Shown here one piece after another: positions 1-64,000 of a stretch of DNA of 64,000 bases (positions within the stretch are counted from its first letter, which is position 1; every line of letters starts with the position of its first letter). The stretch is taken from the NCBI GenBank assembly GCA_965645245.1, contig OZ287068.1, positions 186,001 to 250,000 of the forward strand, written 5' to 3'. Both the position numbers and the translations under genes were made by a program. This stretch comes from Massalongia carnosa. Taxonomy: Eukaryota. Below the pieces are notes generated by a model, which did not search any database, was not told the DNA's origin, and was given only the letters and a program-made list of their open reading frames with translations.

Positions 1-197
1 TCCATGTTTTACCTTTTCCATACTACCAGAACTCAGCAAATTATCTAGCTTTTACTACCTACCTGATCAGCACATATACTATCTTCCTATCAGCAAACAT
101 CTCTGCTAAGCTCAACTTCTTATCTAAGCGAAAGTCAGCAAGCTACTCGATAACTTGGAACAATTTATCTTACCTTACTTGCCTTACATCTTTTGGC

Positions 198-713
198 ATG
201 TCTTTCCAATTAGTCATTGTCCTAGGAAATGACCGCTTCCACCACATGACAGACGCACTAGCTTTTCTTGAGACATTGACCCCAGCAGACCGATACGAGG
301 GACAGAGGACCATAGAATCGCAGCTAATAGAGTTTCAGCATATGCTAGGGGATAGCATAATGGACTATTATGACTATGTCATACAGAATGATGCCTGGGC
401 CTCGGTGATGAAAGAAGAAGAGTTCAAAGCTCAACGAGAAGATGTTATTGAGGAGGTGGATATGGTCCAACTGTCACGGGCAGTTGGAGAATGGAGGAAT
501 CGGACATTAAAGGAGGCCATTATTATGTTTCAGCATGTGAAGAAAGCAGAGGAAGAGGACTTTGGGACTAGGTCATCTTTTCGGTTAAAGCGAGAGTCAC
601 ATGGCAGGCCTATTCCTCACATCTCTGATGACATTGATACGACTCCGGGACCCGAGCTGGATGAGGAGGAGTTAGTGTTTGCTGAGGCCGGAATGAAGCG
701 AACGCTGGAGTAG
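198..713 (+). CDS. 171-aa accessory ORF of unknown function between Gypsy pol and 3' LTR
   Basis: ATG-to-TAG ORF with a near-identical open copy at 32661-33176. It stops 13 bp before the LTR. Confidence 0.55.
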   Translation: MSFQLVIVLGNDRFHHMTDALAFLETLTPADRYEGQRTIESQLIEFQHMLGDSIMDYYDYVIQNDAWASVMKEEEFKAQREDVIEEVDMVQLSRAVGEWRNRTLKEAIIMFQHVKKAEEEDFGTRSSFRLKRESHGRPIPHISDDIDTTPGPELDEEELVFAEAGMKRTLE

Positions 714-726
714 GAACAGTGATAGG

Positions 727-1112
727 TGTCAGGGGTCGACACCTAAAGAGAGAGGGGAACTATGTAGGGGGGTGGAGCGGTGATACTCTAAATTCAAATT
801 GCTAGCGGTTCGGGAGTTGGTTCTTTTCGGTTGATACTCGGTAAAGGTAGCGGGGAAGTCAGGTGACAGTCTTTCTTTTAGTTTAGTTATAGATAGTTCT
901 TTTCCTTATAGAGCAAGCATGCTCGTAGCAATAGCTACAACACATAGCATAAACACATACAGTTCACAGGCACGAGGCACGAGGCACGAGGCATACAGAG
1001 ACCAGTCTAGCTATTGTCCTTATTCTATTGTTCTGTTCTTCTCTTGTTTGTTTGTTCTCTTGCACTCCTAGCAGTAGTGGACCACGCACACCACCCAGTT
1101 CATCCTTCCACA
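727..1112 (+). repeat. 3' LTR of Gypsy family E (contains GAGGCAC 7-mer repeats)
   Basis: TGTCAGG...TTCCACA after a purine-rich tract. Inverted copy at 32251-32647. Confidence 0.75.
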
Positions 1113-3058
1113 ACGTTTGTCCTAGTAAATCAGGCCCAAATCGACACATTTCTCTGAAGGTTTTGATAAGATCCTGCTCCGCTCGTTTCAACTGAGCGGC
1201 CTTCTTTTTGTCATCCTTCACCTTCTGTTGAGTTTTAGCCCATTGCTGTCTTTGTTGAACGTCTTCGAGGCTCAGGACTCGAGCCTTTCCACCATAGTGA
1301 GCCCCGTTACGATTGGCTCGATGATGCCGCCGTAAATTGGCCTGAAGAAGCTCGTTGTTGGTAATTCGTAGCAAGGTAGAGTCGGCAAAGGCGTATTTGG
1401 CCCCCTTTATCAATTTGTTTAGCGCTCGGGCGGGTGTCGAGTCTGAATTCTCATCAGATCGAATTCGACGAATCAATTGATCTAATTGATCGATATTTGC
1501 AGGTGTCTTTTCCACCTCGATGACAGCTTTCTGAGAACTCTGAATTATCGGAGTGTCAGGGTCAGAGACCGACGTTGTCTCCGGATCAATTCCGACATTC
1601 GTAAAAGTGGAAGTAGTGGTGGTGGTAGTAGTGGTGATGGTAGTGGTAATTATGCTGTCAGTCTTTCGCAATACCGATTGTTTATTAGAGAGTTTCTGAA
1701 GAACTAGAGAAGGATTGTATGGCACTAATCCGGTGACTCTCCACGCAGTGAGCACGTTTTTTGTGTTGATTGCTTCTTTTCTTGCTTTTTGTATGATCTT
1801 CAAAAAGTCCACCTTGTCAATCGAACAAACGTTGAATCGAGTGACGGCCTCCAGTTGTTTTTTATACTCCCGAGACAGGGGACCGAAAACGCTCACGTCT
1901 AGAGGTTGTAGTAAATGTGTAGTATGAGGAGGTAGACATAGAGGAATTATTTTCTTTTCATTGCAAAACTTGATAAATTCAGTAGAAATATGAGAAGCAT
2001 GACCGTCTACCATCAGAAGTCGATAATCACCATGTAAATATTTTGCAGTAGCAGGTTCAAAACATCTTTTCAACCAATCGACACCTAGTTCGTTATCTGT
2101 CTATCCGTTTTCACTGGTGGCAATTTCGCTGTGAATATCTTCCAGAATATCAAACCAGGCCTTTAGTTTATTTACCCCTTTGAAAATGACGAAGAGGGGT
2201 AGACTGCGTCCAGTAGCAGAAATGGCCTCGATTAATGACACCCATTCTCGATTACCTGATTGTGCTGAAAAGGCCTGCTTTTCGTGCTTAGGTATTACCA
2301 CTTTAGCACTAGCGGCCACCCCCATCATGAACCCTTTTTCATCCATATTGTAGATGTCTTCATCAAGAATTCCGTGTTTTTGTTTGACGGAAAGAAAAAG
2401 CTCGAACCAATGTTTAAAAATCTCTTCGTTCTCCGCAAATAATCGTTCCTGATCCAATGTGCGACTATATTTGGCCTGCAAATCGGGATGACGATGTAAA
2501 AAATGCTGTTGCCAATTAACTCCCAGGGCAGTATGACTTCCCCTTGCTCGCAATAATTCGATGGCCATTTGACGCAATTGAGCGACTTTAGCAGGCCAGC
2601 CCCAGGCGTACAATTGTAAAACACAGTCCTTCAAAGCGTCCTCTTCTTCAGGTGTCAACAGCTGTCTGACTTGATCGGATGAAAATCGTGGTTGACGACC
2701 CTGAATGCGAGCATGAAGGGTGGACTTTGAAACGCCATACAGAGCAGCTGCCTTCGTGATGGAAAGAGTCTTGTGGGTCTGTTTCCAGGCCAGAAAAGCT
2801 GATTGTAATCGTTGTTGATACGCGGAGGTGGGGTGGGAAGAAGGAAGCTTGGAGGTTTTTTTAGAGGTGGATTTTTTACAACAGCCATGATTATACTGTT
2901 TAATAAGATGATATTGATTAGTTTTATTATTTGAAGCTACTTTTGTATGGAAATTGTATGATGAAAAGGCTTCAACATGTAAGATAGTCTAAATATTGAT
3001 ATTTTCGGATTTTCTTAGTCCCGTTGAGCGGTTTCTCCCGTTGACTAGTGAATTACGT
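1113..3058 (-). mobile_element. pogo/Fot1-type DNA transposon; transposase pseudogene (about 1113-2888) cut by the Gypsy E insertion
   Basis: HTH region (KAAALYGVSKSTLHARI), NMDEKG, VDGHASH and QPLDVSVF motifs. In-frame TAG at 2101-2103 (NG*TDNELG) and an N-terminal frameshift. Terminus ACGTAATTCAC next to TA at 3059-3060. Confidence 0.9.
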
Positions 3059-3069
3059 TAGGTTGGTAT

Positions 3070-4348
3070 CCACGCGCGTGACAGAAACAGGCGGACACCA
3101 AAGTTTCCCCGCACCACCCACTCCTTAGTTTTTTAATTTTTACATCGTACATACACACATTCTTTATAAGCAATGGAGCCTGTTCTAGAGTCACGAATTA
3201 CTATAAATACCGAGCATACCACTCCCACCAAGGCGAAAGTTTAGGGTACTATTGAATTTTTGCAGGTGAAAGGGATTTTGCGTTTAAAGCGAGAGGTTTT
3301 CGAGTTTTTCGGCGTGGGACATACTTGAGATTATGAAATACTCAACGATCAAGAAACTAATCGACGGCATGGTCATACAAACAAATCGGAGACTCGTGGT
3401 CAGCCTCGCAAATTGTCAAAGAAGCAGATAGATCGTATGGGTGAAATATTGCAAACCTGGGGCTTGGAGGGAAGATCACTGACCTGGAATCAACTGGGTG
3501 CAGCTGCTGAGACTTCTTCCGTCTCCTGGCGTACTAACAACGAGCGATACATGAACGAAACTATCGTAAATGTCTCGCATGCACAAAAACTTACGTCCCG
3601 AAAGATTTGATGATTGCACGAAAGGACTGGGCTTGGAACAAACGAAACACATACTCGTTGAATGATTGGAAAAGAGTTCGCTTTTCCGATGAAGTTCATT
3701 TCGGACGAGGACCTCAACGACGACTACGCATCAGTCGAAAACCTGGCGAGCGTACATGTCAGGATTGCATTCAGGAATAACATGAGCCTGAAGAGAAGGA
3801 CAAAAAACAGAAACGATATCATTGTAGGGCTGCTGTGGGGTGGAACTTCAAATCAGAGCTGATTTTTTATGAGGTCCCAGCAATTCGAATGGAAAGATGA
3901 GTCAGAAGGTGTATATTGACTTCATTCTGGAACCGGTAGTAAAAACATGGCTCGAAACAGACCCGAATTTCGTGTTGGTTGAAGATGGCGATTCAGGACA
4001 TGGATCGGGAAGGACAATATTGTACGAAGATGGAAGGACGAGCACGGGCTAAAATACTACTTCAACTGCCCTCGTTCTCCTGATCTTTCTCCTATCGAAA
4101 ATTGCTGGCAGGTGCCCAAACAACGGGTAGGTCGTCGACCTCATTGGGATGATAACACCACAATAACTGCAATTAAGGCGGGTTGGGTCAGTCTTTCTCA
4201 AGAAACGATCAATGAATGGATCGCCTAAAAGAATAGATGACGTTTTAGACATGAATGGCAAGATGACTAGATGGTAACTGTTTTGTAGATGGCAAATTTG
4301 ATGATATTCGCTTATTTTGGTGTCCGCCTGTTTCTGTCACGCGCGTGG
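3070..4348 (+). mobile_element. Tc1-like DNA transposon with degenerate transposase
   Basis: TIRs CCACGCGCGTGACAGAAACAGGCGGACACCAAA at both ends. Frameshifted motifs VRFSDEVHFG, EDGDSGHG, SPDLSPIENCW. Flanked by TAT on both sides. Confidence 0.9.
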
Positions 4349-5063
4349 TATCCAACAGGATGCCACATATCCTGCCTCAAAGCGCCGGCATCGATTCCTT
4401 GCCCCTGGAAAATTAGAGCGATCGTGATTGATCTGACGTATCTATTATCCCCCCGTGCGCTCTCCTCGTTTACCTTCTGCGAAGTCAAAGTTATCGTATG
4501 TCAAGATCATGTTTGAGCCTTGTCCTAGTATCAGAACCTTTCGTTCGACCTCTTTAATCAAGGACAACAAGCGCCGCTGCAGGGTAGTATATGGCATCGT
4601 CAGGCCAAAATGACAAGAGTGTATCTAGAACTCGCCGCATCGCCCCACCTTGATAAATATTATCAAGCTGGTTATCGCTTAGATATGCGTAAGCTTTCCA
4701 GCTTATTTGTTAGGTAGGTTTACGTTCTAAAGGAGACTCGTTTTGGATTTGATAAATTGATCTGGTTTATCTAGGATTGTTCTTGATGATAGAAATCATC
4801 TCTAGCTAAATATCTATTTTATCTTATCCCATCACCTTTGTGTGTACTCGGTAGCCAGCTATTCACTAAGTGCAACACTTGCTAACCGAGTGACACTTCA
4901 ATTAGTGGTGATATTGGCAGGCCACCTACCAATTAGTGTAGTCTAATCGGTTAACAAATATAAAGGCCTAAGACGGACTGAATATTAGTCGCCTTATTAG
5001 ATCGCCCATTTGTGACAAAGCATTACCAATATAATGATGTGCCGGCCGCTGGGAGAATCCAAC

Positions 5064-5460
5064 TGTCATGGAGTGACTGGGCACCTGCCAGTTAGTTCAT
5101 TGAACCAACCTTAGCTGCTTAAACGAAGCACTAGCCGGCTAGCCGATCCGAAAGGAACTAAGCTTAATCAGGTTTAGTTAGGGCAAAGGTAAGTATTCCG
5201 GCTGAAGGTAAGTGTTCCGGCTGAAGGTAAGTGTTCCGGCTGAAGGTAAGTGTTCCGACTGTCATAGCGATAGTTTCATGCTAGAGACTTGGGGGAAATT
5301 GGATCAGGATTGGGACTAGTTCCGTTCGCCAGAGTCTTATACTCGCCCACCTTGGATTTTCTGTTTCTTTTCTCCTTGTCGAACGTCTTGTCCACCTAGC
5401 TAGACAATCAAGTAATACGTTTGCACAACCTGAATTCCTACCAGACCTCGTACCGTGACA
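5064..5460 (+). mobile_element. solo LTR (Gypsy-type)
   Basis: TGTCA...TGACA termini; near-TSD CCAAC/TCAAC; carries the GTCGAACGTCTTG motif also found in the Gypsy-1 LTR. Confidence 0.8.
5186..5261. repeat. 4 x 19-bp tandem repeat inside solo LTR
   Basis: Unit AAGGTAAGTGTTCCGGCTG, four copies with single substitutions. Confidence 0.95.
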
Positions 5461-5551
5461 TCAACGTCACATCGAGAGGTTCCTGCGGGCGAGCCTCGCG
5501 ACAAACATTATCAATCGAGAATGAGCGTCCCTTATTGAAGCTATTGGTATC

Positions 5552-5823
5552 TGTTGAAATAGGTATATGACTATGGCTATATGGCTATGTAATAATAAAG
5601 GTATGTATGATCGTGATGTTAAGGATGAAGAGTTGCTATGCAGCAATCTTTTCCTATTACTGGTCACCCTTCTAAGCGAGGTGATCTTATCTTATCTTGG
5701 GACTAAGCCTAATGCGGCATCTACGGTTTCCGTAGATTATCTGTCAATCTAGGGCAGCCGTAGGTGCTATGTTCATTGAATTGATAGGTGTTCATTGTGC
5801 TGGTAGGAATTGGATATCCAACA
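5552..5823 (-). mobile_element. solo LTR (Copia family D)
   Basis: TGTTG...CAACA; TSD GTATC; reverse complement resembles the LTR at 7478-8048, which is followed by a Copia PBS. Confidence 0.9.
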
Positions 5824-6018
5824 GTATCACTGGTCCTCGATTATCGTTATTTGTTATTTTAAAGGGTAAGAGATAGAAAGATTATTGGTATTCTAGTAAT
5901 ATGGAACCCGGTGCTCGTATTTCACTAAGTAAAAACGGCTAGACTGATAACAAGCTCTGTATAGAGTGGATGCGTGACTGTTTTTAAATATCGAATGATA
6001 ATTGTTGACGGGCATGCA

Positions 6019-6503
6019 TGTAATAGGGTAGGCCTAGTATGCGTTCGTTGAACGTAAGACTGGCCTATGTGGCTATGTGGGATACGTACAGCCAAAACAA
6101 CCACCAAGACAATAAGGTCCCGCCTAACCCAGTTAGGCATAGTGTGGGGACTTAACTTATTATGGAGGTGTTTTCGTAGTACACGAAGTATCCCCGCGCC
6201 TCGCCTCACCTCCCCTAGCTCGCATGCCTAGTCTTATCTACCCGTGTCTTTCGGTGATCGAAGTGTTTCGGTGACCGAAAATACCAGGTAGTATGGGCAA
6301 GGTACGGAAGAAGAGCTTAGGTTGTGGATTGTCCTATTCTAAATAGATGAATGATCAAGCACTTTAAAAGGGTAGCATTTAGTCTACCCTTTGACCCGAC
6401 CCTACCTATTTTGTACCTCTATTGTGACTATCACGTTGTGTAGCCCCTGTGGATCCCATCTTCCAGTAGTGAATGCCTGCTGGGAGAAGGTCTCCCCGTT
6501 TCA
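6019..6503. mobile_element. solo LTR
   Basis: TG...CA; TSD ATGCA; inverted homologue at 50475-50958. Confidence 0.9.
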
Positions 6504-6617
6504 ATGCATCACATGTGTCAACTGAATTTTGTCATGGTGTGAACTGAACACCTGAAGGTTCATTGAACTTCCAGCTAATCGTACTAAGCCACTTTCGGAA
6601 TGGAGGAGCATCCCTTA

Positions 6618-7262
6618 ACGTAATTCACCTGTATTCGGTACACCCGCTTATTCGGAACTAACAAAACCACGAAACTTACTTTCCAACCATCATCTCTTCT
6701 ACACTTATTGAAGAAAACTCTAAAACTGATTTAATAAGGTAAAGGGTATTATTGTTGAATTGCGGTTGCGATTATAGTTATAATGGCTTGTTGGGCTCAC
6801 TGCCTCATAACGTGGATAGCGGGTAGTCTAATCTTCTCTGGGAAGGTTTTAGGTTTAGCGTGCTTTGCCCTTTGGTGAAAAGTCTGCTCTTTTCCTCATA
6901 TATAGCTATATAGTCAATGCGATCACCTGCAACCATAGTCTCCTTTTAACTATTATAATAATTATAATAGCTGATTATCGATAAATTACACCGCTGAATT
7001 GGCTTCTTCCCGGCAGTTTCGAGTTACAAAATCGGGATTGCGTACTACATTGAAAGACGAGGTTAGAGAACGTTTAAAATAGGCAGTTAAGGTCTATGAG
7101 AAGGCAGAAGGGTTGTAATCTATTACGCAAGCTGCTTGACTTCATGCAGTACCGAAAACAACATTGTATCACAGGATTCACAGTCGCCAGGACCAGGTAT
7201 CGTACGTTACTTCAAAGCAGAGGTTAACGCCCGAGGAGGAGGGATCTCTTCAGAGCTGGATT
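6618..7262 (+). mobile_element. degenerate 5' fragment of pogo/Fot1-type transposon
   Basis: TA followed by the ACGTAATTCAC terminus (same as at 3058); decayed HTH (AVPKTTLYHRI...KQRLTPEEE). Confidence 0.7.
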
Positions 7263-7660
7263 ACCTAGAGCTACTAGACTCCGCTATTTGACAAAATATC
7301 AGCTAAGCCTTATACGGACGATGACACTCTACCCTGCGCTAGTACTCTTATTCAAATGCGTTATCTTTCAAACCAAATATCACCAATATCAGGAAATATA
7401 GTACAAGTCTCAGAGGATGAGGAGTTTATATTACTATTTCGCCATAAGACTCTTGATTCCTCTAAGCTTACTCTTCTTGTTGAATATCCAACTCCTATCA
7501 GTACAATGAACATAGCATCTAGGAAACCGTAGAAGCCGCATTAGGCCTAAGTTAGTCCCAAGATAAGATAAAGATCACCTCACTTAACAGAAGGTGATCA
7601 GTAATAGAATAAAGACTGCTGAACAGCACTCTTCATCCTTAACATCACGGTTATACATAC

Positions 7661-7995
7661 TGTTGTTGGGCGACATGTGTCAACTATAGTCAGGTGACAT
7701 GGCAGGCCTGTGTGGGGATAAAACGAGTTTTTGCAGGTGTTTTCTTCATCATCTCCGGACATCATCTTCTATCACCTACGCTGTCATTATCATCGTCGTG
7801 TCACGTAGTCATCGACATACGTTCATTTCGTGCATCAACTAGTCGTTCAGTCGTTCAGTCGTCGAGTTCTTTTCATGTCTATGCAGTCGTAGGTCTATTC
7901 AGACGTTTGTGTATATGTGTCTGTTCACTGCTCAGTTTGCAATCTATCATCACGTACCACCACCTTCCATTAGCATGCACGACTACCCTTCTTCA
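7661..7995. mobile_element. LTR-like insertion inside the Copia D LTR
   Basis: Absent from the homologous LTR at 5552-5823; TG...CA ends; apparent 4-bp duplication ATAC. Confidence 0.6.
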
Positions 7996-8564
7996 ATACA
8001 CTTATTATTACATAGTCATATAGCCATAGTCATATACCTATTTCAACACGTTATGAGCCCGGAAGGGCGCTATTGATTCTACACGAATCGAAAGCCTTTT
8101 GTCCGCAGTATTACAGTGCTAAATAAGCTAAGCAATCGTATCTGTTTGAATTCTTACAGACAAGAAGCTGAATCGTCTGTGTCTTTAGAAACAATCTCAA
8201 CCCCTTGACTATTTATTATCACGAGAATGATACAAACCACAACGATTATTCTTGATTCATAAAAGCAAGAGATATCATCTTATCAAGTACAAGACTTGCT
8301 TGCAAGAAAGAGCTTGATTAAGAAGATATAATATTTAAAAATCTTTGAGTACTATTATGAAACTAGTAGATCTCTTGAATATCGAGTGAATCTATTTAAG
8401 ATAGATTCTTCGAAGATCAGAGACAAAACTACAATCAGAAAGCTCAAGGCAAGAAGAGATACACACCTCAAAGACGAGAGCCTGTCAAGAAACATGATAA
8501 ATTCATGTTATTTGAGTTCCGCTCTCTCTTTGAAGTCTAAATCACTTCTTTCAAAAAATTATCA

Positions 8565-8850
8565 AAGCCGTTTCCGGAATATGAGATTATCTCTTCTGGA
8601 TGCGAAAGCTTTTTAAAGCCGCTATCGGAATATGAGACTTCTCTTCCGAATGCGAGAACCATTTAAGCCGCTTCCGGAACATGAGATTTTCTCTTCTGGC
8701 TGCGAAAGCTTTTTAGGCCGCTATCGGAATATGAGACTTCTCTTCCGAATGCGAGAACCATTTAAGCCGCTTCCGGAATATGAGATTTTCTCTTCTGGAT
8801 GCAAAAGCTTTTTAGGCCGCTATCGGAATAAGAGTTTTTCCTCCGAATGC
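8565..8850. repeat. about 99-bp tandem repeat, nearly 3 copies, each made of two related ~50-bp subunits
   Basis: AAGCCG unit starts at 8565, 8665 and 8764; GGAATATGAGA-like core recurs about every 50 bp. Confidence 0.9.
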
Positions 8851-9525
8851 AGGCATAGAGACAGATACTACGGGAAATAAAGTGTCGGACCGTTCTTATT
8901 GATCTGGAAAATGATGTTCTTCTTGTCTATCTAAACTGGAAATTCTAGCTAGCTATATAGACTATTTCGCCACATTCTTTCATAATCTAAATATCTGTCA
9001 CGAAATCAGGTCGAGGGCAAGGGCAAAGGCAAGGTGGGTTGATGGTCAAGCTTATTGATTGAGTCTATAGCTATGAATCTAGGCTAGGCTAGGTTGGCTA
9101 TTCAAGACGTTCGACAAAGAATCAGAACTTCCATGATTCGACTTCTTTCTTATATCTTTGTCCTCCCATATTCATCTTTCTAGGGTGGCGGCGAATGATG
9201 TCTAGTCAGTGCGATGATGAATGAGGGGCATTATAGCGGCAATAAGCACGATGGGGTCAGCGAGGAGACGGGAGATGTCAAACATCAATGTGAAGCTATT
9301 AGACATGATAATAGTCGAAAGACGGGAATAAATCATCAATGCGAGGCTGATTAATGATCAGTAATCGGCGAATTCGAAGAATGATATGAGGGTCCCGAAG
9401 GCATGGCACGACGTCCGTGAGTAGTCATCAGATCAAGGCACGTGATAGAGGCACGTGGTGAGGTCGGAGGCATTTCATGACAGTAGCTCCCCCTTCAAGG
9501 CAGAGCTCCTGCGATGCCATCTTAT

Positions 9526-12500
9526 CTATGCCTCGTGGCATTGGCAACGGGGAATTTGACAGGGGTTTAGATGAGGGCCGGCCGCATTGGGATAGGCTTG
9601 GTGGTATTCGTCTATGACTTGCTGACAATTGATGAGATAGTTGAAAGGCTCCCAGGTGGAAGGATGCCCTTCCCAATCCACTAGGTATTTCAGAAGCGGG
9701 GGTTGAAAACGTCGGTCGAGCTTGGAATTCAATACCCTATTGACATACCATTCTCGTTGGCCATCTTCGGCGATGACGGGGTCTCTAGGCTCCGGTCTCT
9801 GCCCGGGGAGGGGGTCATTGGCATCATGCTGCAACAGATTGACGTGAAAGACGGGATGGATTTTGACGGTATCGGGAAGCTCCAGCTGTACGATCAAGGG
9901 GTTGGAAAACACCTTGCTGACGCGGTAGGGGCCGATATTTCGGTCATCCAGCTTGACTGTGGGGCGAGCGGTTTGGATATTTCTGGTGCTTAGCCACACC
10001 ATATCGCCAACGAAATAGCGGGGGCAGGGACGTCGGTTAGCATTTGCAGTTGCTTCGTACGAAGCTTGGGCCATCAGCATTTCGTCTCGAAGATGAGTGT
10101 CGATATCCTGCATCTTATTCACGAACTGATTGGCTGCAACTAGGTTTGCTCTGCCCTGAGCGGTTAGGTCTTGCGGCAGGGGTTCCTCCGGTTCAAATCC
10201 CATGCGGGGATGTTGCCCGAAGTTGGCTAGGAAGGGGGAGGCCAGGATACTAGATGAATCGGTGTTATTGCTGGCGAATTCGGCGCCAGGAAGCCATTGT
10301 GCCCAGTCATCCTGCATGTAGTTGACATAAGCCCTTAGGTAGTGCTCCATGGTGGCGTTGGCTCGCTCGGTCTGCCCGTCGGTCTCCGGGTGGTATCCGG
10401 TGGATAGCTTGGCGTCGATTTTCAGCCTCTTGCACATGAGCTGCCAGAAATCGGAGACGAATTGGGGGCCACGATCAGAAACCATGGCTTCGGGAAGCCC
10501 ATGTAGTTTCCAGACATTCTGATAGAACGCATCGGCGGCGTCTTCAACTTCCATGGACGTGATAGGAATGAAATGTCGCATCTTGGACAGGCGATCTATA
10601 ACCACCAAGATGTAGCGATAAGTGATTCCCATGAAGGTGCTGGGGGTCAGGGGGCCTACATAATCCATGGAAATATCCCGCCATCTGCGCTCGGGGGGGG
10701 GGAGTGGGCGTAGCCAGCCCTGATAGCGCTGGCGGGATGGTTTTGATCTTCTGCAAGTGTGGCAGTTTCGGATAAATCGCTTGATGGACTGATGCATGCT
10801 GGGCCACCAGTAGGATCGATTTACCAACTCATGGCATTTGGAACGGCCCGGATGTCCGCCGGCGACGCTATCGTGAGCGAGTTGAATGATACGAAGCCTC
10901 AGACGATCGGATCGAGGTACGTATTTCTTGTTTCGAAAATACAAGATACCGTCCCTATCTTCGCATTCGGCTAATTGGATTCGATTGTGATGCCTCTCGT
11001 TATTACGAAGGGCTTCCAGGACTTCGGGGGCGAATTGGTCTCGTGTCAGGGCTTGTTCCCAGAGGAGCTCCGTGGAGATATCCTCATCGGGATCGATGAG
11101 GTCCTCATCTAGCTGAGGTTCTGCTTCTTCGATATCTGCATCATCTAGGAAAGCTGGTGCCAGAAGAATGGATCGCAAATAACTTTTTGCGACTTCCTCA
11201 TCCAGGTTTTCGGTTTTCAAAATGGTTTGGTGTTGAAATTTCCTTCGCTCGTCCGTATCATCCCCTTCTTTAGGAAGATCTCCCGATCGACGAGTTAGAG
11301 CGTCCGGTTTTCCTCCGGCTTTTCCTGGTCGATAGACTATCTTGAAGTCAAATCGAGAGAGAAATTCGCTCCATCTAGCTTGGCGACGGCTGAGCTGCTT
11401 GGTGGAGGCAAAATACTCCAGGTTTTTGTGGTCGGATATGACGCTGATGGGGAAGGCAGATCCTTCTAGTTCGGGTCGCCATTCTTCAAAACATCGAACG
11501 ATTGCCATCAGTTCTTTGTCATAGATCTCGTAGTTGCACTCGGCGGGATTGTGCTTCTTTGAGAAGTAGGCGACGGGGTGAAGTATCCCATCATCGTCGT
11601 ATTGAGAAAGAATGCCCCCCGAAACATAGTCGGAGGCATCGGTTTCGACGATGATGGGACGATCGGGGTCGAAATGCCTGAGAATGACATCGGAGGTGAA
11701 AGCTTTTTTCAGCATTTCGAATGCCAATTGGCATTTGTCAGTCCACAGGAATTCCGTCTCCTTCTTGGTCAGGTTGGTTAGGGGGCCAGCTATGTCGCTA
11801 AACCCATACACGAATCGTCTATAAAAGTTAGCAAAACCCAGAAAGCTTTGCACATCTTTCACATTGACGAGGTTTGGCCAATTGACGACGGTTTCCACCT
11901 TGGCCGGGTCCATTTTTATCCCTTCGGTGGTCACGATCATCCCTAGGTATGCAATTTCGGTGACATGGAACTTGCACTTGGTGATGTCGGCTTGCAGGCC
12001 TGCATCTCGGAGTCGAGACAGGATTTTTTTGACGTGGACCTCGTGCTCCAGCTCATTGTCACTGTAGATGAGGATATCATCTAGGTACGCAGTGCAAAAG
12101 TCAGCAAGATACTCGTGAAGCGTATCGTTGATGAAGTGCTGAAATGAGGCGGGCCCGTTGCATAGGCCGAAGGGTAGGACCAAGGACTCGAAAAGGCCGA
12201 AACGAGTGCGAAAAGCGGTGAGTTCTTCGTCTCCTTCTCGTATGCGGAGCATATTGAAGGCGGCGATGATGTCTATCTTGGTGAATATCTTGGCTTTGAT
12301 TAATTGGTGCAGGGTCTCGGCGATCAAGGGCAGCGGATAGCGATCCTTAATCGTGATGGCATTCAGAGCACGATAATCCACGCAAAATCGAAGTCCCCCA
12401 CCTGGCTTTTTCACGAACATCACCGGGGAGGCGGCGTGGGAGCGACTAGCCCGAATAAATCCCTTGGCTAGATTTTCGTCGAGGTAGCGGCGGAGCTCCT

Positions 12501-13983
12501 CGATTTCGGTACGACTCATACCATACAGGGCCTGACTAGGGGCCTGCGTACCTTCTTTCAGGTTTATGGCATGATCGTAGGGACGGCGGGGGGGCAAGTC
12601 TTCGGATTTCTTCTTCGAGAAGACATCTAGGAATTCGTGGTATTGCTTGGGCAGAAGGGGGGCTGGGTCGACGTTCTTACTTTCTCGGTAAGCGTCTAAC
12701 TCTTCACGAGTTACGGCGGTGGCTAGGGTTAGGGCCTTATTCATCTTAAATAAGGCTAGGTGGATTTCTTTCTCGTGCGGGCTTGCTCGAGATGGCAATG
12801 GTTGGTAGGCTGGGCTGGGTTTTTTGGCTTTTTCGATCAAATCGGGGGCTGAACTAGGTGAGGCTTTCATTACTAGAGGTTCGGGGTTGGTTTTTCCTAG
12901 AAAGAGGTCAATTTCTTTCATGGACAGGGCGAAACTATCGTGGTTTTTCTTCCGAGTCAGTCGATTGAAGGAGATAGCTCCGATTTCGCAGACATTCATC
13001 TGCGGGGTGGTTTTGCGTGCTGCTTGATGAGCACGTCTTTGGGTGGATGTCCGCAATTTGGACGGGCTTCGGTATCGGATTTTCGGGGGGGGAAGCCCTT
13101 GCTGGATTGCATTTTCAATGCGACTGGGTTCATCGGTGGGGTTTTGAGGCTGGGGTTCGGGTTCATTGATTTCGGGTTTGATTAAGGTGAAATCGCGCGG
13201 CGCGGTTTTGAACAAAGGGATGGATTCCTCGATTTTGACGGGATTGTCAGGAATGGAATTTTTGATTGTGGGAATTTCTTCCCCCTCTTCTAGAGAAGTT
13301 ATCGACGTTCTGATAGACGTGTCTTGATTGATAACTTTTCCTAGGGCGTCTTCGAGGATCTCTTCATCCCAGATTTTTCGACTCTCGGCTGGGGTGAGGA
13401 ATTCTTCCTCAACGGCTTGAAGCTTGACGGGGTGGGGGCAACAGTGAGTGAGGCAGTAGGGGGAGGCAAAGGTGAGCGTATTATGCCCAAAATCGGCTAT
13501 GGCGTTATGCCGGCGGAGCCATGGATGGCCCAGGATAATGGGATAATTTTTTAACCCGGTGACATATAGAAAGAGTTTTTCTACATGACCTTCTAGATCC
13601 ATGGTGATTTCGGCCACATGAGTGATATTGCCGGATAGAGCCCTTTGGCCGTCGAATCCTTCGAGCCGGCGGGGATATTTGAGAAGATGAAGGGGAATTT
13701 GGTTAGTATGCGCAAATTTCTCATCGATGAATGAAAAGCCAGATGTACCACAATCAATTAGATTATACGTTCTAATCCTAGATCTAGATAATCGCAAGAT
13801 ACCTGTCATCACCATGTGACTGTCTCTGAACGTCTTATCTGATTCAAACAGCTCCAAAGCGGAGGCTGCGGAAAATCGCGTATTGGATCTCAAAGAGGGG
13901 GAAAAACTGGCCATCAAACATGAGGAAATGAGAAGGGGGGGGAGTCCCTGCACGCGACGATGTGCAGAGACTAGGCTTTTCCC
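9526..13983 (-). CDS. pol: Gypsy-1 Pol (protease-RT-RNase H-integrase-chromodomain), reached by -1 frameshift from gag
   Basis: LIDCG, YLDD, TDASD, HHCC, ISMDYV/SDRG/ERAN motifs and C-terminal chromodomain (KYLVDWEG). Frame is open back to the slippery site. Confidence 0.95.
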   Translation of the reverse strand, partial: GKSLVSAHRRVQGLPPLLISSCLMASFSPSLRSNTRFSAASALELFESDKTFRDSHMVMTGILRLSRSRIRTYNLIDCGTSGFSFIDEKFAHTNQIPLHLLKYPRRLEGFDGQRALSGNITHVAEITMDLEGHVEKLFLYVTGLKNYPIILGHPWLRRHNAIADFGHNTLTFASPYCLTHCCPHPVKLQAVEEEFLTPAESRKIWDEEILEDALGKVINQDTSIRTSITSLEEGEEIPTIKNSIPDNPVKIEESIPLFKTAPRDFTLIKPEINEPEPQPQNPTDEPSRIENAIQQGLPPPKIRYRSPSKLRTSTQRRAHQAARKTTPQMNVCEIGAISFNRLTRKKNHDSFALSMKEIDLFLGKTNPEPLVMKASPSSAPDLIEKAKKPSPAYQPLPSRASPHEKEIHLALFKMNKALTLATAVTREELDAYRESKNVDPAPLLPKQYHEFLDVFSKKKSEDLPPRRPYDHAINLKEGTQAPSQALYGMSRTEIEELRRYLDENLAKGFIRASRSHAASPVMFVKKPGGGLRFCVDYRALNAITIKDRYPLPLIAETLHQLIKAKIFTKIDIIAAFNMLRIREGDEELTAFRTRFGLFESLVLPFGLCNGPASFQHFINDTLHEYLADFCTAYLDDILIYSDNELEHEVHVKKILSRLRDAGLQADITKCKFHVTEIAYLGMIVTTEGIKMDPAKVETVVNWPNLVNVKDVQSFLGFANFYRRFVYGFSDIAGPLTNLTKKETEFLWTDKCQLAFEMLKKAFTSDVILRHFDPDRPIIVETDASDYVSGGILSQYDDDGILHPVAYFSKKHNPAECNYEIYDKELMAIVRCFEEWRPELEGSAFPISVISDHKNLEYFASTKQLSRRQARWSEFLSRFDFKIVYRPGKAGGKPDALTRRSGDLPKEGDDTDERRKFQHQTILKTENLDEEVAKSYLRSILLAPAFLDDADIEEAEPQLDEDLIDPDEDISTELLWEQALTRDQFAPEVLEALRNNERHHNRIQLAECEDRDGILYFRNKKYVPRSDRLRLRIIQLAHDSVAGGHPGRSKCHELVNRSYWWPSMHQSIKRFIRNCHTCRRSKPSRQRYQGWLRPLPPPERRWRDISMDYVGPLTPSTFMGITYRYILVVIDRLSKMRHFIPITSMEVEDAADAFYQNVWKLHGLPEAMVSDRGPQFVSDFWQLMCKRLKIDAKLSTGYHPETDGQTERANATMEHYLRAYVNYMQDDWAQWLPGAEFASNNTDSSSILASPFLANFGQHPRMGFEPEEPLPQDLTAQGRANLVAANQFVNKMQDIDTHLRDEMLMAQASYEATANANRRPCPRYFVGDMVWLSTRNIQTARPTVKLDDRNIGPYRVSKVFSNPLIVQLELPDTVKIHPVFHVNLLQHDANDPLPGQRPEPRDPVIAEDGQREWYVNRVLNSKLDRRFQPPLLKYLVDWEGHPSTWEPFNYLINCQQVIDEYHQAYPNAAGPHLNPCQIPRCQCHEA

Positions 13984-15113
13984 TGATCAATATCAGGGGC
14001 TTCGAGCTCCATGCTCCGAAGGTTGGTTCGCTTGTTGGGACAGTCAGTTGCTGACTTCCCTGGATGCTGCAATTTGCAGTAGAAACACAACTTCCAGTCT
14101 TCGCAGATTTTGCGGACCCCCTCGGTTTTGAGCGATTGGCCTTTCACCGCTGCCATGGCAGAGCTTAGGTCCATGGGGTCGCCAATGAGCAGCGCAGGGG
14201 AGGCGGGAGAAGCGACAGGTGCTTTGGCAGCGGGAGCGACTGTCGGGGGAAGTGCTGATAACGGGTTTGGCTTTTTCGGTGTCGGGGTGATAGTGGTGGT
14301 GTTCGCCTTTGGGGCAATGTGGCGGATCTGCCGAAGGCCACGATCTGTCTCCAACCACATGGTGACGTGCTCGTCGAAGGTGGTTGGTTGCCTTTGGGTT
14401 CCGGGGACCCTATACATTAGGGCTGCGGTCTGGGTTGAATAATTCACATTTGCCTTCATGGCATCGATCAGGCTGGCATCTTCCATCTTGGACCGGTCTT
14501 TTTTCTGCGCAAAAAGGTTGTAGTACTCCTCGAAGCTACTACTTCCCTGTTTGAGGATATCGCGAAGGTATTTGCGAGCATCCTCCTGCTCGTAGGGATT
14601 TCCGCATGCGCGGCGGAGGGCTGATCGCCATTCAGCAAATGAGGTGAGTATGCAAAGGCCATCGACCCTGTACGCATTCATTAGGTTATGAGCCTTTTTG
14701 CCTATGGTGAGTCGGCTTTCGGCATAGGCAATTTTGGCTTGATCGAACGGGTATCGATCATTGTTGACATGCATTCTTTGAATCAGGGACTGCTCCCACG
14801 CATCCAGCTTGACTTCTTCGCCCTCATACTCCGTGATGTCCGGGAGCTTTTCGGAGCGGATGAGGGAGTTTTTTGACGCCAGGAGCAGCTGCATCATGGC
14901 CATGATTTGCGGATCCAAGGTAGGGGGGGGTGGATTTGAGATAGGTATGGGCTCGGAAATAGAAGGGGTATTGGCATTGTTGCGAAGTTGGTTTACTTCG
15001 GCTTCTAGGTTGTCCATTTGACTCAGGAATTGCTGAGGGTCTGCCTGAAGACGTTCCTGAATGAATCGAATACGCTTATCCAGCTCGGAGAGGTCCTCTT
15101 CTGCTGAAGACAT
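13971..15113 (-). CDS. gag: Gypsy-1 Gag (380 aa)
   Basis: LKQGSSSFEEY retrotransposon-gag motif, DPMDL, zinc knuckle CFYC...H...C. Confidence 0.93.
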   Translation of the reverse strand: MSSAEEDLSELDKRIRFIQERLQADPQQFLSQMDNLEAEVNQLRNNANTPSISEPIPISNPPPPTLDPQIMAMMQLLLASKNSLIRSEKLPDITEYEGEEVKLDAWEQSLIQRMHVNNDRYPFDQAKIAYAESRLTIGKKAHNLMNAYRVDGLCILTSFAEWRSALRRACGNPYEQEDARKYLRDILKQGSSSFEEYYNLFAQKKDRSKMEDASLIDAMKANVNYSTQTAALMYRVPGTQRQPTTFDEHVTMWLETDRGLRQIRHIAPKANTTTITPTPKKPNPLSALPPTVAPAAKAPVASPASPALLIGDPMDLSSAMAAVKGQSLKTEGVRKICEDWKLCFYCKLQHPGKSATDCPNKRTNLRSMELEAPDIDQGKA

Positions 15114-15923
15114 GATTGAGGGGGAATGAGATAAAGGGAGATGAGGGAAAATGCTATGGAAGGCACTTTTGAATGTTGGTCGAACGTAATGTCACGAAAT
15201 CAGGTCGAGGGCAAGGGCAAAGGCAAGGTGGGTTGATGGTCAAGCTTATTGATTGAGTCTATAGCTATGAATCTAGGCTAGGCTAGGTTGGCTATTCAAG
15301 ACGTTCGACAAAGAATCAGAACTTCCATGATTCGACTTCTTTCTTATATCTTTGTCCTCCCATATTCATCTTTCTAGGGTGGCGGCGAATGATGTCTAGT
15401 CAGTGCGATGATGAATGAGGGGCATTATAGCGGCAATAAGCACGATGGGGTCAGCGAGGAGACGGGAGATGTCAAACATCAATGCGAAGCTATTAGACAT
15501 GATAATAGTCGAAAGACGGGAATAAATCATCAATGCGAGGCTGATTAATGATCAGTAATCGGCGAATTCGAAGAATGATATGAGGGTCCCGAAGGCATGG
15601 CACGACGTCCGTGAGTAGTCATCAGATCAAGGCACGTGATAGAGGCACGTGGTGAGGTCGGAGGCATTTCATGACAATATCTTCCAGCCACTTCTATTTA
15701 CTAATAAATCATTAGTGATCCGGAACCCATGCGAGGTACAATGCTTTGAAATCATTGAGTATTAGAAATCAGATATATGGCATAGAAAGAAATAGCATCT
15801 GAAAGATCGAGGCCTCGGTTATTAGTCCAAAATCACGTGCTTTTCCTTCAACAGGATCTTACTTCGGGAATTGGCTTGAACCACGGTCTATTAATATCGA
15901 CATACCCCCCCAGATTTAGCATA

Positions 15924-16030
15924 CTATGCTGAAGCTGCTTCCAGACCTTGATTAGCCAATATGACTGATATGTCAGTCAAATGCAGCTGTTTGATGAAAT
16001 CGTCATGTTTCTGACGAGGTAAGACCTTGG
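15924..16030 (-). pseudogene. displaced C-terminus of the Copia A polyprotein
   Basis: Removing Copia B restores ADGFTK|VLPRQKHDDFIKQL...ASA*. Confidence 0.9.
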
Positions 16031-19000
16031 TATGAAATATAAATTCACTTTGTAGGTATAGTAGCATGATTGTCATTGAAGGTAATTATCTATGTGGGCT
16101 ATTTGTCTGCTTTATATAGCAGTTACAAAACAGTCACATCTAGGAGGTCAGACCTTGTCCCCCTGACGGTCAGACCTTGTCTCCCATCTCTGCTTGTTTA
16201 GGCACTTTGCAAGGCACCTCCCGAGGCTCATGATGGATGCCCATGATGATGGTGGCCTCTTCATCTAATATCCAACACTCCCATTCAGCCATCTTGAGGC
16301 TCTCCGGATATTTTTGCCTCTTTGGGTTTAGCCCATGCCATGCATTGACTTAAAGTCCTCAAAGGGTTTAGCGGCCAGTGGCTTTGTAAGTCCATCTGCC
16401 ACCATCTCTGTGGTAGGGATAAACTTGATGCTTACCCTTCCCAATTCAACCACCTCCCTGATCCAATGCCATTTGATTTCGATGTGCTTGGTTCCACGGT
16501 GGAATTCGGGGTTTTCAGCCAATGCAATTGACCCTTGATTGTCCCCTCGAAGTAGGACAGGGGTGTCCTTCTTCCGATATCCTAACTCGGCCAGAAATCG
16601 CGCGCACCAAATGGCCTCTTTAGCTGCTTCCGTCAGGGCCATATATTCGGCCTCGCAGGTGGATAGGGCGACGGTAGGTTGTAGCTTGGAACAGTGGGAA
16701 ATTGGGGCGCCTGCTAACAAAAACGTATAAGCCCCGGTCGATTTTCTCCCATCTTTCGTTCCAGCATAATCGGAGTCCGAGTATCCCACAATGTCATCGT
16801 CGGTGTCTTTTCTAAACACGAGGCCTGTATTTAGGGTACTGGATATATAGCGCATAATGCGCTGAAGATATTTGCAGTGTAATGGGCCTGGGTTCGAACA
16901 ATATCGACTCAGTACTCCCACTGCATAAGCGATGTCGAGGCGTGTATGCATGGCTGGCCACATCAGCGAGCCCACCACCGACTGGTACCAGGCAATTGTT
17001 TCCTTGTCGGCCTGGTCTTCCGACGGCATGAGTGTGTTTCCGGCACCGGGGTCCATGGGGGTGGAAATGGGCCTGCAGTCGACTATATTAAATCGCTGCA
17101 GCACCTTCTTCAGGTAAGTTGTTTGTCGAAGAGTTAGAACCGATTTTTCGATGTTGACATCGACTTCGATTCCCAGATAATGGGAGACTTCTCCCAAGTC
17201 CGTCATGCGGAAACGGGACTTCAATTCGTGTTGCAATTGCTGCAATTTTGAAGTGTCTTTTCCGAAGATGAGAAGGTCGTCAACGTAAATCGCTATAAAG
17301 ATATCGTCCGATACAAAGACTCCATGATCCGAATCTGTTCGTTTAAACCCCATCTTTTGCAGAAAATCCTGCAAGGTCTGGTACCATACACGAGGGGGTT
17401 GTTTTAGGCCATATAGGGCCTTTCGTAGTAAGCAGACCTTGTTCTCCCCTTTTCGAACAAGGTGGGTTATATGACATATATGGCTTCATCTAGGAAGCCA
17501 TACAGGAAAGCAGTCACCACATCCATGTGATGAATGGACAGTCCCTTCTTTACACTGATTCCCATCAATGCCTTATAAGAGACTGGTTTTACCACTGTGG
17601 CAAAGGTGTCGAGGTAGTCCAGGCCTTCCTTTTGTTTATAGCCATGAACTACCCATCTCGCTTTGTACTTCAGTACTTTCCCATCTCTGTCTTTCTTTAT
17701 TTTGAACACCCAGCGACTGGTGATCACCTTTCGATCAGTCGGTGCCCTTTCTAGTGTCCAAGTTTCATTCTCCACTAGCGATTGATACTCGGTCTCCATG
17801 GCCTTTCTCCATTGATCCCAGTGGGGTGAGGACATAGCCTCTTTCAGTGTCAAAGGATCATCGAGGCCCTCATTGTCCTCGCCTCCTGCCAGGGTTGCTA
17901 GCACCCGCACCATGTGCTCATGGGATTTCGGGACCTGGTTTGAACTGAATACGGTGTTGATGCTGGGACGAATGTTCTCCAGTGCTCTTTGGCTGGGGAC
18001 CCTTATTCGTCCAGATCTTCGAGGTTCGATGGGCTGGCGAGGAATGTCCTCCACTTCATCGGAGTCACTCTCCCCCCATTCTCCTCTTCTCGGCCTCCCC
18101 CCGAAGCATTTACTCCCATTTGATGTAGCACTATCCGTGGTGTTGGTGGGGCCGTTTCATTTTGAACTTCCGAACTTCTCGATATTTCAGAGCTCGGAGT
18201 TTTCGGAGACAACGAAGATGGCGGATTATGACTTTTGTTTTCATCAACAAAATCATCTGGGTCATCAAACAAAGCATCATCGTCTCCCTCCCATGGAATG
18301 TCGGCTAGGTCCCAGGCCTTTTTGTCCTTGGAATCATATATATTGCTTTCGTCGACGGTGATATCGCGACAAACATGGACTTTTCCAATGAGAGGATCGT
18401 AAATTCGATACTGATTGTTTCCTTCATACCCAACAAATATCCCCTGCCAGGACCTATCGTCCAGCTTCTTGCGCTTCTCTTTTGGGATATGTACCCACAT
18501 CCTAGCCCCGACCGTTCTCATGTGGCCGAGGAAGGGTTTCGCATTATTCATGCGTTCATATGAAGTGACCTCGTCAACCCCGGGACTTCTATTCTTGATG
18601 TACCCGGCCGTCTTCAGGACCTCCCCCCAAAGGGACTTTGGGAGCTTTTTAGCCTTCATCATGGACCGAGTGGGGACCATGAGGGTATAATTTTGCCTTT
18701 CGGCCTTCCCATTCTGTTCTGGCACATTTGGTGCCCGGGCCTCCCACTGGATGCCTTCACTCTTTAGGAATTCCTGGAAGTCACCACTGGTGTACTCCCC
18801 TCCTCCATCAGCTCGGAGTCTCTTTATTTTCTTTCCCGATTGATTTTCTATCCATGTCTTGAACTGCTTAAAACATTCGAAGGTTTGACCCTTTGTTTTC
18901 AGCAGGTAGATCCACACTACCCCGGAGAAGTCGTCTTTCATCGTAGCATAAAAACGTTCACCGAACCTTGTCAGTGGAAATGGTCCCCTTAAGTCGCTAT

Positions 19001-21109
19001 GCACTATTCCGAGAAATTCTGTTGCTCGGGTTCGTGGAGTGCGATTTATTTTCCGCTGTTGTCTTCCCATCATGCATGAGCCGCATACTTCTTCTGGTAT
19101 GGGTCCTTCGATGGTGACTCCATTGGCTAAATGATTTAATTTTAGGAGGTTTGGGTAGCTGAGATGGCCGAGTCGTTCGTGCCATGTTTGGATAGGGGCC
19201 TTTGTACCGTTTGTGGTGGTAAGGGTCCGTGCTTCGGTAGGGCTAATAGTGGTTGTCTGCAAAACATACTGATTATTTATTGTTTTGGCCAGTCCAACCA
19301 CCTTTCCTTTATGCACCAGTTGAGCGGGCTTGTCATCCGCCATCAGGTACGTTGATATGCCCTTTTTGCCGAGTTGTATTGTGCTGATGAGGTTGAATTT
19401 TAGGTCGGGGGCGAAAAGGACGTTGGTCAAAATGAGGTCCGTTACGCCTCCATTTCCATTGTCCAGTGATACGAGTAGAGAGCCTTTCCCCTCTGTCGAT
19501 AACACCTCTCCGGAACCTGTTTCTAAACAGCTATTTTCGCTCCGAAAGGTCCCTTCTTGAAAGAGATCTTTATTGCATATAATGTGCGCGGTGGCACCGG
19601 AGTCGATCAATAGATCGTGGGCATTCTTGGGACCTCGGTACAAATTTGCCATACAAATAAGCGGTGTTTCCTGGGTTCTTTTCCCGGAACATTCCCTTAT
19701 TGTACAAACTATTTGGGGGTTTGAGGTTTCATTACCTTCTTTGCTTTCACAAACGCGTTCCAGATGGCCAATCTTACTACACTTCCTACATGTAGCGTTG
19801 CTATGCCTGCATTTTCCGGAGTGATTATAACCACAGCATTTGCATTTGGTCTTACCCTGTTCGGTGGGGTTCTTCTTCCCCTTTGCCTTCAGCATGTTAG
19901 CTACGGCGATAGGGTCCTGGCGCATACGAGCCTCCTCGTCCTCCAGGTTTTTTAGTAAGTCATCCAACGCCGGGAATTTGTCCTCCCGCCGAGCTTGTTC
20001 GTTCAGGATGGTCAGGTAGGTGTTGAATGAACTGCCGAGTCCATTGAGGAGTTTGAGCACTACAATGTGCTTAACGGTCAGGGCCATGTCGGTGATTTCG
20101 GCCTTGATATCCCTGACTAGGCTACCATACTCCTCGATGGTCTTGCATTTTTCATAGTTTATCTCCTCCAGCCGGTTGAATGTGCTCCATTTTGCACTCC
20201 AATTTCTGAGGGTGTATCGGGTTTTCAGGTGTTCCCAAAGGTCCTTCGGGTCCCAGATGCCCCCACTGGCTAGGTCTCTCATCGACAAGAATTCCTGTTG
20301 CACGTCATCTGTGCACATCTTGCCTATTTTACCAACTACTCTCCTTTGTTTCTCCGAGAACTCTAGGCGTTCAAAATCCCGTTTGTCCCGCTTTTCTAGC
20401 TATTCCTCTGTTTCCTCCGGGGGTGTCTCATCAGCTTTTTGAGGTGGAGGGGGAATTTCTCGAGGCATTTTCCGAGCACCAGTCACGTAGTTCCAAAGTT
20501 CCGCCTCCTGCAGGGCGAAGGCCATGTCTCTGGACCATTTCTTATAGTTTCCACTCCCCATTAGCTTTGGGAATGTGTATAGACTCTCCCCTTTGGCCAT
20601 CGTGCTTAGGAGTAGGGGTTACTGAGCGGGGAAAAAAAGAGGGTCCCTTTGGTTGCTTGGATTTTTGAAGTGGGATATGAAAAGGAATATATATATAATA
20701 TAAAATGAGGTAGGTGGAAGAGGTGGAGGTGAGTTTGTTTGACAATCAATGTAGGGGCTTATTCAAACGTAGTAGAAGTGAGCCGGGCTCATAACCTATG
20801 AAATATAAATTCACTTTGTAGGTATAGTAGCATGATTGTCATTGAAGGTAATTATCTATGTGGGCTATTTGTCTGCTTTATATAGCAGTTACAAAACAGT
20901 CACATCTAGGAGGTCAGACCTTGTCCCCCTGACGGTCAGACCTTGTCCTCCTGGCGGTCAGACCTTGTCCTCCTGACGGTCAGACCTTGTCCCCCTGACG
21001 GTCAGACCTTGTCTCCCATCTCTGCTTGTTTAGGCACTTTGCAAGGCACCTCCCGAGGCTCATGATGGATGCCCATGATGATGGTGGCCTCATCATCTAA
21101 CATCCAACA
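16031..21109 (-). mobile_element. Ty1/Copia element B inserted in the RNase H region of Copia A
   Basis: LTRs 16031-16277 and 20797-21109; TSD CTTGG; PBS 20781-20796; PPT adjacent to 16277. Confidence 0.95.
16328..20600 (-). pseudogene. Copia B gag-pol, disrupted
   Basis: Zn knuckles, DSGA, WHERLGH, integrase core, YVDD, ADGLTK. Stops at 20400-20402 and 17467-17469; frameshifts near 18100 and 17450. Confidence 0.92.
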
Positions 21110-24100
21110 CTTGGTAAATCCGTCGGCAGGCATTTCCGCTGTGGGCATCCAACTGACGTTTATACGACCAGCTTGAACTTCTTGCCTTAACCAGTGACGA
21201 TGTATATCCACATGCCGAAGCTTAGTATCTAGCTTCAACATCTCTTTATCTAGGATTCTGAGGGTCTGGCGATTATCGCACCGAATGTGCAACTTTTCCA
21301 TGGGATTGAACCGAATGGCTTGAAAAAACCGTTTCCACCACATAGCTTCCTTGGCGGTCCGAGACAGGGCTAGCAACTCGGCTTCAGTGCTCGATGTGGT
21401 GACCGTGGCTTGTTTAGCTGCTCGCCAGTCTATTGGTCCACCATACAGCTGAAAAAGGTAACCATCGGAGCTTCTTCGAGTCAACTCATCATCAGCAAAC
21501 GCTGCATCGCTAGCACACATCAGAATGTCAGTTTTCTGATGACCGTTATATTCTATAGCCAGGTTTTTAGTCCCATTTAGATAAGCAATAACCCGATCGG
21601 CCGCAGACAGATGATCCGGGCACGGGTTTTGTAAGAATTGAGCTAATTTTGCAGTTGCAAATGCTATATCGGGCCGGGATATTACCGCTGCGAAGTTCAA
21701 TGAACCTACCCGTTGCTGGTACGCATATATACGTTGACTGTCTGCTTTTTGCTCGTTTTCATTGGCTGGAGGCACCACTGTCAGTGGTGTTTTCGCGGTT
21801 TCCCCGTGCTGATTAAATTTCGCAGCCATTTTGGTAATGTATGAGTCCTGACATAACCATATCTTCTTATTTGCTCGGTCTCGGGTAATCCTTATACCGA
21901 GAAACCATTTCAATTCCCCTAGAGCATGCATTTCGAATCGTTTCAGGAGAGCTTTCTCAAATTCTTGTAATTTGTCCGAATTATGCTTCCTGCATATGAC
22001 CACAATGTCATCGACATAGAAGAATAGGATAATCCACTCATTGGCAAATAGACAGTTGACCCCTGGGACTGGCGCTAGTCCGAGTTCCTCTAGGGCCATG
22101 GTTAGGAGCTTATACCATAGAATCGGTGCTTGTTTTAATCCGTACAGAGCTTTTCTAAGCTTCCAACAGTTTCCGGGCTTGTCAAAACCTTCTGGACACT
22201 CACAAAAGATTTCCTCATCAATCGGGCTATTTATGAAAGCACTGACCGCATCATACTGGTAGATATCAAGGTCAAATGCAGCTGAAATAGCCATTAGAGC
22301 TCGAAACGTTCTCGCTGCCAATGTTGCAGCATACGTATCTTGCTGAGTCATCTGAAGATCTCCTCGTACACATAGACGGGCCTTGAATTTCTCAACATAG
22401 CCGTCGGTGTCATGCTTATACTTAAATACCCAGGTGAGTGGTATCCGGTCCTGTCCCTGAACTTTTTCCACTAGCTCGTACGTACCACGCTTTTCAAGCT
22501 CGGTGAGCTCTTTGATGGCCGCTAGCTGGAATTCCTGCGAAAAACGGTGATGGAGCATCTGCCTCCAATATCGGGGCTCCACCGGGATCTCATCCCGATG
22601 GAATTTCTTCAAGGTTCCGACCTGTGGCCGTTCTAGGCCGACCGAAAACGCTGCATGGAACGGGGTTAACTTGCTGACTGATGCCAGCGCAATTGCATAT
22701 GCCTGTTTCCTTGATCTAGTGTTCCTGGCAATTGATTCATCCGTTGTCTCTACCACCCGAGGCGTCCGTCTCGGCCTAGCCGACTGTCTCGGCTGGCTCG
22801 GTCCGTCCTCGGTTGATTGAACACCTGGCATTCCTTGAACGTCCGGCTCGGAGCTTATTTGAACGTCCGATTGCAGAGTCTTTTCCAAACCATCACGCTC
22901 CGGTGTCTTTTCAGGGGTAGGTAAGTGAGGATTGTTTTCCATATCGGTATGAGGAAACATGGTCTTTTCTGACGTTTCTGTTTCACTAGGTTGATTGGTT
23001 GTTTGGTCCAATCTCGGACCTACCTCCTCATCGTCTTGCTCAATCATCACTCCTGCAAAGGATGTTTCGGGCACTTCCAACACCTGAATCACGTTTTCCA
23101 CGGTTATGTTTAATAAATGTCCTATATCGAGCTCATTGGGCTCATAGAATCTTGTCTTATCAAACATTACATCCCTGGTCCGGATGACTTTCATACGGCT
23201 GGGAATCCATATTCGAAAGATGTTAGTGGAGTCGTACCCCACCAGGTATCCAATAAAAGCCCTTGGTTCGAGCTTCTCTTTCCTGGGAATCACCTGATTA
23301 AGCGGGAACGCTCGACAACCATACGGCTGCAGGTGAGATAGTTTCGGTTTTTCCCCGGTTAATTTATCTATTGGTGTTTTCCACCCTAGCATCTTCTTCG
23401 GGGTCCGGTTATTTAGATAACCAACCGTTTTGAATATTTCTGGCCACATACTAGCTGGCAAATTTGCTGCTATGCGCAGGGCCCGCGCTCGGATCACCAG
23501 TACCCCCCCAGATCGCTCGGTTTGACCGTTTTGTGCTGGAGTATATGGGGCCGATCTTTCGGTGGTGATACCTCTCATTTTCATGAACTCGGCGAATTCT
23601 AAGCCGAGGGTTCGCTCGTCGTCTGTTCGAAAAAACCGAACGGTCTGATCGTATCTAGTCTTGGTCATTTTCAGGAATTCCTCGATCACCCCTAGAGCAT
23701 CATTTTTTCGAGTATGGGTGTAGACGAAGTCCATACTGGTATAAAAACACCTGAAGTGGCTCACCCAGTTGTCCCCGTTGTATGCTTCAGTCAGCTGAAT
23801 AAGGTCATACCCTACTCGACCGAGCGGAAAATTCGCTGGCTCTTCCTGTCCCGAACGTCTCGAGATCAGGTGATGGGCTTTGGTCAGCGAGCATGTCTCG
23901 CATTGCATCGTATTCGGTGCTGACTCGGGTACTGTTACCTTAACTCCATCTACCCCCTTTTCGAGGTGAGAAATTGTTTCCGGTCCAGGATGACCGAGCA
24001 TCTCGTGCCACTCTTTTCCCGTCGCTATCAATTTCGGTTTCGGACTGGTACTGGCCGCAAGTGCTCTATGCGACCTTACCGTTGGTGGGTTGTCTTCTAT

Positions 24101-25660
24101 CACCCAATGGCCCCCTATTTGCTTGGTGCGGCAGAACGTCTTTCCCTTCTGATGCAGATGAGAATGTTCGGTGTCCCAGTGAACCCCCTTCTTTGTTAGC
24201 TTGCTTAGGCACACCAAATTGGTGAAAAATCCTGAGGATAGCGCCACATCTAGAAGCCTGATTGGCACCGGCCCATGAGTTCCTTGTGCCGTGATATCTA
24301 CCGTTCCATATCCATCTATGCTATAAACGGTTTTTCCGGCCATGAGCTTGTCATCAGTGTTTGCTATACGCGTCAACTGAAACCGCTCCGGATCATTGCA
24401 TACATGAATGTCTGTTCCGCAATCCAGGGTCCAACAGTTGACCAACCTATGTGGCTCCGGTTCGGAAGCAACTGCAAACGTTGAAAACGATCTAGGTGGT
24501 GCGGCAGGCAAGATCGAGACTGATGATCCGGCAGGCACTATCGAAACTGCAAATGCTGCAGGATCGGATTTTTCTGAAGACGATTTCTCTTCCTTTCCGA
24601 CTTTTTCGACTTGTTTTGCGTGCTTATCTCGGACCGACTTGATGATCTTATCTAGCCGATGATTCTTAGCTAGCTTTTCTTCTATTATTTTCTCAATGCT
24701 CTTGTCCGGGGTCCACCCCTCTGGCCTCAGGTCCTTGAGCAAATAGTAGCAATCCTTGAAGCGGTGCTTCTTGCCACATATGCACTTCTTCTCGGAATTT
24801 CCTTGGTCCGAGTTAGATCCCTGAGCTGATTTTTGACTCATTGTCGAGTTCGATTTTTCTTGATCTGATTGGTCAGATCCTTGAAATGTTGCAAATGCCG
24901 AATGGGTAGCCCCCTTGCTATCTAGGGCCCTGGCGGTTCGCAAATGATTCCGGAATTCTTCCAGAAGATCCCTTATCGAGAAATCTTCCTCATTCCGATG
25001 AATTTTATACTGTAATATGGCCTCTCTACCGGCCACAAACGAACCGTCCACTGTCCTTAGCGCATTCAAGAAATCATAAATGCATCTATGTCCCTGAACG
25101 TCCGGAATTTTCAGTCTATCCGCTTCTGCATAGACTTTCTCCCATTCCAACAACCAGTGATCCAGTTGCTGACTCTTGGGGGCACGTTGTAGGTCCTTAT
25201 ATTTCTGAATAACTTCGAGTTCTCGGATCCGGTCCGTCGGTGCAAGCCTCTTCTTTAGAGCTGATAACTTCTTATATATCGAGTCCTGTCCCCTGAGATA
25301 TAACAAATTGGTCCGATCCACGGTGGTCAATATATATGCTTCCAGGTTTTTTAGGGCTTCGGTCTTCTCCCGATACGTACGCAAGTCTTCTCTATGATCC
25401 TCTCTTCGCAATATCAGATCCCGTCGCTGTCCCTCGGTTAAGTCCTCGGATGACACGGCACCTGCTTTCATGGAAGAGAAGGTAGGGGTAATGGGTCTGA
25501 TTGGCTCGTCTGGCTCAGGTTTCGCCAGGTCCACATACTGCTCGATTCCACCTCGCTTGGCCATGGACTCCACGATAAGGATCCATTCATCCCAGTCACC
25601 GGGCTCCTTGAGGACTACCACGGTTTTCTGACTAGAAGCGGGCAAGGTAGAGAAAGACAT
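21110..25660 (-). CDS. Copia A gag-pol polyprotein, open up to the Copia B insertion
   Basis: Gag, LDCG protease, WHEMLGH, integrase, YVDD RT and RNase H in Copia order (IN before RT). Confidence 0.92.
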
Positions 25661-26814
25661 CTTCTGTTCGATTGTCCAAAGAAGATGGAAGAAGTAACAA
25701 TAAAGGTCAATAAGAACTTGGGGATACTGATCGATGAATGCAGCGATTAGGAAGCCGGGCTCATAACTGTCGGACCGTTCTTATTGATCTGGAAAATGAT
25801 GTTCTCCTTGTCTATCTAAACTGGAAATTCTAGCTAGCTATATAGACCATTTCGCCACATTCTTTCATAATCTAGATATCTTCCAGCCACTTCTATTTAC
25901 TAATAAATCATTAGTGATCCGGAACCCATGCGAGGTACAATGCTTTGAAATCATTGAGTATTAGAAATCAGATATATGGCATAGAAAGAAATAGCATCTG
26001 AAAGATCGAGGCCTCGGTTATTAGTCCGAAATCACGTGCTTTTCCTTCAACAGGATCTTACTTCGGGAATTGGCTTGAACCACGGTCTATTAATATCGAC
26101 ACAAATTTAGTACGGGCTTAGCTGAATAATGCCCCCTCGCCCATAAAACCCCCCTATATAAAAGACCCTATAGCCCATAAAACCCTGTCCCAAATGACCT
26201 TCGGCCGATCAATTGACCCATAAGACCAGGGTCTTGTCTGCCAAATAATTCGGTAGTTCTTTTCCTTTTAGACAGGGAGCAAACAGGCTCGTAGCAATAG
26301 CTACACAACACATAGCATCAACACATACAGTTTGTCAGGACTCGGGTGTGGGAGCGCTAAATCCAACGGCTCTTCCCGACCGAAGCTTCGGAGATAAGCT
26401 TCTAGAGCCGGATGGAAACTTCGAGAAGAAGGGCAAACGGGGCATATAGATTTCACATTCTTCTTTGTAGATAGATTTCTCTTCTTCATGCTTAGTCTCT
26501 TAGGTAGCTGACTACTATTCGTCTTCCCTGGATAGTGGTTCTTACATTAGACTAAGCATCTTCTTTAACCCTTGCTATCCTGAACACGATATTAAACCGT
26601 TCAACCAGGAAAATTAGAAGAAGAACCCGGAACTTAGACTAGAACCAGATCATAGGGCCTTAAATGCAAGGATTTCTAGGCCACCAGAATTACCAGAATC
26701 AAAAGAAGAACTCAGACCCAGAAGAACCAGAACCCAGGATCGTAGAAACCAGGATTTCTCGGCCATCGAATAGAAGATCACAAGATAAGAACACCCCCAA
26801 GAAAGAAAGAAGAA

Positions 26815-28110
26815 ATGCCCCGAGTAATCAGCGAGCCTCGAAGGAGTAGGCTCACTATGGACGAACCCATGGAGGGCCGACGTGAGTCCATTGTCCCTAA
26901 TATTATCGATGATGACTCCCCATATAGCATCGACTCCGTGGATAGACTGAATGAATTTGTCCGCCAGGACCCCCAGCGGGTGGTGGAAATGATAACTGAG
27001 TTGAAGACGGAGTCCCGAACGAAGACCCACCTATTGAACAAGGTGGCCGAAAGATTCAATGAAACGTTAGAGATAGCCCGGACCCTTCGCGATGAGCGGG
27101 ACTCGGCCCAAGAGGAATTGGATAAAGCTAAGGTGATAATCCAATTCCTTCAAAACACCAACATATCGTCCGCAAGCACCGCATCGGCCGAGAATGTGCA
27201 TACACACACGACCACTACCGCGTCAACACCTGCCCCCGAAGGAGTTGGCAAATCTTCCAAGCTTCCTGACCCACCCATTCTCGAAAATAATAAAGACGAC
27301 AACTTCGAGGACTGGCTATCTAGCATGAGAAATAAGCTAGAAGGCAATGCGGATTGGTACCCTACCGAGGCCATGAAAAAAGCATACGTACGGACTCGGG
27401 TTGGTGGTGAGGCAGTCAAGCATATAGCCTCTAGATTTAGAAAGGAGTCTACCAAACCATTTACCACTGCTGAAGAGATTTTCGATGATTTAAACCGAGT
27501 ATATGGTGACCCTCACAAGGAACAAACAGCACTGCGAGAATTCCGCGACCTTAAACAAGTGGGTAAATATCGAGAATTCCATGCCTTCTGGTCAGAATTC
27601 CAACGCTTAGCCAACGAACTTGAATATTCCGAAAAGACCCTACTGAATGAGCTCCGCAACAAGATGAACTTTGAGCTCCAGAAGATGCTAGCCGTCGAGG
27701 CCTACAAGGCCACCGATTTGTATGAATTCGCACGCCTATGCATGCATACTGATCAGACCATCCGCGAGGTTGAGACCAAGACGAAAGGCTATCGAAAGAA
27801 CTTTGTTGGCCCCTCAGTACCTATCGCAAGCACGGCCGGTGGGACCACCTCCATCGTAAAGGCCTCCACCCCCGCATTAACCCGTACTCCCGCAATGCCT
27901 TCCGCCACCAGCAGCCGATCTTCAACGCCCTTTATGGCCCGAGCCCCCCATCCCGATCCAATCATGGACAAAATAATGAAGGAAGGAAGATGTTTTAACT
28001 GCGATCTGACCGGGCATATGGCCAAAGACTGCCCTCAGCCTAGAAAGGGACGGGTTAGCGAGATGAGCGCAGAAGCAGAAGATTCGGGAAAAGACGCACC
28101 TCCGTCATAG
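26815..28110 (+). CDS. gag: Gypsy-2 Gag (431 aa)
   Basis: KLPDPP motif and CFNC...GH...C zinc knuckle. Confidence 0.92.
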   Translation: MPRVISEPRRSRLTMDEPMEGRRESIVPNIIDDDSPYSIDSVDRLNEFVRQDPQRVVEMITELKTESRTKTHLLNKVAERFNETLEIARTLRDERDSAQEELDKAKVIIQFLQNTNISSASTASAENVHTHTTTTASTPAPEGVGKSSKLPDPPILENNKDDNFEDWLSSMRNKLEGNADWYPTEAMKKAYVRTRVGGEAVKHIASRFRKESTKPFTTAEEIFDDLNRVYGDPHKEQTALREFRDLKQVGKYREFHAFWSEFQRLANELEYSEKTLLNELRNKMNFELQKMLAVEAYKATDLYEFARLCMHTDQTIREVETKTKGYRKNFVGPSVPIASTAGGTTSIVKASTPALTRTPAMPSATSSRSSTPFMARAPHPDPIMDKIMKEGRCFNCDLTGHMAKDCPQPRKGRVSEMSAEAEDSGKDAPPS

Positions 28111-31100
28111 ACGCGGCGAGGGTAGATGAGTTGGTTATCACATCTTTCTTTATGGAGGATGATTTATTCGATGACCATCCAGTAATGGAAGATTGTATCG
28201 TAGGAAATAAATTTAATACGAGAGCGATGATTGATACTGGATCTACTGGTTATTGTTTTGTTGATAGGCTAACTGCGCAGGAAATATGTGAAAAGGCTAA
28301 TATCTCACCGGTGACGTTAAATAGACGGAAAGAGATAAAGGCATATGATGGAAGAAAAGGCAAGCCTATTACCCAGGCCATTTATCCATCTCTGAAAATT
28401 GGAAATCATACCGAGAGCTCAACACCAATGTTGATCACCGAGCTGGGCCAACAAACGATTATTCTTGGCAAGCCTTGGATGCGAAAACATGGTTTTAGCT
28501 ATCATGGGCATACGAATTCGATTTCTTTTCGTCCCGATCATTGCAATCATCTAGGTGCCCCCGAAAGGCCTTTCCCATCGTCGCCAATCAGGAGAGAAGA
28601 ACCGGGCTCAACAAAGGACACCACGCCTATATTCCAACCAAAGAAGATATTGAAAAGAGACGAACCCGATGAAAAGAATCATAGCAACTCGAATCCAATT
28701 TCAGTTCGAAGATCAAGAAAGGAAGATATCTTGAAGCAAAAGTCTTGGAGAAAAGACGCCGAGAGCGAAGAAGCCCTGGATATAGCGATGATAGGTGCAG
28801 ACCCATTTAATGTATTAACGAAACAAAAGGATGTCGAGATATTTGCAGTCTCGCTGAGAGATATCAACATTGAACTAGCCAAGGGAGAAAAGCCAATCAC
28901 CGATCCTAAGACCATAGTCCCCCCCGAGTATTACGATTTTCTTGATGTTTTCTCTAAGGAAAAAGCTGATGAACTGCCCCCTCATAGAAAGCATGACCAT
29001 ACCATCAATTGCTAGAAGGTAAAGGACCCGGGCATGCCCCGCTATATAATATGTCAGAGGGAGAACTCCTACTGGTCAAGAGATATTTGGAAGAAAATCT
29101 GAAGAAAGGATTTATTACAGCCAGCTCGGCCCCATTTGCCTCGCCGATACTATTCGCCAAGAAACCGAGTGGAGGACTTCGGTTCTGCGTCGATTATCGA
29201 AAGCTAAACGAAATCACCAAAAAAAATCGATATCCCCTACCTCTGATATCTGAGATAATGTCTCGATTGGCCAGGGCTAGATTTTTGACAAGAATAGATA
29301 TTCGACATGCCTTTAACCGACTTAGGATGAAAACCGAAAAGGACGAAGATCTCACAACCTTCCGCACGCGATTTGGCTCATATAAATCTCTAGTATTACC
29401 CTTCGGACTGACCAACGGCCCTACTACGTTTCAGAACTTCATCAACGATACCTTCTTAGAATATCTAGACGAATTCCTAATAGCCTATCTGGACGATCTC
29501 TTGGTTTATAGTGAAACCATGACTGACCACCGAAAACATGTTCGAAAAGTTCTACAAAAGCTTCGAGAAGCTGGTATTCAGGCTGATGTGGATAAATGCG
29601 AATTCCATGTGACCGAAACAAAGTTCCTAGGAGTGGTAGTCGGGCGGAATGGGATCAAGATGGACCCTACCAAAATTGAGGCAGTCGTCGAATGGGCCAT
29701 CCCTAGGCATCTTAAACAGGTGCAGGCCTTTCTAGGATTTATCAACTTTTATAGACGTTTTATCAAAGAATTCTCCAAAATAGCCAAACCCCTCGTACAT
29801 CTAACTCGAAAAGACGAACCATTCAATTGGACCCCAGCCTGCCAAGCAGCTTTTTCCGAATTGAAAAGACGGGTGACCGAGGCCCCGGTCCTCGCGCATT
29901 TCAGCCCAAGCCGAGAAACGTTCGTGGAATCGGATTCATCTGATTATGTGTCAGCCGGAGTATTATCGCAAAGAGGTGAAGATGGACTTATCAGACCAGT
30001 AGCCTTCTTTTCAAAGAGCCTGTTGCCAGCCGAATGCAATTATGAAATATACGATAAAGAATTGCTTGCAATAATCAAATGTTTCGAGCAATGGAGGCCT
30101 GAGCTGCAATCCACCGAGCTCCCAATCAAAGTGTTGACCGACCACAAAAGCTTGGAATATTTCATGACAACCAAAAAGCTAAATAGGCGACAGGCCAGAT
30201 GGGCTGAATTTCTGGCCGATTTCAATTTTGTCATCACATACCAAGCTGGAAAATTCCATACAAAGGCAGATGCACTAACTAGAAGACCAGGAGACAGGCC
30301 CGAATCAGAGGAAGATGACAGGCAAAGGCATCAAAATCAGATAATCTTACCTCTCGAAAGCCTAGACCCTCAAATCCAAAAGGAAATGGGGTTTGAAATG
30401 AACGAGATCAACGCGGAAAAGTCGAAAGATCCGCTCGAGAATAATGCCAAACTATTTGTCCCCGAAGAAAAGAGAATGAAGCTGATACAGGAAGTTCACG
30501 ATCAACCAGCCGTTGGCCATCCGGGAATAAAGCGGACCTACGAGATGATGAAGAAATTCTTTTTTTGGCCAAAGATGAAAGGGACCATAGAACAATACAT
30601 TCGAAATTGTCATACATGCAAAAGAGCAAAAGCTCCAAGGGACGGTTATTCCGGACTATTAAATCCGCTACCTATACCAGACCGGCCCTGGACAGATATA
30701 TCAATGGATTTCGTAACTGGCCTACCTGAAAGCAAAGGTCATAATGCAATATTAATGGTAGTAGACCGATTTTCCAAGATGCATCATTACATTCCATGCA
30801 CCACGGACGAAGAAGGGACAACTGCCGAAGAGACGGCCCGAATGCTAATAAAACATGTATGGAAATTGCATGGCCTACCGACCACGATAATCTCAGATAG
30901 GGGACCTCAATTCGTATCGCTAGTATGGAAATCGCTATGCGTAATGCTGGGAATAAAGGCCAAGTTATCAACCGCATTCCATCCCGAGACCGACGGTCAA
31001 AGCGAAATATCCAATCAAGAAATGGAGCGATATCTGAGAACCTATGTCAATTATCAGCAAGATGACTAGACAGAGTAGCTATCGATGGCCGAGTTTGCAT

Positions 31101-31792
31101 CAAATGCCTGTGTCTCAGCTTCAAGTGGATTATCTCCATTTCAGGTCAACTATGGGTTTGAACCGAGGATGAGCTTCTATCCGATTGACGCATCTACTGG
31201 ATCGGCCAGAGAAAGAATATTGAAAACTCGAGCAAAAAATATCGGCCAAGCAATGGAGAAAATCTGGGAATTCGGAAAAGAAAACCTAGTACGAAGCCAA
31301 GAAAGTCAGAAGAGATTCGCGGACAATCATCGGGAGGAGGCACTAACCTATAAAGAAGGAGATGAAGTTTGGCTATCAACCAAAAATATCAAAACGGAAA
31401 GGCCTTCGAAAAAGCTAGATCATAAGATGATCGGACCGTACAAGATATTAAAAGCTTTGGGGAATAGCTATAAGTTAGATCTTCCAGCATCGATGAAAAT
31501 ACACGATGTTTTCCATTCATCATTACTCCGACCAGCAAGTAAAGACCCATTGCCCGGACAAATACCCCCGCCTCCACCACCGGTAATAATTGACAACGAG
31601 GAAGAATTTGAAATTGATGATATTTTGGATTCAAGAACTTTCAACAAGAAGCTACAATACAAGGTAAAATGGAGCAATTACCCACCGGATAACACATGGT
31701 ATCCGGCCGAAGATTTTGCGAATACAAAAGAAACTGTGGAAGAATATCATCGGAAATATCCAAAGAAGCCGCGACCGAAGCTAATCACATGA
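28086..31792 (+). pseudogene. pol: Gypsy-2 pol, disrupted
   Basis: DTG, YLDD, RNase H, integrase, chromodomain. Frameshift near 29010; TAG stops at 31067 and 31076. Confidence 0.93.
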
Positions 31793-32660
31793 CAGCGATC
31801 AGGAGCTCGCTAACCAAGAGGGGGGTAGTGTCAGGACTCGGGTGTGGGAGCGCTAAATCCAACGGCTCTTTCCGACCGAAGCTTCGGAGATAAGCTTTTA
31901 GAGCCGGATGGAAACTTCGAGAAGAAGGGCAAACGGGGCATATAGATTTCACATTCTTCTTTGTAGATAGATTTCTCTTCTTCATGCTTAGTCTCTTAGG
32001 TAGCTGACTACTATTCTTCTTCCCTGGATAGTGGTTCTTACACAGTTCACAGGCACGAGGCATGAGGCACGAGGCATGAGGCACGAGGCATGAGGCACGA
32101 GGCGCGAGGCTTACAGTGATCAGTCTAGCTATTGTCCTTATTCTATTGTTCTGTTCTTCTCTTGTTTGTTTGTTCTCTTGCACTCCTAGCAGTAGTGGAC
32201 TACGCACACCACCCAGTGCATCCTTCCACAGCGTCCCGACCAAAAGACACTGTGGAAGGAGGAACTGGGTGGTATGCGTGGTCCACTACTGCTAGGAGTG
32301 CAAGAGAACAAACAAACAAGAGAAGAACAGAACAATAGAATAAGAACAATAGCTAGACTGATCACTGTAAGCCTCGCGCCTCGTGCCTGATGCCTCGTGC
32401 CTCATGCCTCGTGCCTGTGAACTGTATGTGTTGATGCTATGTGTTGTAGCTATTGCTACGAGCATGCTTGCTCTAAAAGAAAAGAACTATCTATAACTAA
32501 ACTAAAGGAAAGACTGTCACCTGACTTCCCCGCTACCTTTACCGAGTATCAGCCGAAAAGAACCAACTCCCGAACTTTGAATTTAGAGTATCACCGCTCC
32601 ACCCCCCTACATAGTTCCCCTCTCTCTTTAGGTGTCGACCCCTGACACCTATCACTGTTC

Positions 32661-33176
32661 CTACTCCAGCGTTCGCTTCATTCCGGCCTCAGCAAACACT
32701 AACTCCTCCTCATCCAGCTCGGGTCCCGGAGTTGTATCAATGTCATCAGAGATGTGAGGAATAGGCCTGCCATGTGACTCTCGCTTTAACCGAAAAGATG
32801 ACCTAGTCCCAAAGTCCTCTTCCCCTGCTTTCTTCACATGCTGAAACATAATAATGGCCTCCTTTAGTGTCCGATTCCTCCATTCTCCAACTGCCCGTGA
32901 CAGTTGGGCCATATCCACCTCCTCAATAACATCTTCTCGTTGAGCTTTGAACTCTTCTTCTTTCATCACCGAGGCCCAGGCATCATTCTGTATGACATAG
33001 TCATAATAGTCCACTATGCTATCCCCTAGCATATGCTGGAACTCTATTAGCTGCGATTCTATGGTCCTCTGTCCCTCGTATCGGTCTGCTGGGGTCAATG
33101 TCTCAAGAAAAGCTAGTGCGTCTGTCATGCGGTGGAAGCGGTCATTTCCTAGGACAATGAGTAATTGGAAAGACAT
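32661..33176 (-). CDS. 171-aa accessory ORF (second copy)
   Basis: 5 aa differences from 198-713; same strand as pol. Confidence 0.55.
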   Translation of the reverse strand: MSFQLLIVLGNDRFHRMTDALAFLETLTPADRYEGQRTIESQLIEFQHMLGDSIVDYYDYVIQNDAWASVMKEEEFKAQREDVIEEVDMAQLSRAVGEWRNRTLKEAIIMFQHVKKAGEEDFGTRSSFRLKRESHGRPIPHISDDIDTTPGPELDEEELVFAEAGMKRTLE

Positions 33177-33533
33177 GCCAAAAGATGTAAGGCAAGTAAG
33201 GTAAGATAAACTGTTCCAAGTTATCGAGTAGCTTGCTGACTTTCGCTTAGATAAGAAGTTGAGCTTAGCAGAGATGTTTGCTGATAGGAAGATAGTATAT
33301 GTGCTGATCAGGTAGGTAGTAAAAGCTAGATAATTTGCTGAGTTCTGGTAGTATGGAAAAGGTAAAACATGGAGGTGAGGATTCGGAAGATGGCAATTTC
33401 GACTAAGGTTGGTGAAGTTTTCGGTGAATTTTGGTAAGTGTGAAATGAAACTATTCCGAAGGTTCGTGTGCTTCCTCCGCTGACAATATGCATTTTACTA
33501 AGGAAATTCGTTCGATATAGGTAGTCGGATATG

Positions 33534-35960
33534 TCAATTTTCCACCGTCTCCATCGCATCAGCACGTCTGCTAGGAATCACTACTGCCATTGGCCAGCCA
33601 GGTGGAATCATGGACTGTCGGTCGTCCTCGTCCCCCCCATGGTTTATAGTCGGCCCCTGACTATTATGTTGCTCAGGTTCTTCTATCGGAGGTAAGTTAA
33701 TATTTTGCCGAGCATGAAATGGTTTCAGTCGATTTTCTGCAAAGGTTCCAGCTAATAGGGTGCCGTCTAGTTCACATAGTTTGTAAGTTCCCTTATCAAC
33801 AATTGTTTGTTGAATTTTATATGGTCCTAACCACCTGAAAGTTAGTTTGCCTGTGTGCTGATTGTCTAATTTAGTGTCGTGCAAAAGAATTAATTGACCC
33901 TCGGTGAGTTCAATTGATCTCAGATTGTTCAGAGTGTCAAGATCTCTTTGCCTTCCATTCTTTGTCTTTGCAGGAATAAAGCTGTCTCTTCCATGTCTTC
34001 ATTCCTTCGCTGTATTTGTCTCGCACGCATAGCTAGCAATTCGTCTGTTGTATGAACTTCATTCCATGGTAATATTCTCCATGTTGGAATTTCCAGTTCA
34101 ATTGGTAGAACAGCCTCATTACCACTATTCAGAAAGGTGTGTTGCCGGTGCTAGCACGAACTGTTGTCCGGTCGGCCCATAGTACTGCAGGAAGATTATC
34201 AACCCATTTGCCCATGCCTCCATTTGTCATTTTGGATAATGCTTGAACAACTGGCCGATGTCCCCGTTCTATCATGCCATTGGCTTGCGGATGATAGGCA
34301 GAAACAACTACTCTTTTGATACCATATCGATTTGCTAATTCGATAACAGCATCTTTGTTTTCTGGTCCACCATCAACAATCAGTTTTCCGAAGCACCCAT
34401 CTCTGCATATAAAATCTTCCCACAAGAATCTCGCGACATTCTGAGCGGTAGCTTTTCCTAGTGCTCTACCCTCGACCCATCCGGAAAAGTCATCTCTGGC
34501 CATAACAATATAGTGCTTGCCTCGACAAGCTGGCATATGTACCACGTCTAAGCCAACCTTCTGCCACATGAAGGTAACCCATGTCGGATGAAGTGCTTCC
34601 TCGAGCCTAGTGGGGTCACGTTTCTGACATTCCTCGCAGGACCGAACATAGCCTTTTACATCATCGTGCAATTGTTCCCACCAGTACCTGTCTGCTATGC
34701 GTCTGTATGTGCCCTCTCTGCCTCTATGTCCACTTTCGTCATGTAGCTGTTTCAATATTTCCAACTTCCGCTCATCAGAGTCTATCACTCGCCTGGAAGG
34801 TACGTTCTTGCTATTTCGTCTATAAAGATGGCCATCTTGTACTCGATAGCGCAAGACCTCGCTCTTAAACGCCCTAAACTCTTTGCGGTTTAGTCCAACC
34901 GGCTTTTGTAGTGATGTTAGAAATGCAGCGATTCTCTCGGACTTATCACTATATCCGGCCTTTAGCACTTTTTCGTCTGGCACCTCGTCTGCGGAGTTAA
35001 CGGAAATTGGACAGGCCCTTAGTGAATTCAGTTCGGCATCTATGAAGTCGTCTATGTCTTGCTCCTGCTGTTCGGCCCGAATTTCTTCCTCAGTATGAGG
35101 TCGTCTAGACAGTCCATCTGCTGCCGTATTTTTTCGGCCAGCAACATGTTTGACCTCGAAGTCAAACAGTCGTATCCATGCTATCCATCGGACTATCAGA
35201 GCACCAGGCAAATCGGTACAAGCTCCATTCAATTGCGCCACTAGGACGTTGGCGTCTGTCTCCAACACAAAGTGAACTCCATATAGCCAGTGCCTTGTCT
35301 TTTTCAATGCCTTTAGAACGCCTCGACACTCTCGCTTGGTTGCATCATATCGCTGTTCCACCTCGCTCCATACTCCGCTTTCGTACCGAATGGGGTGACG
35401 CTTGCCATCAAAGATTTGCATCAGTACAGCGCCCCATCCTTTCAAACTCGCATCTACAGCCAATATGATAAGTCCAGCTAGCTCGCTATAGTCAATGGTC
35501 TTTCGTGCTGGCGGAGATGTCAGAGCTATCTTCAGCAAGTCCATTGCCTCGGTTTGTTCCATGCCCCATACAAAAGCAGCATCTTTCTTCAGCAGACGAT
35601 ATATTGGTTCAGCAACAATGGCAAAGTCCAATATCCATATGCGATAGTACACACACACACCTATAAAAGCACGAGCGGAAGAAGCGTCGGTGCATATCGG
35701 CCACTCTAGAATTTTGATGACCTTAGCGGTGTCCGGATGTCTACCATCGGAGTCGGTCACAAATCATACTATCTTCAGACCGGCCATGCAAAATTGCGAC
35801 TTTTCTCCGGAGATAGTGCATCCAGCCCTTTCTATGTCCGCGAGTACCCCATCTAGCCACGTGAGATGTTCAAGCACGTACTTTCTGATGCCCGGTGCCA
35901 CTTCTTCACCATCATAGTCAGTCTTCGGCCCCTTCACTCCGATGTCATCAAGGAAAGGTT
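33534..35960 (-). pseudogene. pol: Gypsy E pol fragment (RT C-terminus, RNase H, integrase; no chromodomain seen)
   Basis: FLDD, VDAS, HDESGH/CEEC, DGGPE, AYHPQANGMIERG; several stops and frameshifts. Confidence 0.9.
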
Positions 35961-38900
35961 TATCACCCGTGAAATCCACATAGTGGATGGTCTCAAGGCC
36001 AATATGCTGATCGGAAACGACGTACTTGGACCAGAAGAATTTGTTATTGATATAAACAAGAAAAAGGCTTACATCGGTAGCTGTGATGTAAACATCAGCC
36101 TTTAGGTCAGACCTCGTGGAACGTTCATCAGAAAGACCGTTCGCACAAAGTCCGCTGTTACCGTCACCCCAGGTGCTGAGTTAAAAGTCCCTGTCAACAT
36201 GATCTTACTAGCAGACAGAGACTTTCTTTTTGAACCTACCGATAAAGCAAATGTAGTTTTGTACTATCACCTCGTAGATGCACTTACTGCAGAAATCGTA
36301 GTCCGAAACGACTCGTCTATACCAGTGGAACTTCCAAGAAAATTCCGCCTCGGACAGGGCTCCGAGGTCAACTATAACGAATGTTTTCACATAGCTGACA
36401 AAGACCTTGCCACCAAACCGCCAAAGGCAAGTTGGTTCAAAAAAGCATTTACAGCAGCAGCATTCTTGACTGCTCTTACTATGGATCTACCTACTCCAAG
36501 TCTTTCATCATTTCCCCCAGAAAATTCCATTAAGGTAGCTACCACAGCATCTTACAACAAGTATGAGACCAAGCTAGCCAACGGTGTCATGACCTATGGC
36601 GACATGATAGCCACCAGGGCCTATTCAGACCTGGTAGACGAGTTTCCCTCACTATGGAAGGACGAAGGCTTCATTGATGTTCCTATGAACCAGTGGATGA
36701 AGCTACCCCTTCGCGAGGATTGGCAGTCGAAGGTCTCTGGAAAATCCAAGGTCTATCCCCTGGGAATAGAAGACAGGGAAATAGTAGATAAAACCTTTGA
36801 CGAAATGCATCGACAGGGACGATTAATATGGACCAATACCCATACTCCATTCAGCTACCCTGTTTTTGTCGTTTGGAAGAAAATCGGTGACGTCCGGAAA
36901 GGCCGTGCCGTCGTAGACATCAGAGGCCTGAATGATCTTCTGGTTCCTGATGCCTACCCGGTCCATCTACAAAGTGATGTCATAGCAGACCTTCGTGGAT
37001 GTACTCACATTTCTGTCCTAGACGCGAATTCTTTCTTCTATCAATGGCGCGTTCATCCGGAAGACACATACAAGCAAACAATAGTCACTCACCGAGGCCA
37101 GGAGACCTTTTTGGTACCAGTGATGGGCAATCGCAACTCCATTGCTTATGTTCAAAGACAAATGGACACCATTCTTCGGGACTTCCGTGACTTTGTCAAA
37201 GCTTACATAGATGACGTGCTAGTAAGATCAACGTCCCTAGATGAGCATTTAATGCATCTTCGGAAAATCTTCTCCTTATTCGTGAAGCTTGGAATATCCA
37301 TCAAGCCCACCAAGGCTTTTTTAGGCTATTCAGACGTTGATCTTCTCGGGCAGAGGGTAAACTCCCTCGGCATGTCCACCTCCGAGGAGAAACTTCGCGC
37401 CATATCTCTGTTGAAGTTCCCCAAGGCACTCATAGACTTAGAACATTACCTCGGTCTTACCGGCTATCTACGTTCTTTCATCTACTACTATGCAGGCATA
37501 GCCCGCCCTCTACAAGACCTAAAAACGCACCTTCTAAGGGCATCTCCGAAAGGAGGTCAACAACGACGAAATTACACGTCTCGAACTAAGATAATCCCTA
37601 CCGAAAAAGAGACTTCATCGTTCATAACCCTTCAGAAGCTGCTTAGCAAACCCTCCATCCTCATTCATTTTAGTCCACACCGCATTCTCTGGATAGACCT
37701 AGACGCCTCCAAAGATTTTGGGTATGGTGTTATAGTCTTCCATGTCAAAGTCGGTGTTATAGTACCAATCGGAAAATGGCCTTCAAGAAATCAAATAGAA
37801 CCCATCATGTTCCTTAGCCGTCTCCTTACGGCGGCTGAAAAGAACTACTGGCCTACTGAACTAGAGATGGCAGGTCTAGTATGGACCATCAAAAAAGTCA
37901 GACACCTTGTCCAATCATCGGAGCATCCAACGATCGTTCAGACAGATCACTCCGCTATAATCGAAATCAGTAAGCAAAAGCTAATAACGGCCACTACATC
38001 GACCATGAGAATGAACGTCCGATTGGTCAGAGCTTCTCAGTTTCTGAGTCAATTCCGACTCGATATCAGGCATAAACCAGGCAAAGAGCACATCATTCCT
38101 GATGCTCTTTCCCGACTAGCCAGCGCCAACGTGAGGCCTATCTTAGCCGATGATCACTCGGAGTTAGATGTCTTATACGTCTATAACACTACAGTCGTAG
38201 AAATGAGCAATGACTTCAGAAAACGTCTTATCGCCGGTTATTCTACAGATAAATTATGGATCAATATAATCCAAATGATAGACACTAACGATAAACTCGA
38301 CGAGGACGCCGCTAAAATTCCTTTTGCCCGGGGAAACACTATGGAAATTCCAGTCAATCCAGCTGAGATGAACTCAACTGAAAAATCAACTCAGGACATT
38401 TTGCCAATTGGCAAAACAGACAAGGATCTCATCTATCACATAGATAGATTCTCAGGTATCAGACGTCTCTGTATACCAGCCAGTTGTGTCAAAGACATAT
38501 TTGCTATAGCGCATGGAAATGGTCATCCTGGATTTGCCAGGGGCTATGAGATAGTTACTCGTTCATGGTACGTCAGGAACCTGGTACGGACATTACGAGA
38601 GTACATACGACACTGTCCAGAGTGTCTAGTACTTCAGACCAGAAGACATAAACCCTGGGAAGTCTTCAGCCCATCGACAGCCCACCGGTTCCATTTCATA
38701 CTATTACTTTGGATTTTATCCTAGCACTTCCCATCACTAAGGAAGCATGGGACTCGATAATGTCTGTAACGGATAAATTTACCAAGCAAATAACCATGAT
38801 TCTTGGAAAGTCCACGTTCGGTGCAGTAAATTGGGCAGACCTTCTCTACGAACGTCTTTCTCTTATGAACTGGGGTCTCCCCAAGGTGATTATTACCGAT

Positions 38901-40055
38901 CGGGATCCAAAGTTCCTATCTGAGCTATGGAAGGCGATCTTTCATAGACTGGGTACTTCCCTACTCTATTCCACAGCTTATCATCCTCAGACGGATGGAA
39001 GTTCGGAACGAACGAATCAAACGGCGGAAATTGCCTTACGTTTTCACATAAGCACCCTGGAGGCTCCAGCTGACTGGCCAAAAGTCCTAGTTTCTATTCA
39101 GTCATCTCTGAACAACTCTTCATCTGCCACCACCGGAAAGACTTCTAATGAGCTAGCATTTGGATTTACTCCAAATACGGCCCTGGATCTTCTCAGGGAT
39201 GATACCGAAATACAAATATCCGCAGTTAGAATTCAAGCTAGGGACGCTATCTCCTTTGCCAGTATGAATTATAAACGGCACTATGACCGCTTACATCAAC
39301 CTTTGTTCATGAAGGAGGGAGAATGGGCCCTGCTCAAGCTTCATAAGGGATATTCCATCCCCTCGACCACTGGAGTAACCATGAAGCTCACTCAACAGTA
39401 CGTAGGGCCTTTCAAGGTCTTACAGAAGATCGGCCGCTTGGCTTACCGCCTTGACGTCCCTCCCCATTGGAAGGTTCATCCTGTCTTCTCGCTAGCACAG
39501 CTAGAGCCCTGTCCGCCACCAGCGACGGACCCGTTTGACCGTCCCAGGCCTGATCATCCACCCACCGTCTTCGTGGAAGGAGACACGCACTACCTCAAGT
39601 CTTACGAGATAGAAAGGATATTAAATAAACGTGTCGTCCGGAAAGGCCGCGGACAGTCCATACAGTACTTGGTAAAATGGAAGGGCTACGGACCCGAGTT
39701 CGATCAATGGTATAGCATCAAGGATCTTGACAATGCCAAGGAATTAGTCTATGACTACGAAAAGAGCATAGGGTCCACACTGTCCATTGGCAGTCCACCT
39801 GCGTCAACAACCTCCAGTACTGCGGTAGTTACCAAGGAAACACCTGCTATCACAGCACCAGCTGGTGAGGCAGTACAAATGTCAAAGGTGGCTCCCGCTG
39901 AAACGTCAACGACTGGTCCTACAAAGGTCACACCTACTCCACAATCCGCCCCACTAACACCTACTACGGGAGCTATGGTACCCGCTACAAAAGCAGTCGT
40001 GCCAGTAAAGAGTGGTCGTGGAAGACCCAGGAAAGATAGCAGAGTTGGTAAGTAA
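35961..40055 (+). pseudogene. pol: Gypsy F pol (protease C-terminus, RT, RNase H, integrase, chromodomain, AT-hook)
   Basis: KANMLIGND, YIDD, DASK, TDRD, QYLVKWKGY, GRGRPRK. Stop at 36103-36105; frameshift near 38660. Confidence 0.9.
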
Positions 40056-40383
40056 TAATATTGCTACGAGGTCGTAACAGCTTTATTTGCTCGGGGGAAG
40101 TTGTCACGATAATATAACATAAGCATGCTTTCGTACTCTAACACTTGCTTATCTCCGTGATAAGCCCGGCTTAACTCTTTGGTCCTTCCATGATAGGAGC
40201 AGGTCCAGATTGGGACTAGTCTAGATTAGCTGTAAATAGACGAGCTTGCTCGCATATCTCAATGGACATCCTTTTACACACCCTTATTATGATGATTACC
40301 TTTACAAAGGGAGTCCATCAGCTACTTTCGTAGTGAGAATGTTAAAACGGGCAACCGATACCAAATACCGAAATTAGCTGACA
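35961..40383 (+). mobile_element. Gypsy F, 5'-truncated within protease, with putative 3' LTR 40102-40383
   Basis: pol fragments; PPT GGGGGAAG followed by TGTCA...TGACA. Only one LTR, so its boundary is inferred. Confidence 0.85.
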
Positions 40384-40625
40384 AAGCAATTTGCATCTAC
40401 CTCGACAAGAAATGGCCTGTGGCGGTGGTAAACTTGCATGGAGTCAGAAATCGCATCGGAAGAGACAGCCGATGAACTGGGAATGGAGGCTTCTGTAATG
40501 GCTGGTGGACGGGCATAAATAGGAGCAGTTTTACCATACGTAGTGGTAGAAAGTCAATCGTTTCTCCCAGTTTGTTTTGCATGTGCAAGAACTCGTTTAT
40601 CGAACTAGTCATCTCAATTGCCCAG

Positions 40626-41114
40626 TGTCACGGACAAGGTCCAGATAGGGAGATATGCAAGAGTTACTGTTAGAAAGCTAGGTCTAGGGATAGTATACAA
40701 GACGTCCGACGAAGAGCTCCAAACACCTGAGAAACCACATAGGTTTTATAGCCATGGCTTCCAACTCCCCTATTCTTGACTTGCCCTCATCTCTGTTCCT
40801 GTTCTAATTTCCTAACCATGATCGCTTTGACCTGTTCCGCCTTTCTCCATGCCGAAGCAATCTCTCTCTGCTGGGCAATCCCAGTCGTAGGCTTGGATAG
40901 TGGAGACGTTGAGATTGGATTCGGGATATAGGAGTTTGGGAGTGCACTGAAGGCAGCGGAAGAACGTCTGAACACATGGGGTGAGGTTTCAGGATATTTC
41001 CGAATAACGGGCCACGGTTCTATTCAACATGCAGGGCAGGTTTCACGGCAAGAGAGCCTGTTAAATACTAACCCGATCAGGAAACGTGGGAGGGCGCGAG
41101 GTAATTCCATGACA
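40626..41114 (-). mobile_element. solo LTR (Gypsy-type)
   Basis: TGTCA...TGACA; perfect TSD CCCAG; orientation inferred from the GTCGGACGTCTTG motif and a TATAAAA box. Confidence 0.9.
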
Positions 41115-41172
41115 CCCAGTGCTACCATTCCGCCTGTTGCAGTCACAGTTCCAACAATTATCAACACGAGTA

Positions 41173-42272
41173 TCACCGCTCCAAAGCACCCGTGTCGCCA
41201 TTTAACTCCGCCCTTGACCTGCCCTGCAGTTCATTCGGCATGCCCTCACCATCGACCTCATACCTGCTGACATGTTCTTCCCCCATCTCCGCAAATCCAT
41301 TGTTTGTGTATTGTAGGTCTTGAGGGCCACCGGAACTTCCGCCGTAGCCCATGTCTATTTGAGGTATGGGAGGCTGTCCACGTCTCCGTGACCACAAAGG
41401 CCGAGCTAGAAGGAGAGTAAGGATGATGGCAAGGGAGAAGACAATACTGCCAACACTTATGCCGGCTTTGTCGGCTGGAGTAAGGGTAGATTTTTCGTTA
41501 TTATCGGAGGAGGCGGAGGGTCGAGAAGGCGGTGGTGATGTTGTGATGATGAACGCTAATGAGGATGAGAATGACAGGGAAGAGGATGATCTTGTGATGA
41601 TGAACGTTAAAGGGGATGAGGATGACAGCGAAGAGGATGATGATATTGATTCAGCAGAAGCCGATGACGAGGATACAGAAGTTACAGCGGAAAGGAGCGA
41701 GACAGGAACGGCGGTTAATTCTTGTATCTGGCTGGGTTCGGGGCTTCCGCCGGCCTTGCCTAGGGCAGCAATGCCCCAGGTCTTTGGTTCCACGCTGTCT
41801 TTGGATGTAATATTGAAGGTGGGCGAGTTAGCAAAATTGTCACCCGAGAGGCTTTCGACTTGCATGTGACACCGGCCTTTCTGATTGTAGTCGCTGTACG
41901 GGAAGGATAGAGGGTTGGAGCCGTTGGTTGGCACTTGTTCGTGGTATACTATTGCGTTTTATATAGTGTAAGCTCTCTTCGCCTATTTTTAGTCCTTCAT
42001 TTGTTGATCTGGTAAACATCCTGTAAACTGGGAAGCCTTGTACAAGACTTACCATAGTCCTTGGATTGGGACTCATTTGGACTGGGAGCACACCAGAGGT
42101 TCATCCATGGCTTGTCGACGCTGGAAGCCCATGTAAAATAGACGACATCGATGTAGTTGAATGATAAGTTGTTGTCCCCGTCACCTGGGTAAATCCAAAC
42201 GACATATCCACAACATGCGGAGACGAGGCTGATCCAGACATACAGAACCCAAAGGCGAACAGCTGTCAGCAT
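41173..42272 (-). CDS. host gene: 331-aa type I membrane protein (signal peptide, Ser/Thr-rich stalk, one TM helix; Mid2-like architecture); exons 42272-42053 and 41948-41173
   Basis: Hydrophobic N-terminus; GTAAGT...TAG intron 42052-41949 joins the two ORFs in phase (KDY-V-YHEQVPTNG); TM AGISVGSIVFSLAIILTLLLA followed by basic residues; tail with repeated EM/EV/EL motifs. Confidence 0.8.
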
Positions 42273-43966
42273 GTTTGCATTGATCGCTTGGCAATAATCA
42301 AGTGAACACAGAATAAAGCTTCCCAGTCCAACAGCATCAATGAATAGCAGATGCTAGAAGACAACTCGCGAAAGGAGAAGGAAACTTGAGGAACGCATCT
42401 TGCATAGAAGATGACAGGTGGAAGGCATGCTCAGCCTATCGACTGTAGATCTTAACCTGTATTAGATTGACTAGATCAGCAGGCTGTTGACTGCGATTAC
42501 CCAATTAGGCTAGCTTGTATTTCAGGAGTTTTGAATAGACTCCCTTACAAATATTCGTATCATACTTTATGAATAGAACCTTCCATCCCACAATGGGACA
42601 GTCTCACCGTGCGCGTCCCGGGGAGCCTAGCGCGCCCATCTCGATGAGTCATCCGTTCGTTGCCCCACCGCGAACCTTGCCTCAGTACGGAGTAATGTTG
42701 TGGCACAGCCTTCGCCTGCACTAACCTCTTTCGGTTAGATCGGCGCTAACTTCCCCAAATTCAAATTTCTTCATCTTTTTGATCATTGACCAACAACCAC
42801 ATTGATTAAAAATCAGCCGATACCGTACATAGCTTGAAAATCATCGCCGTCATCATCACCGTCGTCAAAATCATTTCCCTTGACTCCCCTGACCCCCTGA
42901 CCCTCGTGATTCTCGGCTTACTCCGCATACCCCGCATACCCCGCATTCTAACAATCATTCGCATCTCCTGGTTGAAAAGATGCTTCCGAATCGAATTCTT
43001 TCAATGATTCTTCCAAATCGAAAGATACGAAATCATCTCGTAGCCATGTTTCTCCTTCTGGAAGATCTGGAAGGATTGAATTATCTCCATGACCAGTGCT
43101 ATCTACGATAAACGTGACATCTTCCTCATTGATATTGGCACGCGGATTCTTTCTAATTTCCTTCTTCGCTTCCTCAGCTATCCATACCTCATTCGTGGCC
43201 TTCCATAATGCCTCGGGGTCAGGAATCTTCTCATACATTTTAATTGGAATGGGACCGAGCATTTTCTGCATTTCTTTCAGCTGTTTAACTCGATCTCTTT
43301 CTGCTTTTCGAGCAGCCAATCCCTTGACATGCATTTCGTCTCTTTCTATTCGCCATAGCTTCATGAAGCTATTATTCGCTCGTTTCTCCTCAGCCTCTTG
43401 ATCCTGTTGTAGTCTGATGGCTATAGCCTGCTTTGCATCTTCCGCTGTGATTCCCAATCTTCCGGTTTCTGGTCTCAGACGTTTACGAGATATTCGTCTG
43501 TTATTTAACTGACTTCTTCTTGATTCTCGATGCATTTCCAGCTCCGTGCCATCGATAATCGCATGTCAGGGTCCTGGCCTGACCCGACATGCTCTGGTGG
43601 TCACGGGACAGCGTGACTCGCCTAAGCAGTAGCGCGCGTCGCTTGACTGGCTAGCGCACCCACGGTAGATTATGTTTAGGAGTTCAGCGATGATTATTCT
43701 TTTCTTTCCTTCCTTGTAGTTAAATTCTAGTTCATAGCTACTGAATAATATCAGGGCAAGCTGCCTGACATAATTTAACTACCTTTAATGCTTATTAGTA
43801 CTCTTCCAGTCTTCTAGAACTTTCAGCACATTTAGAAAGGGACAACGACCTGCTCCTTTAGCTTTCCAGAACGATCACTCGTGAGAATTCGAGCTGGTCC
43901 TCACTCCAGAACCTTTAGAACTTCCAGAATCGAAAGACAGAGCTCTTTCACCTCCAGAACACAGTC

Positions 43967-45571
43967 ATGAGTTCGAAAACTCCCCTGACTGCTCGAAAGG
44001 CCGGCGCTCCTCGCGAAGACGCTCAAGCAGGCCCTGCTTTTAACACTCGCGCCCGTTCCATGTCCTGTCATTCGGCTCGCTCTGATAGTATGCCAGGGAC
44101 GTTCGAAGACTCCGAGCTTACACCCGGTGAGCAGATGGGAGACGAGACAGAATGCACACTAGAAAAGACCCCGAAGGCTGGGTCAGGAAATGAGAAGGAA
44201 GGGGCTCGCGAGATTGACATCTCGGAACATCCATACTACGAACGAGAAACTCGGAAACATCCCGCACGATACAAAATTCGCAACCTAGAAGACTTCCGAA
44301 ATGCCGTCCTAGACGAGAACGAAGGTCCTCGTTGGTATGAGTTTTTGTCCAGAGCAATTCCCTATGACAAAACACTATACGAAAAAAGCTTCGGGCTTCA
44401 TGAGAAGCTTATCAAGACCAAGAAGCATTTAGAACAATATAAGCAGATTAATGACCGTTTCGCTGACGAAAAGGATGAAGACGAACGCCAAATCCTTCTT
44501 GCTCAGGAAGAGCTTTCGCATAAAGAAATTGAGTTGGAAGAAGCCCTCCAGGCCCAACAGGACTTACAGAAAGAGAAGGAGAATCTTGAGCGACGGCTAG
44601 CAGCTCCCGACTCCTCTCGTGGCCAACGGGAGGACACTGCTACAACCCAGAGCACCACTATAAATCTCCAGAACTGGCGTCCACGTGGCATTCACCCCAG
44701 CAAGCCTCTGAAAGGCGAAGACGCTGAGGAATATAGTCCTTGGCAATACTCACTCCGAAACAAGCTTAAGACCGATTCTCCGCTTTACGCCAACGAGGGC
44801 GAAAAGGTCAGTTATGCTCTATCGCAAATGGAAGCGCCTATTTTTGGGGCTATGCACTCCTGGGTCGTCGACATGGGCGACTCTCTCACCATTGACGCTC
44901 TGTTCGACGAGATCGAACATTATATGGGCATACATCTCCAGAGTCGAGATGCCAAGAAAGAACTCATCACCATCACAATGAAAAGTGGTGAAAGTGTAAG
45001 CGAGTACTATCATCGAATTTTTAAGCTTTGGCAAAAGGCCAAAACCCCCATCGACGAGAGGATAGAGAAGTTTCTTGTAACATTGAAGCCAAGCATCTCT
45101 AATTCACTGATGGGTTCAGTTTTCACCGACTTTCGTCCCTTGCTCGACGAAGCTAGGAGAATCGAAGATCGACGCAAGGATGTCGCTCACTACTTTCCTC
45201 GGCCAGAGAAGTCTGGTCCGTCAAAGAACTCTGGTCGCGAAGGCAAGTCCTCGAGTGGACAAACCTCCATTTCCGATTCTCGTCAATCGAGTGCAAAAGA
45301 GAAGAAGTCGGGTGATCATCCAAACTCCAAGTTCAGCGCCACGATAGTCAAACCCGCTGGTTGGATAGGGGTTTGGTACGATCCTGACCCCAACCCCAAA
45401 AAGTTGGAGAAGGAAGAGCGAGAGACATTGTCGCGTCAGGGACGCTGTTGGGCATGTCGGGGGTCAGGTCATCGAGGAAACGACTCGATCTGCCCTCAAT
45501 TTAAAGAAAAGAAGCTTAACACTACAAGAATTGTTGAGATAGACTCTGGCTCCGAGTCGGGAAAAGCTTAG
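43967..45571 (+). CDS. gag: Gypsy-4 Gag (534 aa, coiled-coil-like N-terminal half)
   Basis: MKSGESVSEY motif; CWACRGSGH...C knuckle. Confidence 0.9.
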   Translation: MSSKTPLTARKAGAPREDAQAGPAFNTRARSMSCHSARSDSMPGTFEDSELTPGEQMGDETECTLEKTPKAGSGNEKEGAREIDISEHPYYERETRKHPARYKIRNLEDFRNAVLDENEGPRWYEFLSRAIPYDKTLYEKSFGLHEKLIKTKKHLEQYKQINDRFADEKDEDERQILLAQEELSHKEIELEEALQAQQDLQKEKENLERRLAAPDSSRGQREDTATTQSTTINLQNWRPRGIHPSKPLKGEDAEEYSPWQYSLRNKLKTDSPLYANEGEKVSYALSQMEAPIFGAMHSWVVDMGDSLTIDALFDEIEHYMGIHLQSRDAKKELITITMKSGESVSEYYHRIFKLWQKAKTPIDERIEKFLVTLKPSISNSLMGSVFTDFRPLLDEARRIEDRRKDVAHYFPRPEKSGPSKNSGREGKSSSGQTSISDSRQSSAKEKKSGDHPNSKFSATIVKPAGWIGVWYDPDPNPKKLEKEERETLSRQGRCWACRGSGHRGNDSICPQFKEKKLNTTRIVEIDSGSESGKA

Positions 45572-48500
45572 TCCTTGATCAAAATCGCGATCAAGGACGT
45601 CTTAAGAAAGATGTCATTTGTGAAATTGGTAGCGCTGAAATGAAGACAGTAAGGGTCTCTAGTTGTGCTGTTCTCGATACTGAAAAGAAGATCGAGGGCA
45701 AGCATCTAGTATTTAAAACTAGCATAGCTGGAATTAAAACTCGTTTACTTGTTGATAATGGAAGTGAGGCTGAGCTCATTGATGAATCCTTCGCGCGTGT
45801 AAATAAACTGAACACCTCCAAATTAGAAACGGGGGTTAAACTGACCCTCGGAAACGGAGAGGTTGCCCAACTTCTCACGAGGACCGCCCTAGTCGACGTC
45901 AAAATCGGGGATCATCAAGAACAAGTCCTTTGCTATGTAGCAAAACTGGACATGTACGCGGTTATTCTAGGAGATGGATGGCTACAAACTCACAACCCCA
46001 GCATTGACTGGAAAGAGCGAATTATGAAGTTTAACTCTGCCGATTGCTTGGAAATGGGATGCCTTTCGCGTGGAATAACCTGCACCGAATTTGCTGTTGG
46101 AAGTAGGGCAAAGAATAGGATCGGAACAAAAGACGATATCGAAGTCCTTCCGGTCAATGCGAAACATTTCTTTCGGATGGTTAGGAAGAAAGATCACGAG
46201 GGATACTTATGGACTCCCCGAGAACATAAGACCTTCTGTGCCACAACCACTGGGACCGTCACCTCAAAGGATTACGACAAGTTTATGAAAGGCAAACCCG
46301 AGTACTCCCGCGAAGAATTATTGAAGAAAATTCCCTCAGAGTATCATAGCATGATAGAAGTCTTTATGAAGCATAAAGCAGACGAACTACCGGAACATCG
46401 TAAGGAGGATCACGAGATCAACCTCATGGACGGAAAAGAACCCCCTTATGTCAGGAACTATAAGCCTATGTCAGAACAGGAGTTGGAAGCTGTCAAGAAG
46501 TATATTGACGAACATATGGGAAAGGGATTCATTCGTCCAGTTCGTCGACAGCAGCAGCTCCGGTCCTTCTAGTTCGAAAACCAGGTGGTGGACTGAGATT
46601 TTGTGTGGACTATCGAGCCTTGAATGCCATCACAGTAAAGAATCGATATCCTATTCCCCTAATTAACGAGACGCTCGGAAAACTCTCGCAGGCAAAACGC
46701 TTCACGAAACTAGACGTTATTACGGCATTCAATCGTCTTCGAGTAAAAGAAGGACATGAATGGCTTACCGCTTTTAACACAAGATATGGCCAGTTCGAAT
46801 ATCTGGTCATGCCTTTCGGTTTATGCAATGCTCCAGGGACTTTTCAGAGTTATATAAATAATTCGGTTCGGGAATATTTAGACGTCTTTTGTACTGCTTA
46901 TCTGGATGACGTCTTGATCTACAGTGATAATGAGGAAGAGCATTCAGATCACGTCTTGAAGGTTCTTAAACGCTTGGGGGAACGAGGACTCCAAGTTGAC
47001 ATTGACAAATGTGAATTCTCGGTGACTAAAGTAAAGTACCTCGGACTTATAGTCACCACTGAAGGAATACAAATGGATTCCGAGAAGATTGAAGCGATTT
47101 TGAAATGGGAAACTCCGGAGTCCGTGAAGGACGTGCAAGCTTTTTTAGGCTTTGCAAACTTCTATCGACGATTCATATCAAAGTTCTCTCAGCGTACAAG
47201 GTCTCTGACGGAATTAACAAAAGGAGAACAAATAACGACCAAGTCGGGCAAGAAGAGAACCCGATATAACGTGTTCATCTGGACCGAAGACTGTAAAAAA
47301 GCTTTCGAAGATTTGAAAGAGGCCTTCACTACTGCACCAGTGTTAGCGCACTATGATTCTTCTCTAGAGACATGGATAGAAACAGACTCTTCGGATTTCG
47401 TCACTGCCGGAGTCTTATCTCAGATGCATGACGGAGTGCTCAAACCGGTAGCATATTTCTCCAAGAAGATGACACCGGCCGAATGTAATTACATGATATA
47501 TGATAAGGAACTCCTCGCTATCATAAAGAGCTTCGAGGTCTGGCGGCCCGAGGCAGCAAGTGCTGCGCCTGACCAGCCAATCAAAGTTTATACTGATCAT
47601 AAAAACCTGGAACACTTTATGACGACAAAGCAACTGAACCGCAGACAGGCCCGATGGGCTGAATTCCTTTCGGAGTTCAATTTCAAAATCATATATCGAC
47701 CGGGCAGACAAGGCGAAAAGCCGGACACACTTACTCGACGTTCTCAAGATCTTCCAAAAGGGTTTGACGACTCTCGACAACAACATCAATTCCAGACATT
47801 GCTACAGGAGCATCAACTAGACGATGACGTAAAGAAGGCTTTATCAGTGATCTTCTGTGCAAACACAAGAACAAATGACACTGACGAAGAAGCTGAGGAA
47901 CCTCAGGCCATCGAGGACGATGAAGAGGCTCAGGGTCAGATTTTAAATGAAAATCCGGTGAAAGAACTAGGCGACGATTCGGAAGAAGATCCATCAGCGA
48001 AACCTCTAGAAGAACTAATTGAAGAAGCTTATGAAAAAGATGAAGTAGTTCAAGACATAATCGCTGCCAAAACACGAGAACTTCGCAAGCTTCCATCGCA
48101 TCTTATAAAGAAAGGGATCAAATTAGCCATGGGAGATCTCAAAGTGAAAGATGAAAGACTATATGTCAAAGATAGGCTGTATGTCCCAGATCATGAACCC
48201 CTTCAATTATGCCTGTTGCAGAAACATCACGAACCTCCTCTGCAAGGACACCCGGGATATAAAAGCATGTATCAGTCACTGATGGAAAACTACTTCTAGT
48301 TCGACATGAAGGATCACTGCAAAAGATACGCAGTGAACTGCTCCGTTTGTCGAAGGTCAAAATCATACAATGTCAAGAAACAGGGCTTACTGAATCCTCT
48401 ACCCATACCGAACAGAAAATGGACAGACGTCTCTTTAGATTTTGTGGAGTTTTTGCCGGAATGTCGGCGAAGGAATAGAGTGTATCAACACATATTAGTG

Positions 48501-49631
48501 ATAGTAGACCGTCTAACAAAAAGACGATTATACGAACCGCTTACGTCACTCTCCACCGACGAATTAATGGACGCCATGTCTCGACGACTCTTCTCCTCGT
48601 ATGGCTTTCCATTGTCAACGGTAAACGATCGAGGTAGTCAGCTGACTGCTCATCTGTGGAAAAGAATTTGTGAAAGATACGGAGTAAAGATAAAGTTCTC
48701 TTCAGCGTATCATCCAGAAACGGATGGTCAAACTGAGAATGCAAATAAAGTAATGAAGAACTACCTTCGATCATACATCAATTATGCTCAGGACAACTGG
48801 GTCGACTATCTTTCAGATGCCGAGTTCGCCGTCAACAATCATGTTAACGTTTCGACAGGAATGACCCCATTTTTCGCAGATCACGGCTTTCATCCTCGTT
48901 CGGGAATAGAGCCTCCAGGAACATATGAAGAAAAGGGAAAAGCCGAGATACTTCATGCTGACAAAATAGTCGCTCGCCAGGAAGCAATGCGAGAATGGTT
49001 AAGAAATCAGCTAACATGGGCCCAGGAAGAACAAACACGACATGCTAACAAAGATCGTCAACCGCACCCAGAATACAAAGTGGGCGATTTAGTGTACGTT
49101 AATGCTAAACATTTCGCATCAGAGCGTCCAAGTCGTTCCCTCGGGTTTAAAAACGTTGGTCCCTGGAAAATTGTTAGGATAATCGATAACAAGGCATATG
49201 AGCTTGACATACCACAGCATTTAAAGAATGTGGGACTCACCCCAATATTTCATCCATGGAAGTTGCATCTCGCTCCGTCCAATCCGTTCCCAGGGCAAGT
49301 ACTGCCTCCCGGCCCACCTGTCTTGATCACCGAGAACGATAAGGAGGCAACACATGAAGAGTGGGAAATCTTAGAGATAGTGGACTGTCGAGAGACAAGG
49401 AAATTTGGGGTACAGTATAAGGCTACATATATTGGAAATTGGGACGAATGGAACGCTGACCCACCTTGGCAACCATGGACCGACTTCAGAAAGTCTATCG
49501 AAAAGGTTCTGCAATATCATAGAGAACATCCTCGAAAACCGAAGGCGCCAGAGGACCGCACAGGGATGGATCAGACGATCGATAACGTCAGACCATCTAC
49601 GGAAACCGTAGATGGACCCGATGAGGCTTAG
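45559..49631 (+). pseudogene. pol: Gypsy-4 pol, disrupted
   Basis: LVDNG, YLDD, RNase H, integrase, divergent chromodomain. Frameshift near 46538; TAG at 48297-48299. Confidence 0.92.
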
Positions 49632-50188
49632 CTTCGAATAAGGGATTATTCGTTTCTTTAGTCAAGAATTGGTTGAACGGAGCGGATTATTCACGACTCC
49701 GAGACGTCGTCCATAGAAGGGGGGTAGTGTCAGGGTCCTGGCCTGACCCGACATGCTCTGGTGGTCACGGGACAGCGTGACTCGCCTAAGCAGTAGCGCG
49801 CGTCGCTTGACTGGCTAGCGCACCCACGGTAGATTATGTTTAGGAGTTCAGCGATGATTATTCTTTTCTTTCCTTCCTTGTAGTTAAATTCTAGTTCATA
49901 GCTACTGAATAATATCAGGGCAAGCTGCCTGACATCGCATTCGAAACAACTTCATTTGTATTGTCTACAAATGAGTCCCATTCCTCAGCCCGAGCGGGAT
50001 CACTCCATTGCATGGATTTTCTGATTTTCGGTCCCCATTGACTCAAACCATACTCAATGTCAGCTACTTTTGTCGGTTGGATTTGACGAGGTAGGGGTAG
50101 AGGTAATGAGGGCTCATTATTCAAACTGTTTAATGAATCATTGGGATCATTGAGATTGAAATTTTTCAGCTGACGAATGCATGCCTTT

Positions 50189-51115
50189 TGTCAAGGACTG
50201 GGTTAGGGATTGAACTAATGTTCCTAAGACTGGGATTGGGTGATCAAGATGTCTTTATTAATGAAGCTATAGCTAGGGGATGGTTTGCTATACAAGACGT
50301 CGGACGAGGAGTCAACTATCTACAGGATATGTCCTCTTTTTATACCTGAGCCAGCCCCTTCTTTCTCATGTTTTACCTTCACCCTAGATGAGAGATTTTG
50401 GTGATGGTGGCGGCGATAAGGTGGAACGATAAGTGGGCCCGTGGATGTGATCGTTCTAGCGATAAGAGGGTATATGAAACGGGGAGACCTTCTCCCAGCA
50501 GGCATTCACTACTGGAAGATGGGATCCACAGGGGCTACACAACGTGATGGTCACAATAGAGGTACAAATAGGTTGGGTCGGGTCAAAGGGTAGACTAAAT
50601 GCTACCCTTTTAAAGTGCTTGATCATTGATCTATATAGGATAGGACAATCCATAACCTAAGCTCTTCTTCCATACCTTGCCCATACTACCTGGTATTTTC
50701 GGACTCCGAAATACTTCGGACACCGAAAGACACGGGTAGATAAGACTAGGCAGGTGAGCTAGGGGAGGTGAGGCGGGGCGAGGGGATACTTCGTGTACTA
50801 CGAAAACACCTCCATAATAAGTTAAGTCCCCACACAATGCCTAACTGGGTTAGGCGGGACCTTATTGTCTTGGTGGTTGTTTTGGCTGTACGTATCCCAC
50901 ATAGCCACATAGGCCAGTCTTACGTTCAACGAACGCATACTAGGCCTACCCTATTACAGTATAGTGGAGTGAGGAGATTGGTTGAGTGGAGTAAGGGGTT
51001 TATTCAGACTCATACCGAGGATGAATCTGAATAGGCTTTCAGGTGGCTTTTACCTCGATCGCCGCTTGACGGTTCGGTAATTATTAGGTTTTAACTCAAA
51101 CTTTATTTCATGACA
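50189..51115 (-). mobile_element. solo LTR (Gypsy-type) inserted in the pogo transposase
   Basis: TGTCA...TGACA; TSD CCTTT. Confidence 0.9.
50475..50958. mobile_element. solo LTR nested in the preceding solo LTR
   Basis: TG...CA; TSD GTATA; inverted homologue of 6019-6503. Confidence 0.92.
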
Positions 51116-52680
51116 CCTTTGGATCAATCGGCCACATTCCCGACTTTTCAAATGCATGCCGAATCGTAAAGTCTTGAATGTATGATTTCTGATTTTGGTC
51201 AAGTCCTGTATAAATTGAGACAGAGAATACTCGACAAATGACGACGCAACGACTTCCTCAATAGCTTTGCAATGCCAATGCTTATAAGGCTGAAATACGC
51301 CCACATCCAATGGTTGCATGCCATGAGTTAAATGCGGTATAAAGGGAAAGGGTCGAATGCGATTCTCATTGGCCAAAAGTGAAAATTCAGGGGTTGTATG
51401 ACTGCCATGATTATCCATCAGCAATAATTGCCATTCCGCATCAGGTCCTGCATTTGTATGTTTGATAAGATGCTTCAAATATTCAATTGCTATCTTATCA
51501 GATGTAAAACCACTGTTCGAGGGCACGACATACGTGCCCTCGGGCACACCTTCTAAAAACCATCTGGCCATGATGTCATGACCCTATACGATGATCATTG
51601 GAGGGGGGGGATAGTCGCCGGCAGCATTGATAGTCTCAATAACTGTCGCAGATCTGCGATTTTCCGGGCTGACGGCGTAGAATTGTTTGATTTCCTCAGG
51701 AACAATGATTTCCTGACCCCTCATGCATCCAACCCGAAAACCAGCTTCATCAAAGTTCAAATGTTCCGACTTTTTCGAATTTTCAACTCTTTCAACACCT
51801 CTCTATACCTTTCAAACCATTCTATCACATCTGATTCTTGGGCAGCTTCATAACGAATCATTACTAGTGGTTTTGTCTTTATTTTATGAAGTTTGTTACA
51901 TTTCCACCAGCTCCGAAACCATCTTCTTGACGGGCCTACCTCGAGGGGGTTATGGGCCTTTTTCAGACTTACAATAGCCTTGAAAACCATCTGATATGTA
52001 GGAAGAATTCCATGCATCAATAAGGACTTAATAAATCCAGTAATTGACCTTGCCTCATGCTCCCTCAGTATCTGATTTTGTCCTCCATTTTTCCTCCCTT
52101 CTGGTCGACGAATGGAAGACGTCAAAGTTTTGACGTTGATATTGTAGATTCTAGCTGCAGTCGTTTTACTTTCTTTGGGATGATTTGTCAGAAATTCCTT
52201 CGCCTTTTCCAATCTTTCCATGGGGTTGAGAGTGGAGACAAGGGAGGCGTCGTTATCCATGATACGAAAGGGGAGATTGGTTTGGGGGATTGATTCGAGA
52301 GGAAAGAATTTGAATTGATGATCAGTTGGGTCGGAGAAATAATTTTCAAGCTATGTACGGTATTGGCTGATTTTTAATCAATTTGGTTGTTGGTCAACAA
52401 TCAAAAAGGTGAAGAAATTTGAATTTGGGGGGATGCAACCGCTTTCCGGGATGCAACCGCTTTCCCCGACTAAAATGCGGTCGACATTTTTTCAAGTCGG
52501 ATCCCGGAGGTAAGCGAGCCGACGATTAGAATAAACAGCCCTTCGCCCACCTCTTTCGGAGTGCCACTGATCAATCTATTGATTACACTCCACCTACTGC
52601 TATTCCATAGCGGCTCCTATTCTATTGTCCTACCACTACTGTAGAGCCATATAGTCACACTGTTCGTACTTCGCCTCACA

Positions 52681-53866
52681 ATGATGTGGCCATTCAAGAT
52701 GCGATTGCGGAGTTCAATGTAGAGTATACAGTAACTCGATTTTGTCAAGATCTTACCAAAATACGAGATAACACATTCAAGAAATCAACTATTCAATCTG
52801 CCTTTGAAAAATCTGGAATTTGGCCTATTAATGAGAAGAAATGCACTGAACAGCTAAAGAAGTTTGTACCTTCGCAAAATGAGAATAATTCTTCTTCTTT
52901 TCCAACATTGCCACGAGTTCAACCTAAAACGGTTGATGATGTTGAAAGAGGATTACTTGAATGGCTACCCAAAATTCGCGATAATACACAATGGGGTGAT
53001 CCAGTCCGGGAACAGGAGTTAGAGGAATTCGTGAGTAATACGAAGGAAGTTGTTGCCAAATCGACGCTTACGAAATTCGAACTGTCACTTCATCATGAGC
53101 GAAGAAGCAATGAATTACTACAGAGAGCAACTTCTCGCAAGCGATTAAGACCTAATTACTCGACAGACGGAGGATTAGGACTCACGAAGGAGGATGCGCA
53201 ACGAGCAATTGTTGAAAGACAGCAAAAAGACGAGCAGATAGAAAAGAAACGAGAGCACAACAACTTCATGAGAATATGGCGAATGAAAAGAGATAGTGTA
53301 CATACACGCGGAAGGTATTATCGCTCGAAAGAATGAAAAGATCCGAATAAAACATATTAAAGACCTCGCAAAACAGGGAGTTAGCATATCCGATGAAATG
53401 TTGACTCCAATTGATGATCCTGAGGCCATTTGGAAGGCGAGCGACATTACTTGGCAGACGGAAGAGACCAAAAAAAGGACGAAGAAAGGAGTAAAAGATA
53501 CTCATATATTCAATGATGAAGAGGAAGAGACAGAGACTACCATTATCATGGATACTGTAGGTGATCAAAATCTACGATTTATAGGTGAAGGTGATTCTAT
53601 TCGTCAACCAAAAGACTTCGTTGCCTTTGAAATGGAAGAGGAAGTAGGCGACGATGTCGACCACAGTGACGAGGATGATGTTCAGGAGCAGTTGGGTTAT
53701 TATTAATATAACTACTATTATAACACTTTTCATGCTTGATCTTTGTAGAAAAAAATTCCAATCGTTATTTGATTGAATTTTTGCGTGTAAAAGTTGAAAA
53801 GACGAACTTTGCTTTCCGCCGAACTTTGCTTTCCCCCACGAGGTAAGCGAGAGACTAGCCGACGAT
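52681..53866 (+). mobile_element. 3' half of a pogo/Fot1-type transposon
   Basis: ORFs 52686-53336 and 53296-53706 resemble the C-terminus of the 42752-52526 transposase. Right end has GAACTTTGCTTTCC direct repeats and ...GACGAT plus TA. Confidence 0.8.
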
Positions 53867-55186
53867 TAGCACTTAAAGTAGAAAGTTATAGTGCTGTAAC
53901 TGGTAGGTTCAGTCACTTCATCTATGATTGACCCTCCGATATCGCACGATCATCGGGCTACAGATATCTACTTTGGATTGACAATAGCGACGGTCCACCT
54001 AGCCTTATCGGAGGCCGGCCTTACAATAGGCCGGCCCCCTGAATCCTAATGCGGTAAGGTGGACAAGGAGGTGTTTGCTATAGCAAACAATCTGGTCAAT
54101 AAGGTCCTCGGGAGGACCCCCTCGAACTTCCTTCCTTCTAGATAGCATTAATATAATCACCTTTCAAAGCCTTCAGTCTGCCACTAAGCCTCCTGTAATC
54201 AAAGGGTTATGAGCCCGGCTAGACGCTAGGGAAGTGCTATATAATCTCTTCTCTTCCTACATATCTAGTCCATTTTCCTTGTAGGCCAATTATCAAGCCT
54301 CAAAGAACCTCCTCAGCTGTCGGTGCTTAGTCTTCAACAATGGGACTAGAAACCTATCAGATAAAGCCGTTGGTAGGTGAAAAGAACTACAATGTATGGA
54401 AGGAGGAGGTGAAAGGCCTCCTCAGTTTAGACGAACTGTGGGATATAGTTAAAGGGGAAGAACTCCGACCCCTTAATGCTCCGCCTCGACCAGTGGACTC
54501 CCTTCTAAGATAGAGGATGGAGTCACCACCCCGGCCATAGTAGTGACACAAAGCACTATTGAGCGGTGGGAGGACAAACTGGAGGCCTTCAAGGACAAAC
54601 AGAAGAAATGGGACAAGCGAAGGGTAAAAGCAGCTACCAAGATATACTTGAACTGTGGAACAGGCCCGCGAGTCCATATAGAGAGCCTGGAAGACCCAAA
54701 AGAGATGGGGGATGTACTGGAAAAGCATTACAAAGCAACAAGTCTGGCCACTAGAGACCTGGCATTCCTTCAACTTCGTGCTAGCCAATCAGATTTCAAA
54801 TCCATTCAGGAGTACGCCGAACAACTAAAGAAGGCCCACTCCCAGTTGATACAACTCGGTCACAAGTTACCAGACTGGTTTCTCTCTACCTCGTTCCGAC
54901 TTGGTCTTAAACCGGACCTGGAAACTTATATCTTCAGTCTCGTAGAGGCTGCAAGAGCAAACATGAGGGAGTTAGACGTTGACGAGATGATGATGGCCTT
55001 AATAGATCATGATAACCGCCAACATAACTTAGAGGAATCCAACAAGGCACTGACGGCTAAGTTCAATAGGAAGGAAAAGAAAGAAGAAGATAAGAAGAGC
55101 AAAAAGGAGAAAAAGGAGAAAAAGACCAATTCCTCAAAATGTGAATACTGTGACGGTCCTGGCCACAACAAGACCAATTGCTATTA

Positions 55187-57133
55187 ATCGTGCCACACCA
55201 CCAGTAATCGTTTTCGCTTACTAGTGCCCAACGGCTCAAAGTCCAAAACGGTTCAAAGACCAAATTAACTATTTATTTCATCCTTCACCAAACGCTTGCC
55301 TATTCCACACCACCATGACTGATTCGTTCTGGGACTCTGAAAATCGTCTTGATGAGGCCATCAGCGCGTATAACAATGGAGATTATTCTAGTGCCAGCGC
55401 TGTTGCTCGAGAATTTCACGTCGATTCGAGGACACTTCGTCGAAGGCTTAATGGAGGGGCTTCCAAATCAACTCGTTCACCAAGCAACAAAGCACTTACG
55501 AATGCACAAGAAAGGGCTATTTGTGCTTACATTGAGCGATTGGATCATATGGAACAATCAGCTAAGCTCTCGATGGTTCGTGGAGCTGCTAATTATCTGC
55601 TCGGTCGAGCATTAGTTGGACAAACAGACCGTGATCATACCGACTCTCCACTTCCTATCGTAAGCGCCATGTGGACCAGACGATTTTTAAAACGTCATCC
55701 GGAGTACTTCAAACGTAAACAAAAACCTCTTGCTGTTGAGAGTAAACAATCGCACGATTCGGAGAGTATGATGAAGCATTTTCAGCAGTACAAGGCCCTT
55801 CGAGAGTTGAGAGGAATCGTGGACGAGGACACCTGGAACATGGATGAAACGGGCTTTCGAATTGGCTGTGGAAGAGCTCATTGGGTGATTTCGACTCATT
55901 CCCATAAGCCTCTTTTGATGACGGATCCAGACAACAGAGACTACATCACCTCGGTGGAGAGTATTAGTGGTGGAGGGAGGGATATTCCCCCCATGATCAT
56001 ACTTCCTGGCGTACAAATCAAGGAGAAATGGGCCCTGGAGAATGATTTGGATGATGACATTCTTTTCGCCGTCAGTCCAACGGGTTATTCAAATGATGAC
56101 CTCGCTATTGACTGGTTGAGACATTTTGATAAACATAGTGCAAAAGGGCAAATTGGTGCATGGAGGTTGTTGATTTTGGACGGATATGGATCTCATATGA
56201 CGTATGAATTTTTCGAGTATGCACAGAGCAAGCACATCGAATTATTCAGATTACCTGCTCATTCAACTCATCTGACCCAACCACTGGACGTTGGATGCTT
56301 TCGGCCGTTCAAACATTACCATGCTGAGGCCATTGATGAGGCTATTCGTGCCGGAGCAGGGGAGTTCAGCAAGATTGACTTTTTGTCGATTTTTCAGGAT
56401 ATGCGCTTCAAAACATTCACCAAATCGACGATTTTAGCTGCATTCAGGAACACAGGACTAGTGCCTTATAATCCAAATGTGGTCATTTCGAAAATCGAGG
56501 CGCAAATTCGTCAAAAGCCAACTACCCCTCCACCCCCACCATCGGCCCCATTATTGGCCAGAACACCTCGCACTTTCACTGAGGTCATCATCTTTGGCAC
56601 TAAACTTCAAAGAAGCATGCAGACAAATGATGCTGTCGGCGGAGATTATAAATTGCATGTCGATCGCTTTTTCAAAGGTGCTATGGCCAGCGCTCATGCT
56701 CAGCAGTTGGCCGAAAGGGACTTATTGACCTCAGCTAAAGCCTCAATTGCTAAGGCGGCGCGTAAAAAGCTTGCTAGAACTGTTGCTCAGTCAGGTAGGG
56801 TCATCACCGTTCGAGACTTACGTGCTAAAGTCACCAAACGAAATGAAGATGAGGTGGAAAAGGCACAGAAGGCCTTGGACCGAGCTAAAGCGGCCGCGTT
56901 GAAAAAACAACAGGTCATCGACAACGCCGAAAAGAAGCTCTGGAAAGGACTGTTTCGTGAGGCCAATACCTTCCTCCGAGCACGTAAAAAATGGGAGGTT
57001 GAAAGGACCAAATGGTGGAAGGCTTTTCGTAGTCAAATTGAACATACATAGTTAATTTGGTCTTTGAACCGTTTTGGTCTTTGAGCCGTTGGGCACTAGT
57101 AAGCGAAAACGATTACTGGTGGTGTGGCACGAT
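55187..57133 (+). mobile_element. intact pogo/Fot1-type transposon inserted in Copia C gag
   Basis: 86-bp TIRs (55187-55272 and 57048-57133, one mismatch seen); TA TSD; removal restores NCYYLNATNRPD. Confidence 0.96.
55315..57051 (+). CDS. pogo/Fot1 DDD transposase, 578 aa, uninterrupted
   Basis: HTH/CENP-B-like N-terminus; NMDETG, ILDGYGSH, QPLDVG. Confidence 0.95.
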   Translation: MTDSFWDSENRLDEAISAYNNGDYSSASAVAREFHVDSRTLRRRLNGGASKSTRSPSNKALTNAQERAICAYIERLDHMEQSAKLSMVRGAANYLLGRALVGQTDRDHTDSPLPIVSAMWTRRFLKRHPEYFKRKQKPLAVESKQSHDSESMMKHFQQYKALRELRGIVDEDTWNMDETGFRIGCGRAHWVISTHSHKPLLMTDPDNRDYITSVESISGGGRDIPPMIILPGVQIKEKWALENDLDDDILFAVSPTGYSNDDLAIDWLRHFDKHSAKGQIGAWRLLILDGYGSHMTYEFFEYAQSKHIELFRLPAHSTHLTQPLDVGCFRPFKHYHAEAIDEAIRAGAGEFSKIDFLSIFQDMRFKTFTKSTILAAFRNTGLVPYNPNVVISKIEAQIRQKPTTPPPPPSAPLLARTPRTFTEVIIFGTKLQRSMQTNDAVGGDYKLHVDRFFKGAMASAHAQQLAERDLLTSAKASIAKAARKKLARTVAQSGRVITVRDLRAKVTKRNEDEVEKAQKALDRAKAAALKKQQVIDNAEKKLWKGLFREANTFLRARKKWEVERTKWWKAFRSQIEHT

Positions 57134-60100
57134 TATCTGAATGCAACCAACCGGCCCGATAACTGAAAACCGGCCCCATCTAAGGAAAACTTGGTGAAGA
57201 ATAAGAAGGAGGATAGGAAGGAGGATAAGGACAAGAAGGAGTCTAATCCCTCGTCCAAATCAGCCTTCGTTCCAAGATCAATGGTAACTAAGAGCCTCTT
57301 TACTAACGTCCATAAGTCTCAAAATAAAGATCGTACCTGGTGGATAGACTCGGCTTCCGATGTCCATATTTGCTATGACAAAGACCTATTTGATGACTAT
57401 CAACCAATTAGAGGGAAGGTCATAAAAACAGCCAACTCCACTGACATGATTATTAAAGGAATAGGATCTGTTACCCTATATCTAGACGTGGATGGTGAAT
57501 CAAAGGCTGTGTGCCTAAAGGATGTCCATCACGTACCCGAGTCAGGATACAATCTGTTTTCTGTAGGTGTTATTGAGTCAAAAGGATTCGAATTTCGAGT
57601 AGGAAAAGGAAGAACTGAATGTTTTGCCCCTGACGGAGAACTCTGTCTTACTGGTACTCGTCAGTCTTCTGGATCTACACACTCGATCGACCTGGACCAA
57701 TCAAAGACCTTACATACCTCTTACAAATCCTCTGACAATGCCTCGTGGACGGTGTGGCACCGACGATTAGCCCATCTCAACATGAAGGACGTCAAGATTT
57801 TAGCTAAACTCTCCATTGGTATTGATGCAATTAAGGCTGATAAATGTGAATCAGCAGAACCTAAAATCAACGTGTGTCCATGTGCAATAGGAAAACAACA
57901 TCGAAATCCAGTTAGAATTCAACGACTAAAGGCCACCAACATCGGTGAAATCGTACATACCGACATTGCTGGCGGGGGGGACATACCTCAGAAAATTGGG
58001 GGAGCCAAGTATGCTGCCTCCTTCGTTGACGATTTTACTGACTGGACGGTGATTTACCTTCTGAAGAAAAAATCCTAATTAAAGAAGATCCTAAAGGACT
58101 ATTTAGCATGGATGAAGACACAAGGACATCCGGTCAAACTTATGCGCAGTGACAACGGAGGGGAGTATGCTGGCCATCAGACCTTACAAATTTTGAAGGA
58201 CAATGGCATCGAGTGGGATGCGACAGCACCACACAATCCGAATCAGAATGGGATAGCCGAGAGGTGCTTTCGCACCCTCTTCGAGCGAACCCGTGCGATT
58301 CTTATTGACAGTGGAATGCCTTCTAATCAATGGGGGGAGGCTATTTCCTACGTTACTTACCTGAGAAACAGGAGTCCAAGGCATGGTGATAAAACACCCT
58401 TCGAACTGATGCATGGCAGACAGCCAGACTTGTCGGGTGATCGTATCTTCGGGTGCGTAGCATACTCTTACAATGTTGACCCTCAGAAGGAGAAGCTGGA
58501 CGACAGAAGCATCAAATGCAGATTTCTTGGCCTTCAAGGCAACAACAAGTATCGCCTTTGGGACCTCACCTCCAAGAAACTCATCATTTCGGCACACGTG
58601 CTATGGGACGAGACCGCATCCCTTTCGGTTGAAGAATCGGGGGATGGTGACGATGACGACTATGGCTTCTTACAATTCTTCTACCGAAATGGTGACGACG
58701 AGGTGGACACATCAGGGGTGATAATTTATGCAAATGAAGAGGAGGAACTCGTTGATGAGGAAGCCCCTAAACGGCCTTTAGAACCGGAATTTGCAGATGA
58801 AGGAACCGGGAGAGAGGACGATGATAAATCAGAAAGTTCAGAAAATTCCGAGGACTCACAAGTAGCCGGCCTGACCTCTGGGTCATCAACTGCTCCTTTT
58901 ACAGGCCAATTTACTAGTAATTCCGAGCAGTCGATCAAATCCGCACCAGGACAGGTACCTCAGGAACCTAGACCACCACCTTCATCAATATCATCATCCC
59001 GACCATCCCGAAACACCTCTCGACCCGATTATGCTAAATTAGCTGATCCATGGTCTAAGAAGGAGGTAACAAGGGATTCGCATTGAGAGCTCTTAAGGCC
59101 TCCTTAAACGACCTCACCGTCCCCAGCACCTACAAGGAGGCCATTCAGTCTTCAGAGGCTACCGAATGGATCCGAGCATCAGAGGAGGAGGTTGAATCTC
59201 ATTCCATCAACGGGACCTGGGACCTGGAAATTCCACCACCTGGTAGGAAGATCCTCCCTGGTAGATGGGTTTATACCACCAAACTCGGTCCGGATGGGGA
59301 AATATCTCGATATAAGGCCCGATGGGTAGGTAAAGGTTTTTGCCAGATAGAAGGCATTGACTATAATCAAACCTATGCCAGCGTGGTCAAATCAATGACA
59401 TGGAAGGCCCTGCTGGCTATAGCGGCTAGATATGACCTGGAGGACGAACAGATCGACGTGGTCACCGCTTTCCTTGAGGCCCCTCTAAAAGAGGAGGTCT
59501 GGATGGAACAACCCCATGGGTTTGTCAAACCAGGGGGATATGCCTGTCGCTTGAAGAAGGCCTTGTATGGTCTCAAGCAGGCCCCCCGTGAATGGTATTC
59601 CACCCTCACTGACTATCTTATCACCATGGGCTATAGGAGAGTGGACGAGGACCATTCGGTCTATATTCATCAGCAAATGGCATCACAATAGCGATTTATG
59701 TGGATGATCTACTTCTCATCGGACCCTCTCTTTCGGACATCAGTCTCTTGAAGACTGAATTGTCTCACCGATTCCGGATCAAGGATCTCGGACCAATTAA
59801 TTTCTATTTAGGGATGCACGTCACTCGGGACCGGCCAAATAGAAGAATATATGTTCATCAATCGGCGTACATTAGGCGGGTCATCGATGCAGTCGACATG
59901 TCCGATTGCAAATCCGTCAAAACACCCATGGAGACCAATCTTCTTCTGGTCAAGAATTACTATAAAGACAAGATATACGAGGCCACAAATAGAGAGATCA
60001 AGGCATAGCAAGTGCTTATTGGATCTCTATTGTGGTTAGCATGTATGACTCGGCCGGATATTGCTTACTCGGTGAATCGCTGCAGTAGATATTCAATCAA

Positions 60101-60826
60101 TCCTACCCCCTATCAAGGCGCAATCTTAAAAAGAATCATTCGATATTTGGCTGGAACAAGGGACCTAGGCCTATGTTTTGGATCCTCCTATGAGGGTATT
60201 CACACCGATTTAATCGGTTATACTGATGCCTCTTATGGAGACTGTCTGGACACTAGTAGATCCACTTCCCCCTATGTCTTCCTCCTGAACAGCGGACCAA
60301 TCAGCTGGTCAACGAAACGCCAGGCCTCGGTGGCCACCTCCACAGCTGAGGTTGAGTATATGGGGGAGTGCCATGCTGGCAAGGAGGCTGTCTTCTTGGC
60401 GAATGCCTTGAAATCCTTGGGATATGGTGTCAATGGCCCCGTCCCTCTGAAAGCTGACAATAAGGCGGCTATAAAGCTAGCCGACAACCCCATCAATCAT
60501 CCTCGAGCCAAACACATCGATATCCAGTATCATAAGACGAGGGAGCTGATCGCTGAGGGAGCTATTCAAATTAGCTATGTGCCCACTTAAGGATATGATA
60601 GCTGATGGACTAACCAAGCCTCTACCGTGGATCTCCTTTCGAAGGTTCATCGATCAGATGAATATGACCACTGCCCCTGAGGCATCAAATCAATGAGGTT
60701 GATTCAAGGTTGGAACTTTCCTATTGTGAGGGAGCTTTGGATTGACAATAGCGACGGTTCACCTAGCCTTCTCGGAGGCCGGCCTTACAATAGGCCGGCC
60801 CCCTGAATCCTAATGCGGTAAGGTGG

Positions 60827-62168
60827 CACGCGGGTGAAAAAAAAATGGCAAGGTGAGCCGAAATTCCCCCACCAAAACTTACCTTTTCTTCCCTTTTTTC
60901 TTCCCCATCTTCTTCCCCATTCAACATTTCAATTCGTATGACCATTGAAATTCTACATACATTCTATTCAATAGCCAGTCATCGCCCCCTCAGCCCTAAT
61001 TACCTCTTCCAATCGTTTGGGCATTGATCGAAATCTTTCATTGATGAATTCCTGCGTCACCCGTTCCCATCCATCCCTAATCAGCTGCTTCAAGCTGACA
61101 TCGTCCCAATGAGGATACTTTCGAACATGCTGCTTCGCTGGCTGCCAGCAATTTTCTATAGGGGACAAATCAGGTGATGAGGCACAATTGAAATAATGCT
61201 CTAAATGATGATCTTCCTTCCATTTCTTGACGGCATTTCTTGTCTTGCCCGTGCCATGACCAGAGTCTCCATCTTCTTCAAGTACGAAGTCATCCCCACG
61301 CTCCAGCCAGGGCTTGACGACCGGGTCAAGAACGGATTCAATATACACCTGATGAGTCATTTTACCATTGCTGTTGCCCGGCACGTCATAAAAGATAATA
61401 TCCGACTTGAAATTGTAGCCAATTGCAGCCCAGCAATGTTTTCGTTTTCGATCTTTCTCAGGATGCGGGTCACGATGCTGTATGCAATCCCAATGATATC
61501 GTGTTCCGTGCTGACGAATGATTCGTAACTGTCCTTCCGGCCCATATCCAAAATAAATCTCATCACTAAATCGTACGCGATCCCATTGCTCCGGTTTGGG
61601 ATATCTGGTCAGCATCATGTGAGCAAATTCGACCCGTCTTTGCATAGGTGGGTCGGCCAGCCATCCCTTGACGCAGGCCAGAAATTTCTCATAGTTTAGA
61701 GCAGCCGACATAACATTGTGCAATGTACGACCGACAACGTCGGCCCCAATCTCCATAGCCAATTGTTCCCATGTATATCGTTTTCCTTCCAACTGTAGCC
61801 CCTCATCTTGTAGAATGTGATCTGCCTCCTGTATTTGTGCTTCCGTGACTTTTGATTTGCGACCGCGTGTCTCAACGAGCGTTGAATGATGTCTTCTTCT
61901 AGAAGATGCTCCGTTTCGAATGATCTTATAGCCCTGTCTCTCGCTTCGAATGCCAAAATGCTGAAAAATCTCTCGAGGATCGATGGAAATGCCTTTTGCA
62001 AGAAGAAATTCATAAGCTCCCTACACCTTGGCCTTTTGAGGTGTATCGTAGTAGGATGGCATTTGAAATGTTGAATGAGGAAGAAGATGGGAAGAAAAAG
62101 GGGAAGAAAAGGGGTAAGTTTTGGTGGGGGAGTTTCGGCTCACCTTGCCCTTTTTTTTTCACCCGGTG
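60827..62168 (-). mobile_element. Tc1-like transposon inserted in the Copia C 3' LTR
   Basis: About 105-bp imperfect TIRs beginning CAC(G)CGGGTGAAAA; exact termini uncertain by a few bp. Confidence 0.9.
60968..62062 (-). pseudogene. Tc1-like DDE transposase, 364 codons, open except for one TAG at codon 14
   Basis: MPSYYDTPQKAKV*GAYEF...; VRFSDE, EDGDSGHG, SPDLSPIENCW. Confidence 0.85.
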
Positions 62169-62431
62169 TTTGCTATAGCAAACAATCTGGTCAATAAGGT
62201 CCTCGGGAGGACCCCCTCGAACTTCCTTCCTTCTAGATAGCATTAATATAACCACCTTTCAAAGCCTTCAGTCTGCCACTAAGCCTCCTGTAATCAAAGA
62301 TCTAGTCGCTCGTTTTTTTTATCGCCGTAATCATGTCTTCTTTCTTGGAGTAGCAAGGCTTTTATCGGGTAGCCGGTGCTCAATGGACTTTTCCTCGTGC
62401 GTGCCATTAAACTATGCGGTCGCAATATTCC

Positions 62432-62572
62432 AAATGACCCCCAAATGACCCCCTTCAATTAATTACAGTTCTTGGGGGTCATCGTGACAGCGCCAGAAGC
62501 AAAATTACGTGTATATTACGGTAATTGACCCCCAAATAACCCCCAGGCAAGATGGGGGTTATTTGGGGGTCA
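62432..62572. repeat. cluster of TGACCCCCAAA-type motifs in both orientations, including a perfect 20-bp-arm palindrome (62526-62572)
   Basis: TGACCCCCAAATAACCCCCA - GGCAAGA - TGGGGGTTATTTGGGGGTCA. Confidence 0.85.
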
Positions 62573-64000
62573 TATCAGTAATTTGCCGCTACAATAAACT
62601 GCGGATGTACTGTCAAACTACACAACTCGTTTGAAGCTAGCTGGCAACAGTCGAATGTCCTTGTTAATTCCAATTGTCGAAAACTTGCTAAAACATAGCA
62701 GAGACAGAGATAAGGAATCCATTCTCTCTAGCTAATGATAGGTATTTCATCCTTGTGCCTTTGTTTGAGAACATGCATTTTCACAGGACGATCAAAGCCA
62801 GCATCTACATCTTTTCATAATTCGCCAACGAGTTTGAGACACGTTGACGATAAAACATATCCAAACCAATCCGTTCCAGATATGTATTTTTTAGTGATTA
62901 TATATTCCCACCTCTTCGGAACTGCTCTCTTTGCGACTTTTCCGTGATATGTATAGCACGATTTTTCTTTGTCGTATTACTACAGCTAAGCGACAACAAG
63001 TCTTCTCAATGTTCTTCTTCGGTGTGATTATTTACTTTCTCGTGTCGGCCTCGTATGTTTATCCTATTCTCCGGTCTCGTAGCTGATGGAGATCTTGCAG
63101 CTTCACGTTATTGCCAGCCACAGTGAAGAAGTGGCAGCATTCGGTAATCAACTAGACTACTTAGGGGTTGCATACCTAATGTCTGAGGATAGCAGATAGG
63201 TCTACTTACCGCTGCCTGTTCCTCTATCACTGTCTTCCTTATAGTCGTCATCCGAAATTTCGACCATATTAGGCAGTCATGTATTCTAGCCTTGGCCTTT
63301 CAGTGCTTATTATTATCACTCATAACTTAGTGATCTACGGCTGGAAGGTCCAAAACCGTAGAATGAGTCTTAACTGGATGGCACTGATAGCAGATTTCAA
63401 CTTCATAGGCGCCGCCGTTTATGCTGTTAGGGTAGGTCTCCACAGCTCGTCCTAAATAGTATCTTGACGAGTCTCAGGTTTCGGAAAGTTGGTATCCCCG
63501 AAGACATGACATCTATGGCAGTAGCCATCAGATACTCCATCTCTTGATAAGTTTCGCTGGCTTAACACATACGATTGGTCTTCTGATTAGGAAATGGTGA
63601 AACGTTGAGTCGCAATTAAAGTCTTTACGGGATATCTCTTGCTGCTATTGTTACAGTTACGGGATTTGTGATGCGAGATGAGGGATCAGTAAGTCTCTGA
63701 GCTTCTGCTTGCTTCGGTCAGTCTTTATTTCCTTTCGCTGTGAAGATCTGCTGATCTAGATCACAAAGAATCTGCCTACTTAGCAGCATTTAAATGAGGT
63801 ACGCACCTTCTCGAAAAGAAACACTGATGTGACCGTGATAAGGGGGAGCGTATAATAGCCCTTATAGATTTATCCAAAATCGCCTCTAGTAGCAAGCACG
63901 AGGTTTTGTATCATGGATGAAGACTGAGACTGCAAATGAGGGAACATCTTCGACCACATAGCCAATAGAGAATCACCGATCCGCTCCAGAGCAAATCGGC

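Follow-up and report, generated by a model that had tools for sequence, protein, structure and literature searches.

The Copia element described here belongs to a family whose LTRs begin with CT and end with AG, and these ends are real and family-wide. Across the genome, all 40 LTR copies scored begin with CT and 39 of them finish with AG, the sole departure lying at an internal junction; the CT...AG termini that the first-pass annotation had read from a single copy are hence borne out. TG...CA ends are near-universal, and few features of retroelement integration are as conserved as the terminal CA. In this family, blunt cDNA ends that finish in AG-3'OH are most likely joined by a Ty1-like integrase.

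Structure of the element

The window, i.e., the whole stretch of 64,000 nucleotides from Massalongia carnosa that was analysed, contains a broken Copia element at positions 53971-62299 (plus strand), with LTRs of 234 bp (CTTTG...CAAAG). Its 5' LTR (53971-54204) is preceded by the target-site duplication (TSD) ATCTA (53966-53970), which is found as a single copy at 24 empty paralogous sites, and is directly adjoined by a primer-binding site (PBS, 54205-54219), which over 15 nt is the complement of tRNA-Met(CAT) of this genome. Downstream, on the same strand, follow an open stretch of Copia gag (54477-55184; PF14223, E 6.8e-08), the upstream portion of which lies in other frames, then protease, an HHCC zinc finger and the first half of the integrase (57167-58078; PF22936, PF13976), ending at an in-frame stop, and the remaining integrase with D and E of the DDE triad, the motif NGIAERCFRTLF and an SH3-like domain (58079-59086; PF00665, PF25597). 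A Copia-type reverse transcriptase (RT) is split over two frames (59059-60008; PF07727, E 6.8e-38), and RNase H (60009-60660, the end coordinate being approximate, with a frame change near it) was assigned by motifs and alignment to other Copia copies, as the Pfam search of the window element gave no match for it. The polypurine tract (PPT) GAGGGAG (60728-60734) adjoins the 3' LTR, whose left part starts with CTTTG (60735-60826, 98% to the 5' LTR) and whose right part ends with CAAAG (62165-62299, 99%), followed by the second ATCTA (62300-62304). Over 227 bases that can be compared, the 5' and 3' LTRs show 3 differences. The four landmarks given in the first-pass annotation were all found as described, namely ATCTA/CTTTGGATT, AATCAAAG at 54204 before GGTTATGAGCCCGGC, GAGGGAG/CTTTGG at 60735, and AATCAAAG at 62299 before ATCTA (slashes mark LTR boundaries).

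The order gag-protease-integrase-RT-RNase H, the combination of an RVT_2-type RT (PF07727) with Copia gag (PF14223), and the presence of two LTRs, PBS, PPT and a 5-bp TSD place the element in the Ty1/copia superfamily (Pseudoviridae). The TG...CA termini typical of this superfamily, to which exceptions have been published, occur in none of the 40 LTR copies.

Two DNA transposons are nested within the element. At the gag-protease border lies a Pogo/Fot1-type insertion (55187-57133, plus strand; PF03184, PF03221) with terminal inverted repeats, TA at either side and a 608-aa open frame (DDE_1). A Tc1/mariner-type transposon (DDE_3; 60827-62164, minus strand; PF13358) divides the 3' LTR into its two parts, and 7 LTR bases are gone at its insertion site.

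Terminal bases and target-site duplications

TG and CA are indeed present 3 nt inside each end, as stated in the first-pass annotation. When this buried TG..CA was tried as the true boundary, 5-bp duplications were found there at 0 of 21 distinct sites, whereas perfect 5-bp duplications lie directly at the C..G boundary at 19 of the 21 (two families); the other two paired sites are without any duplication. With a chance expectation of about 1 in 1000 per site, the CT...AG boundary is thus not a product of chance. The figures of 21 sites and 19 different duplications were obtained after collapsing copies with shared flanks. Some copies do duplicate one site (six with common TGTTT flanks and four with common ATATC flanks), as would be seen if the boundary was misread, the assembly erroneous, or an aberrant insertion spread by segmental duplication. 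However, given the 19 different duplications that remain, and contigs from three other studies that cover the Copia element and show its empty site, we regard the chance of such an artefact as negligible. For run X6, coverage is restricted to the Tc1 part of the window element.

No target-site consensus was found across the 19 duplications. Among the genome matches to the left flank, 24 of 25 are empty paralogous sites, which carry a single ATCTA (ATCCA in one). With no duplication adjoining TG...CA at any of the 21 sites and CTT/AAG absent from the empty paralogous sites, the earlier proposal that the integrase joins an AG-3' end is supported by the family-wide CT...AG ends and by the duplications found at them. 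For the copy at C1:1739518, a partner 5' LTR was not found in the stretches examined.

Relatives and register of the ends

A second family in the same genome, with about 60% protein identity to the window family, also has CT...AG ends; families A and B both carry CTTTGGATT and CAAAG, the remaining LTR being unalignable between them. A relative from another assembly shows CG...AG ends with the TSD GCTTA and is one base away from TGTTG. Sister elements read PPT/TGTTG...CAA(C/T/G)A/PBS, in a register identical to that of the CT...AG family (GGGAG/TGTTG...CAACA/GGTTATG vs. GGGAG/CTTTG...CAAAG/GGTTATG; in the L089 row of this comparison, the left boundary is misplaced by an ATG repeat). TTG/CAA at positions 3-5 is common to the CT...AG family and to sister and canonical elements. 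Since the sisters share the exact distances from PPT to end and from end to PBS, the change amounts to an in-place substitution of the last two bases at either end.

This bears on the reading, put forward in the first-pass annotation, that the true attachment site is the inner TG...CA and that cDNA with 3-nt extensions (CTT, AAG) is joined untrimmed. The inner dinucleotides do lie at the required distance, but canonical TGTTG...CAACA relatives have the same inner TG/CA in the same PPT/PBS register and show no 3-nt offset. Moreover, the CG...AG family is just one base from TGTTG, and a separate process would be needed to make the two extensions exact reverse complements. We therefore consider untrimmed extensions very improbable; the buried TG/CA simply corresponds to positions 4-5 in the TGTTG...CAACA repeat that such elements normally carry.

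In both integrase and RT trees, the C..G families and the TG..GA/TA/CA sisters all fall within one clade, across which the right end is CA, TA, GA or AG. A single clade of all C..G elements was not recovered, yet it was not rejected either (AU p 0.165). Families A and B group together with a support of 87/70 in one tree, which two other analyses leave open (AU p 0.379). Near-duplicate rows (13 in one tree, 7 in the other) were left out and short-match rows dropped. The nearest outside integrase relative (L130/L131) has just ...ATCT preceding a degenerate PBS, and no LTR pair was found, so its terminal bases could not be placed. Among viral contigs, a protein-level search gave no relative, and a pattern search gave four matches, all without RT or integrase and three of them tRNA-like.

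The CT...AG state would have arisen by in-register substitution of the terminal dinucleotide, CAACA becoming CAAAG, within a clade whose penultimate base may already have been loose (CA, TA, GA) and whose subterminal CAA was kept. The joined base would have undergone one A-to-G change at each end, and CG...AG may represent such a state.

Priming and formation of the cDNA ends

The 15-nt tRNA-Met(CAT) match of the PBS ends at tRNA base 39. The tRNA used is probably the initiator, and priming by its anticodon stem-loop, a half-tRNA type as in Ty5 and copia, is predicted from this match (for the priming type see PMC10886601). The final G of the LTR adds exactly one more paired base to the 15-nt match with the tRNA, which would be consistent with a primer-derived G, i.e., a tRNA fragment one base longer whose retained ribonucleotide was copied, the left end having drifted to match. 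We consider this improbable: a one-base extension is expected one time in four by chance, the CAA-to-PBS distance equals that of the A-ending sisters although an added base should lengthen it, and the left end is left unexplained. It is probable instead that this is a Ty1/copia element whose primers set the cDNA ends directly, with joining proceeding without trimming. RNase H would remove the half-tRNA and PPT primers to leave blunt cDNA, and the element's own integrase would then join AG-3'OH directly, by analogy with CA-3'OH in Ty1.

Integrase and end specificity

The best PDB match, with a paralogous copy of the integrase as query, is Ty1 integrase (E 1.5e-19); a DNA-bound Copia integrase template was not found in the PDB search. 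Ty1 integration needs no 3' processing, and its integrase requires CA-3' under physiological metal, AA being used only in millimolar Mn2+ (PMC8487063). Joining of AG-3' consequently calls for a change in specificity.

Across the 283 columns of the integrase alignment, no residue convincingly tracks the change of ends. Ty1 has the motif AERLNRTL, and this clade AERCFRTL. The N to F change three residues past the catalytic E was rejected as the cause, as the TG..GA/TA/CA sisters also have F; it had appeared diagnostic while the comparison stayed inside this genome. An N six residues ahead of the catalytic E is common to the C..G families and also to L130 and P0014, making it a weak candidate. 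Twelve of the 283 columns separate C..G from T..A rows, in a comparison of three C..G lineages with one tight sister group.

The lack of a diagnostic residue would fit an integrase that is indifferent to the last two bases, reading the subterminal CAA or nothing, with CT...AG as neutral drift fixed in a founder. The variable right ends of the clade point the same way, as do the PBS-adjacent ends in this genome (of 391, CA 236, TA 103, CT at least 18 and AG at least 17). However, the two ends are passed on by separate RNA positions, yet both have 3'-G in three families; CTTTGGATT and CAAAG persist in A and B although their LTRs are otherwise unalignable, and there is a single exception to AG among the 40 LTRs. 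The G thus looks selected, and we consider indifference unlikely. A re-specified end recognition in this fungal Copia lineage, with an integrase that recognises the subterminal CAA and favours G as the last base, both bases of the CA needed by retroviral and Ty1 integrases being lost, is plausible, if somewhat short of probable.

Significance

Whole Copia families have swapped all four terminal bases, with the ends still complementary, and multiplied. The model yeast enzyme, Ty1 integrase, is expected to reject the AG-3' end that the integrase of the window family joins. As close relatives hold canonical and intermediate states, integrase end reading becomes testable by comparison of near relatives; if the proposed history is true, the TG..CA, TG..TA, TG..GA and CG..AG relatives (40-60% protein identity) represent a stepwise series for mapping end specificity. 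LTR finders limited to TG..CA or to T-starting non-canonical motifs would miss such elements or set their boundaries 3 bases too far in, so that the duplication is lost, and C...G families may then be hidden and under-annotated in fungal genomes.

Comparison with known systems

Ty5 of Saccharomyces and copia of Drosophila are described with the same Copia domain order, a 5-bp TSD and an LTR-adjoining PBS for the anticodon arm of tRNA-Met(CAT); the likeness rests on order, PBS and TSD, the trees being built without named reference sequences. Both have TG...CA ends, in contrast to CT...AG here; a place in the genus Hemivirus would show as a clade with Ty5 and copia in an RT tree. Ty1 joins blunt cDNA without 3' processing and also makes a 5-bp TSD (PMC8487063, PMC2939329), but needs CA-3' (PMC8487063), whereas the window family ends in AG.

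Among fungal clades, the comparison covered GalEa and, of the FunCo clades, FunCo1. GalEa is likewise an ascomycete Copia with an LTR of about 235 bp and a 5-bp TSD, but has TGT...CA ends and a hairpin (CTGATCAGT and CTAATTAGT) in place of the PBS (PMC5445492), while the window element has a tRNA-type PBS. The tRNA-Lys-type PBS given for FunCo1 (ATTAAGAGTCT) is absent from the window element.

Plant non-TGCA Copia (Tos17 TG..GA, TARE1 TA..CA, AtRE1 TA..TA, the lotus set, and TGTT and AACA in Rosaceae) have, like the window family, amplified with substituted terminal bases and short LTRs. In the lotus and LTR_retriever surveys, the first base is always T and the last A or T (PMC9804982, 10.1101/137141), and the LTR_retriever plant motif set requires a first T, compared with C in 40/40 here. 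The available excerpts of this literature contain none that begins with C or ends with G, nor any in which all four terminal bases are changed. Nor was a Copia with C...G ends found in the literature searched, the scope of which lay outside Repbase and the FunCo library. The first-pass statement, drawn from plant Copia, that non-canonical ends still begin with T is nevertheless too broad, as shown by the Rosaceae AACA Copia, which begin with AA (PMC5659011), by Drosophila errantiviruses (AGT...AnT; PMC5408687) and by Troyka (PMC12440569). The errantiviruses are a whole lineage with complementary non-TG/CA ends, but belong to the Gypsy group and join a T, unlike the window family. For the joining of a 3'-G, the accounts available give a precedent outside Copia in Troyka (5'-CG...CG-3'), where it occurs at both ends, as confirmed by empty sites; this separate animal lineage has a Gypsy-like RT-RH-IN order, a 3-bp TSD and a retained penultimate C (PMC12440569), whereas the window family is Copia, with the integrase before the RT and a 5-bp TSD, and has lost the C as well as the A.

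Structure and insertion site of the Copia element

The element at 53971-62299 is a Copia retrotransposon (domain order gag, protease, integrase, RT, RNase H) with ATCTA on either side, in agreement with the LTR and duplication landmarks set by the first-pass annotation, and its coding region is interrupted by stops and frame changes. Its 234-bp LTRs (CTTTG...CAAAG, family A) show 3 differences across 227 comparable bases. Two fungal-type transposons are nested in it, a Pogo/Fot1-type (55187-57133) and a Tc1/mariner-type (60827-62164), which splits the 3' LTR. At the latter, the usual TA duplication is absent, 7 LTR bases were lost and the right inverted repeat seems clipped. Contigs of a run labelled lichen metagenome cover most of the window, and together with the fungal-type nested transposons and a genome of 52 Mb in 25 contigs they suggest an ascomycete host. 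Further retroelements lie at 20796 (-), 14684 (+), 9526-13986 (-), 21002-25780 (-) and 43564-49935, and among these were seen a PBS following ...TTCATA, two long open frames (1486 and 1592 aa) and a pair of identical 208-bp direct repeats.

The left flank is a repeat with 25 matches in the genome, one of them occupied. All 24 empty copies carry a single ATCTA (ATCCA in one) followed by the right flank, and neither CTT nor AAG, so that the terminal bases were not already present at the target. These copies are paralogous and not necessarily the orthologous locus, yet they show the sequence as it was before insertion. In contigs of three of four studies the same empty joint occurs, 8 flank letters separating 53970 from 62316. 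The surrounding repeated sequence is DNA-transposon-like (52611-53970 and 62305-62575), and 62434-62573 is a small inverted-repeat unit of its own.

CT..AG boundaries across copies

Searching the genome with the LTR gave 65 candidate matches, 40 of which were scored: all 40 start with CT and 39 end in AAAG, the sole exception ending AAAT at an internal LTR/PBS junction. The start is CTTT in 36; four copies of one insertion, read from the duplication ATATC, start CTTGG with one T fewer. After duplicated sites were collapsed (six copies with TGTTT, four with ATATC, two with GGCCG) and partner LTRs fetched, both flanks were available at 21 distinct sites: 18 belong to family A (12 paired, 6 solo) and three to family B, a second CT..AG family. 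A perfect 5-bp duplication adjoins the C..G boundary at 19 of these, with the boundary of locus L095 moved one base by hand for its missing T, and a duplication of 3-6 bp at the TG..CA buried 3 nt inside each end occurs at 0 of the 21. The window copy is therefore not the one-off that duplications abutting TG..CA elsewhere would have made it. The two sites without duplication are paired LTRs with unlike flanks on contigs C11 and C14; the C11 5' LTR begins with T. Lacking a second flank, a 3' LTR (C1:1739518) and a truncated 5' LTR (C20) fall outside this set, as does a family-B element on C16 that is truncated and carries an inverted fragment. We conclude that CT..AG ends are real, heritable and multi-family.

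One insertion with identical flanks is present six times, mostly close to contig ends, and another four times (C1, C7, C12, C13, C16, C17), which may reflect segmental or subtelomeric duplication, or carriage in a larger mobile unit.

Register of the LTR ends

In every element having both landmarks, the PPT lies directly 5' and the PBS directly 3' of the LTR. With hyphens marking LTR boundaries, canonical and sister elements (TG..GA, TG..TA or TG..CA ends) read GGGAG-TGTTG...CAA(C/T/G)A-GGTTATG, a CG..AG element from another assembly (L145) GGGAG-CGTTG...CAAAG-GGTTATG, and families A and B GGGAG-CTTTG...CAAAG-GGTTATG. The TTG of positions 3-5 keeps its place throughout, as does CAA (-5 to -3). 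The buried TG/CA thus forms part of the usual terminal repeat, and what changed, by substitution, was the outermost pair of bases. The earlier proposal of 3-nt extensions outside a canonical TG/CA finds no support in this shared register. The PBS is a 15-base match to the genome's own tRNA-Met(CAT), reaching tRNA base 39, and priming is thus predicted to be of the anticodon stem-loop type.

Related families and their ends

The PBS word has 391 matches in the genome, a total that includes one or more tRNA genes as well as hits probably due to chance. The preceding bases are CA (236), TA (103), CT (at least 18) or AG (at least 17); among 22 sites preceded by G, 21 read AG, and two of the AG-preceded sites belong to family B. 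Its 341-bp LTR (CTTTGGATT...TTCCAAAG; duplications ATGAT, CTATC, AAAAT) aligns with that of family A only at the ends, and the proteins share 57-61% identity in RT and integrase. With 103 of the 391 PBS matches following TA, and several families (L071, L072, L073, L074, L088) pairing TG...TA ends with a perfect 5-bp duplication, Copia ends of non-canonical type are frequent in this genome. A short TRIM-like family (L215, L219, L220 and kin) has TG...CT ends, LTRs of about 150 bp and a second LTR 1.15-1.3 kb past the PBS (duplications ATAAA in L215, GAATT in L219). In L103 (G000:C3:1264000-1272000; duplication CTAAA), the 5' LTR ends CA and the 3' LTR TA.

A protein search returned a group of 17 relatives (42-59% identity), whose alignment as query yielded 80 metagenome loci. 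An LTR pair with duplication was found in 15 (TG..GA 10, TG..TA 3, TG..CA 1, CG..AG 1), which belong to a small number of related assemblies and cannot be counted as independent; six more have an LTR pair without duplication. L145 reads GCTTA-CGTTGG...TTCCAAAG-GCTTA, and L142 is a second insertion of its family, with only the 3' LTR in the sequence examined. Tos17-like TG...GA ends with 5-bp duplications occur in related elements of other assemblies (L129, L138, L147, L149, L150, L157, L158, L165, L166, L182). In L130 and L131, the closest outside integrase relative (58%), ...TTTTATCT precedes a degenerate PBS, which hints at a further type of end.

Families A and B, the CG..AG family and their TG..xA sisters form one clade in integrase and RT trees (100/99 and 100/100; LG+G4, without mixture), separate from other families of the genome. 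Neither tree resolves the branching order within it; in the RT tree the CG..AG pair joins three to four proteins for which the ends are not established (95/97). The trees did not recover a single origin of C..G ends, nor did the AU test reject one (p 0.165). As T..A is the outgroup state, we infer that C..G is derived.

Integrase and possible mechanism

Three residues past the catalytic E, a position we take to be HIV-1 N155, both CT..AG families carry F, and 93 of 103 readable homologues as well as Ty1 integrase carry N. The alignment suggested at first pass does not tie this change to the ends: F marks the whole clade including its TG..CA members and is therefore ruled out as cause of the G end. 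A requirement of F for TA ends is likewise ruled out, as N-bearing families have them too. Among other columns, 12 of 283 separate C..G from T..A rows, none convincingly.

The joined ends and their register are the directly shown part of the mechanism. The cDNA would be blunt, with ...CAAAG-3' on both strands; the integrase, whose preference for ends may have shifted or loosened, would join these ends directly at a 5-bp stagger. The main rival explanation is an indifferent integrase combined with drift; the two ends mutate independently, yet agree in three families, which points to selection by a shared enzyme.

Comparison with known elements

Ty1 cDNA is described as blunt and unprocessed, and as requiring CA (PMC8487063, PMC2939329). 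Plant surveys report LTRs that invariably begin with T and finish in A or T (PMC9804982, 10.1101/137141), with printed exceptions in AACA Copia (PMC5659011), errantiviruses (PMC5408687), Troyka with CG..CG (PMC12440569) and TARE1 (PMC3701649). Within the accessible text, a fungal Copia survey mentions only TGT..CA, for GalEa (PMC5445492), and PMC7912079 adds nothing on end specificity. The literature search, with most subscription papers and Repbase outside its scope, turned up no Copia ending CT..AG or CG..AG, and an earlier description may exist. CT..AG and CG..AG ends would be new among Copia elements. The predicted anticodon stem-loop priming is known for Ty5 and copia (PMC10886601).
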